This document shows positions 1 through 64,000 of a stretch of 64,000 nt of DNA, in pieces (position 1 is the first letter of the stretch; the number at the start of each line of letters is the position of its first letter). Under the pieces are notes generated by a model. That model did not search any database, was not told the origin of the DNA, and saw nothing but the letters and a program-made list of their open reading frames with translations. Both the position numbers and the translations under genes were made by a program. Origin of the DNA: Giardia intestinalis (taxonomy: Eukaryota); NCBI GenBank assembly GCA_000002435.2, contig CM018793.1; one strand, 5' to 3'.

Positions 1-1518
1 TATCTTTTCTGCAAAATAAGATTGCTATCGGCTGGAAAGCTTAGCTGCTCAAGAAGAGACCCTGCAAGCTCCTTCATGCATTGGACCACCGCCTCTGACA
101 CATAGAGTCTAGCATTGTTGTCCAAAAACGCTGATGTTTGCTGCAGAAATGCCTTCCATGCTCTGAGGATGGACACTATCTGTGGAGGAGGAAGGCCGTT
201 GTAGATGTTAAAGCTAGAAAAGTCTACTGCACCCAGAGTGTTCAACGAGTCTAGCCTAACCTTGGAAATGTTGCTATCGAGATCAGACAGAACTAGGGAG
301 CTAAATAATGGCACAAACAAACCTGATGAGATGGGCTTCTTCAATTCTGGAAACAAACTTGCAAGTCGTTCGTAGTCGGGGCTCTTTCGCAAGTCCAGTT
401 CAAACGCCACAAATGCAATTGCAGCAGTAGTGAATGCACCATTATCACTTCCAATTGTTACGACTTTGAGAAGTCTGGTCAGGGTTTTCCGCACACTGCT
501 AAGATAGGTTTCATAGATAGCGATGAGTACAGACGTATCATAGGCTGATTTAGTAGTGGCAGACAGCCCCACAGACATAGCTTCTAGTTCGTCGTACGCC
601 TGTTGAATCCAGTGTGATACAATCTCCTCTAATTTAGATAGATATGGAATAGAAGCACTGACAAGGTGCTGAAACCTTTGGATAGAGAAGGCAATCTCCT
701 TGACCCTTTCATTTATCACTTGGTCGGCGGAGGTGCTCGAAGAGAAGATCTGCCCTCGGTCCACTACTATCGCTGCAAGAGACTTGTGTCCCTGCAGCAC
801 CGTGCCGAGTGCCATGTGTGGCATTGCCTCTGTCCAGAAATCTGCGCTATCATCGATTGGCGATCCCTGTATCGGGGGTAGACGACTCAGGAGCATGCCA
901 GTATATGATGAGAACTGCTTCATGCAAGTGCCGACAGCAGGAATGGATGCATATGGTTCAATCCGTCTCTCAATAAGCTTAATAAAGGCCAGACGCTGTG
1001 TTGTAGAAGATAGATCAGCCAGGGCACGTTCCAAGTTAGATGGCAATGAGCTAACTCGCGATATATATGCTCTAGTAAGGACCAGAGTGGACGATGCAGA
1101 CATCAGAGTGTCTCTCAGATGAAGTACCTGAATTAGGCGATTACGTATCGCAGCTAAGCGGCTATCTAAATTTGCTGCTTGGCTCACTAGTCCACGTCCT
1201 CGAGTATACATGTCGCTGACTTTGGAGATATCAACTGCGGAAGGCACGGTGACATTCGTAGTCAGCGCAGTCTGAGCGGCCTGCTCCTTGATTGCCTCTA
1301 GCTTATTCTGCAATATCTCCCGCAACTGCGTAGCCGACATGTTTGCGAGCTGAGAGTCGATAAAGGCAAGTGGGGAGAAATCTTTATCAAGAAGCTTTCG
1401 ATCAAGCTCATCCAACCCGGGGAGACGCTGAATCACATCCCTAGAGAGCACAAGATCCATCCCGGCAGGAGTGTGCAAATCTGCAGGCTCGGAACTACTA
1501 CTCTTAGCGACGTCCATG
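1..1518 (-). CDS. hypothetical protein, partial (C-terminus runs off the window start)
   Basis: Open frame on the minus strand from ATG (complement of cat at 1516-1518) to the window edge. No in-frame ATG lies between this ATG and the next upstream stop (complement of tta at 1633-1635). A/T-rich stretch (ttatatttaaagaact) a few nt upstream. The + strand ORFs 666-881 and 700-1122 are antisense artefacts. No recognisable domain. Confidence 0.55.
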
Positions 1519-1823
1519 ACTCCTACGACTCAGTTCTTTAAATATAAAGCTGCGAAGCCGCAGATTCGCAGATTTGTAGTGTTTACTAGAAATAGTTTTG
1601 AGTCGAGTGGGTTGCTTGATGTAAACCACCTCTTAGGCCTACCTCGCGCTCTGAATTGGGTGCGCTCCTCGACGTTCACTGCTCATCGTTCCATTTCTCA
1701 AGACGACGCTGCGCAGCGCGGCGAGGGCTCAGACATAAGGGGCAAAACATAGAATTACTGGAGTCTGTATTAAGCAATTTACTCAGCAGGAACTACTCTT
1801 TTCCTATAAGTGTGCGGTTTGCC

Positions 1824-4349
1824 TCAGTTGGGTTTTCGCAGCCCAAGCGCAACCCCCAGTCGTAAATTAGAAAGATCCTCTGCATCTGCTGTCTTAATAG
1901 GGTCTTTTGATAAGTCTGGCCGATGATTCGCTGGCCCCACCTGGAGCCCAGTCATGCCATTGGACTGAGGCTTAAGATAGTTGATAGGAGGCGAGCAACT
2001 ACTAGACAATCGCAGCTCTGGAAGCCATGTCATGAGCATCGAACACGAAGTGTCCACGCCTCTGCTTTGCTCTATAACCGATAACTCTTTGAGGAGGGCT
2101 TCCCACATGCCAGAGAAGCGCAGCTCCAATTCTCTACAATCCTGCAGAACGTAGGTAAAGAGCCTACCGTTCCTTGCAAAGGACGCGGAAAGCTTGCAAA
2201 ACAGCGATATGATGTAACATGTTCTTAAGCAAAGACAGAGCATGTCGTTGACAAGAGCTTTTATCGAACGAGTAATAGTCCCACGGGCGTGAGCTTCCTT
2301 CAATAGCATTGCCAGATTACCAGAGGTGAACCCACCTAGCAAGCCTCCAGCACGAAGAGGCTCTAAGCATACACCATGAAAGTAAGTATTGTGACTGATA
2401 ACAAATCGAGCCATCAGGTTGAGAACTCTGGTGATGCCCGGGAAAAGAGGAGACATACAGGTTCTTCGGGGATTCGTGCTCCGCATCGCTAGGAAACTTT
2501 CTCTTTGAGCTTGCTCCTCGAGATCTTCAGCTGCTAATTCTGAACCGTCCTCATGAGGAGTGTGCATGCGATATCTTTTAAGCTCTTGCTTTCCTAACTG
2601 TTTCTCCAATCTTGCCATCATATTAAATGCACAGTTTAGTGATGTGTTGGTGAACTGCGACAACCTGCACATGTATGACAGATCTGCAACGCGTGTTTGA
2701 GAGCGTTCTCCGAGGAAGTACTCTATACGCTCCGCTGAAAAGGCTTCTTCAGTGACATGGAAATGTACTGCACCGAAGGCTAAAAGCATAAGAGAGTCCG
2801 AAGGCTCAAGCAAAACATAATCTCCTCGAAGCAACTCGTTATTCTGAGCAGCAAGCGTGACCCGTTTATGGATCCTCCTAAACTTTTTTCTAAAGAAGTG
2901 CTCAAGTAGAACAGGGCTAAAGGAGCTACCACTTTCAGAGCAATGCTTAGACAAACCTCGATGCATAATAGTGTGCATATGAGATATAAACTCCAAGGGA
3001 ACCCGTATCTTAAACCATGACTCAGTGAGCAAATTGTCGCCTATGGCGCCGTGAAGTTGGCCTCCTTTGGAGAGTGTGTTAGTTAGTGCTGAATGGGATG
3101 ATAGCTCAATTGTCTCCATGGTGTACTCCGCCAACCGTGTAGTAGCGTGAATAAAGTTACTGGTGGCCTCAGACTGAAGGAAAAGAAGGCTCAATCGCGA
3201 ACATATTCGCTCCCTTTCGGCAGCAAGTGAGTCACTGAGCCGTCTGTTAATAACCACAAGGAGATTGCGTACGCGTTCAACGTCTGCTAAGGGCCACACA
3301 GAGTCTTTGAAAAGCGTCGGAAGCACTTCGTTTTGAAAAGTGGTTATTGTGCTCGACACCTCGTAGAGCAGAGGTAATAACTCTGATGGCTCCAGATGAT
3401 CTGGAGCATTCCAGGAGGCAAAGATACCTGTCATACCTGTCACCTCTTCTGCACTAAAGGAGGATACAGGGTCTGAACCTGTCTCAGGAGTAAGTCCATC
3501 GTTGAGCGAGTCCTCTTCTAGGTGCACAGAACTACTAACGCTCTCCTCAGACAGACTTGTGTTGTCAGAATGGAGGGACATTTGTTTGTGCGGCCGGTGA
3601 TATCTACGTCTTAGAAGCATAGACAGCAAGTCCGTGTAGCAAAGAAGCGGTATGTTAATGTTAACAAGAAAGGCAGGCAGTGAAGACTTAGAGACCGAGA
3701 CTAAATCTGTTGTTGCTGTCGCAGATGTTTCAAGAAGGCAATTCCCAATCAGTACACTGTCAGTAGGAGGAGTAAGATACCCTCCATACGAAAGCTCGCT
3801 TAGCATGCTACCGACAAACACCTGCCTGCATCTCATGACCAGCCTGGCTAAAAACACAGAGGACTCAGACAAAGAAATGCAACGTTGAAGTGCATCTAAC
3901 AAGGCAGCTGATTGACTGATTTGTCTATTTGCGGGGCTAGATCTCACCCAATCCAACTCTTTAAACACTGGCTCCAGTTTCAGAATATCAGAGCTTGCTA
4001 AAGTAACAATCGCTCGGAGAAGCACTGCTATAGACAAGTCGCTGTGTGGGGAAGAAGAATTTAACGACCGAGCAGGTGACCAACAGATCGAGGCGAGAAC
4101 CGACCGCAGTCTATTCAATTCATCGAGAATAGTGTCAATAAAAGCCAGAACAGTGGGTCCGAAGGGTATCGGTATCAAAAAACGGGACTTGTACGCCACG
4201 TAAGCTCCTGCTAGACGGGCTGCGTCTGCTGCTTGTATGGCCTGCTCGATATCTGCCATTATGGCGACAGAAGCTTCATATCTTCGTAATAGTGCACTGT
4301 GCTTTGCGATGTCGATAGAAAGCCCTAGCACAGAATAGAAGCCTTCCAT
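1824..4349 (-). CDS. hypothetical protein (841 aa)
   Basis: The track ORF begins at a TTG (4386-4388). The first ATG is 4349-4347 (protein starts MEGFYSVLGL...), preceded by tttaaaatttcttaatgca, an A/T-rich Giardia-type initiator. Stop TGA at 1826-1824. An AGTAAAT poly(A)-signal match lies about 45 nt downstream on the minus strand (complement of 1777-1783). Confidence 0.6.
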   Translation of the reverse strand: MEGFYSVLGLSIDIAKHSALLRRYEASVAIMADIEQAIQAADAARLAGAYVAYKSRFLIPIPFGPTVLAFIDTILDELNRLRSVLASICWSPARSLNSSSPHSDLSIAVLLRAIVTLASSDILKLEPVFKELDWVRSSPANRQISQSAALLDALQRCISLSESSVFLARLVMRCRQVFVGSMLSELSYGGYLTPPTDSVLIGNCLLETSATATTDLVSVSKSSLPAFLVNINIPLLCYTDLLSMLLRRRYHRPHKQMSLHSDNTSLSEESVSSSVHLEEDSLNDGLTPETGSDPVSSFSAEEVTGMTGIFASWNAPDHLEPSELLPLLYEVSSTITTFQNEVLPTLFKDSVWPLADVERVRNLLVVINRRLSDSLAAERERICSRLSLLFLQSEATSNFIHATTRLAEYTMETIELSSHSALTNTLSKGGQLHGAIGDNLLTESWFKIRVPLEFISHMHTIMHRGLSKHCSESGSSFSPVLLEHFFRKKFRRIHKRVTLAAQNNELLRGDYVLLEPSDSLMLLAFGAVHFHVTEEAFSAERIEYFLGERSQTRVADLSYMCRLSQFTNTSLNCAFNMMARLEKQLGKQELKRYRMHTPHEDGSELAAEDLEEQAQRESFLAMRSTNPRRTCMSPLFPGITRVLNLMARFVISHNTYFHGVCLEPLRAGGLLGGFTSGNLAMLLKEAHARGTITRSIKALVNDMLCLCLRTCYIISLFCKLSASFARNGRLFTYVLQDCRELELRFSGMWEALLKELSVIEQSRGVDTSCSMLMTWLPELRLSSSCSPPINYLKPQSNGMTGLQVGPANHRPDLSKDPIKTADAEDLSNLRLGVALGLRKPN

Positions 4350-4783
4350 TGCATTAAGAAATTTTAAAGCCAGTGATCTTTGCTTCAACAGAGATCTTCA
4401 GCAGATTTGAGCTCAGCCATACAATTCTTCAACTCTCCATATGAATACCGATGACAGTACTGGTCGATAGGGAGGTGTAATGACAACTAGCAACCTATCG
4501 AACGTCACTTGTGTCCTCCTTCCTGGCAAGTCCAAAGCTTAGTCATATGCAATTACGCTAACCAGAACAGAACCTTTGTGGTCTTAAACAGAGCAGTCCA
4601 TGCTCAACACAGGAAAAGCTGTTAACGGCTTGCCGTATCTTACAAAAAGCTCTGCGGAAAAGCCCTGCACTTACTGATTCTCACGGGAAAACCAATCATA
4701 ATCTTTCTCCTGCATCGATAAAGTTTCACAAAAACATCTTAGCTTGATATAATTTACACCTATATTTTTCAATCAGCAGCACA

Positions 4784-5968
4784 TCATCGTTTAAGTTTGG
4801 GAAGAATAAGTACTTCACTGGCAAGAGCCTGCCTAGGAATTGAGGGCTCTGCTTTCCCATAATACTTTACGTGTCCGGCTAAGCAGGGAAGATTGATTAG
4901 TGCTTGCTGTGCAACCCTTTGCCGTAGTTGAGAGAGATAGTCGATATGGTTCCCAGGAACTTGTGCGGGCGGGACGGTTTTTATATGCCCGCAATAACGA
5001 ACCCTCTGCTGCAAAATCTTCAGCACAGGAGGCAGGTTTAGAATGTTCGATTCTTTGTCCTTAGGACGAGCACACTTAGAATTCAGCAGGCTTGAAGTGA
5101 CAGGATTGCGTGCCATGCCTGGAGGTAACTTTTTCCGCAAGGCTTTAGATATGACAGGAAGACAGCACGCTGGAGCTTGTAAGGAGGTCTCAGGCTGTGC
5201 TAATAAATTATCATATGATAAAGAAAAATCATGCGAATGCCGTACTGTATGCTCCAATTCTGATACATGCAGAGAACCTATGTCAGTTCCGGTTAAATCT
5301 ACCGAGGTAGGAATGATCCGCGGAGCGTTGTGAGATACAGATGGGTTCGAATGAATGGAAATGTTAGGCAGTGACACATCACCTGAAGACATAGAAGGCT
5401 CTTGAGGCGGAGAGAAAACAGAAGAGTGCACGCTATCTAAATCCTTGAGTTGAAGGTACTTCATTTGAAGAAACGGGGAGGGTATGTTATCGTCTGATGT
5501 GTTCTTATCTGCGCTGGACTTCGGATCATATTGGATGACGGATCCTGTCACAGAGAGTATGCCAATGGAATCGTTACTGCATTCCGATGCCCAGATATTT
5601 TCACCGTCTAAAGACGATCCTAATATGCTGACATTTCCTGTGTTGAGAAATCCGTCTGAAAAGTCTGTATAATTTTGGTTGCGGTCATTGTCCCACGACA
5701 CACCCTGGTTTAAACTTTCATCTATGCACGTTTCTACTTCCCCAACTGGATTCATATTATCATTATTTATATTGAAGGGGGTCTGATGGGAGTTCAAAAG
5801 CTTTCCTGTTTGCGGTAAAATGGGATCCTTTTGAACGTAAGCTGGTCTGTACCCTCCGTTCAGCCGCTCTAGCTGCCGCATAGCCATCTGTGTGCAGTGG
5901 TATTCGTGCTTAGGGGGGAGAAACCGGTCTGGGTGGGCGACTCCTTCGAGAAGGAACGATGGTTCCAT
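4784..5968 (-). CDS. hypothetical protein (394 aa), Ser/Asn-rich low complexity
   Basis: ATG at 5968-5966, preceded by aatcataaaa. Only 27 nt separate it from the stop of the upstream gene at 5996. Confidence 0.55.
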   Translation of the reverse strand: MEPSFLLEGVAHPDRFLPPKHEYHCTQMAMRQLERLNGGYRPAYVQKDPILPQTGKLLNSHQTPFNINNDNMNPVGEVETCIDESLNQGVSWDNDRNQNYTDFSDGFLNTGNVSILGSSLDGENIWASECSNDSIGILSVTGSVIQYDPKSSADKNTSDDNIPSPFLQMKYLQLKDLDSVHSSVFSPPQEPSMSSGDVSLPNISIHSNPSVSHNAPRIIPTSVDLTGTDIGSLHVSELEHTVRHSHDFSLSYDNLLAQPETSLQAPACCLPVISKALRKKLPPGMARNPVTSSLLNSKCARPKDKESNILNLPPVLKILQQRVRYCGHIKTVPPAQVPGNHIDYLSQLRQRVAQQALINLPCLAGHVKYYGKAEPSIPRQALASEVLILPKLKR

Positions 5969-5995
5969 TTTTATGATTCAAGGATTGAACATACT

Positions 5996-8242
5996 TTACT
6001 TTATCAGGGCTGTGTTGGTCTCGGCTGGCTGCGTACCAAAGCCAGGGTCAGCCGTTGCATCGCGCACAATATTGATTGCCAAACCGACGGATTCCTGGTC
6101 CTGCTTCAGCCTTGAAATAAGGACGCGCCTATCTATTTCCGGTAGCAGAAAACTAGCCATGAGATCCCGTATGCACTTCTCAGGGTTCTTCATATACTGC
6201 TTACTGTTTTCGTAGTCTAAAGCAACAAGTGCCTCTACTTGGCGGATGGCCAGCTCCTTTGACCTAACTGCCGCATCAGCATCTATTGCTCGTCGACTGA
6301 TCCTCGTGAGAAGGCCATCAGCAATATCTCTGTGGGCCTCCATTATTTGCATCTGTGCAAAGTTACTCTTTGTGCGCTCAAAGTTGACGTTTTCTCGCCG
6401 AATAGACTCCTCTTTCTCGCGGCGATAGCGCTCACGAGTGGCCACCTCGAGGATAGCTCGCGCTCTGTTTATTTGTTCCTTTCGAGTTCTTTCTTTCGCC
6501 AGGGCGTCTAGGGTTGTCCCTATGATGCCTGTCACCGCTGACGAAATTGATCCTGTTGCCAGCGCAGACTTTAGAGCCGTGATGCGGTCTTGCGTAGCGT
6601 CTGATAGAAGCTCATCTTCATTGCGGGCCGCTACTAGCTCGTGTGCAAGACGAAGCTCGCGGACAAGCCCGAGCCTCCTTTCTTTGCCATTATAAAGCCG
6701 TACCTGAGCGGCTGCACCTCGAATAAGGTTCTGAATGAAAAGAGCTGCATCCGCTAGGCGGATATTATCTATAGTTGGTGGATCCTGGAAGTGCAGAGCC
6801 TGAGTTTGCTTTCCAATATCGCGAGCGGCCTGTTGGGCAGTATCACCTTCCTGTGGCTGTGCAGAGGACGCGGGACCACTGGTTGACATAGCTGCAGTTG
6901 CCGCATTTGATTCTGCTGCTTGATGAGCCTCGGCTCCGTCATCTCCTGGCTGGCCCTGACCTTCCTTGATATCCTCTTTGGTACCTCCCCTGCCCATAAG
7001 ATATTGACCCACTTCAACACCGGTTCGTGCAAAGCGACGCTGTGTATGGTTAAGGTACATCTCAAATTCACCCTTAGTCATTCCAGGAGGTGGAAGAAGC
7101 TGTGGGATGGGGTCGTCGGATGTCACAGCCCGAGATTTCTTGGCTCCACGCTGCCTACGGGTGTAGCCCTCTCCGTTATATAACCTGGCCGATTGGGCAG
7201 ACCGAGTATGGTTCAGGGGTGCACCCAGGATCAATCTGTTCTCCTCCGGCATAAATTGGAGTATCTCATCAAAGCTTTCTTGAGTACGTAAGTCTGTCCC
7301 AGCTAACTTGATAACTCCTGTGTATCGATACGGGGCTTCCCCTGGCTTTAGAAACGGAGCATTAAGAATGTTAGCAGAGTGTATGGTTCCGTTGACAACT
7401 GTAGACGTCGAAATAGTTTCAGGCAAAGCTAAGCGTGGGCCTCTTTTAGCCGTATCTATAACAGACCGATTGCTAAAATTATGGGACTCCATGCGCCGGA
7501 CCATGCGCTGAATAGTCGCATCCCTGCTATGTGCCTGCTTCTTTAGAGTCATCAATCTTTGTGAACTTAATTTATCAAGTTGTGCAGACGCCTTCATCTC
7601 GTGCGTAGTTCTCATTCTCTCTAGTTTGTGGATCCTGATCTCTGTGCGCGCTTCTTCGCGCTCCATCAATTTCTGAATGAGGAGCTCGAGTCTCAGGTCC
7701 TGTACCTTTTTCATCTCTGCCTCTTTGCGCTTCCACTCAGCCAGATCACGCTCGACAAGCATGGATATCCGCTTCTGCTCGTTCTGCAACTCCTCATATG
7801 TATATGTGGCACGTGTTGGGTCTAAGGGCGCTGGAATGGCTGCATCAAAGTCCTGTAGACGCTTGATCCGCTCTATAACCTTCATGGTTTCTTCATGTGC
7901 AGGAAGTAGTCCATTTGCAACCGTGAGCTCCAGCAGGCTCTTCACCTCTTGATTTGATGTCCCGCACGCGTCTTCTTCGAGAGGAGCTGTCCAAGGATCT
8001 GTTTGTATCTCGATTTCACGGAAATCAGTTTGAATGGCAACAGAGATGCCAATAACCTCTGCCCTTTGCTTTACTGTGCGGTGTACATCTGGGGGAGCAC
8101 GTGGCAAATCGGTGCCTGTAAATGCAATCCCCCTGGACGAGACCTGCTCAACACGCGGTATCATTGGGCGACGATAATAGGCGTTACTACTGACCGTCTG
8201 GACTTGGGTTATTGGGCCAGATTCATCTTGAAATGACCACAT
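5996..8242 (-). CDS. coiled-coil protein with an IQ-like motif (FIQNLIRG); possibly cytoskeletal or axonemal
   Basis: 748 aa. ATG at 8242-8240 behind aaaaactaaatttagagagtta. Long Glu/Arg/Lys-rich heptad regions (KRKEAEMKKVQDLRLELLIQKLMEREEARTEIRIHKLERMR). An IQ-like segment ALFIQNLIRGAAAQVRLY. The family assignment is inference only. Confidence 0.6.
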   Translation of the reverse strand: MWSFQDESGPITQVQTVSSNAYYRRPMIPRVEQVSSRGIAFTGTDLPRAPPDVHRTVKQRAEVIGISVAIQTDFREIEIQTDPWTAPLEEDACGTSNQEVKSLLELTVANGLLPAHEETMKVIERIKRLQDFDAAIPAPLDPTRATYTYEELQNEQKRISMLVERDLAEWKRKEAEMKKVQDLRLELLIQKLMEREEARTEIRIHKLERMRTTHEMKASAQLDKLSSQRLMTLKKQAHSRDATIQRMVRRMESHNFSNRSVIDTAKRGPRLALPETISTSTVVNGTIHSANILNAPFLKPGEAPYRYTGVIKLAGTDLRTQESFDEILQFMPEENRLILGAPLNHTRSAQSARLYNGEGYTRRQRGAKKSRAVTSDDPIPQLLPPPGMTKGEFEMYLNHTQRRFARTGVEVGQYLMGRGGTKEDIKEGQGQPGDDGAEAHQAAESNAATAAMSTSGPASSAQPQEGDTAQQAARDIGKQTQALHFQDPPTIDNIRLADAALFIQNLIRGAAAQVRLYNGKERRLGLVRELRLAHELVAARNEDELLSDATQDRITALKSALATGSISSAVTGIIGTTLDALAKERTRKEQINRARAILEVATRERYRREKEESIRRENVNFERTKSNFAQMQIMEAHRDIADGLLTRISRRAIDADAAVRSKELAIRQVEALVALDYENSKQYMKNPEKCIRDLMASFLLPEIDRRVLISRLKQDQESVGLAINIVRDATADPGFGTQPAETNTALIK

Positions 8243-8406
8243 TAACTCTCTAAATTTAGTTTTTGCTTACCGCTTTGTACTTGTTTTGCTGTGACCATTT
8301 ACCAGGTTGAATAATGCTGTAGTGACCCTAGTTGTCTTTGCATAATTCTGAAAAAAGGAGACTCTGAATACTCAAAGGCCAAGTACACGTGTCTTCACGA
8401 ACAAAA

Positions 8407-10506
8407 ATGAGAGGACTTCAGTTCCTCGAAAGGACCCCTGTGTTTGCTCTAAATGAGCTGCAGGTGGCTCCGTGGCCAGTGCAGCTCCAGGTTGATGGAA
8501 TAAAAAGCCACACATACCTCCCCGCTGGAGGAGTTGTCAAGGCGGTGCCCACACTGGTGACTGAACAGGTCTGTGAGGGGTCGTTCTTTTCTAATATCGA
8601 CAAGAATCTCTTTAGAATGTATAGTACTATCAAAGCTACCCTTGCTGGCCACTCTTCTGAGCGCCTGTTCAAGGCCGCGCTTCAGTCTGCCAACCCATAC
8701 GCAGAGCTCTTTGGGACGATTTTGCGGAACAAGGAGTTGTCAACATTTCGTTTTCTTGAGCTCGGACTAAGCTGCCAACTGTTTGCACACCTGGATCGAG
8801 CCATGCGGAGCCTTCTAACACCTTCTGAAGCCGGGCAGTATATGTGGAACTTTGTAGCCATCTCGCCACATCTATACATGGATGGCATTCGTACATACCT
8901 CGAGACACGCATCCCAGATGTCCCATTGAGTCAAGTCCGAAGTAAGATTCCCTTGAACTACATCTGCATTCACTCTAGAAAGGAGTCGCCGCGGTGTACA
9001 TATTCTAAGATTCCTTTCAAGGCCATTCAGGGCCCGTCTATTGACGATTTTTCACAGGTTGAAAAGCTGCGGGGCATGATTGTCTCCTCTACCCACAGTC
9101 AAGGTGCACACTTTCTTCTACTTGAGTATGACCCGACAATACCGGGTACCGAGCTATACTCAAACTATATTCAATACTCCCAGCTCCCCTACTTCATAGT
9201 ATCCGTCTTGCTCGCTATCTCACCAAGCACAGTCAAATTTGGCGGCTCCTGTGTCTTCAAGGCAACAGACCTCTGGTCACCTATACACGCAGAGCTGCTT
9301 CACCTTTGTGAGGCCTGCTATGAGTATGTCGCAGTCTGTAAAACTGCTACGATGAGGATATTAGACACAGAGCGGTGGGTCGTGCTGAAAGGACGCAACA
9401 GAAACATGTATGATATCGACTATCCTAGTTTTATTAGCTCGATAGAGAAGATCATCAACGTCACATACCCAAAGACACCAAAGGAGCCATTCACATTTTG
9501 CAGCTCTATACTGGGCCCCTTTCTTCAGCGCTCCACGCACCCTATAGACATCTTTAACAATACAGAAAGCTCTACAAGTCTCGCACAGTATATTTTCTAC
9601 AACAACAACTCCGTATTAACTCTCCAAACAAGCCTCTACATCCAAGCCTTACTTCTCCACGGCATAAATAGGAAAAGCTACACTGGACTCATCCAGTTTA
9701 TCAAGGAGTATGCATCGGTCTTAACTTTTAGTGGCGTGCCAGCACCTGCTGAGCCATCCAGACAGAAAGAGGTGGAAGCGCCTGTTCAGTCAGGTGAAGC
9801 TGAAGTTGTCCGTAAAGAAGAAAAGGCAACTCTTGATCCATCATCCCACGAGCAGTCTTGTTCATCAAATGATAGCTCTGGTATGATGGCCTTTAGTGAA
9901 GGTAGTGACCCAGATAACAATTCACTAGACACACATAAGGCACGAATAAGCAATGATATCCTAGTTCCGCCCTTAACGACTGAATATGCCGATGAAGGCA
10001 ACGCTAGCACAGTTAGCGCGGAAGCTCTAGCCATGTGCGAACGGCTGAATCAACACATAGGGAAGCACTACACAGAAGTGGACATAGACGCTCTAGAGAG
10101 TTATTTGATGACGCACTACTCTGTGCGCCCAAGGCAAGTCATTCCCTACCAGTACTACAGAGATAGAATGTTTGGATACTTCCGTGAGATTTTCACAATG
10201 AAGCCTGATACACGCAGTATAGAATACATCATCGGAAAAGATTCAGATCACCCCGGTAGTGGCATAAACTGGAGCAAGGCTGAGCTGCTTTACTCCAGTA
10301 CTGCACAGCTCGTGGAGCGCGAACAAGAGATGCGAAAGGCAGAAGCGGAAGCAAAAGCTCGCGAATCCATGCGGAAAAAGGACGGAGGTGCAGAAATAGT
10401 CAAGATAGGAGGCCTTGCTACTATTAATGATGCAAAGGAACCGGCACCTAGTTCAGCCAAGGAGCCTGAAAGAAAGCAGAAAACAAAAAAGATCAATAGT
10501 AAGTAA
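8407..10506 (+). CDS. FtsJ/CMTR1-like cap-specific nucleoside 2'-O-methyltransferase domain protein
   Basis: The track start at 8389 is a GTG. The first ATG is 8407 (acaaaaATG). The segments KFGGSCVFKATDLWSP and LLHLCEACYEYVAVCKTATMRILDTERWVVLKG align with CMTR1's [14 protein letters not shown] ... [30 protein letters not shown] block, which carries the catalytic Lys of the K-D-K-E tetrad. The stop TAA overlaps an AGTAAAT poly(A) signal at 10502-10508. Confidence 0.45.
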   Translation: MRGLQFLERTPVFALNELQVAPWPVQLQVDGIKSHTYLPAGGVVKAVPTLVTEQVCEGSFFSNIDKNLFRMYSTIKATLAGHSSERLFKAALQSANPYAELFGTILRNKELSTFRFLELGLSCQLFAHLDRAMRSLLTPSEAGQYMWNFVAISPHLYMDGIRTYLETRIPDVPLSQVRSKIPLNYICIHSRKESPRCTYSKIPFKAIQGPSIDDFSQVEKLRGMIVSSTHSQGAHFLLLEYDPTIPGTELYSNYIQYSQLPYFIVSVLLAISPSTVKFGGSCVFKATDLWSPIHAELLHLCEACYEYVAVCKTATMRILDTERWVVLKGRNRNMYDIDYPSFISSIEKIINVTYPKTPKEPFTFCSSILGPFLQRSTHPIDIFNNTESSTSLAQYIFYNNNSVLTLQTSLYIQALLLHGINRKSYTGLIQFIKEYASVLTFSGVPAPAEPSRQKEVEAPVQSGEAEVVRKEEKATLDPSSHEQSCSSNDSSGMMAFSEGSDPDNNSLDTHKARISNDILVPPLTTEYADEGNASTVSAEALAMCERLNQHIGKHYTEVDIDALESYLMTHYSVRPRQVIPYQYYRDRMFGYFREIFTMKPDTRSIEYIIGKDSDHPGSGINWSKAELLYSSTAQLVEREQEMRKAEAEAKARESMRKKDGGAEIVKIGGLATINDAKEPAPSSAKEPERKQKTKKINSK

Positions 10507-10508
10507 AT
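10502..10508 (+). terminator. AGTAAAT (AGTRAAY-class Giardia poly(A) signal) overlapping the stop codon of the 8407..10506 gene
   Basis: Sequence aAGTAAATac with TAA at 10504-10506. The Giardia poly(A) signal consensus AGTRAAY normally lies within about 10 nt of the stop. Confidence 0.5.
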
Positions 10509-10651
10509 ACTATTTGTACTTATATGTGGATTACTACGATAACGCTCAAACCTTTAAATCAGATGTGTGCATAGTGTAGTGGCTTTAACTTGCAAAATAA
10601 AATTCCACAGAAATTTGAAACAAATCGGGAGTTGAGCTACTTGGCATCCTC

Positions 10652-20720: not shown

Positions 20721-21001
20721 GCTCGGAAGGCAGCCAGCCCTCCCAGATCTGGACAAGAGGGAAGCATTGCCCAAAGCGTGCTGTCTCCTGAGCCAGTGAA
20801 CTAGGACTCCTATCACCCCAGATCATCATAGTGCTACCGCTGTCTACTATGGAGGCACTCTGACCCACAGTGCCTGAGGTTGTTGGTGCAGGCGGCAAAG
20901 GGCTCTTCATAGTGGGCTACCATCAGTGGAAGGAACGGGAGCCTGGGTGTCTTGTCCTTCTGCCAGTGATCGGCACCCGTTGCTGTGGGTACTGGGGTGG
21001 C

Positions 21002-21032
21002 GGAAGTTCCCACCTGCTGACAAGGAGCCGGG
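21002..21032 (+). repeat. copy 2 of the imperfect direct repeat
   Basis: aagttcccacctgctgacaaggagccgggc; 11/11 plus 6/6 core identity with copy 1. Confidence 0.45.
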
Positions 21033-21956
21033 CGATGTTCGCTTGTCATTGTCAACCCGGGCTGCGGCTGGCCCTGGGCAGATAGACATGAGCACAGGGA
21101 TCCCGTCCCCCGCCGTAAACCACACCACACAGAGAGGGTGTGGTAGTTCGATGTATCTCCCCACGCTGCACAACCAAAGAAGAACGGCCTTTTGATGCGT
21201 AGCTCTGGGAGCCTGCAGAGCCCAACCGAGGGGACTACATCCTGGTGCTGACTTCTGATACGGTTCGGTAGAGGCCAGCTCGATGCTCGCAAGCTTGTGG
21301 GAAGCACCAGGGCCGGCACATGCACCTGGACAGCAACGCAGGCACACATCTCGGATGCAACTCCGCTAAGGATCTTGCGAGGGGTCGGCCTGCGTCAGTG
21401 GTGGAAGGACTTGTGCGCAAGTAGCTCTGTGGCCTGTTGGTCGCATCCTCTTCTGCCGTAAAGGATACCCACCGATGATCGTTACGAACTGGATGGCCCC
21501 TGTCTATCTTTGAGACTCACCAGTGTGCACAGTTGTCGATGAGGCGGATCGTCCACTAGTCACGCCCTGCTGGACTGGTCACTGTTCCACACATCCGCTA
21601 CCTAATTATGGGCGGGAGCATCGGGCACAAGAAGAACTATGACAAGGACCCGCTGGGGTAAGCGTGCTCTGCAGCTCCTTTGGATGCCCCAGTCCCTTAC
21701 GGCTCAGGCACTGGGGCCTCAATGCATCTGCCCCTTACTGGGTTCTCCGCCGGCTAGTGCGACCTAGGCAGACACAGAGGAGTCCCGGTTCCTGTTCTGT
21801 GCAAGCTCGTCAGATCAGCCTGGTCGTGAGGCCTGGCGATACTTGACGCGTATGACTCAGAGATGCCAGTTTTATTGTGCATTACTGCATAGTTCTCTCA
21901 CTTCCAGTAGATAATTCGGTGATCTAACTAAAGAAGAGTAAACCCTCAGCATATAA

Positions 21957-23453
21957 ATGAAAGCACGCGTAATAACCCCAGATACCTATGGACTAAAGAA
22001 GAGCCACCACAAGCAAGAAGCATCTGAAGGCAGCATCTCAAAGACAAAGGCACAAGCATACAAAGGGTGGATTCCCAAAGCATACTACAAAATGACCATA
22101 CCAGGAATAGAACATCTGCAAGCCAAAACCCGCCAAAAAATCACTTCCATTCCAACAACACCACCAATTAGCGGCGCTATTCCATTACTATGGCTTGCAG
22201 ACTCAGACGGAGCGGTTTTAGGAGTAGACAGACCCGATGAAAGACCCGATAGATTTTTGGTGCTAATTCGATCTCCAGCCAAAGACCTTTCTGTACAGTG
22301 CTGGGAGGACAAGGTTAAAAGAAGCTCTCTACTCCTGAGTGGGCATGACGACTCATATACCCCGCTTACTTTTCTTTGCGTTTCAACAATGTACTTTATA
22401 TTGGATGCTCAGGGATGTATACATGTATATTCTAAATCCGGAGGCTATATAAGGAGCTTTTCTTCTGCCACAAATCCAATTGTGGGCATTACGCGTGCTA
22501 ACGACTCACAGCTTTTGTGCAACATAAAGCAACCTATTATAGCAATCTCCTACCTACTTGGGGATGTCGACTTCTTTGTTGTTAATGATGAGGGAGAGCT
22601 TTCTATTTATAACTGCATCCAGTCTGGTCTCTTTGCGCCCCATAGGTTGGTGATCAAACACGGCCATCTTTTTATAGCCAACCGTAGCAGTCAATATGGG
22701 ATATTTAACATCAGAACCAGGACATCCGTGTACTTTGGAGCAACCATCGCCCCCGTAGTAGATCTCTGTATCGCATCCGAGTCTGGCACAAACATTGCAT
22801 TCTGTCTCTTAACTGAAAACTCTCGAGTAATAGTTATAATACCGCCGATCACCGTTCTACGGCGATCTGTACCTTCGAGTGGTGTACCACTAAAAGATCT
22901 ACTAAGGGCTACGACACACACCCTTATATTTGGCCGATCTGAAGAGTGCACTCCCACCTCTGTGGCACTTACTTACCAGAACAACCTGATTACTATATTT
23001 ATTACTACAGCGGGAGGGCACATTTACATGCGACGCTTAGGGGTCACACACGAGATAGACACCAACGGCAATCTTTCAACATTCAAGCTGGATTCAGATG
23101 CACTCAGTTTTATTCACGTGACCCGATCCCTGAGCCCGGAGTCAGAAGCACACTACTCCCAATTGGTTACAGATGCACTTTCTCAGCCTCGAGGGTCGGT
23201 CGAAAAGGCAGAAGCGGTCCGACATCTTATCGAGGCATCTGCCTGTCAATCACAATGTTACGTTATCGCTGAAGATATGGTTCTCTGTTCTGCGCTGGCA
23301 GGGATGTCCGGTTGTGAAGAGCCTCTAAACTCAGTGACAGTTCTGTCTGAGCCTCAAAAGGATGACATTTATTGGGTCTCTGGTGTGATCACAAGCCCCC
23401 ATGGCTTGCTTATTTGGTTTACCCTGCCTCTTTTATGGCACAACTTGGGTTAG
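21957..23453 (+). CDS. hypothetical protein (498 aa), beta-strand-rich and possibly a beta-propeller
   Basis: ATG at 21957 behind cagcatataa. No recognisable catalytic motifs. Alternating short hydrophobic strands (VIVIIPPITVL, IFGRSEECT, LITIFITTAGGHIYM). Confidence 0.5.
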   Translation: MKARVITPDTYGLKKSHHKQEASEGSISKTKAQAYKGWIPKAYYKMTIPGIEHLQAKTRQKITSIPTTPPISGAIPLLWLADSDGAVLGVDRPDERPDRFLVLIRSPAKDLSVQCWEDKVKRSSLLLSGHDDSYTPLTFLCVSTMYFILDAQGCIHVYSKSGGYIRSFSSATNPIVGITRANDSQLLCNIKQPIIAISYLLGDVDFFVVNDEGELSIYNCIQSGLFAPHRLVIKHGHLFIANRSSQYGIFNIRTRTSVYFGATIAPVVDLCIASESGTNIAFCLLTENSRVIVIIPPITVLRRSVPSSGVPLKDLLRATTHTLIFGRSEECTPTSVALTYQNNLITIFITTAGGHIYMRRLGVTHEIDTNGNLSTFKLDSDALSFIHVTRSLSPESEAHYSQLVTDALSQPRGSVEKAEAVRHLIEASACQSQCYVIAEDMVLCSALAGMSGCEEPLNSVTVLSEPQKDDIYWVSGVITSPHGLLIWFTLPLLWHNLG

Positions 23454-23473
23454 CCTTAGAGAAATTAAATAAA
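23454..23473 (+). promoter_or_regulatory. 20-nt A/T-rich intergenic initiator (ccttagagaaattaaataaa) between tandem genes
   Basis: Lies directly between the TAG of the upstream gene and the ATG of the downstream gene. Confidence 0.4.
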
Positions 23474-25744
23474 ATGGACTCTCTCGACGCTGCTGATCCT
23501 CGCGTTGCAGTAGCCACCATTGTAAATACGGCACTGTATTCTTCATACTCACATCTAATTTCACACGGACTTCCCTCGCAGCTTAATCATGCGTTGAATG
23601 TACTGAAAAGTGTCATTTTGGAGAAGCAGGACTGCCCAATCCTCGCCGTGAATCTACGGGTGAACTACGAGTTTACCTTCAGCAACCTCTCACTCATCTC
23701 TCTTGCTGATGCTAGCTTTATGGCTTGTGCGAAAAGGATTTGCCCAGGCCCTGTAACGAAGATGCTCATTCTGTCGTTTGCCTCTGCTATCCATGAGAAT
23801 GTCTCAGGGGTTGTTTTGGCTAGTTCTCTGGTCCAGAATATTCCCTGGTCCGTCAATGTACCTCTTAGCTACTTAGCCAACGTGTTCCAGACTTTCTCAG
23901 GGCTTATAAAAGCTTCCGAAAGCAAACTTGCCCGCGTTCTTTACATGTGCGTCAGTGTGGTGCTTTTTACGCTCGATCAGAGAAACTACACAGAGGAGCT
24001 TCCGTTTGATGCAGCACGAGCCAAGTTGACATCCAACGCGCACATTTCTAAAGCAACACCCATCATACGCGAAAGCATTCGTTCTCTGCTCTGGTCATTA
24101 AGCTGCATTTATGCGTACTATCTCTTACAGCACACCAGGGGTCAGGCTGACCCAGTCCGTGCGCAGGAGCTCTTGGTTTCTGTTTACGAAGACTTCGGAG
24201 ATCTCTTAAGCGGGGTACTTTCTCCACTAGAATGGCGTGCGCCCGAACATACTGTACCGGTTCATTTTTCGTTTCTCTCAGAATCAGAAGCTATGCGGAT
24301 AACGAATGATGTATTAATACAGCGTGCTTTTGTGATGAGAACGATTGATGATGAAGAAGAGCAGATTCTCAGTGAGATAGATGCCTGGCAAAGGACTGAA
24401 GAGGCAGCGCACGCAGAGGAGGCCTTTTTCCAGGACAAGCCTCTCGTAATCGCGGACACTGGGCAGAGGATACGTAGACACGGATCTCATTCTTCAGCTG
24501 CGCACGAGATGAAGGTACCTCTTTTTCCATTAAAGAAGTTTCAAGAGGCGAAGGATAGTGATGAAACCTATACCTCTGACTCTTATTCCTTTGGAGTAAC
24601 GTTTTCTGATGTCGATATCATACAGCGTCACATGGGCCCAGACTTCTGTATTCCTTTACGTGTCACTTTCTATGGTATGCTGGCTGTGCTTGTTGACGAC
24701 TCAGTGGAGACGGTGCGAAGAATGGCAATTTATGTGTGCAACACCATTATGGGAACAATCATTCAGCGCCTTAATTCGATTGATGACATATTACAACTGG
24801 ACGGCTCCCTTCTTTCTCCATCTACTCTCGACAGCCCGCATGTAATAGCTAAATACTGCAAGGTTATTACGCTTGCTCCCTACCACATCCTTCGTGAGAT
24901 ACTATACATTAATCAGGCTTTGCTCGCTGATTCAGCCATTGCGGTCAAGTATCTAATGGGAGCCATGCGTTTTATGTTAGCAGATCTAAAGCCGTGTGAC
25001 TTTCTTGCTGATCTTTCTAGCAACATCAGGGCAAACACCTCTCTTGATTCTCATCACTTAACTAAGAGAAACATGACATTTTTATTTTTGGATTCTATTT
25101 TCTATAAGCTTATGTTACAGATTGTTCACATGTCAGATTTAACGTCAGATATCATTGACACTTTGTTCTTGGGATATTTCCCAAGACTTTCTGTTTTTAG
25201 CACTCCGGGATCTTATGACTGTTTGGGGAAAATAAGGTTCTATCAAAATCGGTTGCGGGATAAGAAGCCGGTTCCAGAGATCGGAGAACTTATTCGGGAA
25301 GACATAAGCAAAGGAATTGATGGGATATATCACCTGCTTCAAATATTCAATATGTTCTACACTGATCTGCGAGCAGTACCCCTTCCACCCGAGCTTCTGA
25401 AGCACCTGCGTGAGGCGTGCTATCTGGGGGCTTTCATTTGTGGCTCTCGCCCCTTCCTTTGCGAGCTTTGTTGCAGCCCGCTACTAATGGGCTCCAATCA
25501 GGCACTTTCCAACGCATTTTGCTTAGACGTATTCGATGTCAAGACTGTCCAGTTAAAGCTGCGTGAAACTCTCCACGACTCTGTCATGGACAGATTGGGC
25601 AAGGGCGAGTTTTGCAACGAAATCCGCGTGGCATTTCTTTGGGGTTTTCTTCTTGCTCTTAGATACGCTCCCCCGTCCATTCAGTTTGTATGCGATCATC
25701 CTTGTTCTCCTTCTGCAGAGAGCCTTCGTTCATTTACTCAATAG
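23474..25744 (+). CDS. hypothetical, largely alpha-helical protein (756 aa)
   Basis: The track ORF starts at 23372 and overlaps the upstream gene in another frame. The ATG at 23474 (MDSLDAADPRVAV...) sits behind gaaattaaataaa, a textbook Giardia initiator, 20 nt after the upstream stop. Confidence 0.5.
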   Translation: MDSLDAADPRVAVATIVNTALYSSYSHLISHGLPSQLNHALNVLKSVILEKQDCPILAVNLRVNYEFTFSNLSLISLADASFMACAKRICPGPVTKMLILSFASAIHENVSGVVLASSLVQNIPWSVNVPLSYLANVFQTFSGLIKASESKLARVLYMCVSVVLFTLDQRNYTEELPFDAARAKLTSNAHISKATPIIRESIRSLLWSLSCIYAYYLLQHTRGQADPVRAQELLVSVYEDFGDLLSGVLSPLEWRAPEHTVPVHFSFLSESEAMRITNDVLIQRAFVMRTIDDEEEQILSEIDAWQRTEEAAHAEEAFFQDKPLVIADTGQRIRRHGSHSSAAHEMKVPLFPLKKFQEAKDSDETYTSDSYSFGVTFSDVDIIQRHMGPDFCIPLRVTFYGMLAVLVDDSVETVRRMAIYVCNTIMGTIIQRLNSIDDILQLDGSLLSPSTLDSPHVIAKYCKVITLAPYHILREILYINQALLADSAIAVKYLMGAMRFMLADLKPCDFLADLSSNIRANTSLDSHHLTKRNMTFLFLDSIFYKLMLQIVHMSDLTSDIIDTLFLGYFPRLSVFSTPGSYDCLGKIRFYQNRLRDKKPVPEIGELIREDISKGIDGIYHLLQIFNMFYTDLRAVPLPPELLKHLREACYLGAFICGSRPFLCELCCSPLLMGSNQALSNAFCLDVFDVKTVQLKLRETLHDSVMDRLGKGEFCNEIRVAFLWGFLLALRYAPPSIQFVCDHPCSPSAESLRSFTQ

Positions 25745-27353
25745 GCCTTTGGGCCACGATATTTGTGCTTTCCTTGAAAAATTTGACTGGGTGCATCAGA
25801 TCAATCCGGACATCCCCGTGGACTAATTCAAACAAGTGGTTACATGCCACCTTGGGTTCTCCTTCCCTCAGAGGTGCCGTTATGTACCCCAGCCATCCCT
25901 TGTCTTGGTGATTGCTAACAGCACAGAGGATCTTGTCCTCTATGTCCCGTTCATAAGCTGTCACTCTATAATTATTCTGTAGAAACGTTTTAAGTCGGGT
26001 AGGATCTCCAGTATTCTTGTCATACATATGCACAAAGGGACAGCCGTGTACTTCTAATTGCTGCCCGGACCTATCTCCAGTTGGAACAAGGGTTCCAATA
26101 GTATTACATCCACGACACATAGCTGGCTTACGCCCGCCAACCTTACCGTGGATGTGTTTGATATTATATGCGTACTCCCTGGTAAACTTCTCCTCAGGAA
26201 TCACTCGTGTGTAAAACGACTTCTGATATTCAAGGTCGTCTTCGCATGACATTCCACAGCTGTTAAAAAAGCTGGTCAGTTGCAGACGGGCTTGGTACTT
26301 AAGCTTGTTGTTTGCCTTCAAACCATTGATGCAGTGTAACATGCACGGGGGGATACACCCAGCACGAATGGCTGCGTCGATATTTTTCCGACTGAGCTTC
26401 CTATCTTCATCCAGCTGAACCTTTGCCTCCAAGCTATTAGAGTCTATGCGCGTTTGCCTAAGGATCTCTAGAAGCTCTGCAAATTGCGGTATCCGGATGT
26501 CTGAGACAGAGGCACAGATACTCTGAGACGCCTTGTAAATGGCTGTAAATTTGATCAGCAAGAGTGAAATTAAATCTTCTGCAGCCAATAGAAACATCCC
26601 CGCCACGCATGGCACACGTTTTGCGGCGAGCTCAATACATGCTGAAAACTTTTCGCGACGTGTGAGGTAAAACGTGGAGAGAGATAGTTCGACATACTCA
26701 ATTTCTTGTATTAGTCCTAGGCACATTGCTTTGATGTATCGAAGAGCCTCCCTGTCAGAATCGTTAGTTAAATTGGTAGGCCCTGTGGCAGGCAATCTAG
26801 AAATAGAGTCTAAGGTAAAAAGGACAGGGCCATTTTCGTCAGAGATAAGTAAATCAGACACCATATACAGATAGGACGAGAGAAGACAGCTGGTTCCTTC
26901 GCCCTTACTCTTGATATTGAGCGGAGCACAGGGTTCTCCCAAAGATGAGAGGACATGTCTTGGATGGCTTCCGGGGGCCAAAAATGCATGCACAAAGCGG
27001 GAAAAGGCAAGTATTCTCTCGCAATTCATATGCCATGCCCATGCATCCTTATCTGAGGCAAATGCAAACCGCAATAGCCAATATGATCGCGTATCCTGAT
27101 CAGTGGAAAACGGCAGCCCCACTAGCCAATTATGGTTACAGCCGTTCTCAGCAAAGGTTAGCCCTACATTATTGACCACGGTGGCATGATTTTCAAGCAA
27201 TCCGGTTTCTAAGGAGCCACGCCAGCATCTATCAAGCTTTTGAAGAATCTTCAACCGAAGTACCGCTTCTTTTTCGAATACCAAAACGGATCCTTTGAAA
27301 ATGCTGAAGTCATCCGGACGCAAAAACTGACTAAACGGAGGCGAGGTTTCCAT
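25734..27353 (-). CDS. DNA primase large subunit (PRIM2/PriL-like, 4Fe-4S domain)
   Basis: ATG at 27353-27351 behind taatttcaaaaaatactcaa. The C-terminal region YQARLQLTSFFNSCGMSCEDDLEYQKSFY ... FTREYAYNIKHIHGKVGGRKPAMCRGCNTIG ... QLEVHGCPFVHMYD parallels human PRIM2's [32 protein letters not shown] ... [27 protein letters not shown] ... DYHGCPFRHSD, including the Cys ligands. The 3' end overlaps the convergent upstream gene by 11 nt. Confidence 0.7.
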   Translation of the reverse strand: METSPPFSQFLRPDDFSIFKGSVLVFEKEAVLRLKILQKLDRCWRGSLETGLLENHATVVNNVGLTFAENGCNHNWLVGLPFSTDQDTRSYWLLRFAFASDKDAWAWHMNCERILAFSRFVHAFLAPGSHPRHVLSSLGEPCAPLNIKSKGEGTSCLLSSYLYMVSDLLISDENGPVLFTLDSISRLPATGPTNLTNDSDREALRYIKAMCLGLIQEIEYVELSLSTFYLTRREKFSACIELAAKRVPCVAGMFLLAAEDLISLLLIKFTAIYKASQSICASVSDIRIPQFAELLEILRQTRIDSNSLEAKVQLDEDRKLSRKNIDAAIRAGCIPPCMLHCINGLKANNKLKYQARLQLTSFFNSCGMSCEDDLEYQKSFYTRVIPEEKFTREYAYNIKHIHGKVGGRKPAMCRGCNTIGTLVPTGDRSGQQLEVHGCPFVHMYDKNTGDPTRLKTFLQNNYRVTAYERDIEDKILCAVSNHQDKGWLGYITAPLREGEPKVACNHLFELVHGDVRIDLMHPVKFFKESTNIVAQRPIE

Positions 27354-27391
27354 TTGAGTATTTTTTGAAATTACTTATCATTGGGGTCTCT

Positions 27392-29452
27392 TTAGCCAGA
27401 ACTGCTCGAGGATGTGTCTGCCTGTAGAAAAATGAGAGAGGCATCCATAGAAGATTCGGCCTCAAAAATTGCTAGATCCTGAAGCTCATCACTTGGCGCT
27501 ACAGCTGATAGTCTCAAAGAGTGTCTCACCCGGTCTTCAGGACTAAATACAGACATAGGGCTTATGGCAGTTTCTGCGCATACTTTATCAGACGTAAGCG
27601 TGCTCGTCTGACTATCTTTGATAAGCCCCTTTTCAACCAGCAGAGCCAAGCATGCAGCTCCTGCTTGTACATCCTTTCCATCTTTAGCCTGTCGTACCCA
27701 GCATTTAGTATGATAGACAACTCCACGCTTTTTATTATCAACGATGTCATGCTCCACGTCAATGAGTACGCTCATACAGGTAGCCTTTCCATTGCGGGCA
27801 GCGTGTATGAGAGCTGTGTATCCCCGTTTATCGCGCATACGATGCTCTAAGTGTGTGTTAGATGGCTCAGTGGTAGAAAGGTCGATCATTCCTTTGACAA
27901 ACTCTACGGCCCCAGCTGCCGCCGCGAGCATAAGCGCTGTTCGTCCATTCCTTCGCGTCATCCGGCCTTCTACGGGTAATAAGTACTTTAACGACTCCGG
28001 CATATTACGTCTGGCAGCCACCATCAGGGCTGTGCTTCCACTCTTAGTTTTAATCTTCTTCTCCAATGGGACCAGCATTTCAACGGATGTCCACTTACGG
28101 CGAATGATAGCCAGCATAAGAGAAGTTAAGCCTATAGTCGTGCGAAGGCCTCTTTCATGGGGAGCTAAAAGCTCGATCACTTGGACGTGTCCCTTTTCAG
28201 CAGCCATCATCAATGCCGTCTTCCCCCGCTCAGTTTGCATCTTTGCTTCAGTTGGTATAAGCTGGGACACAACGCTAACGTGGTTGTTAGATGCGGCATA
28301 CATCAGGGCTGTCTTACCACGGGCAGGACTATCGCGACTGATAATCTGAAGTCTAACTTCACTAAGAAGAAAAGGTATAAGCGCTGCATGTCCATGCTGA
28401 GCCGCGTACATAAGCGCAGTTTTACCCAGAAAAGTCGCCAAACCACATTGATCTAAATGCGCTATGGCCCGATCATAGTCACCAGATGATGCTGCGCTCA
28501 TTAAATCAGTTAAATCCGAAAAGGGTATCTGTGCATCTGTAGTGCAAAGATTACGGTTATCAAGTGCGATCTTCGTGTCCTTAATTTTAGAGAATAGTGA
28601 TGACTTTAGAAGATCACCTGCTGCTGGACGTGAATCTGGAAGCAAGGAAAGCAAACTAAACAAAGTTTCACGAAGTTGTGGAGAATAGTGGGAAAGCAAT
28701 GGATTATCTTGCAGCGTGTTAACAAGTGTATCAAGAGAGATGCCCTCGGGTGCTTGCAAAGTACACATAGTATAAATGAGCATCCCGAGAGACCACATGT
28801 CGCTCTTGGTACTCCAAGTACCTTTCTCGAGGGCTTCTGGTGCAATAAATACGTCCATATTTGACGCAAAGCTGTACTTGCTAGAGCTGTAGGGTGTGCT
28901 GTTTGGAAACAAGTAAGCCATATCGCACAAGGCAACAGAACCATCCCAACGTAGCATCACATTATTCAGATGAAGACGCCCATGAATGAGCTCGTTCACG
29001 CGGGGAAGAGTACTAGCTGGCGCAGCTGTCTTAGGGGAGATGCCAGTAGTAGATCGGTGCTTGAATTCGTGAAGATAGTGTAAGCCTTCAAGGATTTGCT
29101 TTGCGATCTTTAACACCGTATACTCAGACATATCAAGGCAGGAGTCTCGATAGCTCTGTATAAGATGGCCTAGAGGCTCCTTACATAACTCTCGTATCAA
29201 GTAAATAGTACCTGAGCCCGGGCACTGGAACGCTCTGTAATAACAGGCTAGGGTCTGAGTCTGCAACAACGTATACATGTGACCATCGGTTATGCATGGA
29301 AAGATCATGCGGGAGGGGGTGCACCGAGGCGTCAAAACCCGAAGTGCCCTATGCTTCTTTACAGAGACATCCATAACTTGATACGTTGCCGACCCGTGGG
29401 ATTTCTGCATGGTGGTACAGATCTCCAGGCCTAGGGCACGAGGAAGATCCAT
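27392..29452 (-). CDS. NEK-family protein kinase-like domain (probably a catalytically dead pseudokinase) fused to Giardia-type ankyrin repeats
   Basis: The track start at 29455 is a TTG. The ATG at 29452 follows ggtacactttattg. The kinase fold is recognisable (LKIAKQILEGLHYLH, APE in FIAPEALEKG, SDMWSLGMLIYTM), but HRD is replaced by HGR (HGRLHLNNVML), DFG by DMA (LCDMAYLF), and the VAIK Lys by Arg (RALRVL). Seven or more ankyrin repeats follow (GKTALMYAAQHGH, GKTALMMAAEKGH, GSTALMVAARRNM, GYTALIHAARNGK). Confidence 0.75.
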   Translation of the reverse strand: MDLPRALGLEICTTMQKSHGSATYQVMDVSVKKHRALRVLTPRCTPSRMIFPCITDGHMYTLLQTQTLACYYRAFQCPGSGTIYLIRELCKEPLGHLIQSYRDSCLDMSEYTVLKIAKQILEGLHYLHEFKHRSTTGISPKTAAPASTLPRVNELIHGRLHLNNVMLRWDGSVALCDMAYLFPNSTPYSSSKYSFASNMDVFIAPEALEKGTWSTKSDMWSLGMLIYTMCTLQAPEGISLDTLVNTLQDNPLLSHYSPQLRETLFSLLSLLPDSRPAAGDLLKSSLFSKIKDTKIALDNRNLCTTDAQIPFSDLTDLMSAASSGDYDRAIAHLDQCGLATFLGKTALMYAAQHGHAALIPFLLSEVRLQIISRDSPARGKTALMYAASNNHVSVVSQLIPTEAKMQTERGKTALMMAAEKGHVQVIELLAPHERGLRTTIGLTSLMLAIIRRKWTSVEMLVPLEKKIKTKSGSTALMVAARRNMPESLKYLLPVEGRMTRRNGRTALMLAAAAGAVEFVKGMIDLSTTEPSNTHLEHRMRDKRGYTALIHAARNGKATCMSVLIDVEHDIVDNKKRGVVYHTKCWVRQAKDGKDVQAGAACLALLVEKGLIKDSQTSTLTSDKVCAETAISPMSVFSPEDRVRHSLRLSAVAPSDELQDLAIFEAESSMDASLIFLQADTSSSSSG

Positions 29453-29561
29453 CAATAAAGTGTACCTTGGACATTTGGACAGTCAATTTAAAATGGCATG
29501 AAAACTGAGCATATTTTGTTTTAGCCAAATTTGGAATCCCTACTCCTTCTGCACTTAGAGG

Positions 29562-32528
29562 ATGCGGCTCACACTGGCCATTCACAAAGCGTTTGCAACT
29601 CAGAAAGCGAAACGAGAGGAGATCGATTTTGTGATTAGACCGAATTCAGAGGAGAAGACAATCTCTGTTTCGTTACTGGTGAAGCAGGAGGTAGCCGCAG
29701 TTTGTGAGGTCGCTGCAGCCTATCGCAACTTTGGATCATCAGCCCTTGTTTCTGATTTGGCAAACATCCTTCGTGCAGTGTCTGCTGGTAACGAGTTTTC
29801 TATAGTTGCGATCTCTACCAATAGCGATCGCTTTGGACCCCTATTTCCATATACAACAAACACAATAGAGCCATCTATGCTAGGACAGATCATAAGTACA
29901 GTACGTGACGAGCTTAAACAGACGAAGAAAGCACCGGTGCGGTATTTGATAACCCTTTCTTGCTTATGTATCGCGCAACGTGGCCGTGTAGTCGATATGC
30001 TTTTCCCAGATAACACCGAGCTTAGCCTAAGCAGAGATGAAGCCGGTAATGTGTATTATGAAAATCTAGCAGAGGTGGCATGTTCTTCAAATGATGAGCT
30101 TGCTGCCATTCTGTTGGCAATTCAAGGCGAGTATACACGAGTGGCCGAAGCTTCTAGGCAAAGTGAAGTAAGCCCAGTAAGCCCACCCCGTGATCAAAGC
30201 ACAAAAGAAACGAAAGTACCAGCTCTTCGCCTCAATATTGCGGTGCGTCAGTATAAGATGACAAGAAAGGACGACAGCGAGTCTGACAGAGAAACTGAAA
30301 CATTGACACTTGACGCGACTTCATCATCTGGTGGTTTACAGCTATCGCCTCCTGGTGAAAAGATCAAGCCTCATGAAAAGCCTGCAAAGGGGCACTTCTG
30401 GAAGGAGATTTCTACTGGGAATATGAGCTTTTACTACATTACTCTACAAGACGTTCTCGGAATACTCAGTAAAACATCTCGTCTCAGCACATATGTACTT
30501 CCAGAGATGAACAGACCAAACTCTAGTGCATTCTTCGAAATAAGTCCCGAAGCAGATTCTAAGCTATGCCTAATGGCCTTTGACCTCATGAATGACCTTC
30601 TTCATAGGTGCTCGCATGCCTGGAGAGCTGCAGGCGTTAATATCTTTCGTCTCAACGAGGCGCAGTCTCATCGCTCAGGGTCTACCGATCTTGTCTCTAG
30701 TCGCCCTCGCTCCCGCTCCTCCAGGAGCTACTTCACAATGGAAGATCTTGACACTTGTGATGATATCACTCCGCAGATTAATGTTCGGCGCATCGAAAGG
30801 CAGACTGAAGCGGAAAAGAGGTGCAGCGAGTTTAAAACCCAAATATCCAAGCAAGCACAAGGATACCAAGACCAACCTGTAACTAGGGCTCCAGCAACAT
30901 CCTTGCAAAAGGGCTCTATCTCCAGGCACAGTGATTCGGAAGAGTCTGCTGATGCTTTTCAGCTAACCTCCGCCCAGAAGCCTACCATTCTCAGCAAGAA
31001 GCAGCGACGAGCGTCTAGTCGCACCGGAAAAGCGACAGTGCAATCGCGTGGATCTATGACAGGCACACGCCTTTCATCCATAACCGCTGCTTCTACCCCC
31101 ACGCAAGGCAGTACTGTACATCGATTGAACGCTGAGGTTCCCGATACAGCAACGAATCTGTCAAAATTTACACACATGCTTCATCTTACCAGCAAACTAG
31201 CGGAGGAGGAAGACAAAACGCAGTCTAAAAAGGGTTCTGGCTCTGCTGGCAAGCGTACAGGCCAGATACCGGAGCAGCAGAAGCGCTCTGAGTCTCGCCG
31301 GACACTGTCCCCGACGATTGTCCGTCCACGAGAGCAGTCTGCTGCTGATGCACGCATTGAGCGGGCACATATGACTGCCAAGCAAAGTCAGAGCCCCCAC
31401 GTGGGGGGTATTAAGACTGTGAGTAGCATGCTTGAGAAAACAGAGCTCCTCAATCTTAGCAGGGGAAGCTCAGTCGGCAGTAGATCCGAGAGTAAGGGAA
31501 AAATTCGGCCTATGAGCCATGAGCATGCGTCTCCACACTCTTCTAAGGGAGCGCAGATGGCGTCTCCAACTCGCAGAGCCAGTAGAGCCAGTGACCGGCG
31601 CGCGAGCACACAAAGCCCAACCCGTAATAGATCAGAACTGGACATTCTTTCACAGTATAGATCCATGCGCATCCCTGCAGATGAAAATGGCCAGTTTGAC
31701 ATGTTCTCTAAGATGCAACTTGAAATAAAGCGATTAGCACGTGAGTTGGAAGAAACTCGTATTGCTAAGGTCGTTACAGAGTCGGGAAGAAATAATCTAG
31801 TGGCGGAGAATACTAGACTGAGAGAAGAGATTGCTAGTTTAGTGGAGAATCAAAAGTACAAGACTCACACAATTAAGCGGTTGGAGAAGCAGCTCATGGA
31901 AGCCAGGGCAAAGCCTGCAAAAATGCATAACTTAGTGACCCAAGGTGTGACTCAAACCCCGGTAAGTTCCTTGGGAGGCAAAAAGCAACACTCATACGAC
32001 GATCTACTTTTGGAAGTGGAGTCTCTGCAGGCGTTAAATAATGAACTACAGGCAGAACTAGCTGGACACCGGAATCAGCTCTGTAAAGAGTCCACTTATC
32101 CGTCAGAAGATGTCAAAGAATTACCTCCAGATACAGCAATGCGTGAACTTCAAATACTCTTGCAGAACTGTATGACTGAGAACAAAAACTTGCGGCTCGA
32201 AGTTGTTGCGCTACAAGAGATGCTTGATGTTCAGCGTCTGTTAGCACGCATCTCACCGAGGACAACCAGTGGAGACGATTCTTCTATTAAGCAGCAACTT
32301 GATGAAGTGATTACAATAAACAGGCAATACGAAGTACAAATATCAAAGCTCGAAAGGGCGGTGGCGGCTGCAGATGAAAGGCTGAATCTCTACGAGGCAC
32401 GTCAGAGCCGAGAAGCACTTCTTGTGGAAACCATCACACAGTTACGAAGCCAAATCCATCACATGACTAAGAAACTCCTTGCTTATGAACACCAAGCAGG
32501 GGATGGTGCTTCTCCACGAGCTAAGTAA
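29562..32528 (+). CDS. coiled-coil protein, paralog A (988 aa)
   Basis: ATG at 29562. The C-terminal 330 aa are heptad-rich coiled coil. The stop TAA is overlapped by AGTAAAT (32524-32530). Strong similarity to the adjacent paralog B; details in the findings. Confidence 0.65.
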   Translation: MRLTLAIHKAFATQKAKREEIDFVIRPNSEEKTISVSLLVKQEVAAVCEVAAAYRNFGSSALVSDLANILRAVSAGNEFSIVAISTNSDRFGPLFPYTTNTIEPSMLGQIISTVRDELKQTKKAPVRYLITLSCLCIAQRGRVVDMLFPDNTELSLSRDEAGNVYYENLAEVACSSNDELAAILLAIQGEYTRVAEASRQSEVSPVSPPRDQSTKETKVPALRLNIAVRQYKMTRKDDSESDRETETLTLDATSSSGGLQLSPPGEKIKPHEKPAKGHFWKEISTGNMSFYYITLQDVLGILSKTSRLSTYVLPEMNRPNSSAFFEISPEADSKLCLMAFDLMNDLLHRCSHAWRAAGVNIFRLNEAQSHRSGSTDLVSSRPRSRSSRSYFTMEDLDTCDDITPQINVRRIERQTEAEKRCSEFKTQISKQAQGYQDQPVTRAPATSLQKGSISRHSDSEESADAFQLTSAQKPTILSKKQRRASSRTGKATVQSRGSMTGTRLSSITAASTPTQGSTVHRLNAEVPDTATNLSKFTHMLHLTSKLAEEEDKTQSKKGSGSAGKRTGQIPEQQKRSESRRTLSPTIVRPREQSAADARIERAHMTAKQSQSPHVGGIKTVSSMLEKTELLNLSRGSSVGSRSESKGKIRPMSHEHASPHSSKGAQMASPTRRASRASDRRASTQSPTRNRSELDILSQYRSMRIPADENGQFDMFSKMQLEIKRLARELEETRIAKVVTESGRNNLVAENTRLREEIASLVENQKYKTHTIKRLEKQLMEARAKPAKMHNLVTQGVTQTPVSSLGGKKQHSYDDLLLEVESLQALNNELQAELAGHRNQLCKESTYPSEDVKELPPDTAMRELQILLQNCMTENKNLRLEVVALQEMLDVQRLLARISPRTTSGDDSSIKQQLDEVITINRQYEVQISKLERAVAAADERLNLYEARQSREALLVETITQLRSQIHHMTKKLLAYEHQAGDGASPRAK

Positions 32529-32530
32529 AT
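32524..32530 (+). terminator. AGTAAAT poly(A) signal overlapping the stop of paralog A
   Basis: ctaAGTAAATgg with TAA at 32526-32528. Confidence 0.5.
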
Positions 32531-32602
32531 GGCGGCAGCAGCTTCCTACGTTTTGCGCACCATTTCCTTGAATTCTAATTAGTGAGATTTCCAAAATAGG
32601 AA

Positions 32603-34066
32603 ATGCCTGCAAAGGAGCGAAATCAGAGCCCAACAACGCGTGTCCGCGCAGCTTCTGGCCCCAAAAACCAGCTTGCTGAAGAGCCTGCTGTGAGAGCCCC
32701 GTCAAAGTCGAAATTGATCCATCAAGAGAAGCAGGCCAATATAACTCCTAAGCGTCCAGACACAGATCGCCGTGCTAGCAGGGGCCAGCCTCGTGGACCT
32801 TCTCCGACTCAAGCAGAGCGGTCTGCATCTGGGCGCAATCATCGTGCCGCTCTCCCTGCCTCCCAACGCACCAACAACGACAAGCATACCCCCAGCCCGA
32901 AAATTGACAGCGAGACCCTTCTTGCATACAAAGCCATGCGTGTGCCCTCAGATGAACAGGGCCAGTTTGATATGGTTTCAAAGATGCAGCTAGAAATAAA
33001 ACGCCTTGCCCGCGAACTCGATGAGACCCGTGCGCAAAAGGTTACGGTTGAAGCAGGAAAAAACGATCTGATAGCGGAAAACGCACGCATGAAGAAGGAG
33101 CTTAACGATGTTCTATCGAACCAGAAGTACAAAAATCACACTATTAAGAAGTTGGAAAGGGAGACAATAGAGCTGAGGGCCCGACTGGAAACAGAAAGAA
33201 GCTCATTTGTTTTGCGTCTTGCCGAAAATAATAGCAAGAATAACACTCCTGGGTCTAGAGTATCAAGTCACTCCCCACGCAGGCAGTCACCCAAGCCCTC
33301 TGCTAACGGCTCTCCAAAGGGTCCTATATGTGACAAGTGCAAGGAGAAAATAAGATCTGGTCAGTACCCCGCAGGCTCTGTCCCCTTACGAGCCGAGGAC
33401 GGGTCCTTGGAGCCACAAGAGTATAAGATTCCGGATCTGTATCTAAGAGAGGACCCCTCCCGACCTGAGTCCCAAGAGTTTCAGGTTGCAGCACCAAACG
33501 TCCTTGTATCTACGGAGAAAGACAACGCTTCATGGAAAAAGGAGCTTGAACATCTCCAGAAGGAGAATAAGGCTCTCCGCGGGGAGCTTGAAGCATTAAC
33601 AGTCATACAAAATGACGGTCACAGTCACCTGGATGTTATACAGAAAATGAACGACGATTTGGATAGGGTATTAGAGGAACGCTCAACTCTCCAACAGGAC
33701 GTCGCTTATTGGAAAGCCCAGTGTGAGCTGGCCAAGGCACAGAATGCCAACTGTGACGTTGACCAGCACGCAAGCGGATGTAGCAGGGAGGAACTTCTTG
33801 CGTGCCAGGCGCTTAATGCTGAGTACGAGAAGAAGCTTGCTGCGACTAGTGAGCGTCTCCGCCTTGCAGAAGAGCAGCTCAAGCCGTATTTAGAGGCCAA
33901 GGGCCGTGAAAAGGCTCTTATCGAGACCGTTACTTCTCTGCGTGCTCAGCTGCAAGATATGACCAAGCGTCTGTTGGCGTACGAGCAGAACAAATCACCA
34001 AGGTCTGCTAGGGCTAAATCTAACGAAAGCCTTAAAAAGGCCAACAAGCCGGCTGGCAAGAAGTAA
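32603..34066 (+). CDS. coiled-coil protein, paralog B (487 aa), tandem duplicate of the C-terminal module of paralog A
   Basis: ATG at 32603 behind ccaaaataggaa. Shares with paralog A the blocks MR[IV]P[AS]DE[NQ]GQFDM[FV]SKMQLEIKRLAREL[ED]ETR, NQKYK[TN]HTIK[RK]LE[KR] and a terminal ...LLAYE[HQ]... motif. The stop is followed by AGTAAAATA. Confidence 0.65.
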   Translation: MPAKERNQSPTTRVRAASGPKNQLAEEPAVRAPSKSKLIHQEKQANITPKRPDTDRRASRGQPRGPSPTQAERSASGRNHRAALPASQRTNNDKHTPSPKIDSETLLAYKAMRVPSDEQGQFDMVSKMQLEIKRLARELDETRAQKVTVEAGKNDLIAENARMKKELNDVLSNQKYKNHTIKKLERETIELRARLETERSSFVLRLAENNSKNNTPGSRVSSHSPRRQSPKPSANGSPKGPICDKCKEKIRSGQYPAGSVPLRAEDGSLEPQEYKIPDLYLREDPSRPESQEFQVAAPNVLVSTEKDNASWKKELEHLQKENKALRGELEALTVIQNDGHSHLDVIQKMNDDLDRVLEERSTLQQDVAYWKAQCELAKAQNANCDVDQHASGCSREELLACQALNAEYEKKLAATSERLRLAEEQLKPYLEAKGREKALIETVTSLRAQLQDMTKRLLAYEQNKSPRSARAKSNESLKKANKPAGKK

Positions 34067-34139
34067 AATACTCTTTGCGAAGATGACCCTTCGTTCTTTA
34101 CGACCCCTCGTATTCATAAGCTTCTCCACTGTTATAAAA

Positions 34140-34508
34140 ATGTCAGACGATCTACAGAAACCTACGCCTCAGAAGTCAGAGCAAATAATTGATAGTTCTA
34201 ATTTGGATTGCAATAGCGGATTGATTGCGCGACACTTTCAAGTGGCCCTTACAACTGAGGATATGTCTAGAGAGGCAGAGCCCCCCTTGAAGAGCCTTAC
34301 AGACGACTTTGGAAAATGGCGTCCTGTTCAGTTGCCAGCCGGTGCAGCACCCCTTACCATACAGCGAGCTGTGACCCTGTTGAGTAGACCTGCCCTAAAG
34401 CAACGATCTGCTCGGCGAAAATCTTCCGCCACTCTTCCTCTTACAGCCAGTACGGCCACCAGGACCAAGCACAGCAAGACAGGAGAGCAGGACGGAAACA
34501 ATGTATAG
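34140..34508 (+). CDS. small hypothetical protein (122 aa)
   Basis: The track ORF starts at 34083. An in-frame ATG at 34140 (MSDDLQKPTPQKSEQ...) sits behind gttataaaaa, a much better initiator. No known domain. Confidence 0.35.
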   Translation: MSDDLQKPTPQKSEQIIDSSNLDCNSGLIARHFQVALTTEDMSREAEPPLKSLTDDFGKWRPVQLPAGAAPLTIQRAVTLLSRPALKQRSARRKSSATLPLTASTATRTKHSKTGEQDGNNV

Positions 34509-34546
34509 AGTGGTTTACAAATGCACAAACGTATGATGAGGCAGGC

Positions 34547-36844
34547 TCAGTTTCCGAGGAAGATCTCCATCCTCTTTTGCGAGTCGGCGTCTCCCCACTT
34601 CGCCTGAGCGGTTCGCGCTAAAGACTCTGCCTGACGGCTACGCTCATCTTGATGATGAACTCTGAAAAGCTGCGAGCACTTTGCAAGAACCACGGGACGC
34701 TCTCTTCGTACAAGGAGAACGCTGGCTAAAGCAAGGAACCTGTTCAGAATGGCAGCCTCCTCGCCCTCTGGAAGCTTGACGCTAGCAACGACACTCATCA
34801 TCTCGCACAGTATCTGGCACTGCTGCCTAGAACTGTGGAAGCACTCATAGACAAGAATAGCTGCAGCAAGCTCGTTATAGATATCGTCCTTGGTGAAGGT
34901 CTCAGTGGAGAAATAGGAGCCGCTCATCGCTTCTATGATGGACTTAGTGTTGTCGATGTGGAGCTTTATCGCAGCTTGTTGATCGATGTCATCCATCAAG
35001 CTGGCAACCCTACCTGCCTCGCGAAGATACCCATCACGATGACAGACATAGAAGAGACTTGGATATATATCTGCCTTCGCTTCCGTCGGCAGCTCGTAGT
35101 TTGGATTCATAAGCATGTTATAGCAATCAAGAGCACCGTGGAATGATTGAATGCACTTCGCGAAAAGGAGACAGTCAGTATGCGCAAGAGTATAAACGTT
35201 CTCAAAGCAGAACTTGCCCAACATAAGGGCCCTTTCGTTATTTCTAGCGTATTCCTCGGGGGAAACAGTGAGCGGGTTTTCCAGAAGAGCATATGCGACG
35301 CCCAAACTGAAATCCCTCATAAGACGGTCCGACTTCTGCATAAGATAACATTTGAGTGCGCGAGATGGCAATAGTCTAAGGTACTCTGGCATCATAGATG
35401 CCTTCATCCTTATGAGCGGCGAAGTAAGAGTCTTCACAATCGAGTCATCATCGCGCTCCAAGAGCTGCACTGGTTGTATCTGCGGCAGATGTCTGTTCTC
35501 GACCTGTTCGGCATACGACCTGATGTGCTGCTCTGAGCAGTGAGGGAAAATTATGCCAATCAGAACGTTGAGGGCAGACGTTAGCTTGCTCATATCCTCA
35601 GGCCAGACACGAGACGAGAATACCAGAAGAGCGTTGATGCAAGAAATCCAAGCGCTATCCATGATCATGCCTGTGACCTTGTCAACATGCTCCAGACCCT
35701 TTGACGCTATCTCCTGAAGTACCGTATTGCAAAGTCCTGTTCCTGCTTCACAGAATCTCCTATACAATTCTTCAGTAATCGTGATCTTCTCCTTCTCCAA
35801 CGAAAGACGGTCTAGCAGAATGATGAAAGACTTGACACCGTGGCATCCACTAACGACAGCAGCAAAAACATCGTCTAATGCAACGAAGAGCTTGTTGATG
35901 TTGATATGGGCGCAGACACCCTCCAGAATAGTTGCGGTGGACATAGGGTCACTGCTGAGTTTTACCTGGCGAAGCACCTCGACAAGTACATCTGCCTGGA
36001 GACCATCTATTGTGCATAGCTTGGCAATCTCCTTGAAACCAGTGCTGATCATTTCGGAGAGGTAAATGCGCCTCTTGTCGCGTCTGTCTGCTTCCTTACG
36101 CGTTCGCGCCGGGTCGTACTGGGTACGGACCCAGAAACGGTTCATCTCAATATAGTTTCGCAATAAAAAGTCCAAAGTGATGTCGACATCAGCAACGACC
36201 ACGTACGGCTCACTCAGATCAAAGTCAAGATGCGGGCGCAGTACCTCAACTATATAGTGGCGCAGAAAGAGGTGGCGTAAGGGATTCTGGACACCACGGC
36301 AGAACTCGTGCAAGTCAAGAACTATGTTGTTCTTAAGCTCACGGATACTGTCCATAGTGGTAGGCATCCCAAGCTTCAGTAGCTCAGCAGGAGCTGTGTC
36401 CGGATTCGCATGGAGGAACTTCCTGGCATTGTTGAGGTGCTCCAGCCAAATAGACGCAGCAAGGGCCATTAGATACAGGCGCGGTATGACGATGGTTGTG
36501 CGCTGTACGAAGACATAAAGCTGGTACGGGCTCATGATGCGCCCAAGTGGGTTCTCTGTAATCGATGAGAAGTACTGGCGAAGGGAGACCAGGAATTCAG
36601 AGACCTTTTCGTAGAGTTTCTCATACCCAGCAGGCTCCAGAAGCGTAGTCTTAAGAAGGAAAGTGCATTCTATCGCAGCGGTTGTTATAGCCATGTAATT
36701 CGACTGGTCTGCGGCGCGCACATTATTGAACTTCGATATCCTAAGGCCCAGATCTTCTAGCTGCGCAGTGAGCCACTGCTCCTGCAGAGGACGAGCCTGT
36801 ATCTGGCGCAGGTATTCAGGGTCTACTTTGGTCTGGAAAGCCAT
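34547..36844 (-). CDS. VPS35: vacuolar protein sorting 35 (retromer cargo-selective subunit)
   Basis: ATG at 36844-36842 behind caaaaataaa. Signature blocks: TTIVIPRLYLMALAASIW (human NIIPRLYLLITVG), HEFCRGVQNPLRHLFLRHYIVEVLRP (human [26 protein letters not shown]), and LDFLLRNYIEMNRFWVRTQYD...RRDKRRIYL (human [21 protein letters not shown]...RDREKRERE). Confidence 0.88.
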   Translation of the reverse strand: MAFQTKVDPEYLRQIQARPLQEQWLTAQLEDLGLRISKFNNVRAADQSNYMAITTAAIECTFLLKTTLLEPAGYEKLYEKVSEFLVSLRQYFSSITENPLGRIMSPYQLYVFVQRTTIVIPRLYLMALAASIWLEHLNNARKFLHANPDTAPAELLKLGMPTTMDSIRELKNNIVLDLHEFCRGVQNPLRHLFLRHYIVEVLRPHLDFDLSEPYVVVADVDITLDFLLRNYIEMNRFWVRTQYDPARTRKEADRRDKRRIYLSEMISTGFKEIAKLCTIDGLQADVLVEVLRQVKLSSDPMSTATILEGVCAHININKLFVALDDVFAAVVSGCHGVKSFIILLDRLSLEKEKITITEELYRRFCEAGTGLCNTVLQEIASKGLEHVDKVTGMIMDSAWISCINALLVFSSRVWPEDMSKLTSALNVLIGIIFPHCSEQHIRSYAEQVENRHLPQIQPVQLLERDDDSIVKTLTSPLIRMKASMMPEYLRLLPSRALKCYLMQKSDRLMRDFSLGVAYALLENPLTVSPEEYARNNERALMLGKFCFENVYTLAHTDCLLFAKCIQSFHGALDCYNMLMNPNYELPTEAKADIYPSLFYVCHRDGYLREAGRVASLMDDIDQQAAIKLHIDNTKSIIEAMSGSYFSTETFTKDDIYNELAAAILVYECFHSSRQQCQILCEMMSVVASVKLPEGEEAAILNRFLALASVLLVRRERPVVLAKCSQLFRVHHQDERSRQAESLARTAQAKWGDADSQKRMEIFLGN

Positions 36845-36862
36845 TTTATTTTTGAAAGGTTT

Positions 36863-37726
36863 TTACTCTTTGTTCAGAAACAACCTAAACAGGATCGACA
36901 AGAGCGCCACAACAAGAAGTCCTGCCACAGCACGAACAGTACCGCTTTTGAGCTTGCACAAATGTGCATTCAAGCCAGTGGAGCAAACGCCACCAACGCA
37001 TTGTCCGCAGCAAGAGTTCTTCTTGCTGGGCGGTGGGAGAGTCGCAGCAGTCTTTGTCATTAGGGAGTCATCCACCTTAATGTTGGACACGCTTGGCACT
37101 GCAGACACAATGTCTTCTATGGGGTCAATGACTCTGTTGAGGTACATGTCATCAGTTGCGTTCTGTGGAATATCTGCTATGATCCCTCGCAAGTACTCGG
37201 CGAGCTCGCTGTAGTTGTGCCTCTCTGCAATCTGTAGATAGTCCTTGAGCTGACCATAGCGAGTCCACGTGCCATGTGCCAACAAAGCCTTCACGGACCT
37301 TAGGCAATTGCCATCAATGGCCAAATCTAAAGCAGTTTTACCATTCTTATCCTTGCTTACCTCAAGGCTCTCCGTAAGGGCACGCACTGCATGGTATGCG
37401 TTGCTTATAGCTGCTATGTGGAGCGCTGTCTTGCCATCACTAGTACAAACATTCGCCTCGGACTCAACCAGTAGAGAGCAGGCGTCGGGATCATCTAATT
37501 CGGCGGCTATCATCAGTGCTGTCTTGCCTTCGTTGTTACAAAGGGTGATTGCGTTCGGCATTAGCACGGGGATGATGACGTGCCTTTTCTTGCGAACAGC
37601 CATCATAAGAGCAGTTTCTCCGTTTTCGTCCTTCTTTGGGCCATAAATCCACACATTATCCTCGATCAAATCCAGGTTGTCAGCCCCAACCGCCTTGAAC
37701 CAATCTTCAACTGTGTCCAGAGGCAT
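36863..37726 (-). CDS. ankyrin-repeat protein with a C-terminal tail-anchor TM helix (Protein 21.1-like)
   Basis: The track ORF starts at 37783. I place the start at ATG 37726-37724 (MPLDTVEDWF...) behind gtttaaaaaagtcc. Ankyrin repeats (GETALMMAVRKKRH, GKTALMIAAELDDP, GKTALHIAAISNAY, GKTALDLAIDGN). The C-terminus CCGQCVGGVCSTGLNAHLCKLKSGTVRAVAGLLVVALLSILFRLFLNKE is a Cys-rich patch plus a single hydrophobic anchor. The stop lies 18 nt before the VPS35 ATG. Confidence 0.7.
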   Translation of the reverse strand: MPLDTVEDWFKAVGADNLDLIEDNVWIYGPKKDENGETALMMAVRKKRHVIIPVLMPNAITLCNNEGKTALMIAAELDDPDACSLLVESEANVCTSDGKTALHIAAISNAYHAVRALTESLEVSKDKNGKTALDLAIDGNCLRSVKALLAHGTWTRYGQLKDYLQIAERHNYSELAEYLRGIIADIPQNATDDMYLNRVIDPIEDIVSAVPSVSNIKVDDSLMTKTAATLPPPSKKNSCCGQCVGGVCSTGLNAHLCKLKSGTVRAVAGLLVVALLSILFRLFLNKE

Positions 37727-37740
37727 GGACTTTTTTAAAC
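37727..37740. promoter_or_regulatory. 14-bp A/T-rich bidirectional initiator (ggacttttttaaac) shared by divergent genes
   Basis: Lies between ATG 37726 (minus, ankyrin tail-anchored gene) and ATG 37741 (plus gene). Each ATG is directly abutted by the A/T run read in its own orientation (aaaaaagtccATG / ttttttaaacATG). Confidence 0.5.
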
Positions 37741-39525
37741 ATGAATCCTGCCATAATACCAAAAGAGACTTTTCGTGCGTCATTGACCCGCGTTCTACGA
37801 CGAACAGCTAATGTGCAGAAAGCCGTTCGCCAACAGCAGCAGGATCTGCGATCTGATCTCGGGGCTTGTGTGCAACCACTAGGCCTGACCCAGGTGACAG
37901 GCCTCCCTCCATCAGATCCTGTAGAACCTGTTTCCAGAGTAGACACATATCAGCAAGCAGCCCCGGTAATGGTACAAGAGCCACAAGAACGGATTTTGAA
38001 GGGGCACCAGGCACCACTCATTCAGCCATCAACAGATGATAACCTCTTTATATTAGTCCATGTCACAGATTTATATCTTGCCCAGGGGCTCCAGGCATTG
38101 GCACCTAATCAGATATTGAACAAACTGCGGTTGTACGTTAAGTCGCCACCCAACACTGAGGAAGAGCTCACTCCAGAGAAATCTGTATATCTGGTAGAAC
38201 ATACCAAGCTGAAAACACTAGAGCTGTCCCTCATAGCAGAGCTTGAGACAGCCACAGGAGCACTTGACTTTCAGCTTGGCGCTGCTTATATTGATGTTGC
38301 CAGGACAATACATCCTGTGCTATATAAAATAGACGAGTATGGTGAACGAAGGAACGCCTTTTCACGCCGTAGAGTCAACGTCCTCTTCTCTGAAGTGGTT
38401 CCGATCCATGCTGTTACCATATCAAGTAACTATGCTGGTAGGACCGATGCAATCCAGGGCAATCTTCTAATAGGTGCTGCAGATATCTCTATCCTTTGCG
38501 GTGGCCAGCCCCTGTTAGAGTATGAGCAATCTCTGAGATCTAAGCCCTGCATCTACCTTGACATGGCAAGATATAATCCTTCAGTGAAAAAGGCAAGTAA
38601 GTCTGTCTGCTGTTCGCTAGAAACCCATGCTGACATAGAAGCATATCGTGAACTAGCATTGGGTAGGCGGACTGCACTGATGCAGGGGAAAGGTGAGGCT
38701 ACTTCCAAGCCAATACTTGGATCTAAGCAGCCAGACATGCACAAAGTTGCTGCAGTTTGTTTCGTCGCTAAGGTATCACGAGTCTTCTTCAGGAACCTTG
38801 GCCCTGTGGAACGGATCTACGCTGTAGCAACACTTCAGCCCACAGCAGAATTGGCAGCAATTATAGGGTACAAGCTTACTCAGGTGCACAAGCTTACAAA
38901 GGAGTTACGAGAACCAGGAACATCGACGGCCATACACACAGTACCATATGATCGGGAAGAGCACGGGCTTGTTTATGCAGACACGACACTGACTATTTCA
39001 CGAAAACTGGCACTTATACCAACGAACATTAACTATCTACTACATGGCTCTTTTTCTCTATCTATTTTCGGATTCCTTGCCGGTAATTCGAGAAAGATCT
39101 TTTTGGGGTCTGTGGACATCCCCCTCGCAGAGTGTTATTCTTCTGGAATAGTGATAGGGGGCTGGTTCACATTGAGCAATACGTCATACGACGGTTATAT
39201 CTATGCTGAAGCATCCATCAATAGGTCAACCAACCAAGGAAACGAGAACTGGAATTCGGCAGAGGCCGCAGAGCCGCCCACTTTTGCCCCACCAGCCTTT
39301 TCTGTGTATACCGTACCGCCCAGAGTGTCTTCATCGCCTAGACCAGCTATTCAACTCCTCAATCACGTGGCTAATGTGGCCTCTGGTATTGTCCCCCAAG
39401 TCTCAACCCAACCCCTCAAGGAACCTGTAAGCGTTAGTGTTCCGTTACTGAAGCCTGATGCTGGTGTATATGAAGAGATAGGAAGCATTGTTTCCGGCTT
39501 GAACAATCTCTTTGTGAACTTTTAA
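37741..39525 (+). CDS. hypothetical protein (594 aa)
   Basis: ATG at 37741 behind ttttttaaac. No recognisable domain. Pro/Ser-rich C-terminal region. Confidence 0.5.
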   Translation: MNPAIIPKETFRASLTRVLRRTANVQKAVRQQQQDLRSDLGACVQPLGLTQVTGLPPSDPVEPVSRVDTYQQAAPVMVQEPQERILKGHQAPLIQPSTDDNLFILVHVTDLYLAQGLQALAPNQILNKLRLYVKSPPNTEEELTPEKSVYLVEHTKLKTLELSLIAELETATGALDFQLGAAYIDVARTIHPVLYKIDEYGERRNAFSRRRVNVLFSEVVPIHAVTISSNYAGRTDAIQGNLLIGAADISILCGGQPLLEYEQSLRSKPCIYLDMARYNPSVKKASKSVCCSLETHADIEAYRELALGRRTALMQGKGEATSKPILGSKQPDMHKVAAVCFVAKVSRVFFRNLGPVERIYAVATLQPTAELAAIIGYKLTQVHKLTKELREPGTSTAIHTVPYDREEHGLVYADTTLTISRKLALIPTNINYLLHGSFSLSIFGFLAGNSRKIFLGSVDIPLAECYSSGIVIGGWFTLSNTSYDGYIYAEASINRSTNQGNENWNSAEAAEPPTFAPPAFSVYTVPPRVSSSPRPAIQLLNHVANVASGIVPQVSTQPLKEPVSVSVPLLKPDAGVYEEIGSIVSGLNNLFVNF

Positions 39526-39636
39526 ATCTGAGATTGTCAATGTACTTTCCCCGTATCAATGGATATACTTATGACACTGGATTCAGAAGTAGGAACTGGC
39601 ACAAGTGCAATTTACTGCACGCGTCTCTGAGAATAT

Positions 39637-41745
39637 CTAAACCTCTGTGGGAACGATGAAGGAGCTAATTCGAGGGATGTGTAAGGCCTCTTCCATGACC
39701 GTCTCTCTACGAGACTCTTGGTAGAATCTGCAAAAATCACCAGCATTTCGCAGTGCATCCTGAAGAAGGTGTGCCTTAGGCTTTTCGTCCTCGGCACTTC
39801 CAAGGTTCTTACTTTCGATGTCAATGGCAGACGCAGCGAGTTCTAAAAGTGTTGCGACCTCTGAGCCCTGAAAACCGAAAAGGCACGGATTCCACTGCGT
39901 CATGCTCAGCGGAAGCCACAGCTTCAGGTCGTTGCTTAAACCCAGGACCACCCATATCAACAGGTCTTTCTCTTCGACTACATCGTATCCTCTACGAGCC
40001 ACATCTAAGGCCTTAGCGTTGTGACGCCCATCAAATAGTGCCATTTCCTTGCGAGTGAAACGATAGCGCAACCTAATGTCTACCGGCTCCATGACCAATG
40101 CAACGCTGTCAATAGCAATGAAGGGAATGAAGAGGTTTGGTGTCTTATTGCCAAAGAAATAACAGAGGCCCTCATCAATATTGTGTACTGATGAATAGTC
40201 TAGCGCGAAAACATTCGATGGATAGAACCCCCGAAGATTGCAACATATTGATTGTCTGATACTTTGCTCAACAATACGGCAGTGAGTGTACAGGAAAGAA
40301 GCCGGAAAGAATGTAGCGAATCCTAATGCAGCAATAAGCATGGTGACGTACGGCGCCCAAGACTCGGGGCAGATTAGAAAAATAGGCGGGAAGAAGGAGT
40401 GCATGGAGAGCGAAACCGGATACAAAAGGAGAAGAAAAGTAACCGCCCCCAAGGCTGACACAAGGCCCTTGTACGTTTCTGGGGAAATTCGTTGCCTACG
40501 AAGATATTTAGAGTGACCACACTCCGAGGGCATCTGTCGAGGTAAAGACGAGGCCATGAGACAACTGGCATCAAACACAAGGCTTTGAATGTCGGTAGAG
40601 GTCGTCTGCATTTGGCTGTTACTATATCCAGAGGCTACAAGGAAAAGCAAAACCTCAATGAGTATGGCGAGCGTGGCAGTACTGATGAAAGTGTGACTAT
40701 ACGTCTTAAGTGACGGGATTAGTGTGCAAATGAGCGGTGTCCAAATAAGGACTTGAAGTAGTATTAGTGTCACATAGTTGAAGACAATAGAGGTCGTCGA
40801 CTTCAACTTCAAGATGGGGGGTATATGTGTCGATGCCCTCAAACTAGGGGATGCGTCGGGAAATCCATAATTTTCCATCTGAGTGTAATTTGACGGAAGT
40901 GCCTCCAAGATAGAGTATTTGTGCTGCTTGACATTAGATATAGTCGTCACAGAAAAGCTACAATATTGAGGGTTTTCTATGATCTCCTTTTGCAGAAACG
41001 TAACAACCGCGTCTATTGAGCCTGTGATTTGCTGTCGCAAATTAAACCACTGTACATTCTTCTGGCCCATGAACTTGAAGCCAGGCATAGGGTCTTTGGT
41101 TTTAAATAGGTCTGCGGGTGCCACGGGAAGATCTGAAAATCTTGGCTTACGTGCAGGCAGATTGATCTCAGCTGTTTCTATTGTCGTCTTTTGGGGAGCT
41201 GAGGAATTGGTGGTGCCTTCAGAGGATGGTACTGAACCAGCTGTTGGAGTTGCACTCTGAGAACGAGCTTTTTCCAGCTCATCACGCTTAACCACTGAGA
41301 GGGCAGTTGCAATCTGAGTGCTTCCACGACCATAGTTCTCGTCCATCTCAAGAAACTGTTCACTAGTCCCTGATCTACAGCTTTGGAACGGAACGTTTTC
41401 CAGAACATCCACAACTGCAGCATCCGTTTGCAGTGTTGTTCCGCTTGCTGTAAGAGGCCCTTGTGCACTTTTTAGTTGCTCCTGAAAACTCCCAGCATCT
41501 TGAGTTTCATTATTCTTCATATCCATGACTTGAGTAACAGATACCCCTTCAGTTGCTGTAGCAAACGGCTCTGAGTAGTCCAGGTTATTATAGTACCCTG
41601 CACCATCGTCAGCAGTTTCATACCCATGGGGTCCAATGTAGTGTGTAAGCTTTGGTTCAGCTCCTGGTGAGATTATGGACGTGACGTCTGCAGTATCATA
41701 GGTCGTCCTCGAAGTGTATCCTGAATCAGAGACATCTGCATCCAT
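39637..41745 (-). CDS. hypothetical polytopic membrane protein (702 aa)
   Basis: The track start at 41754 is a GTG; the first ATG is 41745-41743 (MDADVSDSGYTS...). Hydrophilic Ser/Thr-rich N-terminal third, then at least five hydrophobic helices (IVFNYVTLILLQVLIWTPLICTLI, ATLAILIEVLLFLVASGY, GAVTFLLLLYPVSL, PPIFLICPESWAPYVTMLIAALGFATFF). Confidence 0.5.
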   Translation of the reverse strand: MDADVSDSGYTSRTTYDTADVTSIISPGAEPKLTHYIGPHGYETADDGAGYYNNLDYSEPFATATEGVSVTQVMDMKNNETQDAGSFQEQLKSAQGPLTASGTTLQTDAAVVDVLENVPFQSCRSGTSEQFLEMDENYGRGSTQIATALSVVKRDELEKARSQSATPTAGSVPSSEGTTNSSAPQKTTIETAEINLPARKPRFSDLPVAPADLFKTKDPMPGFKFMGQKNVQWFNLRQQITGSIDAVVTFLQKEIIENPQYCSFSVTTISNVKQHKYSILEALPSNYTQMENYGFPDASPSLRASTHIPPILKLKSTTSIVFNYVTLILLQVLIWTPLICTLIPSLKTYSHTFISTATLAILIEVLLFLVASGYSNSQMQTTSTDIQSLVFDASCLMASSLPRQMPSECGHSKYLRRQRISPETYKGLVSALGAVTFLLLLYPVSLSMHSFFPPIFLICPESWAPYVTMLIAALGFATFFPASFLYTHCRIVEQSIRQSICCNLRGFYPSNVFALDYSSVHNIDEGLCYFFGNKTPNLFIPFIAIDSVALVMEPVDIRLRYRFTRKEMALFDGRHNAKALDVARRGYDVVEEKDLLIWVVLGLSNDLKLWLPLSMTQWNPCLFGFQGSEVATLLELAASAIDIESKNLGSAEDEKPKAHLLQDALRNAGDFCRFYQESRRETVMEEALHIPRISSFIVPTEV

Positions 41746-41862
41746 GTCGGCCACGGCGAATTTCTAGTTATAGAGATTATCGTAAATACTACAGTTGCCT
41801 CTACAGTAAAGTACCTTTGCATCCATAAAAACCTCTAAACTAAAATCAGTAAAAAGGGGACT

Positions 41863-43938
41863 ATGGAGAATTGTTCGCGAGTGTCCTCATATCCAAAGAT
41901 TGCTCACACCTCAACAGATGGCCCCATTACTTATGTTATTGGGCACAAAAATCCAGACAGTGACAGCGTTCTATCCGCCATATCGTATACAGCCCTACTA
42001 AGGCAGCTATACCCGCAGAACTTTTATGTTGCTGCCGCTGCGGGCCCAATCACGGCCCAGACACGCTATATTCTGGACCGCTTCAAGATGGATCATCCGG
42101 AAATAGTTCTAGACATCACGCCCAAGGCCGGTGCGTTTGCACGCCCTAACCTAATAACCATCAACGAGACAGACAGCATAGTCCGCGCCTTGGAGCTTTA
42201 TGCCAAGTTTCAGTTCAAGGTCATCCCCGTGGTGAACGCCGAAGGCTCATTTGGCGGGTTTCTCTCCTTGACGGATATCTTTAGTGCCTTTCTCCGGCCG
42301 CGTACTGAACGAGAACTTCGGATGGTTTATACAAGCGTGGGATCTATCCTGAATGCAGTGAGGGGGAAGTATCTCGGAAAGGTATCCCTTGTGAATGACG
42401 TGCCCACTCACCGGCTCATTTACACGCTCTCTATTAGCTACTCGTCTTTCATCGAGCTCACTGCCTCTATGACCCCTGAAGACTGGAAGATAGGCATCTT
42501 TGTCGTTGGATACCACATAAACATGATTCGATACCTAGTAGAGAAGTCGGCCGGGGTCATAATTATCTCTAAGGAGAGCAAAATCAACCTGATGACCGAT
42601 GATTACCAGGGCATAGACTTCTGTAGCGATTCCGAAAACGATATGGACGACGTTGACAGCCAGAGTCACGAGCTCGGCGTTTGTTTGCATGGAAGCGGCA
42701 TTGGCGACATGGAATCTAGTCGCAACTCTGCTGTGCTGAACGTTTCCTTCTCTGAGGACTCCTCACACATGGTGATTAAGCCAGACGACTGCCTTAATTT
42801 ATCTGGGTACAACAGTTCGTCGCACAATGTTCATGACGCCGGAGAGGTTGCAAGTATTGGCGAGGCCAATCTACACACTTTCAGCAAAAAGCGCAAGGCT
42901 CTTCCTGATGATCTGGTGAAGGCCATAAATGAGTCATCGACCACTGTCATAGTGACCCCGCTTGCAGTGTCCTCTACCACACTTCTAGTGAAACAATCTA
43001 CGCCCATAACAGAATACATCAATCGTGACCAGAGTCTTGTTGTCAACGAAAACGCGAAGCTCTCTGACGTAAGGGCAAAACTCAATACGGCAAAGCACGC
43101 TCATGCTATCTGTGTTGTGGACAAGGCGAACAATCGCCCTATAGGCGTCATCACTAGAATGGATCTCCTCAAGTCTAAGATGCGCAGAGTAATTCTGATG
43201 GACCACAACGAATTTAGCCAGTCCGTTGATGGCATCAAGAGTGATGGAGTGGAAGTTGTGGAGATCGTCGACCATCATCGCCTGGGGACAAACACCACGG
43301 TAACTCCCATTAAGATGACCGTCCGTACAGTTGGGAGTACATGCACTATTGTTGCAGGGATGTACAAGGAGTATGGTATAGTTCCATCAATAGAGGTCGC
43401 TAGCCTCCTTCTCAGTGGGATAATGTGCGACACATTGATCTTGCGGTCTCCTACGACAACGCGAATAGATGTCGTCACAGCCGAACACCTAGCAAAGCTA
43501 ACAGGACTACGAATTCAAGAATTAGGACCCTCAATCTTCAACGCGACATCGCCCTTAGTTAACTGCGAAGATAAAGTGAAGCTTATTAAGACAGACTACA
43601 AACTCTACACAGTTGATGGGACAGATAAAAACATTTCAGTTGCCCAGGTGGAAACAACCTCTTTAGAAGCTCTCACGCCCACTCTAATAAAGGAGCTCCA
43701 GGAAACATTGATGGATTTGCGTAAAGTAGAGAAGCTATGGGCGATTGCCCTTTTGATCACAGACGTAGTTACATCCAACTCTATCCTCATGTGCGAAGGA
43801 CCTATCGAGATAAAGGATGTCATGGGATATCCTAATTATGAAGATTACGACATGCTTTTCGAAATGAAGGGCGTGGTTTCCAGAAAGAAGCAGTTGCTGC
43901 CTCACCTTATGACAGTGCTTCCTCTTGCTGTGAATTGA
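41863..43938 (+). CDS. ppaC-like: family II (Mn-dependent, DHH/DHHA2) inorganic pyrophosphatase with internal CBS-domain pair (CBS-PPase), bacterial-type
   Basis: ATG at 41863 behind aaatcagtaaaaaggggact. DHH motif I VIGHKNPDSDSVLSAISY (Bacillus PpaC LIFGHQNPDTDTICSAIAY). Motifs ILMDHNEFSQS and VVEIVDHHRLG (PpaC LVDHNERQQS, VLEVIDHHRI). GSTCTIVAGMYKEYGI and LLSGIMCDTLILRSPTTT. DHHA2 GVVSRKKQLLP (PpaC GVVSRKKQVVP, 8/8 identical). CBS-like segments and a roughly 110-aa low-complexity linker lie between DHH motifs II and III. Confidence 0.88.
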   Translation: MENCSRVSSYPKIAHTSTDGPITYVIGHKNPDSDSVLSAISYTALLRQLYPQNFYVAAAAGPITAQTRYILDRFKMDHPEIVLDITPKAGAFARPNLITINETDSIVRALELYAKFQFKVIPVVNAEGSFGGFLSLTDIFSAFLRPRTERELRMVYTSVGSILNAVRGKYLGKVSLVNDVPTHRLIYTLSISYSSFIELTASMTPEDWKIGIFVVGYHINMIRYLVEKSAGVIIISKESKINLMTDDYQGIDFCSDSENDMDDVDSQSHELGVCLHGSGIGDMESSRNSAVLNVSFSEDSSHMVIKPDDCLNLSGYNSSSHNVHDAGEVASIGEANLHTFSKKRKALPDDLVKAINESSTTVIVTPLAVSSTTLLVKQSTPITEYINRDQSLVVNENAKLSDVRAKLNTAKHAHAICVVDKANNRPIGVITRMDLLKSKMRRVILMDHNEFSQSVDGIKSDGVEVVEIVDHHRLGTNTTVTPIKMTVRTVGSTCTIVAGMYKEYGIVPSIEVASLLLSGIMCDTLILRSPTTTRIDVVTAEHLAKLTGLRIQELGPSIFNATSPLVNCEDKVKLIKTDYKLYTVDGTDKNISVAQVETTSLEALTPTLIKELQETLMDLRKVEKLWAIALLITDVVTSNSILMCEGPIEIKDVMGYPNYEDYDMLFEMKGVVSRKKQLLPHLMTVLPLAVN

Positions 43939-45841
43939 CACCCTCCTTCTTTTCGAAGACCCTTGAGGTTGTTAATGCGTATATCACTCCCAAAAGTCCG
44001 ACCATTAGGCATGCTCCTATGGTAAATACTATCATTAAGTAGGTCTCTTTGAACACGATCGTGGAGACTTTGTAGGGCACGTCATTAAAGAATATAACTG
44101 CAGAGAGTGTATTGCGGTAGTGCTGAAGACGGATTTCCTTAAGTAGATCCCAACAGTTGAGGCTTTTCGCAGGCATATAGTTTTTGCAAGTTATTGTGAT
44201 ATGTTTTTTCTGATAGAAGTATGTGTCTGGTATCGAAGTTGAGAGATAGAAATCGCCGAGAAGTACTTGGTCCTGGTACGTTTCGGTAAAAGGAAACTGC
44301 TCATAGAACTCCAACCGGATGTCGGTAATAGTGGATGTATAAGCGAGCTTTTCGTCAGTGTTGTTGAGCGCAGATGTGCAGACATTGATCTTTCTATCCT
44401 TTGTGCTCTCAGCCACTAGGTTGTTGATGGCGACAGTGTGAGAATAGTTTGGAAGCAGAAGAGAATAGCACGACGTTGTGGTTGTATACTTTATGAAATC
44501 TCTGAAAAAGAACTGTATGTAATTCGCATAAACAATAAGCTGCGGACGCATAAGGCAAGGAACATAGAGCGTCTTAACGTGGTGCAAAAGGTGAAAGATC
44601 TTTTTATCGCTTGCTTGAAATTTTGTTTGGATTGCGATAATAACGTTATCCATTGTTAGCTCTGTGGCTTTATAAGTATTTGATGTGAAAAACCTTTTCA
44701 GGTCGTACTCTACCCAGAAGACAGTATTGTAAAAGCCCCTGTTGGTACAGCTGGTGCTCAGTATTTGGAGTGGATTAGGCTCTACCGTCAGCTTATCTTG
44801 AAGAGACTCAGACAGATAGGTGTTGTTGTAGAACATTGTTAGGTTGGAACCTATAAGTGTACTTTTCACCGCAGTGTAGCACCAACTGGGCGCGTCGTCA
44901 CGAAAGAAATAATACTGACGCATACACCTGTCCATTATGATACCGTCTGTAGTCCAAAAGCAGGTGTAAACTAGATCAGACTGCGAGCACGAGCCAAACG
45001 ACGAAAAGGAAAGGCTTTGAATGTTGTCATTGTTAATGCTAACATCGCCTTCTTCATGAACAAGATAACCGGTGATATAGTCCAGGCGAATAGTGACGTT
45101 TGGAGTGTATCCATAGATTATAGAAGATGAAATATCGCAGTTTGAGGAGGAAGACACAAGGCTGGTGGTGCAGCTCGCACATACCTGTGTTATTGCCGTA
45201 TGATTATAGTATCTAAGTCCCAAGATGGGATCTGTTTGCAGAAAGTCGTCGTCAAGTGGTATAGTCACCGTCGTCTTATCGCTAATTACCCACGACATTG
45301 TTCCAGTGATGTTGCAAACCATAGGATGCTGCACACGCACGGGTAAGGGGATGTATCGAGGAATGAAGTGCATGCATGTCTTCGAAATGCCAGTAGCCAC
45401 ATCGGAATAGAGTACAAAGTAGGGGTCTGTCCACGACTTAGCCAAGTCATGGACCCGCGATACAGAGTGCAGAATGGGAATGCTGAAACCCTCGTCTTGA
45501 ATGTCCCTCATGAAGGATACGTAGAAAAGTTGAAGACCATCGAGCTCCTGCATACATTCAGGGTTCCCGCCTTCCATAATGTCTGTGCATGTAAAGCGAA
45601 GAGAAACTAGACTAGTAAAGGCTATATTTGTAAGCTCAACAAGAAAGCTCCACGTTCCTGCCTGAAGCCTGACGAGCATTCCGTCCGAGGGGAGGGAACA
45701 GTTGCCAACCTCCGGGACAAATACAATAGTGAGTAGACAGTAGGCAAGATCTTTATAGATGATGAGCTCGGAACTGTTAATTGGACAGAGAGACGAAAGG
45801 ATCCTGACACTAAGAAGAATAATGATAAGACATGCAAGCAT
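43907..45841 (-). CDS. hypothetical type I membrane glycoprotein-like protein (644 aa)
   Basis: ATG at 45841-45839. N-terminal signal peptide MLACLIIILLSVRILSSLC. Many N-x-S/T sites. Single C-terminal TM IVFTIGACLMVGLLGVIYAL, then a short cytosolic tail. The 3' end overlaps the convergent PPase gene by 32 nt. Confidence 0.55.
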   Translation of the reverse strand: MLACLIIILLSVRILSSLCPINSSELIIYKDLAYCLLTIVFVPEVGNCSLPSDGMLVRLQAGTWSFLVELTNIAFTSLVSLRFTCTDIMEGGNPECMQELDGLQLFYVSFMRDIQDEGFSIPILHSVSRVHDLAKSWTDPYFVLYSDVATGISKTCMHFIPRYIPLPVRVQHPMVCNITGTMSWVISDKTTVTIPLDDDFLQTDPILGLRYYNHTAITQVCASCTTSLVSSSSNCDISSSIIYGYTPNVTIRLDYITGYLVHEEGDVSINNDNIQSLSFSSFGSCSQSDLVYTCFWTTDGIIMDRCMRQYYFFRDDAPSWCYTAVKSTLIGSNLTMFYNNTYLSESLQDKLTVEPNPLQILSTSCTNRGFYNTVFWVEYDLKRFFTSNTYKATELTMDNVIIAIQTKFQASDKKIFHLLHHVKTLYVPCLMRPQLIVYANYIQFFFRDFIKYTTTTSCYSLLLPNYSHTVAINNLVAESTKDRKINVCTSALNNTDEKLAYTSTITDIRLEFYEQFPFTETYQDQVLLGDFYLSTSIPDTYFYQKKHITITCKNYMPAKSLNCWDLLKEIRLQHYRNTLSAVIFFNDVPYKVSTIVFKETYLMIVFTIGACLMVGLLGVIYALTTSRVFEKKEGVNSQQEEALS

Positions 45842-45950
45842 TTAGCACCTTGTCTTGATGTCGGTGTACCGGTTCTTTCAGAGCGGCTGCTCCAACCCAG
45901 TGCAAAAGTAGTTGGGCTTTAAAAAGTTTAATTACTCTTCCAGGCGCGCG

Positions 45951-46529
45951 ATGAACCTGGAGGACGTCCTGCGAGAGACACCCATGGAGACGTTAGAGCG
46001 TGTGCGACAGCGGCTTAGACAGGAAAGCACATCCACTAATGCTAAGGGAACCCTACCAAGACCAACCTTCGGCGATGGCACAGGACCTACCAGGGTGGGT
46101 AGTGTGATTGCTGACAGCATGCCAGTTATGCCAGAGATGGATTTAGCCACTATTCTTGAAGCTGCGGGAGTAGATACAACGAAGATGTCCTATGCAGCAG
46201 TTAATCTCGATCAGGGTGAGCGAGATAAGGAGAAGAGGAGCATTCTCACTCTTTCAAGTTTAGAGTACACAGCCGACGCTTTCCCCTTCATGGATGCTGA
46301 TAGCGTCGATGAATCTGTGATGCATCTTACTGCAATGCCCATTAAGAAGCCTACTCCTAAAAGGCGGTCAACACTACCCGCTGCTAGGTCATTTACTTCA
46401 TTGGGAGTGGCAGTCTCGGAGATCTTGAAAAACGTATCTCTCGAGGGCCCTCAGATATACTTTCAAACGTATACTACACTCAAACCATCCAATATATCTA
46501 TTTCAGATTGTGTGGAAGATAGCTTGTAA
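45951..46529 (+). CDS. small hypothetical protein (192 aa)
   Basis: The track start at 45912 is a TTG; the first ATG is 45951 (MNLEDVLRETPMETLERVRQRL...). The initiator context is GC-rich and atypical, hence the low confidence. Confidence 0.35.
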   Translation: MNLEDVLRETPMETLERVRQRLRQESTSTNAKGTLPRPTFGDGTGPTRVGSVIADSMPVMPEMDLATILEAAGVDTTKMSYAAVNLDQGERDKEKRSILTLSSLEYTADAFPFMDADSVDESVMHLTAMPIKKPTPKRRSTLPAARSFTSLGVAVSEILKNVSLEGPQIYFQTYTTLKPSNISISDCVEDSL

Positions 46530-46809
46530 ATTATTTTGACTGTTCATTGACCAAAAGATTAATCGATCGACAGTCATGAAGCAGGCGATAGTGGGATTTG
46601 CTTTAGCTACTTTAACTGTTGTCAGCGCTAAAACATCGGAGACTCCTGTAAGCTAACTCGAGACGCTCACGGCTTTAAAGCAATAGATGCACGAGTGCTC
46701 TGTAGTACTCTGCAATACTGGACTGTTTTCTATATTTTAGCAGGCCGTCTGCGCTGGTTGGTAGTGCGAGTTCTGTGCCCAGTGCCCGCCCCAGCACCTA
46801 GGTGCGGCG

Positions 46810-46895
46810 CGATCTGATGAGAGTAGAAACAAGGCAGAGACAAGTAGTTGGGCAAGATGTGCATCAAGTACTTGAGCTAGTAACAACTGAAGGGG
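46810..46895 (+). ncRNA. weak candidate C/D-box snoRNA-like element in a 400-bp spacer
   Basis: TGATGA (box C-like) at 46815-46820 and CTGA (box D-like) at 46887-46890, about 70 nt apart, inside an unusually long GC-rich intergenic region. No convincing terminal stem. Purely motif-based. Confidence 0.12.
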
Positions 46896-46928
46896 GTATT
46901 TTGCTGAAGCAGAGTAGGTAGATCAGCG

Positions 46929-47510
46929 ATGCCCAGTAAATTTAAAATGGACGATCTACAAAACAGTTACACAAAGTCCCCTCCAAGTGCAAACCGGTCG
47001 ATCAGAAGGCAGCCCAACGCCAGTCTTCACTTGTCCTCAGCGCCCATGACCATGTCTTTAAAGCACGAAATTCGACTCCCAGTGTTGACCAGGGCATACA
47101 CTATACGGTTACAAGAAGAGGCAATGCGAAGAATCAAGAATGGCTTCGTCAGCTTACAGAAGCTGAGACGAGAGCCTCCATACAGAAACACAAAGCAGCA
47201 ACTTGCGAGCTCAGGCGCGATATCAATCTCCGACATTGTGACCAGTCTTACACAAGATCTACTAGATGAATTTATTACTCGTGTATGTAGTGAGGTAACC
47301 ATCTCAATGGACAGACTTCTTGTAGAAATGGGGATCAAGAACGGTCCTCCTCACCTTTCCGGGGCTATTCCTTTGACAGAGACGCTCACGACATCAATGC
47401 TTAACAGCACGGCAACGCTAAGTGGTCCAGGTCTGTCTTTACACCAGGGTCCGTCTCGGATAACACAAAAAGCCTATCCCCATCACAAAGTACCCGCTAG
47501 AAGTAAATGA
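46929..47510 (+). CDS. hypothetical protein (193 aa)
   Basis: ATG at 46929. No domain recognised. Ends 30 nt before the convergent MORN gene stop. Confidence 0.4.
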   Translation: MPSKFKMDDLQNSYTKSPPSANRSIRRQPNASLHLSSAPMTMSLKHEIRLPVLTRAYTIRLQEEAMRRIKNGFVSLQKLRREPPYRNTKQQLASSGAISISDIVTSLTQDLLDEFITRVCSEVTISMDRLLVEMGIKNGPPHLSGAIPLTETLTTSMLNSTATLSGPGLSLHQGPSRITQKAYPHHKVPARSK

Positions 47511-47540
47511 AAAGAACGCAGATTGGGGTGCAGAAGGTAC

Positions 47541-49247
47541 CTACTTTGGAACCCTTCCTAGTCCATCAGAGGGTCGCTTCATCGGATCACGGTATCCCAG
47601 GGCCCCGCGAATGCCGCCTGAACTGGCGAGCCGATTGGCTGGAGCTAGCGTGTTATTACTCAGCTGTAAGAAGCGGGAAGGCGCGGGATGCACGCTGACC
47701 CCTGTAATCAAAGAACTCGCCCCAAGGCGCGCTTTAGAGCCTGACAGAGCTTTTTCCATGGTCCCTGCCATCGAAATAGCAGCTGTGGAAGCTGACTCAA
47801 GTCCTTGGTTCGTCCCCATCTGCGTAAGTGGCACCGTTCCAGGGATCACAGAGCTCTGCAACGAGCTTCCATGACCATGCTTAACATCATTATGCCACGA
47901 TCCTTCGTAAACGCTCCCATCGGAGTACTTGCAGATGCCAGTGCCTTCACGAAGATTATTAGCAAAGGACCCCGTGTAGACGGACCCATCCTCGTAATAC
48001 TGAATTCCTTGGCCGTTTCTCTGGTCATCCTTCCAGGCCCCTTCGTACTTGCATCCATTAGCCTCCTCGAAGGTTCCATTGCCTTCGCGCACATCGTTGA
48101 GCCACTCGCCTCTGTAAACACTGCCATCTGGATAGCGGCACGTTCCTCGGCCAGCTCTCTTGTCGCCATTGTAATGACCTGAATATGTCTCTCCATTTGC
48201 GCGCACCTGGGTGCCTTGGCCACATTTGTTCCCTTCAAAGAACTCACCTGTAAAGCGTGTCCCATCTGAGTATTGAATGGACCCACTCCCATGAGCAAAG
48301 CCATTGCGAAACCCGCCCTCATAGACACTGCCATCTGTAAACTCTATACGGACCCGTTCGCCAAGAATCTCGTCGTTCCTGAACTCTCCTACCCACCGTG
48401 TTCCATCAGGAAGAGTCAGGACACCAGGTCCATGCCGCCTATCATTGTTCCACCTTCCTTCATAGACAGAGCCATCGGTGTACTTCATAGTTCCGGTTCC
48501 AGACCGACAATCATTGCACCATTGACCCGTGTATGTACCTCCCTGTTCCTCGCCTGGATCGGGCGCGTACAGCATGGTTCCTCGGCCATTGCGTTTATCA
48601 TCTACCCACTCGCCTTGGTATCGGGAGTTGCCGTCTACCATAGTGCCAGTGCCATGCCGCTTACAATTGAGAAAGTCGCCACTGTATATGGCTCCGTTGA
48701 CAAGAAAGAGCTTGCCTTGGCCGCACATAAGGCCCTTGACCCATTCGCCCTCGTACCGGCTTCCGTCGGCAAACTCACACGTGCCCTCTCCATCAGGAAC
48801 CTCGTCCCGGAAGTTACCGACGTAGCGTTCTCCCGATGCATATTTAAGGCTACCGTGGCCATCACTCCTTCGGCCCTCACAGAAATTGCCTTCGAAGATG
48901 TCTCCGTTGGGTAATTGGACTTCCCCCTTGCCATGTGGAAAGTCATTTTGCCAGTTACCCTTGTAAATGGTTGTATCCGGATACCGGCAAGTCCCATATC
49001 CTGAACGCACGTTGTGCTTGAACTCACCTTGGTATGACTCGCCAGACGCTGTCTCCAGCTCTCCAATCCCATGCCGCATGTCGTCCTGAAAGTCTCCTCT
49101 GTATCTATCACCGCAGGTTGCATTCGTTGTCTCCTTAAGAGTGCGGGCCAGATGTTCATTTGCAGTCCCTCCTGTGGGCATACGAGGCGCCAACTGAGAT
49201 CGACTCAGATCCGCTGCTCCAGAGCGAAACGATCCTGCGCGACTCAT
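47541..49247 (-). CDS. MORN-repeat protein (about 20 tandem MORN units)
   Basis: The track start at 49262 is a TTG; the ATG is 49247-49245 (MSRAGSFRSG...). Repeats fit the MORN pattern Y-x-G-x-[WF]-x-x-[GDN]-x-x-x-G-x-G, for example YQGEFKHNVRSGYGTCRY, YKGNWQNDFPHGKGEVQL, YEGEWVKGLMCGQGKLFL, YEGRWNNDRRHGPGVLTL. Confidence 0.85.
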   Translation of the reverse strand: MSRAGSFRSGAADLSRSQLAPRMPTGGTANEHLARTLKETTNATCGDRYRGDFQDDMRHGIGELETASGESYQGEFKHNVRSGYGTCRYPDTTIYKGNWQNDFPHGKGEVQLPNGDIFEGNFCEGRRSDGHGSLKYASGERYVGNFRDEVPDGEGTCEFADGSRYEGEWVKGLMCGQGKLFLVNGAIYSGDFLNCKRHGTGTMVDGNSRYQGEWVDDKRNGRGTMLYAPDPGEEQGGTYTGQWCNDCRSGTGTMKYTDGSVYEGRWNNDRRHGPGVLTLPDGTRWVGEFRNDEILGERVRIEFTDGSVYEGGFRNGFAHGSGSIQYSDGTRFTGEFFEGNKCGQGTQVRANGETYSGHYNGDKRAGRGTCRYPDGSVYRGEWLNDVREGNGTFEEANGCKYEGAWKDDQRNGQGIQYYEDGSVYTGSFANNLREGTGICKYSDGSVYEGSWHNDVKHGHGSSLQSSVIPGTVPLTQMGTNQGLESASTAAISMAGTMEKALSGSKARLGASSLITGVSVHPAPSRFLQLSNNTLAPANRLASSGGIRGALGYRDPMKRPSDGLGRVPK

Positions 49248-49286
49248 ATGCAGCTGTTCCAACGAGATAATTTTTTAAAATTTTAC

Positions 49287-52200
49287 TTATGCTAAGCCAG
49301 TCATCTCGATGTCCTCGGCAAAGGTAGAAAGACTATCCAGTACTTTAAGGGTTCGGAGTGTTGGTCTGTCGCAAACCTTCAGAAGTGCACGGCGAGCAAT
49401 TGGAAGTAGGGGCCACGTGGCCAAAATCTGGCTGATCACCAGGAAGAAGGAATCCCGCGGAACATTATCTGCCTTGCAGTAGTCTATGTTTGGGTTTCTA
49501 TATGGCATGGAATTGTCGACAAGGATTCCGATAGCAGTGGAGGCTTGCTGAACGTCTGGCTCGTACGCAGACAGCAAGTAATTACAGTACATGAGTATCT
49601 GTGACTCAAATACGTTGAGCCTTTCTCCACTTCTTAGGCTAGATATCACTACTAGCTCATTGGCGTGGGCGAACTTTTTGTTTCTACGCTGGATCTTCGC
49701 ACCCTCTATGCTAATCTGTTGTATGAATGCATTGATAATATCTTCGTTATCATTATCATGCATTAAATAAAATGCAACCTCTTTTGGTAAAGACCCAATG
49801 AATTTCCGACACAGAGCCTGAAACCTGTCTGTAAGTGATGCAGCCGTAAGTAATTGACCGCTTGGTACCATCTGGCTAGTGGGTTGTTGGAGTCTAGCGT
49901 CTATACTTGCCTTAGAAATAATAATGCCTGCTGTGCAGCCGCATGGCAAATATGCTCGAGGATTAGTAACGTAGCTGTCTGCCTGCATAAGCCTCATGCC
50001 CTTAATTCGCGCTGTCCCCCTAGTAGCCATAATGTGCAGTGGAGTTTTTACGGGGGTGTCTAGTTCATTTGTAGGGGTAGATTGCAGCTTTTTAGGCTGA
50101 TCGTTTTCATCTTTTTGGGGCACCTCTATCAGCCCAAGCGCCTTATACCTCTCTTCAAGCTTGAACGTCCTTAGAACAAAATCCTTGTCATAAATATTCT
50201 CCAAGTTGAGCCAAATGTAATCGACTGCGCTGTCACTAGATAGCTCGACTGGCAAAGGGCTTGTTGTGGTAGTGGTATACTTTAGCAACGTCTTTATTTC
50301 TTCCATCTTCTCGTCTGTAATATTTAGTGATAGAGCAGAAGAAGACTGTTGGTGTACGGGCATCCGTTCTCGAAAATTTAGAGACGACGCGATGCTCATT
50401 CCTATGTTAATGTTTGCACCCGCCATGTTTGCGATATGCAGTGAGGTATCCATCAACATATTGTGTGAGCGTCCCCCAGCATGGTGGTTGTCCTCGTGGG
50501 GGGTCCCGCGAGCATGACTGTTAGCAACAGAGACACCCTCTGTCTGCGTCATTGTTGTGTGACTACTGTGTATGCTCCTGAGGGGGGTCATAATAAAGGT
50601 TTCCACTTCCTCATTTGAAAGGAGTTTGGCACGGTAAAATGTATCAAACAGTTCCACAGGCGGGAGGCATCCGTAAGACTCGCCAGAACGTGATAGACGA
50701 GTGACCTCCCAGCCTAACTTATCAACAAAGTAACTCCTTATACGGGCATTGAGGCAGCAATGGCTTATACAAAGGGTTGCGGTTTGTTTAACCTTATATG
50801 AATCTGAAAAAATTGCCAGATTGTGCAGGAGGTGTAAAAGAAGAGGCGGAAATTTCCAATCGTGCTTGTAGTGGATAAATGATTCATTAGAAGCAGAACA
50901 CTGTGAGGATGTTTCGTAGAGATGAGACGTTGAGCAGCTCGTCTTATTAAATATATTTGAAATCGTTCCTCCTCTATGACTACAAACTGTGTGCATCAGT
51001 TTTCCGCGTGTACTAAGCATGGGGGCGTCGCCAAGGCTTAAGCCTGTAAGCTGGTAGCCGGGAATATTACTGATCAGACCAGTACCCCCGAACGCATTAG
51101 TCATGGAGTTTATTGGGTTCCAATTTGTGACTCCAGACTGTTCTCCCGCGGTGATGAAGCTGCTAGCAACGCTGTGGCATGTATACACCGAATGGATTGA
51201 TTCATCGTCATTACCGTCCAATGTTTCATTACTAATTGAGATAGAATCTTGTCGCAAATAGTTGCATGAGGGATCCAGTGACGCCTTTGCAATTATCTCT
51301 TTGAAGCCTGCCTCTGACTGGGCAATGAAGGCAATTGACCAGAGAGATGCTCTATACTGTAGCGTAAATCGATTTTCTACAGGGTTGAGCAATATCTCCA
51401 TGATTGTCTTGAAGATGCCTGTCTTGATAATCAGCTCACAGCCTTGTGGCGTTTTGGCCAGTTCTGCTAGAAGGCATGGACGGAGGTGGGTAGGTAGAAT
51501 ATTGGACACTCTGTTTCGATGAGAGGAATCCGGACCATTATACTGATTCATATAGTCGCTGAAGAAACCACACGGGTTAGACATGCCCTTATTTAGCCGT
51601 CCGGTCATTGCCTCTGTTGTCAAAAAGGATAGCGCTGAGGCAGGCCTTTCGAAGCCAATCGACGTACTGCTAGCGGTGTCCTTCTCCCTGATCTGTCCAG
51701 TGTTGGCAATGAACAGCTCACGAAACGCAGGTGGCATGTCAATCGACGAGTAGGGCAGATAAAGACTAGACCTTCCTAAACGTGTGTGATGTGGCATCAC
51801 CAAGTGGTCATACATTAGCTCGTCAGCTTTGTAAAAGGTTAATGATGCCGCGTCCCCCCTAACTCTATATGGAATTTTTTCTTGGAAAAAAGCTGGCAAG
51901 GAGTAATTCTGTGCAATTCCCAAATCAATATTCGAGTATATTCTTGCCTCTAGATTAAGGGTCCACTCCATGGCTGGAGCAAGACCATTGGCCCAATATT
52001 CCAGTAGAGGCATAAGAATGTTCTTTTCATCTTTAATGTAATGCAATCCTGCAGGACAGGAAGCCAACCGTTCGATAAGAACCTCTCCTATTCGACCATA
52101 TGTCACAAAAGATGGTTTTAGTGACACTATATATTCAAGAATAAGCACATTCTTTTCAGAACTAAGCTCCTCTAAGGCAATAAGGGCACAGATTGCTATT

Positions 52201-55200
52201 TCGGTAATAGGGTCGCGGCATTGCGCTACCAAACACTCTGCTGCCCAAAAGACATCGTTGAGTGTCTTGAGTTGTATAGAGTGGGACCTGAGATCTACAA
52301 AGTGGTGTTCAAACACAGAGAGGCAGGAAGAACAGAGACACGTAACATTATATTCCTTGAGAAACGTGTGTCTCTGTCTCACCATTGCCGCAATGTGGAA
52401 TGTCGAAAAATATCGCGTGCTAACGTTACTGCTTTTAAGAGCCTCTACCATGCACTCCCGGGACTCTTTGTTCAACTCACTGAATAGGATATTAAAGTGG
52501 TCGGTGGGATCAATATCATGGATTGTCAGCGACTTGTCGGGTGTTGCTCTTTTCTGTTCCACTACACCAGGGCTTAGCATATTTGCCACATTCGTTGATC
52601 CTCCAGTTTCATCCTTATTATCCCTCAAGCTGTGGTTCATGATATCGGCTTTTTCTGAGGTTGACGAATATAGCTCCACGATTCCGGGGAGCAGTGAAGT
52701 TTGGGTAAGTGATGCAGAATAGTTTAGTGACATAACTAAGTGCTGAGCCAATTCTGGTCGTGTATCTTGCTTGATGAGTTGCTTGATTGGCTTCCAAAGA
52801 CTGTCCGTCCGACCAGTTGATAGATTTAATGACGCCATTATATAAAGCCCTAGATCTGTTGATGATAGTACTCCGATCGCAGCAACCGCCCCCAAAGATA
52901 GATTTGCTTTGTAATTTTCCTTTGAGAGTAGCCCTTCATCCTTAGAGGCACTGTCTAAGATGTCATACAGTACCGAAGCAAGCCTTGACTTTCTAATTAA
53001 CGCAATACCTTCCGGGTGGCGCACTAGTAAAGAGAGCATGCCTATGCAAGTTCTGCAGATGTACAGTGTATACTCTGTTACTGGTAGTTCAAATAGAGCG
53101 CCTAACTTAAGGTCGCTGCACTGCTTGTACAGCTCTAAACTCTGCATTTCGGAGCTATCCTGATCTCCACCGATGGATTGCAACAGTAAAGTAGACGGTG
53201 CGGACCCGGGTGTGTACCCAGCAACGATAGGAACAAGCGACTTTGACCCAGCGGCCCCGGTCCTTTCTTCGGTAAATCCTTCTGGTAAGTTAGCCATGGT
53301 TATCGAAGTAGCGGCATCAAGATTGAGCTTCTTGTAGTTAGCACGCTTCAATTTCTGTATCGAGTCATGAGATTGCTTTATAGTTCCATCCATGAAGCTA
53401 AGAATATTTTCAAAAATGGGTGTTACCTTGGTCCACACAGACTTAACTTCTGCCTGTGTTTCTCCTGCATGCCCGAACTGATTGCTGAGGAAACCAATGA
53501 GTGCCGATATTGAGTTCCATCCCCAGTAGCTGGGATAATCGCTGAGTTCTCCTGACTTGAGAAAAGAGTCAATACGAAAGTAATAGAAATCAAAACCAGT
53601 CTTGCACTCAACGGACGAAATCCCTACTCTTAGGCCGCCCTTTGTTGAGGTAAGGTGTACAAACAATTTTTGAATGGCTTGGTCTAAATAGTTAAGACGA
53701 ATTCTATACAATTCTAGATTGATGTGAAGTATTCGCTCCTTCAACATTTTCTTAGCAAACCCGTTGTCATTGATTGCAATGTATGTCTTTATTATATCTG
53801 AAAACTTCAGTTTAGAACGCGTCTCCACAAGCTGACGCAATCGTTCAAACAGACTATCTTCTGAAAGGTTATTTCCATGCCGCTCGAGCTCCTTTTCATG
53901 TATGTAATGGTGAAGGTCAATTTGCTGCTGAGAAAGATTAATCTGATTGACATACTGATTAAAGTATCCTTGAGTAAACACAAATTCGTACATCTCTGCA
54001 TAAATAGAGATCGAGCGCTGGAAATTTAAGAAGGAATTGTATGCAAGAGAGCCTGAGCTGGAGCCTGACCACAGCCTAGAAAGCCCTGTGGTGTTGAGAT
54101 TGGCCTTGCTCTTTTCACACAAGTTGCCAATATAATAGCTGATTAGACTGGATAAAGAGATGATAGGATTAGAGTAAGTTCTTGGGAGTAGCTGGACACA
54201 CTTAGACAGGAAGAGCGTGAGCAGCATGAGAGCAGGTCCGTATGACATAGAGGAATCGGACATTAGCTCCCAGCAGAGCACCTCAACGAGCCCAGCTCTG
54301 GCTAGTGTTATTAAGACCCACATCATGTGGTCTGCTGTGATGTCACTATCGGTGTAGCTACCATAGCTAGACGGACAGCCCAGAGAGGCAAGGTATAGCT
54401 CGTCGATAAACAGGAGTTCTAGCAAGTTAAGTTCTGACGTCACCATACCAGAAAATGAGGCACTCATCGTCATGCTAAAGTTAGGACTGATCTCCATTGC
54501 AAGAGCTGCAAGAGCACCATAGTTAGATGAACTGTACATGTACACATCGCCTAGGCCGGGGCATCCCTTACTGCTATAGCTAGAACGCTGAGCAACAGGA
54601 ACCTCCTGGGATTCAATAACGCTATTGGTCTGGGACGATTCATTAACGAAGTTAGATAGGTACCGCAGATGGCTTGGCTGAAGCTGGGCTGAGGTGTTGG
54701 CTTTCTGCTTGCTGCGCAAAGTCGTTGTGCTCGTTAATAGGTTTCCCTTAGTCTCTGCCAGCCGCAGCCCTGCAGTACTCTTTGTCTGTTGAATTCCCAA
54801 CTTGTTTCCTGGGGAGTTTGACAAGCTTAGCTCAGTCAGCGCAATGGCACTTTGAAATCTATGCAATTCCGTACTAGGATATGTTGTACTATTCTTCAGA
54901 GAAAGGAGCTGTGCTGGACTAACAAACTTTTGCATAAACCGAGATTTAAATATACGTTTATCTCCAAGGATATCAAATAAGAGTTCATAGATAGCTCGCT
55001 TTGTCCCATCGAAGTCTTTGAGCGTTAGAAGATTATTCAATACCCCCTTAAGCCCGCACGGCAGAGACAATAAATATAGAAGGCCGGTATGAGTAGATAG
55101 AAGGCAGTACAAAAGATGTTTAGTGATTTCTGTCCGTGACGAAACTCGAACTGTTTTAGAACCGGACTGGTACTCAAAGTTCTGGGGCTGCTTTTTAAGT

Positions 55201-56690
55201 CGCGCATCAACTGCTTCTTGTCGCACACGGCACATATGAGAGATAAGCTTTTTCCCCACTTGGGTTATGGATGCATCTGCATCATTTGCTAGTGCTGTGG
55301 ATGCTCCAAAGCCACCTGCTTTAAGGGAGGACGGACCTGTGTTGAGACTCCTTTGCTTCTTACCGTGAACATCTGTCTTAGCATGCTTATCAGCGGGGTG
55401 GCCTGGTCGCAAACCCTCACTCACAAAAAACATATCCATGGCTCGTTGCTGCGCTCCATTCTTTTGTCTAATCTCTTCATAGAGAGCAGATTCCCTTTTT
55501 TGTAACTCTTCAATCTGTGCTGACAGGCCAGTGTACTTCTCTATATATGCAGTTTTTGCGGATTGAATCTGCACCAGCTTACTCTCTAACTCTGCTCTCT
55601 TATGATCTTCAATTTGATGAGAATGCTGAGCTGATAGGAGGTCTTTCCGTGTAGTGATCTCCAATTGATGTTTAGAGCTATCATCACCGAGAGTATTTAG
55701 AATTTTCTGATAATTGTGGACAATATGTGACAAATTGCGTATAGAGTTGTTGGTGGAATCGAGCTCTTCGGAAAGTGCAAGCATCATATCGGAAGTGTTC
55801 TGGATTGCTTTTTCAATTGTCTGTCTATTGGACTCCAAAATCCTGAGCTTTAGGGCAACATCATCAAGGTCTCTCTGTATGTCTTCTGCTTCACGTAAAT
55901 ACTCGGTATTGGAGGGTCTATTCTGAGTCTCCTCATCATCATCAGGTATCTCCGTCTTCGTGCATAACGGAACAAGGAGTCTATCTACGTTGTGCTTTAT
56001 TTTTGTGTCCTCTTCAGGGGTTCTTTTGGAGGATATGAGCCTCAGAATAACGGCAGAATTAATATACACTTCGTTAATTCTTTCAGGCTCAGTCAGTTGG
56101 TCAAAGAATACGCGCATGGCAGGCTCTGAATTACTAACTCCATATATAACCATCTGCTGGCATAGCGCCATACACTCTAGTTGCAAAGCATCTGCCTTAT
56201 CCGTGGCAATCGACGCTACGGCATTGATTATTGCTGTAGAAATACCCTTGGGGTCAACCGATATCATAGCGCCTATGCAATCTGTTAGACAGGTGTCTTC
56301 TGTGCTGTGATCTAGACTGTGTATTTCCAAGTGCCGCGCCATTAGAATCTGGCATCCATTCCGCAAAAGGCGTCGGGGAACCTTAGATCCTTCGAAGCAC
56401 AATGCGGTGATAAGCTTAAAAAGCGCTCTTTGAGTAAGACGGTACTGGGTTAACATCAGCGTCCTTATAGCTATGGAAATCTCAGTGGCTGCCTTATTTA
56501 TCTGGTTCTGCAAGTCCTTTGCTGCCGCAGCAGACCTCGTCATCTCCATGGATATGTACTCTATCAAGACGGCAATAGCGTCTGGGAGGACACGAAAATG
56601 CCGGACATTTTCTTCGTATTGCTCAAAGTGTGTGGCATACTGGATCAACGGAGTAAAGTTCTGTTCAAATGGAGTTAGATCATAAGTCAT
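49287..56690 (-). CDS. giant hypothetical protein (about 2467 aa), alpha-helical with a central coiled-coil segment
   Basis: One uninterrupted 7.4-kb frame. The track start is a TTG at 56702; the first ATG is 56690 (MTYDLTPFEQ...). A coiled-coil stretch appears around residues 260-420 (LDDVALKLRILESNRQTIEKAIQNTSDMMLALSEELDSTNNSIRNL...). No catalytic motif recognised. The stop is followed by TAAGTAAAAT. Confidence 0.6.
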   Translation of the reverse strand: MTYDLTPFEQNFTPLIQYATHFEQYEENVRHFRVLPDAIAVLIEYISMEMTRSAAAAKDLQNQINKAATEISIAIRTLMLTQYRLTQRALFKLITALCFEGSKVPRRLLRNGCQILMARHLEIHSLDHSTEDTCLTDCIGAMISVDPKGISTAIINAVASIATDKADALQLECMALCQQMVIYGVSNSEPAMRVFFDQLTEPERINEVYINSAVILRLISSKRTPEEDTKIKHNVDRLLVPLCTKTEIPDDDEETQNRPSNTEYLREAEDIQRDLDDVALKLRILESNRQTIEKAIQNTSDMMLALSEELDSTNNSIRNLSHIVHNYQKILNTLGDDSSKHQLEITTRKDLLSAQHSHQIEDHKRAELESKLVQIQSAKTAYIEKYTGLSAQIEELQKRESALYEEIRQKNGAQQRAMDMFFVSEGLRPGHPADKHAKTDVHGKKQRSLNTGPSSLKAGGFGASTALANDADASITQVGKKLISHMCRVRQEAVDARLKKQPQNFEYQSGSKTVRVSSRTEITKHLLYCLLSTHTGLLYLLSLPCGLKGVLNNLLTLKDFDGTKRAIYELLFDILGDKRIFKSRFMQKFVSPAQLLSLKNSTTYPSTELHRFQSAIALTELSLSNSPGNKLGIQQTKSTAGLRLAETKGNLLTSTTTLRSKQKANTSAQLQPSHLRYLSNFVNESSQTNSVIESQEVPVAQRSSYSSKGCPGLGDVYMYSSSNYGALAALAMEISPNFSMTMSASFSGMVTSELNLLELLFIDELYLASLGCPSSYGSYTDSDITADHMMWVLITLARAGLVEVLCWELMSDSSMSYGPALMLLTLFLSKCVQLLPRTYSNPIISLSSLISYYIGNLCEKSKANLNTTGLSRLWSGSSSGSLAYNSFLNFQRSISIYAEMYEFVFTQGYFNQYVNQINLSQQQIDLHHYIHEKELERHGNNLSEDSLFERLRQLVETRSKLKFSDIIKTYIAINDNGFAKKMLKERILHINLELYRIRLNYLDQAIQKLFVHLTSTKGGLRVGISSVECKTGFDFYYFRIDSFLKSGELSDYPSYWGWNSISALIGFLSNQFGHAGETQAEVKSVWTKVTPIFENILSFMDGTIKQSHDSIQKLKRANYKKLNLDAATSITMANLPEGFTEERTGAAGSKSLVPIVAGYTPGSAPSTLLLQSIGGDQDSSEMQSLELYKQCSDLKLGALFELPVTEYTLYICRTCIGMLSLLVRHPEGIALIRKSRLASVLYDILDSASKDEGLLSKENYKANLSLGAVAAIGVLSSTDLGLYIMASLNLSTGRTDSLWKPIKQLIKQDTRPELAQHLVMSLNYSASLTQTSLLPGIVELYSSTSEKADIMNHSLRDNKDETGGSTNVANMLSPGVVEQKRATPDKSLTIHDIDPTDHFNILFSELNKESRECMVEALKSSNVSTRYFSTFHIAAMVRQRHTFLKEYNVTCLCSSCLSVFEHHFVDLRSHSIQLKTLNDVFWAAECLVAQCRDPITEIAICALIALEELSSEKNVLILEYIVSLKPSFVTYGRIGEVLIERLASCPAGLHYIKDEKNILMPLLEYWANGLAPAMEWTLNLEARIYSNIDLGIAQNYSLPAFFQEKIPYRVRGDAASLTFYKADELMYDHLVMPHHTRLGRSSLYLPYSSIDMPPAFRELFIANTGQIREKDTASSTSIGFERPASALSFLTTEAMTGRLNKGMSNPCGFFSDYMNQYNGPDSSHRNRVSNILPTHLRPCLLAELAKTPQGCELIIKTGIFKTIMEILLNPVENRFTLQYRASLWSIAFIAQSEAGFKEIIAKASLDPSCNYLRQDSISISNETLDGNDDESIHSVYTCHSVASSFITAGEQSGVTNWNPINSMTNAFGGTGLISNIPGYQLTGLSLGDAPMLSTRGKLMHTVCSHRGGTISNIFNKTSCSTSHLYETSSQCSASNESFIHYKHDWKFPPLLLHLLHNLAIFSDSYKVKQTATLCISHCCLNARIRSYFVDKLGWEVTRLSRSGESYGCLPPVELFDTFYRAKLLSNEEVETFIMTPLRSIHSSHTTMTQTEGVSVANSHARGTPHEDNHHAGGRSHNMLMDTSLHIANMAGANINIGMSIASSLNFRERMPVHQQSSSALSLNITDEKMEEIKTLLKYTTTTTSPLPVELSSDSAVDYIWLNLENIYDKDFVLRTFKLEERYKALGLIEVPQKDENDQPKKLQSTPTNELDTPVKTPLHIMATRGTARIKGMRLMQADSYVTNPRAYLPCGCTAGIIISKASIDARLQQPTSQMVPSGQLLTAASLTDRFQALCRKFIGSLPKEVAFYLMHDNDNEDIINAFIQQISIEGAKIQRRNKKFAHANELVVISSLRSGERLNVFESQILMYCNYLLSAYEPDVQQASTAIGILVDNSMPYRNPNIDYCKADNVPRDSFFLVISQILATWPLLPIARRALLKVCDRPTLRTLKVLDSLSTFAEDIEMTGLA

Positions 56691-56749
56691 AGACCTACCC
56701 AAATAATTTACAAGGGTGAGCTAGGTAGAGAGTTAATTCTCTTGAGATT

Positions 56750-64000: not shown

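Follow-up and report, generated by a model that had tools for sequence, protein, structure and literature searches.

A predicted kinesin-fold pseudo-motor and its headless tandem paralog in Giardia intestinalis

Two adjacent, same-strand genes of Giardia intestinalis (= G. duodenalis) encode hypothetical proteins with similar C-terminal regions, which raises the question of how the pair arose and what the longer protein carries ahead of the shared part. We analysed both genes within a 64,000-nucleotide stretch of contig CM018793.1 (assembly GCA_000002435.2), hereafter the window (Table 1). The product of the longer gene, A, is 98% identical to DHA2_152405 and shares a 90% cluster with GL50803_0016050 / XP_001709304.1, and the product of the shorter gene, B, clusters with XP_001709303.1. 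The literature that we searched yielded no localisation, expression or interaction data for either protein, and neither gene number occurs in searchable full text or supplements, where all numeric matches were DOI fragments. We consider it probable that A is a kinesin-derived pseudo-motor, that B is a headless partial copy of its 3′ part arising from an ancient duplication, and that the cassette common to both has a dual role.

Table 1 Features of the A–B locus (positions in the window)
Feature	Position	Strand	Residues	Description
Gene A	29562..32528	+	988 aa	ORF = GL50803_16050, annotated hypothetical protein
N-terminal globular domain of A	29562..30746	+	1-395	Conserved; core ~aa 57-350 predicted kinesin motor fold, non-catalytic
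P-loop equivalent of A	29814..29837	+	85-92	STNSDRFG in place of GQTxxGK[ST]; placed by hhalign
Switch II equivalent of A	30441..30458	+	294-299	TLQDVL in place of DLAGSE; end of predicted strand 278-294
Ser/Thr/Arg-rich linker of A	30747..31640	+	396-693	Presumed disordered
Cassette N block, A	31644..31913	+	695-784	Pre-coil motif (YRSMRIPADENGQFDM), then ~9 heptads of predicted coiled coil
Cassette C block, A	32274..32498	+	~905-979	
AGTAAA at A stop codon	32524..32529	+		Overlaps stop
A–B spacer	32529..32602	+		74 bp; A/T-rich directly before B start codon
Gene B	32603..34066	+	487 aa	ORF = GL50803_92760, annotated hypothetical protein; headless paralog of A
Cassette N block, B	32915..33184	+	105-194	
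B-specific insert	33314..33502	+	~238-300	Non-coil, GPICDKCK..RSGQYPAGSVPLRAEDGSL..; without counterpart in A
Cassette C block, B	33770..33994	+	~390-464	
AGTAAA at B stop codon	34062..34067	+		Overlaps stop

An ancient tandem duplication

Composition-adjusted BLASTP aligned the two products with E = 4e-38 and 31% identity over 431 columns with 24% gaps, above the 25% identity below which a preliminary description of the locus had proposed to abandon the relationship. The similarity is confined to two ungapped, collinear blocks, in which 54 of 91 residues (59%, including a non-coiled motif) and 25 of 67 residues (37%) are identical in the N and C blocks, respectively. The Smith–Waterman score of A against B was 385, whereas 300 shuffled versions of B scored 48.7 ± 7.8 and at most 74 (z = 43), and a tblastn search of the rest of the window with the cassette gave a next-best match of only 24 bits (E = 0.3), demonstrating that coiled-coil composition alone does not yield this similarity. 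Both tails are rich in Leu, Glu, Lys and Arg and weakly match many unrelated coiled-coil Pfam families, yet generic composition without homology is a negligible explanation in view of these scores, the ungapped identity that includes a non-coiled motif and the conservation of surface heptad positions.

Tandem paralogy of A and B, with a collinear and largely coiled-coil cassette as the preliminary description had reported, is thus established and by itself ordinary; the motifs quoted for the two proteins are present in both ORFs. Further copies of the cassette, which that description had suggested seeking, did not appear: the window holds none, and when 1.84 billion representative proteins were searched exhaustively with a profile, every match at E<1e-10 was an ortholog of A or B. 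Several candidate relatives were rejected. Matches of the full-length proteins to the coiled-coil Pfam families HR1_TOCA, HALZ, Nuf2_DHR10-like, TMF_TATA_bd and Mto2_bdg were all sub-threshold and judged meaningless, and a 578-aa repeat protein (P0047, E=1.4e-5) was judged a generic coiled coil. A 104-aa exon from the contig of an intron-rich eukaryote (P0048), 47% identical to A residues 729-783, was set aside as a link to a wider family, being a singleton without named relatives in a follow-up search. The dynein-adaptor CC1 box (AAxxG) likewise failed to match E[AS]G[KR]N.L..EN, with the spacing off by one residue, the Ala pair unconserved and no match to BicD or HAP1 Pfam families.

All sampled G. 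duodenalis assemblages retain the pair, and the gene order A–B–small ORF–Vps35 is kept both at the locus L002 and at a G. muris-like locus, where the A–B spacer is 4 bp. At the locus of one Giardia-related lineage (L004), Vps35 directly follows A with no B between them. The AGTAAA signal that the preliminary description noted at both stop codons is present, but the same overlap occurs in 6 of the window's 26 long ORFs and is a general Giardia feature, uninformative for the pair.

The A–B duplication is ancient, not young as it had first appeared. Adjacent, collinear genes on one strand, with a pre-coil motif and first coil in which A and B of G. duodenalis share 59-89% identity, are what a recent copy of the 3′ half of A with blocks that have not yet diverged would look like. 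This reading is nevertheless highly improbable: synonymous differences are saturated in the two blocks (pS 0.83 and 0.92), codon sharing at identical amino acids shows no excess over the codon-usage expectation (0.38 observed and 0.36 expected; 0.44 and 0.41), the G. muris-like genome and assemblages that are only 69-76% identical have both genes in this order, and every B copy falls into a single clade in trees of the C block (97% bootstrap) and of N-block columns 41-90 plus the C block (96%). In the history that we favour, the duplication would predate the split of the G. duodenalis and G. muris lineages, and both copies would have been retained under purifying selection since then. Purifying selection acts on both genes and constrains B more strongly than A, with pN/pS of 0.16 for A and 0.04 for B against a 98.9%-identical relative (L001) and dN/dS of 0.14 and 0.04, respectively, against L002.

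The tree differs over the initial 40 cassette residues. N-block columns 1-40 join A and B of G. duodenalis with 99% bootstrap, against the grouping of all B copies by the C block, and in the pre-coil motif A and B of G. duodenalis share 59-77% identity, the A copies of G. duodenalis and G. muris share 36%, and G. duodenalis B and the muris-like B share 0%. Recent gene conversion is ruled out, as the shared-codon frequency equals expectation. An old conversion of about 40 residues, after the G. muris split and before the assemblage radiation, has a chance only slightly short of even; it would make the history of the cassette mosaic and would supplement the ancient duplication, not replace it. 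The pattern comes from 40 columns in a distance tree, would also arise if G. duodenalis A and B had kept an ancestral motif that was lost separately in G. muris A, the muris-like B and L004 A, and is accompanied by no signal in either direction at synonymous sites. The species grouping in this segment suggests either old gene conversion or lineage-specific constraint.

The N-terminal domain of gene A

The region of about 650 residues that precedes the cassette in A had been described as Ser-rich. That description fits the linker, which is 15.8% Ser, 10.1% Thr and 10.1% Arg and is conserved in sequence among assemblages (dN/dS 0.14 against L002), but not residues 1-395, which form a conserved globular domain with a predicted kinesin fold. 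AlphaFold2 modelling of this domain without templates, from an alignment of only seven sequences, gave a pTM of 0.64 and a mean pLDDT of 62; a model from six close orthologs was unusable (pLDDT 37), and the prediction became usable once the G. muris and L004 sequences were added. The top 50 Foldseek matches to the model are all kinesins, with which the domain has 9-15% sequence identity. Consistent with this assignment, PF00225 (Kinesin) is the only Pfam family to match residues 1-410 and does so in register; its score of 13.4 bits (E=0.038) lies below the 29.3 cut-off, and sequence-based surveys would therefore miss A as a kinesin. Alignment by hhalign of A residues 53-183 with residues 48-183 of a manually entered KIF5B sequence is collinear and not significant (E=0.086), and profile searches of PDB sequences with A1, A2 and A5 gave chance-level coiled-coil matches only and no kinesin. 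The model also contains an extra insert of ~45 aa at residues 236-277, predicted with low confidence. By structure prediction, then, residues 1-395 of A adopt a kinesin motor fold that had previously gone unrecognised.

The sequence of this head indicates that it is non-catalytic, the P-loop, switch I and switch II having been lost in all orthologs. In the hhalign alignment, STNSDRFG of A stands opposite GQTSSGKT of the manually entered KIF5B sequence, both starting at residue 85. The corresponding positions read GADGSGLG in G. muris and APNGGPNP in L004, and no ortholog keeps the Lys-Thr/Ser. The switch II position reads SLADAI in G. muris and SLHDII in L004, with DxxGxE absent in every ortholog; nothing like the switch I motif SSRSH precedes strand 221-235 of A, and it too is absent in every ortholog. 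We placed the switch motifs from secondary-structure register and hhalign rather than from superposed coordinates. From switch II to the next strand (SAFFEIS, aa 322; beta8) A has 28 residues compared with 64 in that KIF5B sequence, a deficit of ~36 residues in the region of L11, alpha4, L12 and alpha5. This shortening raises doubt as to whether the head could bind microtubules in the canonical manner.

Gene A would accordingly be read in three parts: a kinesin-fold head of ~350 aa without P-loop, switch I and switch II and with a shortened alpha4/L12 segment, a Ser/Thr/Arg-rich linker of ~300 aa, and a C-terminal tail with two conserved coiled-coil blocks. Gene B would be a tandem duplicate covering only the 3′ part of A, namely the end of the linker and the tail. 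Kinesins normally have the motor head first and the coiled-coil tail after it, which makes it likelier that B was copied from A without a head from the start than that it once had one.

The shared cassette and possible pairing

A home-made, uncalibrated heptad scan placed coils at A744-784, A806-890 and A903-984 and at B121-208, B299-380 and B429-466, and a single register in the same scan fits A from I722 to A781, with an invariant Asn750 at position a and a weak core at 732-743. Most likely, two copies of the cassette would pair in parallel and in register as a coiled coil that places the invariant Asn at an a position, and dimerisation through the cassette is plausible. Conservation across heptad positions is 0.78 at a and d, 0.79 at e and g and 0.65 at b, c and f; since surface positions are conserved as well, the cassette probably serves both dimerisation and the binding of a common partner. 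A and B have largely the same core residues, core and g–e′ positions are equally compatible with A–A, B–B and A–B pairing, and g–e′ charge-pair analysis did not discriminate between homodimers and heterodimers. The heterodimer that the preliminary description had envisaged is neither favoured nor disfavoured by these features. In the explanation that we favour, B would either join A in a complex with one head or compete with it for a partner common to both.

Two more specific arrangements are less probable. A and B may each homodimerise without interacting, their cassette surfaces binding the same third component, such as a cytoskeletal docking site, with B acting as a headless competitor or regulator. 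This is a real possibility, at roughly one chance in three in our estimation: positions b, c and f are nearly as conserved as the core, the g–e′ pairs are equally favourable for A–A and B–B, and B has its own insert, nearly invariant in four B orthologs and aligned opposite gaps or non-homologous sequence in A, yet nothing in the sequence bars A–B pairing through the largely identical core. Alternatively, A and B might form an obligate, Vik1-like heterodimer with no catalytic motor. Such a one-headed, non-catalytic assembly with a kinesin fold would be a static element of a microtubule structure peculiar to Giardia (ventral disc, median body or axoneme-associated elements), and gene conversion would keep the 5′ cassette region matched between the two genes as their mutual interface. 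We regard this arrangement as unlikely.

Non-catalytic kinesin relatives and the Giardia repertoire

Among the known systems closest to A are KIF9 and KLP1, structural axonemal kinesins of the central apparatus (PDB 9ijj, 7n61 and 3nwn), and Vik1 and Cik1 of budding yeast, motor-homology-domain proteins that are non-catalytic partners of the kinesin-14 Kar3 (PDB 2o0a and 4gkq; PMC3384419, PMC4338441). A motor-like fold without a nucleotide-binding site is common to Vik1/Cik1 and the predicted head of A, whereas the domain is C-terminal in the yeast proteins and N-terminal in A, and no sequence relationship between A and Vik1/Cik1 was detected. The coiled-coil partner of Vik1 and Cik1 is a catalytic kinesin; by contrast, the only protein with the same cassette as A is B, a candidate partner without any head.

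As a predicted kinesin-fold pseudo-motor, GL50803_16050 would be a hidden addition to the kinesin repertoire of Giardia. The pair offers a clean case of an ancient partial duplication that gave rise to a headless paralog more strongly constrained than the gene it came from, possibly with a conversion tract. For two lineage-restricted genes this provides a testable hypothesis, a possible association of their products with microtubule structures and dimerisation by way of the common tail.

Tandem paralogs with a common cassette

The window comes from Giardia duodenalis and carries two adjacent genes, A (GL50803_16050) and its headless tandem paralog B (GL50803_92760), both annotated in databases as 'hypothetical protein'. 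Their neighbours are typical Giardia genes, and elsewhere the window encodes several ankyrin-repeat proteins, two variant-specific surface protein (VSP) genes and a CFAP91 homolog. The VSP genes sit in the most G+C-rich stretch (0.51-0.57 versus ~0.46 elsewhere), and the CFAP91 homolog and the MORN-repeat protein are of flagellum or cytoskeleton type. The small open reading frame (ORF) between B and Vps35 has no Pfam match; it shows 67% identity over 114 aa (E=4e-46) to L002, a locus from a divergent G. duodenalis assemblage, and a gene is called at its position in L001, a locus 98.9% identical to the window (122 aa), in L002 (146 aa) and in the G. muris-like locus L003 (96 aa).

Features of the A/B locus and its surroundings; cassette blocks are in protein coordinates
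Feature	Position	Strand	Remarks
CFAP91 homolog	5996-8242	-	
VSP gene	15804-18257	-	
VSP gene	18899-20377	-	
DNA primase large subunit	25734-27353	-	
Kinase with ankyrin repeats	27392-29455	-	
Gene A	29562-32528	+	988 aa; 98% identical to DHA2_152405; clusters with GL50803_0016050 / XP_001709304.1
Basic Ser-rich stretch, A	31500-31640		
Gene B	32603-34066	+	487 aa; clusters with GL50803_0092760 / XP_001709303.1
Basic Ser-rich stretch, B	32750-32810		
B insert	33314-33502		aa ~238-300
Small ORF	34083-34508	+	141 aa as listed
Vps35	34547-36844	-	
MORN-repeat protein	47541-49262	-	
Large ORF	49287-56702	-	2471 aa
Cassette N block	A695-784 / B105-194		54/91 residues identical
Cassette C block	~A905-979 / B390-464		25/67 identical

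The collinear blocks reported in the preliminary description are real. BLASTP aligns A with B at E=4e-38 (31% identity over 431 columns, 24% gaps), the signal resolves into the two ungapped blocks of the cassette, and the Smith-Waterman score is 385 compared with 48.7 +/- 7.8 for shuffles of B (z=43). The N block starts with the non-coiled motif Y[RK][SA]MR[IV]P[AS]DE[NQ]GQFDM, and in its coiled part conservation at surface heptad positions b, c and f (0.65) nearly matches that at core positions a and d (0.78). A search for further cassette copies within the window gave a next-best match of only 24 bits. Together these observations establish homology, and the scores, the non-coiled motif and the conserved surface lead us to reject generic coiled-coil composition as the source of the similarity. 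Sequence comparison thus supports A and B as tandem paralogs with a common, probable dimerisation module. The AGTAAA described at the stop codons does overlap both of them, but it is no trace of the duplication, since 6 of the window's 26 long ORFs show it; it reflects the poly(A) signal that Giardia uses generally.

Age of the duplication and a mosaic signal

The duplication, first described as young-looking, is instead ancient. Synonymous differences between A and B reach proportions of 0.83 in the N block and 0.92 in the C block, beyond saturation, and identical amino acids use the same codon about as often as codon usage predicts (38% versus 36%; 44% versus 41%). In L002, A (998 aa) and B (482 aa) lie adjacent, with 69% and 76% identity and flanking genes as in the window. 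Across 1.84 billion representative proteins, an exhaustive profile search matched only Giardia-type sequences at E<1e-10, namely the A ortholog of G. muris (GMRT_23273, 877 aa), an A-like protein from L004, a locus of a third Giardia-related lineage (798 aa), and a B-like protein from L003 (371 aa). In the L003 lineage, where A matches G. muris A at 88.7% identity, the gene order is that of the window: A (878 aa), B beginning 4 bp downstream, a small ORF, and an oppositely oriented Vps35. Neighbour-joining analysis of the C block places every B sequence in one clade with 97% bootstrap, or 96% once columns 41-90 of the N block are included. Saturation, codon use, conserved gene order and the single B clade place the duplication before G. 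duodenalis and the G. muris lineage diverged.

The locus L004:9941-12777 (Logan SRR31929897) is arranged differently: Vps35 lies 95 bp beyond the A ortholog and in the same orientation, with neither B nor the small ORF in between. This indicates a local rearrangement, and B was either lost, relocated or never gained. The called start of the A-like protein at this locus (P0045) appears too far downstream, as tblastn similarity runs from 9941. Relatives of the cassette may also exist outside Giardia. An exon at L005:1075-1413, in an intron-rich eukaryotic contig of 8259 bp (Logan SRR31563895) beside Tctex-1 and TTC21-like fragments, encodes ...EKMVAESGRNQLTEENRQMKEEI...LRIQKLEREL and is 47% identical to A729-783; the match scores E=1e-9 by local tblastn and E=2e-4 in the 1.84-billion-protein search, and the exon product is a singleton in the protein database.

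Within the cassette, N-block columns 1-40, spanning the pre-coil motif and first coil, group G. duodenalis A and B together with 99% bootstrap; by contrast, the C block groups by paralog. Pre-coil motif identity is 59-77% between A and B within G. duodenalis, 36% between A of G. duodenalis and A of G. muris, and 0% between B of G. duodenalis and muris-like B. This pattern fits gene conversion long ago on the stem lineage of G. duodenalis, which possibly made the cassette a mosaic. It also fits a motif that G. duodenalis retained and other lineages lost independently; synonymous sites are too saturated to decide between the two.

Both genes are functional, and constraint is stronger on B than on A. 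Compared with L001, A carries 21 synonymous and 11 non-synonymous differences (pN/pS 0.16) and B carries 14 and 2 (pN/pS 0.04); dN/dS against L002 is ~0.14 for A and 0.04 for B, with dS near saturation in that comparison.

The kinesin-like head of A and the origin of B

The 650-aa Ser-rich extension ascribed to A holds for residues 396-693 (S 16%, T 10%, R 10%) but not for residues 1-395, a strongly conserved domain with a predicted dead kinesin head that by eye resembles a degraded kinesin motor. For A1-410 alone, the sole Pfam match among 24,736 families is PF00225 Kinesin (E=0.038, residues 106-193 against profile positions 102-188), and hhalign aligns A collinearly with the KIF5B motor (53-183 against 48-183, E=0.086). 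An AF2 model of the head built from seven sequences, including those of G. muris and L004, reaches pTM 0.64 with pLDDT 70-90 across most of 57-350, and the top 50 Foldseek matches of this model in the PDB are all kinesin motor domains (E 1.3e-11 to 2.6e-9). These results strongly support a kinesin motor fold for the predicted A head.

None of the catalytic motifs survives. Where kinesins have the P-loop (residue 85 in A as in KIF5B), A reads STNSDRFG, G. muris GADGSGLG and L004 APNGGPNP; no switch I SSRSH lies ahead of strand 221-235 in A; and switch II DLAGSE is replaced by TLQDVL in A, SLADAI in G. muris and SLHDII in L004. In A the switch II position is just 28 residues from the next strand, compared with 64 in KIF5B, which suggests that the region of L11, alpha4, L12 and alpha5 is much reduced. 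Given the modelled fold and these losses, A is a predicted kinesin-derived pseudo-motor. Unlike kinesins as defined by sequence, A falls below the Pfam threshold and lacks the P-loop and both switches, and the term that suits it best is kinesin-fold pseudo-motor, which adds it to the catalytically dead kinesin relatives already known.

Kinesins normally carry a head and then a coiled-coil tail, so the likeliest reading of B is a partial 3' copy beginning within the linker; that A instead acquired its head is less likely. B also contains an insert outside the coiled coil, almost invariant and bearing one CxxC (GPICDKCK..RSGQYPAGSVPLRAEDGSL.PQ.Y..PDL), which is absent from A and unrecognisable in muris-like B (P0046). 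Just upstream of the cassette, both genes encode basic stretches rich in Ser that contain RRxS and SP motifs (SDRRASTQSPT in A, TDRRASRGQPRGPSPT in B) that resemble kinase target sites and that alignment programs did not align to each other.

Proposed pairing and function

A heptad register can be fitted to the cassette from I722 to A781, with one 'a' position occupied by Asn throughout the A and B sequences; Asn at 'a' is characteristic of dimers whose strands run parallel and in register. At the g-e' pairs, A-A, B-B and A-B all show 2-3 attractive and 0 repulsive contacts, so A-B heterodimers would be allowed yet not favoured. Conserved surface positions of the cassette suggest a binding partner common to A and B. 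We propose that A is a non-catalytic kinesin-fold protein dimerising through its tail, and that B would use this module either to pair with A or to compete with it for a common docking site; the Ser/Arg-rich segments that precede the cassette in both proteins probably serve as phosphorylation sites for regulation.

We found no mention of GL50803_16050 or GL50803_92760 in the searchable literature, text matches to the bare gene numbers being discarded as DOI fragments, and neither protein is listed in the ventral-disc proteome supplements searched. The tandem paralogy of A and B is itself ordinary; what the locus adds is a cryptic, predicted pseudo-kinesin, a conserved headless paralog and a possible conversion tract.

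Follow-up and report, generated by a model that had tools for sequence, protein, structure and literature searches.

Results

Head-to-head gene models at the locus

The window, by which we mean the whole 64-kb stretch of Giardia intestinalis WB DNA that was analysed, contains an ankyrin-repeat gene on the minus strand (GL50803_4767) that diverges from a gene for a hypothetical protein on the plus strand (GL50803_4768; Table 1). A mechanical list of open reading frames gives 36863..37783 (-), coding for 306 aa, and 37741..39525 (+), coding for 594 aa, and thus a 43-bp overlap (37741-37783), which arises because the longest ORF was taken. An earlier reading of the DNA, made from the sequence only, had pointed out this overlap and had instead placed the two starts at 37726 and 37741, with a gap of 14 bp between the start codons. 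The overlap of the mechanical ORFs is as described, and the corrected starts, together with the gap that they imply, agree with the current reference annotation and with our comparison of five G. duodenalis lineages (WB/A, P15/E, a B-like contig and two further divergent lineages).

Table 1. Features of the divergent gene pair, in coordinates of the 64-kb window
Feature	Position	Strand	Remarks
GL50803_4767 CDS (Protein 21.1 / 'Ankyrin repeat protein 1')	36863..37726	-	287 aa; exact match to XP_001709300.2/KAE8305113.1
GL50803_4767 start codon (CAT on + strand)	37724..37726	-	sole in-frame ATG kept in 5/5 lineages
Spacer GGACTTTTTTAAAC between start codons	37727..37740	.	14 bp, 71% A+T
Shared A/T initiator-like tract TTTTTTAAA	37731..37739	.	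conservation and PWM match
GL50803_4767 predicted transcription start	37736	-	central A of PWM match; leader AAAAAAGUCC, 10 nt
GL50803_4768 predicted transcription start	37737	+	central A of PWM match; leader AAAC, 4 nt
GL50803_4768 start codon ATG	37741-37743	+	read from sequence
GL50803_4768 CDS (GL50803_004768), hypothetical protein	37741..39525	+	594 aa; exact match to XP_001709299.1
Upstream ATG, spurious; begins longest ORF and old 306-aa model	37781..37783	-	in frame in lineages A and E only

On the plus strand, no ATG precedes the annotated start in its ORF, and the reading frame is closed by a stop 15 codons upstream. For the ankyrin ORF, in-frame conservation across the five lineages is confined to the equivalent of ATG 37726, and the N-terminus encoded from there, MPLD(T/S)(V/I)E(D/E)WFKA, is conserved despite synonymous codon changes. 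The upstream ATG falls within the GL50803_4768 codons for S14-L15; length changes of +2 and +1 bp in the spacer throw it out of frame in L014 and L015, the former carrying a stop three codons upstream of the conserved ankyrin ATG and the latter being without any upstream in-frame ATG for this ORF. The reference record reflects the same revision, from 306 aa in XP_001709300.1 to 287 aa in XP_001709300.2, and Xu et al. 2020 (PMC7000408) report the adjustment of 626 start codons on the basis of A-rich motifs and orthologues. Their re-annotation rests on the same criteria as ours, and the deposited 287-aa model already entails the 14-bp spacer, but neither this locus nor the shared use of an element is discussed in that paper. 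On the old scaffold, the 306-aa model of GL50803_4767 occupies CH991768:900960-901880. The ankyrin-gene models deposited for P15, DH and GS have 306, 306 and 292 aa and probably start too far upstream. GL50803_4767 and GL50803_4768 are thus two genuine head-to-head genes with start codons 14 bp apart, both under purifying selection, with conserved starts and present in the reference annotation, and six-frame or longest-ORF gene calling yields a false overlap at this locus.

Protein products and their expression

The product of GL50803_4767 matches Pfam Ank_2 (E=2e-23) and has one hydrophobic segment, at its C-terminus (residues 266-284), followed by just three residues (NKE), which bears out its earlier description as a tail-anchored ankyrin protein. 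The gene is well expressed, with FPKM values of 193/325/106/336 in WB/AS175/P15/GS, and its 3'UTR measures 9 nt.

GL50803_4768 matched no Pfam family, and an AlphaFold2 model from a 5-sequence alignment was unusable (mean pLDDT 28.7). One mass-spectrometry peptide comes from a mitosome-enriched fraction, the tagged protein was localised at kinetosomes, and orthologues are listed for G. muris, Spironucleus and Dysnectes. In homologues with 32-37% identity, the N-terminus is conserved from M1 onwards (M1, P3, K8, R12, S14, R17, L19, R21). Amino-acid identity of 76-89%, with synonymous sites near saturation, indicates that this gene is under clear purifying selection. It is absent among the rows of Franzen Table S1 that were covered, which extend down to a WB FPKM of ~38.5; its expression is either at least 5-fold below that of its neighbour, or it is missing from that sheet.

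A single conserved A/T tract in the spacer

Thirteen assemblage-A contigs, drawn from independent runs, share the same spacer sequence, and the spacer measures 14, 16, 15 and 16 bp in the other four lineages, so that both ATGs and a spacer of 14-16 bp are kept in all five. By comparison, the other six divergent pairs in the window have spacers of 109-607 bp, and the median intergenic size in Giardia is 81 bp genome-wide. Within the spacer, TTTTTTAAA is the sole A/T run of at least 6 nt. Its minus-strand reading is TTTAAAAAA and its core, TTTAAA, is a palindrome; it presents A6 towards the ankyrin gene and just A3 towards GL50803_4768. The sequence-only reading had credited each ATG with an A-rich run of its own; this was mistaken, as both runs are one and the same tract, seen from its two sides.

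The tract is invariant in four lineages, with the B-like lineage having TTTTTTATAA instead, as GS does in its 16-bp spacer, and T6 + A(T)AA + C is invariant in 5/5. The four nucleotides adjoining the ankyrin ATG vary by lineage (GGAC/AGGG/AGGA/ACAA/AGAC). Of the codons that are invariant at the amino-acid level, only 14-20% are identical in all five lineages, and a 111-bp comparison spacer nearby shows 62% mean column identity. Judged against these local yardsticks, conservation of the tract exceeds chance.

Motif match and predicted transcription starts

We scored both strands with a PWM built from Table 3 of Tolba et al. (maximum 16.8 bits). On the plus strand, TTTTTAAACAT (TTTTT/AAACAT) reached 5.68 bits and rank 96 of 127,980 window positions; on the minus strand, TGTTTAAAAAA (TGTTT/AAAAAA) reached 6.30 bits and rank 74. 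Both scores lie within the top 0.08% of window positions, albeit moderate compared with the 16.8-bit maximum. Hits of such strength are enriched ~2.8 times before long ORFs (18/100 vs 6.4% at random), with the PWM being weakly specific in that 82/100 hits of at least 5.5 bits are not at gene starts. If transcription starts at the central A of each match, the leaders would be 4-6 nt long for GL50803_4768 and 10-11 nt for GL50803_4767 across the five lineages.

A further constraint comes from a minus-strand ATG that lies 16-18 nt before the ankyrin start codon in 5/5 lineages and that arises from the conserved C preceding the ATG of the plus gene (CATG). In 4/5 it either has the wrong frame or runs into a stop, so that the ankyrin mRNA should start downstream of it, inside the tract.

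A second A/T-rich element ~30 bp from the initiator was not found, the spacer holding a single A/T run of at least 6 nt. The -40..-20 regions rank between the 26th and the 92nd percentile of the coding background, inconsistently across lineages. Excess synonymous conservation was absent from the first 20 codons (identical codons 0/8 and 2/18, a comparison of low power) and likewise when the first 20-30 codons of each gene were compared. All three short Logan contigs (L007, L019 and L020) cross the junction and hence carry no transcript-end information, the supplements of PMC3792122 contain no per-gene TSS table, and our search of the literature brought up no relevant newer study based on long reads or TSS mapping.

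Distribution of the gene arrangement

A profile search with GL50803_4768 reached G. duodenalis lineages only, and at the Vps35 locus of G. muris neither gene is adjacent. Full HMMER searches retrieved two distant GL50803_4768 homologues with differing neighbours: one has an upstream gene on the same strand, 5 bp away, the other a divergent non-ankyrin gene at a distance of 619 bp. On these results, the tight pairing is seen within G. duodenalis only, and an ancient origin cannot be claimed for it.

Discussion

Based on the results above, we consider it probable, at roughly 70%, that the 14-bp spacer starts transcription in both directions from its one conserved tract. Being nearly palindromic, TTTTTTAAA would act as a Giardia-type initiator, in which a T-run is followed by an A-run and transcription begins at the first A. 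This T-run/A-run junction is present whichever strand is read, and we therefore infer that RNA polymerase II starts both ways from adjacent base pairs, which would give the two mRNAs short, non-overlapping leaders. A separate upstream (TATA-like) element is not detectable; any such element would have to be degenerate and embedded in the opposite gene's codons. The earlier proposal of a bidirectional initiator thus gains indirect support from the T6A3 consensus match on both strands, from published precedent, from the FPKM values of GL50803_4767 and from the protein evidence for GL50803_4768, while the start sites that it entails are predicted ones. Its further suggestion, that the spacer is near the physical minimum for two transcription starts, is plausible, since the element would occupy 9-11 bp, and leaders down to 1 nt occur in Giardia. 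A stronger proposition, namely that the 9-bp tract, with no further conserved sequence beside it, is all that RNA polymerase II needs as a bidirectional core promoter for making two translatable mRNAs, strikes us as tentative and on balance somewhat doubtful.

Among the alternatives, the one that fares best, though we consider it unlikely, is that the divergent transcripts overlap. One or both genes would then start mainly in A/T-rich patches within the first codons of the other, the leaders would be tens of nucleotides long with overlapping mRNA 5' ends, and T6A3 would merely be part of a leader. Giardia is indeed known to start transcription promiscuously at loose A/T patches, coding regions included (Teodorovic et al. 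2007, PMC1885649), and for 38.8% of TSS regions the distance to the ATG downstream is >100 nt (Tolba et al. 2013, PMC3792122). A candidate for such a patch would be the ankyrin gene's -40..-20 region (ACGAAAAGTCTCTTTTGGTAT), which has 67% A+T in lineages A and E and ranks at the 92nd percentile of local coding windows, but this richness is not conserved, with ranks from 0.26 to 0.92 depending on the lineage, and the first 20-30 codons of both genes show none of the excess synonymous conservation mentioned above. Moreover, AUGs would precede the start codon in an ankyrin mRNA of this kind, at -16 to -18 in 5/5 lineages and additionally at -28 and -57 in WB, in an organism whose ribosomes do not scan and whose 5'UTRs as a rule measure 1-14 nt. 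A positional signal best accounts for the strict conservation of T6A3 beside variable bases.

Even less probable, in our estimation, is an essentially unidirectional element, with the tract being the initiator of the ankyrin gene (A6 in the sense direction) and GL50803_4768 being expressed as a weak by-product of divergent initiation or from some other, unrecognised start. The asymmetry of the A-runs, 6 nt towards the ankyrin gene vs 3 nt towards GL50803_4768, points in this direction, as does the expression of the ankyrin gene (FPKM 193 in WB), with GL50803_4768 not being among the listed rows of at least ~38.5 FPKM; in addition, Tolba et al. (PMC3792122) argue that many 'bidirectional' cases represent closely spaced unidirectional events. 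However, the PWM scores of the two strands are near-equal (5.68 vs 6.30 bits), the A's and the C directly before ATG 37741 are kept in all lineages, and there is no other A/T run within short-leader reach. The purifying selection on the GL50803_4768 protein and its detection by mass spectrometry also speak against such a by-product.

Finally, synthesis of a 306-aa ankyrin protein (N-terminus MTHEKSLLVLWQ...) from ATG 37783, with a true 43-bp coding overlap, deserves hardly any credence: WB and P15 do have this ATG in frame, and 306 aa was the original WB model and still is the deposited annotation of P15 and DH, but the frame is lost in L014 and L015, with L014 also having the stop noted above, the 19 extra codons lie where substitutions track the GL50803_4768 frame, no A-rich motif precedes 37783, and the 2020 re-annotation has since corrected the start.

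Giardia is already known for its short A/T initiators, for bidirectional promoters and for adjacent genes that start divergently at the same nucleotide. The locus is unusually compact, but its mechanism is an ordinary one; both the promoter type and the gene model had been published, and its value is that of a clean extreme example rather than of a discovery. Here, a spacer built around one conserved ~9-bp A/T tract can constitute the entire non-coding DNA that separates two functional divergent Giardia genes, and the locus would be a convenient natural minimal construct for testing the sufficiency and directionality of an initiator. Should the 9-bp tract indeed suffice, it would be about the smallest natural two-way eukaryotic promoter, and a minimal substrate for asking how the divergent TBP and reduced factor set of Giardia pick start site and direction.

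Giardia promoters have been described as inherently bidirectional by Teodorovic et al. 2007 (PMC1885649), who define the bidirectional promoter as two A/T elements ~30 bp apart. Like their promoters, and like the 153-bp shared intergenic promoter of ran/phd that they cite, the spacer is a short region that would give rise to two divergent transcripts, with initiation depending on A/T richness and with weak directionality. In their model, however, the two elements swap TATA-like and Inr-like roles and the intergenic regions span 30-308 bp, whereas the 14-bp spacer has one element only, with no conserved second element found in the flanking codons, and the two-element layout cannot fit.

The resemblance to the initiators mapped by TSS-seq is closer. 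The consensus of Tolba et al. 2013 (PMC3792122) runs from -5 to +5 about a central A, and its variants include TTTTTAAAATG, CTTTTAAAAAT and AATTTAAAAAA; earlier forms, as cited in that paper, are AATTAAAAA (Holberton & Marshall 1995) and ATTTTAAAAT of the gdh promoter (Yee et al. 2000). Consensus and tract share an A/T-only sequence of ~11 nt in which an A-run comes after a T-run, a start (for the tract, a predicted one) at the first A directly before the ATG and a certain symmetry, with each variant being 2-3 positions off the two strands seen here. They differ in that a single copy would serve two ATGs at this locus, from starts that are predicted, and as a consequence the A-run is shortened on one side (AAAC), while a 4-nt non-A/T gap (GUCC) precedes the ATG on the other. 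The same study found 5'UTRs mostly <20 nt and down to 1 nt long, as well as 928 opposite-strand TSS pairs within +/-5 nt (Fig. 6A,B). In these same-nucleotide divergent starts, as in the spacer, one symmetrical A/T element lies between adjacent genes; what sets the present pair apart is that both ATGs are just 4-10 nt from the junction, so that both mRNAs are predicted to be leader-minimal.

Results

The window belongs to Giardia intestinalis WB. In the sequence-only reading, the ankyrin gene (GL50803_4767 in Franzen et al., Table S1) and its head-to-head neighbour GL50803_4768 were separated by only 14 bp, and the start-codon positions and spacer given there proved accurate to the base; the junction reads ...gaggCATGGACTTTTTTAAACATGaat.... 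The 43-bp overlap that it had noted between the six-frame ORFs is reproduced by the mechanical ORF list (37741-37783).

Features of the divergent gene pair and its spacer, in window coordinates
Feature	Position	Strand	Size or score	Remark
GL50803_004768 CDS	37741..39525	+	594 aa	identical to XP_001709299.1, hypothetical protein
Ankyrin gene, current model	start 37726	-	287 aa	identical to XP_001709300.2 / KAE8305113.1, 'Ankyrin repeat protein 1'
Longer ankyrin ORF	start 37783	-	306 aa	equals superseded XP_001709300.1, 'Protein 21.1'
Ankyrin start codon, CAT on +	37724-37726	-		window sequence
Spacer between both start codons	37727-37740		14 bp	window sequence
GL50803_4768 start codon, ATG	37741-37743	+		window sequence
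Initiator match TTTTT/AAACAT	central A 37737	+	5.68 bits	rank 96/127,980
Initiator match TGTTT/AAAAAA	central A 37736	-	6.30 bits	rank 74/127,980

We compared the WB locus with its orthologues in P15 (assemblage E, L013), a B-like contig (L017) and two more divergent lineages of G. duodenalis (L014 and L015/L016), which share 68-89% amino-acid identity with WB. Both ATGs are invariant in all five lineages, with spacers of 14, 14, 16, 15 and 16 bp. Spacer indels in L014 and L015 put the ATG at 37783 (WB) out of frame, and in L014 the conserved ATG is also preceded, three codons away, by a stop. No ankyrin start but the equivalent of 37726 is usable in all five. For GL50803_4768, four of the five lineages have 37741 as the first ATG past an in-frame stop, and homologues of only 32-37% identity, found with a full HMMER scan, retain the N-terminal residues M1, P3, K8, R12, S14, R17, L19 and R21. 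The start codons proposed from the sequence thus agree both with this conservation and with the current reference model; the 'corrected' 287-aa ankyrin protein is in fact already the reference annotation, because the 2020 WB re-annotation, which adjusted 626 start codons, applied the same criteria (Xu et al. 2020, PMC7000408). Longer ankyrin models are still deposited for P15 (GLP15_613, L013 2123-3043) and DH (ESU35871.1), 306 aa each, and for GS (GL50581_4349, 292 aa, starting at the minus-strand ATG within the CATG at its neighbour's start); in all three the choice of ATG is probably wrong. In the B-like contig (1348-2226, 2297-4003) the caller shortened the neighbour to 568 aa by shifting its start 24 codons downstream, probably also in error.

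Within the spacer, TTTTTT is kept in all five lineages (T7 in L014), followed by AAA, except for ATAA in the B-like lineage, and the C preceding the plus-strand ATG is invariant. The four bases adjoining the ankyrin ATG vary freely (GGAC, AGGG, AGGA, ACAA, AGAC). Among degenerate codons whose amino acid is invariant across the five lineages, 13.8% are identical in the ankyrin gene and 19.7% in GL50803_4768, and mean column identity in the downstream 111-bp convergent spacer is 62%; with per-site invariance of at most 0.2, nine or ten successive invariant columns would arise by chance, as a rough estimate, with a probability below 1e-5. The spacer is identical in 13 assemblage-A contigs from independent runs. 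One short contig of the 14 (L020, ~1414, minus orientation; SRR22286255) has T5 for T6, giving a 13-bp spacer and bringing the CATG-derived ATG in frame for a 292-aa call (MFKKSM...); either a true polymorphism or an error in the homopolymer may explain this.

The only genome-wide consensus for Giardia transcription initiation, derived from TSS-seq, is an 11-nt A/T motif that is centred on an A and reaches from -5 to +5, termed 'somewhat symmetrical' by its authors, with common variants including ATTTTAAAATG, TTTTTAAAATG, CTTTTAAAAAT and AATTTAAAAAA (Tolba et al. 2013, PMC3792122). A weight matrix made from Table 3 of that study, scanned over 127,980 positions in the window, gave one match per strand within the spacer. 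Matches this strong are about 2.8-fold enriched just upstream of ATGs opening ORFs of at least 100 aa (18/100 versus 6.4% at random). The matrix has predictive value but lacks specificity. The sequence-only reading had assigned each gene its own A-rich run; in fact both matches read one tract, T6A3 at 37731-37739, from its two sides. Predicted leaders in WB are AAAC (4 nt) for GL50803_4768 and AAAAAAGUCC (10 nt) for the ankyrin gene, and 4-6 nt and 10-11 nt in the other lineages, compatible with published Giardia leaders, mostly shorter than 20 nt and down to 1 nt, elsewhere 1-14 nt. Because the conserved C makes a CATG with the plus-strand ATG, the minus strand of all five lineages carries a further ATG, 16-18 nt before the ankyrin start. 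In three lineages this ATG is out of frame, in one a stop follows it, and only the B-like lineage has it in frame. Since Giardia ribosomes work without scanning, we infer that productive ankyrin mRNA should start downstream of this ATG, within the tract.

Two findings, besides the single A/T run of the spacer, depart from the two-element promoter model of Teodorovic et al. (2007): the -40 to -20 regions, which fall in the first codons of the respective other gene, are inconsistently A/T-rich (26th-92nd percentile of local coding windows), and the first 20 codons show no excess synonymous conservation in either gene (0/8 and 2/18 identical). As far as tests of such low power can tell, the tract seems to make up the entire conserved signal.

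Elsewhere in the window, perfect consensus copies, AATTTAAAATG (16.1 bits), occur at 29485-29495, in a divergent spacer where its ATG opens a 2-codon ORF only, and at 46939-46949, where ATG 46947 opens a 187-aa ORF and lies 18 nt past the longest-ORF start at 46929. High-scoring matches at 23467 and 63684 likewise suggest that internal ATGs are the true starts there, giving 756 rather than 769 aa and 220 rather than 254 aa.

By longest ORF, the six remaining divergent pairs of the window have spacers of 109-607 bp; the WB median intergenic size is 81 bp. The tight pairing appears not to be ancient, because neighbours differ at G. muris Vps35 and at two distant GL50803_4768 homologues, one preceded at 5 bp by a gene on its own strand (L021), the other with a divergent non-ankyrin neighbour 619 bp away (L022). 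The next divergent spacer (41746-41862, 117 bp) holds several blocks conserved in four lineages, CTACAG twice (41789-41794, 41801-41806) and ATAAAAACCTCTAAACTAAAAT, an architecture far more elaborate than that of the 14-bp spacer.

The ankyrin 3' end is as tight as its 5' end: between its stop codon and the ATG of Vps35 (GL50803_23833) at 36844 lie only 18 bp (36845-36862, within 36842-36865), and the A/T block is conserved in five lineages. From the 9-nt 3'UTR mapped in all four isolates (Franzen et al., Table S1), the poly(A) site would lie near 36854; the strongest Vps35 initiator matches predict starts at 36853 and 36847 (AAAATAAAATG, 13.1 bits), and therefore one mRNA would end where the next begins. 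The 111-bp convergent spacer is poorly conserved except for one block, ATTTACT (39610-39616), which lies 21-27 nt beyond the stop codon of gene 39637..41745 on the minus strand. Its minus-strand form, AGTAAAT, resembles the Giardia polyadenylation signal, AGTRAAY.

GL50803_4767 is expressed at FPKM 193 in WB, 325 in AS175, 106 in P15 and 336 in GS; GL50803_4768 is absent among the rows listed there, which reach down to FPKM ~38.5 (Franzen et al., Table S1). A mitosome-enriched fraction yielded one GL50803_4768 peptide, and the protein localized to kinetosomes when tagged. Listed orthologues come from G. muris, Spironucleus and Dysnectes. Among 1.84 billion representative proteins the protein has only six homologous clusters; no Pfam family matches it (37741-39525), and its AlphaFold2 model, with a pLDDT of 28.7, is unusable. 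The protein carries a PPxFAPPAF motif, and its C-terminal beta-rich region (...GGWF...) is conserved.

Discussion

The 14-bp head-to-head spacer is confirmed, and its inferred role as a bidirectional initiator is very probably right. A full-text search with both locus tags returned nothing on transcription here, and the locus itself seems previously undescribed. Published work on Giardia already contains every ingredient of the arrangement: short A/T initiators and minimal leaders, divergent starts from one nucleotide between adjacent genes (Tolba et al. 2013), inherent bidirectionality, and the 153-bp promoter shared by ran and phd (Teodorovic et al. 2007, PMC1885649). The locus is of low interest because it is an instance of this known kind of promoter; what interest remains lies in experiments, which could use it as a natural promoter that is both minimal and bidirectional. 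While the bidirectional model of Teodorovic et al. has two A/T elements ~30 bp apart that swap TATA-like and Inr-like roles, the spacer described here holds a single A/T run.

What the first reader, a model, noticed from the sequence alone, without database searches (positions are those of the whole stretch)
41863..43938. A bacterial-type family II (DHH/DHHA2) pyrophosphatase with CBS regulatory inserts, encoded in a eukaryote
The ORF carries all hallmark family II PPase motifs: GHxNPDxDS, DHNE, DHHR, and an 8/8 identical DHHA2 GVVSRKKQ. Family II PPases are essentially bacterial; eukaryotes normally use family I enzymes. The catalytic DHH domain is split by CBS-like segments plus a roughly 110-aa low-complexity linker (residues about 230-340) that bacterial CBS-PPases lack. 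This makes it a candidate lateral gene transfer, likely adenine-nucleotide regulated, with a lineage-specific insertion. I recall that Giardia and Entamoeba have been cited as rare eukaryotic carriers of this family, so the gene is probably annotated. The long linker and its effect on regulation are unlikely to have been characterised.
Basis: partly seen in the sequence, partly recalled or inferred. Interest (0 to 1): 0.6.

Follow-up and report, generated by a model that had tools for sequence, protein, structure and literature searches.

The report
Giardia's nucleotide-regulated bacterial-type pyrophosphatase gene
This is the already-annotated Giardia intestinalis gene for a bacterial-type (family II, CBS-domain) inorganic pyrophosphatase; it looks catalytically intact, and its one unusual feature is a roughly 100-residue disordered acidic loop inserted into a badly eroded regulatory (DRTGG) domain.

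Summary
Window 41863-43938 (+) is a 691-aa ORF with every family II PPase motif, two CBS domains and a DHHA2 domain. It is an exact match to Giardia intestinalis WB XP_001709297.1 / UniProt A8B5T0, named "putative Mn-dependent inorganic pyrophosphatase". CBS-PPases in Giardia are already in the literature (PMC11210485, citing Baykov 2017), so the core finding is known.

What I add:
- The "linker" (aa ~237-346, predicted disordered, Ser/Asp-rich, net charge -12) is an insertion inside a diverged DRTGG domain. Pfam misses that domain, but profile-profile and fold comparison recover it.
- All catalytic residues are intact here. A second Giardia paralog lineage, which includes at least one of the accessions cited in the literature, has lost metal and substrate ligands.
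- The family is not Giardia-specific. It forms a 100%-bootstrap clade with Spironucleus, Hexamita and unnamed relatives. The metamonad Barthelona joins at 90%, with no insert and a detectable DRTGG.
- The gene's composition matches its neighbours, and the prokaryotic donor is unresolved.

So any transfer was ancient. PPase activity and nucleotide regulation are inferred, not shown. Interest is low to moderate.

The parts
41863..43938 (+). Complete ORF, 691 aa plus stop: Giardia intestinalis WB CBS-domain family II inorganic pyrophosphatase (XP_001709297.1 / A8B5T0)
41920..42093 (+). N-terminal part of the DHH catalytic domain (aa 20-77), with motif GHKNPDSDS (H28, D32, D34 metal ligands)
   Evidence: the first 17 aa are predicted disordered
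42094..42312 (+). CBS1 (aa ~78-150), with the G-h-h-S-x-x-D ribose/phosphate motif GFLSLTD (aa 132-138)
42313..42570 (+). N-terminal half of the diverged DRTGG domain (aa ~151-236). Name motifs are eroded: GDR to GYH, T(GG) to S(KE)
   Evidence: (hhalign 97.6%, E 3.5e-12)
42571..42900 (+). Diplomonad-specific insertion (aa 237-346). Acidic, Ser/Asp-rich, predicted disordered (pLDDT <50 for aa 244-341), ends in KKRK
42901..43017 (+). C-terminal half of the diverged DRTGG domain (aa 347-385)
43018..43182 (+). CBS2 (aa ~386-440), motif GVITRMD (aa 428-434)
43183..43542 (+). C-terminal part of the DHH domain (aa 441-560): DHNE (D447), DHH (H471, H472), GSTCT, D523
43543..43935 (+). DHHA2 substrate-binding domain (aa 561-691): K580, GVVSRKKQ (R674, K675, K676)
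41755..41862 (.). 108-nt intergenic region shared with the divergent upstream ORF. An A-rich tract lies directly before the ATG. A promoter role is inferred only
   Evidence: sequence; no functional test

Best explanation
The gene encodes Giardia's catalytically competent soluble inorganic pyrophosphatase of the CBS-PPase subfamily of family II (DHH/DHHA2) enzymes.

Catalysis (inferred from homology): a binuclear Mn2+/Co2+ centre held by H28, D32, D34, D447, H471 and D523 in the DHH domain activates water. The DHHA2 domain (K580, R674, K675, K676, plus H472) closes over PPi.

Regulation (inferred): a ~360-aa regulatory module (CBS1, DRTGG, CBS2) is inserted in the DHH domain at the same point as in bacterial CBS-PPases. 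In those enzymes the CBS pair binds AMP/ADP (inhibiting) or ATP (activating). The conserved CBS ribose/phosphate motifs suggest this is retained here. From my own knowledge, Giardia uses PPi-dependent PFK and PPDK, so such control could spare PPi when energy charge is low.

DRTGG and insert: the DRTGG domain keeps its fold but has lost most residues conserved in bacteria. It carries a ~100-aa disordered acidic loop that evolves fast but is still under purifying selection. In bacteria only DRTGG-containing enzymes respond to diadenosine polyphosphates, so the Ap4A response here is doubtful. The loop is most likely a tolerated or regulatory disordered region, possibly a phosphorylation target.

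Origin: the gene belongs to an old clade spanning diplomonads and Barthelona, nested among prokaryotic CBS-PPases. This is consistent with one ancient prokaryote-to-metamonad transfer.
For: - Family assignment: Pfam DHH/CBS x2/DHHA2. NCBIfam CBS-PPase equivalog above cutoff. Best solved relatives are family II PPases at E 2.8e-44 by sequence and ~1e-23 by fold with 29-35% identity.
- Catalytic residues: all of those listed above are retained. Overall, of the positions at least 90% conserved in 112 bacterial sequences, 52/64 in the DHH domain and 18/23 in DHHA2 are kept.
- Regulatory module: same insertion point and full-length colinearity with bacterial CBS-PPases. After splicing out the insert, it aligns in one stretch to C. 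perfringens 3L2B/3L31 (E 1.7e-5). The model superimposes on 3L31 with TM 0.84. hhalign of the DRTGG segment gives 97.6%, E 3.5e-12. CBS motifs GFLSLTD and GVITRMD are present.
- Insert: disordered. pN 0.113 against pS 0.80, compared with folded-domain pN 0.043. Present at the same site in Giardia, Spironucleus and an unnamed relative (49-228 aa across two alignments), but short (9-12 aa) in the sampled Hexamita copies and in the second Spironucleus copy.
- Bacterial regulatory behaviour, and the dependence of Ap4A activation on DRTGG: bioRxiv 10.1101/2020.04.07.028951.
- Eukaryotic context and composition.
- Clade: NJ bootstrap 100 for diplomonads, 90 with Barthelona.
Against: - No biochemical data for this protein were found. 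Activity, metal preference and nucleotide regulation are all inferred.
- Pfam's DRTGG model does not detect the domain even after the insert is removed, and only 4 of 20 bacterially conserved DRTGG residues survive.
- The AlphaFold model was built from an alignment dominated by bacterial CBS-PPases, so its agreement with 3L31 is partly circular.
- The phylogeny is neighbour-joining on corrected p-distances only. The position of the eukaryotic clade among prokaryotes is unsupported (36% or less).
- Whether Giardia has another PPase (family I or membrane-bound) was not tested.
Confidence: 0.8

Rival explanations
1. It is a DHH-family enzyme with a different substrate (exopolyphosphatase like yeast PPX1 or prune, or an NrnA/GdpP-type nanoRNase or cyclic-dinucleotide phosphodiesterase), not a pyrophosphatase.
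For: These families share the DHH/DHHA2 fold, and they appear in the fold search (PPX1 E 1.9e-11; NrnA/GdpP ~1e-9). No enzymatic data exist for this protein.
Against: Family II PPases score far better by sequence (E 1e-44 to 1e-32) and by fold (E ~1e-23, 29-35% identity, against 13-17% for PPX1/NrnA). The family II-specific SRKKQ signature, K580 and H472 are intact. A CBS-PPase equivalog model passes its curated cutoff.
Confidence: 0.04
2. It is an active PPase, but the regulatory module no longer senses adenine nucleotides. With DRTGG eroded and split by a disordered loop, the module serves only as an oligomerisation scaffold, or regulation has moved to phosphorylation of the loop or to pairing with the degenerate paralog.
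For: 16 of 20 bacterially conserved DRTGG residues are lost, and Pfam cannot detect the domain. Several bacterially conserved CBS1 residues also differ (V85I, V89A, D91A, R119K). Paralogs with degraded active sites coexist with an intact copy in several of these genomes. In bacteria only DRTGG-containing enzymes respond to Ap4A.
Against: Both CBS domains score well above the Pfam cutoff and keep the G-h-h-S/T-x-x-D motifs. Bacterial CBS-PPases that lack DRTGG altogether are still regulated by AMP/ADP/ATP. The module is modelled with high confidence.
Confidence: 0.2
3. The gene was not acquired by lateral transfer into metamonads. It is either an ancient eukaryotic gene lost from most lineages, or it spread between eukaryotes.
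For: Composition is indistinguishable from neighbouring genes. It is shared by Giardia, Spironucleus, Hexamita and Barthelona. Other protists and green algae are reported to have CBS-PPases (PMC11210485 citing Baykov 2017). No donor has bootstrap support.
Against: Every nearest non-metamonad relative I examined is prokaryotic by name or gene neighbourhood. No other eukaryote ranked above prokaryotes in two word-indexed searches and one exhaustive search. The family is overwhelmingly prokaryotic.
Confidence: 0.15
4. The ORF is bacterial contamination, or the 'insert' is untranslated sequence (an intron or an assembly artefact).
For: Bacterial-type protein; Giardia does have a few introns.
Against: It is flanked on both sides by Giardia-type genes on one contiguous sequence, with synteny conserved in assemblage B. 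The identical protein is recorded on 143 contigs. The insert is in frame and open in every lineage, and its nonsynonymous change is far below synonymous change (pN 0.11 against pS 0.80).
Confidence: 0.01

Closest known systems
Bacterial CBS-PPases with a DRTGG domain (e.g. Clostridium perfringens cpPPase, regulatory part PDB 3L2B/3L31; Desulfitobacterium hafniense dhPPase)
   Same: Same domain order: DHH(N), CBS1, DRTGG, CBS2, DHH(C), DHHA2, with the module inserted at the same point. It is 34-39% identical to the closest Desulfuromonadales and Opitutaceae sequences over the aligned C-terminal half (~49% of the query). All catalytic residues are kept, and the regulatory module superimposes on 3L31 with TM 0.84.
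   Different: A ~106-110-aa disordered acidic insertion sits inside DRTGG, where prokaryotes have at most 4 aa (one exception of 29). The DRTGG hallmark residues are lost (R218H, T236S, D368A, W374L, R377K). It is encoded in a eukaryote. The Ap4A response is therefore uncertain.
Canonical family II PPase (PpaC; B. subtilis 1K23, S. mutans 1I74, S. gordonii 1WPP)
   Same: Catalytic DHH and DHHA2 domains, metal ligands and the SRKKQ signature. Best solved matches by sequence and by fold.
   Different: The canonical enzymes are ~310 aa with no regulatory module.
The second Giardia CBS-PPase paralog (assemblage B V6U0W2 / EES98417.1; G. muris P0008). By its 670-aa length the review's XP_001709328.2 probably belongs here, but I did not retrieve it.
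   Same: Same architecture, including an insert at the same DRTGG site. 34-36% identical. In assemblage B it lies 14 accession numbers away on the same contig.
   Different: The paralog has H28R, D32N, K580L/T, Q595E, E597Q/S and D634N/H, and in G. muris SRKKQ has become SKNNQ. It is probably catalytically impaired, whereas the window gene is intact.
Yeast PPX1 / prune exopolyphosphatases (eukaryotic DHH clade)
   Same: DHH/DHHA2 fold.
   Different: Only 16-17% identity, E 1.9e-11 against ~1e-23 for PPases. No CBS/DRTGG module, and a different DHHA2 signature.

Membership tests
Family II inorganic pyrophosphatase (DHH/DHHA2, PpaC type) | DHH-domain metal-binding motifs (H-x3-D-x-D; D in DHNE; DHH; D in GxxSDT, B. 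subtilis H9/D13/D15/D75/H97/H98/D149) | tested here: met
   H28, D32, D34, D447, H471, H472 and D523 are all present. The mapping to B. subtilis numbering is from memory of the family.
Family II inorganic pyrophosphatase (DHH/DHHA2, PpaC type) | DHHA2 domain with the SRKKQ signature and the conserved Lys (B. subtilis K205, R295, K296) | tested here: met
   Pfam DHHA2 1.4e-13; K580 and GVVSRKKQ at 670-677.
Family II inorganic pyrophosphatase (DHH/DHHA2, PpaC type) | Closest relatives by sequence and fold are experimentally characterised family II PPases, not other DHH enzymes | tested here: met
   PDB phmmer 2.8e-44 to 1I74. Foldseek ~1e-23 to PPases against 1.9e-11 to PPX1 and ~1e-9 to NrnA/GdpP.
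Family II inorganic pyrophosphatase (DHH/DHHA2, PpaC type) | Mn2+/Co2+-dependent hydrolysis of PPi | not testable with these tools
   No biochemical report found.
CBS-PPase subfamily | Regulatory insert placed within the DHH domain between motif I and the DHNE motif | tested here: met
   Colinear alignment with 112 bacterial CBS-PPases. NCBIfam NF011443 scores 369 bits against a cutoff of 335.
CBS-PPase subfamily | Two CBS domains forming a Bateman module | tested here: met
   Pfam CBS, two stretches, 54 bits against a cutoff of 24. The module is modelled at pLDDT >90 and matches 3L31.
CBS-PPase subfamily | DRTGG domain between the CBS domains (present in most, not all, members) | tested here: inconclusive
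   The Pfam PF07085 model finds nothing, even after the insert is removed, and 16/20 conserved residues are lost. However, hhalign gives 97.6%, E 3.5e-12 against the bacterial DRTGG segment, phmmer aligns across it to 3L2B, and fold TM is 0.84. Conclusion: homologous but strongly diverged.
CBS-PPase subfamily | Allosteric regulation by AMP/ADP/ATP, and by Ap4A in DRTGG-containing forms; homotetramer | not testable with these tools
   Properties of the bacterial enzymes are taken from bioRxiv 10.1101/2020.04.07.028951. Here only the CBS ribose/phosphate motifs could be checked, and they are present.

The most novel reading that the evidence does not exclude
Diplomonads may run a two-component PPi-control system. 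One part is a catalytically intact CBS-PPase (this gene). The other is one or more paralogs with degraded active sites that co-assemble with it into hetero-oligomers. The disordered acidic Ser-rich loop in the eroded DRTGG domain would replace bacterial Ap4A/DRTGG signalling with eukaryotic-style control such as phosphorylation, gating the PPi pool that feeds PPi-dependent glycolysis.
Probability: 0.12. Interest if true: 0.55.

Novelty: already known. Interest (0 to 1): 0.27.

Why it matters
From my own knowledge, Giardia's glycolysis uses PPi as an energy donor (PPi-PFK, PPDK), so the enzyme that destroys PPi has to be tightly controlled. A nucleotide-gated bacterial-type PPase with no human counterpart is a plausible drug target. 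The practical value of this check is threefold. First, this gene (A8B5T0, whose orthologs in other strains are labelled only "DHHA2 domain protein") carries the complete catalytic set. By contrast, at least one of the Giardia accessions cited in the literature (V6U0W2, and probably XP_001709328.2 and V6TM56) belongs to a paralog lineage that has lost metal ligands. Second, the unusual loop interrupts a degenerate DRTGG domain. Third, the family is old and spans diplomonads, with a relative in Barthelona. None of this changes the basic, already published fact that Giardia has CBS-type family II PPases.

Tried and rejected
- Looked for the paralog inside the window by tblastn: absent.
- Pfam DRTGG on the protein with the insert spliced out: no hit. 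The only signal was a weak Hpr_kinase_N match (E 0.083), at the position where a bacterial control hits the same model.
- Synteny between the window and the P0005 and P0007 contigs: none beyond the gene itself.
- Compositional signal of recent transfer: none. GC 0.477 against 0.480 +/- 0.029 and GC3 0.543 against 0.489 +/- 0.050.
- Donor identification: Desulfuromonadales are the best-scoring hits for both Giardia and Barthelona, but no prokaryotic sister group has NJ bootstrap above 36%. The two nearest sequences I checked come from unnamed bacterial MAGs.
- dN/dS for the insert: synonymous sites are saturated between assemblages, so only pN and pS are reported.
- Literature on measured PPase activity or characterisation of this protein: nothing found. 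A mitosome proteomics table lists GL50803_8163 "Mn-dependent PPase" from a single peptide; I could not link that ID to this gene.
- The WB copy of the paralog (XP_001709328.2) was not retrieved by any search, and V6TM56 was never retrieved. Their status is inferred from assemblage B (P0179) and from P0007, which is 84% identical to P0179.
- A paper search for GCA_040285745 found nothing. The organism name came instead.
- That GCA_000497125.2 is the Spironucleus salmonicida assembly (used to label P0200) is from memory, not a tool result.
Full report
OBSERVATION. Window 41863-43938 (+) is a single ATG-initiated ORF of 691 codons. Pfam finds DHH (5.1e-17), CBS (1.7e-14, two stretches) and DHHA2 (1.4e-13), all above their gathering scores, but no DRTGG. 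The NCBIfam equivalog NF011443, "putative manganese-dependent inorganic diphosphatase" (the CBS-containing form), scores 369 bits against a cutoff of 335. The best solved relatives are family II PPases from Streptococcus, Bacillus and Staphylococcus (E 2.8e-44 to 1e-32).

IDENTITY AND CONTEXT. The protein is an exact match to Giardia intestinalis WB XP_001709297.1 / KAE8305116.1 / UniProt A8B5T0, "putative Manganese-dependent inorganic pyrophosphatase", recorded on 143 contigs. The window is unmistakably Giardia chromosome. It holds Vps35, many ankyrin-repeat proteins, an ankyrin-repeat kinase, a MORN-repeat protein, two VSP genes, CFAP91, the DNA primase large subunit, a RICTOR-like protein and a proteasome subunit. 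The left flank and the overlapping convergent gene on the right are syntenic in assemblage B. The gene's GC (0.477) and GC3 (0.543) lie within about one SD of the 27 ORFs of at least 200 aa in the window (0.480 +/- 0.029 and 0.489 +/- 0.050). Contamination and recent transfer are therefore excluded.

ANATOMY. A full-length alignment with bacterial CBS-PPases is colinear from end to end. Between CBS1 (aa ~78-150) and CBS2 (~386-440), the bacterial proteins have a ~120-aa DRTGG domain. In the Giardia protein, aa ~151-236 align to the first half of that domain and aa 347-385 to the second half. The 106-110 residues in between have no bacterial counterpart.

Three independent checks support this reading:
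- With the insert spliced out, phmmer aligns the regulatory region in one stretch (spliced-query residues 40-256; the query began at native aa 78) to residues 37-241 of the C. perfringens regulatory fragment 3L2B/3L31 (E 1.7e-5).
- hhalign of a Giardia-only profile of the spliced segment against a bacteria-only profile of the DRTGG segment gives 97.6% probability, E 3.5e-12 over 116 columns.
- The AlphaFold2 model (mean pLDDT 82.8, pTM 0.75) folds everything confidently except aa 1-17 and 244-341, and its regulatory part superimposes on 3L31 with TM 0.84.

The caveat on the last point is that the model's alignment is mostly bacterial CBS-PPases, so the agreement is partly circular. Pfam's DRTGG model still fails on the spliced sequence. 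Only 4 of the 20 DRTGG positions that are at least 90% conserved in bacteria survive (R218H, T236S, D368A, W374L, R377K and others). The domain is therefore homologous but heavily eroded.

THE INSERT. It is Ser 17% / Asp 12% with net charge -12, and its sequence complexity is only mildly reduced. An insert occupies the same site in all eight Giardia-lineage sequences (49-165 aa), in Spironucleus (76 aa) and in two tandem genes of an unnamed relative (143 and 228 aa). It is short in the sampled Hexamita copies and in the second Spironucleus copy (9-12 aa), and at most 4 aa in about 145 prokaryotic representatives, with one exception of 29. It diverges two to four times faster than the folded parts: 82% against 93% identity to assemblage B, and 27% against 56% to G. 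muris. It is still translated and constrained. Between assemblages A and B, pN is 0.113 against pS 0.80 in the insert, compared with pN 0.043 in the folded domains. Synonymous sites are saturated, so no formal dN/dS is given.

CATALYTIC COMPETENCE AND THE PARALOG. All metal and substrate ligands expected of a family II PPase are present: H28, D32, D34, D447, H471, H472, D523, K580, R674, K675 and K676. A second lineage of Giardia proteins carries H28R, D32N, K580L/T, Q595E, E597Q/S and D634N/H, and in G. muris SKNNQ replaces SRKKQ. This lineage includes P0179 (assemblage B EES98417.1 / KWX15689.1 / V6U0W2), P0007, and P0008 (G. muris). It is probably catalytically impaired; that is an inference from what is known about these ligands. 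The paralog is not in this window. In assemblage B it lies 14 accession numbers away on the same contig.

The pairing of an intact copy with one or more degraded copies also appears in G. muris, in Spironucleus and in the unnamed SRR31929897 organism. Both Hexamita representatives that I sampled are degraded.

The Giardia identifiers quoted in the literature are V6U0W2, V6TM56 and XP_001709328.2 (670 aa). V6U0W2 is confirmed as a member of the paralog cluster. The other two probably belong there as well, judged by length and annotation, but I did not retrieve them. The orthologs of the window gene in those strains are named only "Putative DHHA2 domain protein" (V6TAW3, V6U094).

PHYLOGENETIC POSITION. 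Two word-indexed searches and one exhaustive HMMER search were run. The exhaustive search gave 502 representatives below 1e-30. After the Giardia sequences, the best hits are Spironucleus salmonicida V6LU25, Hexamita inflata proteins and unnamed diplomonad-like sequences, followed by prokaryotes. Labelling P0200 as a second Spironucleus copy rests on my memory that GCA_000497125.2 is the S. salmonicida assembly.

A neighbour-joining tree (537 columns, 161 sequences, 200 bootstraps) groups all of the diplomonad-lineage sequences at 100%. It adds P0197, a protein of Barthelona sp. PCE (Metamonada incertae sedis), at 90%. P0197 sits on a 2.2-Mb contig among eukaryotic genes, has no insert, and keeps a DRTGG domain that Pfam detects.

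Beyond that node nothing is supported (36% or less). The two nearest sequences I checked have bacterial gene neighbourhoods. Desulfuromonadales are the top-scoring prokaryotes for both Giardia and Barthelona, which is a hint and not a result. The simplest reading is one ancient acquisition in an ancestor of diplomonads, possibly shared with Barthelona. DRTGG erosion and the loop insertion would have followed in the diplomonad stem, and then repeated duplication with active-site decay. Vertical descent with massive loss, or eukaryote-to-eukaryote spread, is not excluded.

MECHANISM. Shown here: family membership, intact catalytic residues, an intact CBS pair with G-h-h-S/T-x-x-D motifs, a diverged DRTGG, and a disordered insert. 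[quoted passage not shown] Because the DRTGG domain here is eroded and interrupted, I consider Ap4A control doubtful and mononucleotide control likely. From my own knowledge, Giardia uses PPi-dependent PFK and PPDK, which gives a rationale for throttling PPase when energy charge is low. That link is an inference.

COMPARISON WITH WHAT IS KNOWN. Giardia CBS-type family II PPases are reported in the literature. The 2024 PeerJ review (PMC11210485) cites Baykov et al. 2017 for Giardia and a list of other protists and green algae. [quoted passage not shown] No experimental work on any Giardia PPase was found. The finding is therefore already known in substance. The details added here are the loop's position inside a degenerate DRTGG, intact against degraded paralogs, the spread across diplomonads with a Barthelona relative, and constraint on the loop. 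These are refinements.

VERDICT. Novelty: already known. Interest: about 0.27.

Noticed in passing
window 43907-43938 (also L008 12063-12094 and L009 5039-5070): The PPase 3' end overlaps the 3' end of the convergent ORF 43907-45841 (-) by exactly 32 nt. The same 32-nt overlap is kept in assemblage B and in a third lineage. No AGTRAA polyadenylation-like motif was found on the + strand within 43901-44060.
   Followed up: partly
window 15804-18257 (-) and 18899-20377 (-): Two variant-specific surface protein (VSP) genes (Pfam PF03302, E 2.3e-41 and 1.4e-86). They account for the GC-rich patch at 16-22 kb (GC 0.51-0.565 against ~0.47 elsewhere).
   Followed up: partly
window ~46530-47540; L008 14700-22094: Gene order between assemblage A (this window) and assemblage B is conserved to the left of the PPase and through the ~200-aa ORF 45912-46529, then breaks. 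The window's MORN and RICTOR-like genes have no match in the assemblage B flank, and that flank's PP2C, kinase and cytochrome-b5 genes have no match in the window. This is either a rearrangement or an assembly difference.
   Followed up: partly
window 49287-56702 (-): A 2471-aa ORF with RICTOR_M (7.8e-11) and RICTOR RasGEF_N_2 (3.6e-10) Pfam hits, making it a candidate TORC2 RICTOR homologue in Giardia.
   Followed up: no
outside the window: P0179 (G. intestinalis assemblage B V6U0W2), P0007, P0008 (G. muris), P0200 (Spironucleus, assembly identity from memory), P0184/P0188 (Hexamita), P0182: Diplomonad genomes carry additional CBS-PPase paralogs with degraded active sites (H28R, D32N, K580 lost, SRKKQ altered) next to an intact copy. 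These are possible pseudoenzyme partners. At least one of the Giardia accessions cited in the literature (V6U0W2) belongs to this degraded lineage.
   Followed up: partly
L004 6001-7779 (Barthelona sp. PCE, GCA_040285745.1): A metamonad outside the diplomonads encodes a CBS-PPase with no insert and a Pfam-detectable DRTGG. It groups with the diplomonad clade at NJ bootstrap 90. SRKKQ reads SRKLQ, and the motif I histidine column is a gap in my alignment, which may reflect a gene-model or alignment problem.
   Followed up: partly
L005 4381-6957 and 7182-9422 (Logan SRR31929897): Two CBS-PPase genes lie in tandem (858 and 746 aa) with very long inserts (228 and 143 aa). They come from the same sample, at ~57% GC, that also yields P0005. 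The second copy has lost SRKKQ.
   Followed up: no
L008 10001-10018 (assemblage B gene model KWX15675.1 / P0001): The annotated assemblage B protein starts 6 codons upstream, at a Leu codon. The Met that aligns with the WB start follows it. The 697-aa length is probably an annotation artefact.
   Followed up: partly
window aa 342-345 of the PPase (nt 42886-42897): A basic KKRK patch closes the acidic insert. It is conserved as RKRK, KKRK or RKHR in other G. intestinalis-complex sequences but not in G. muris. Its function is unknown.
   Followed up: no
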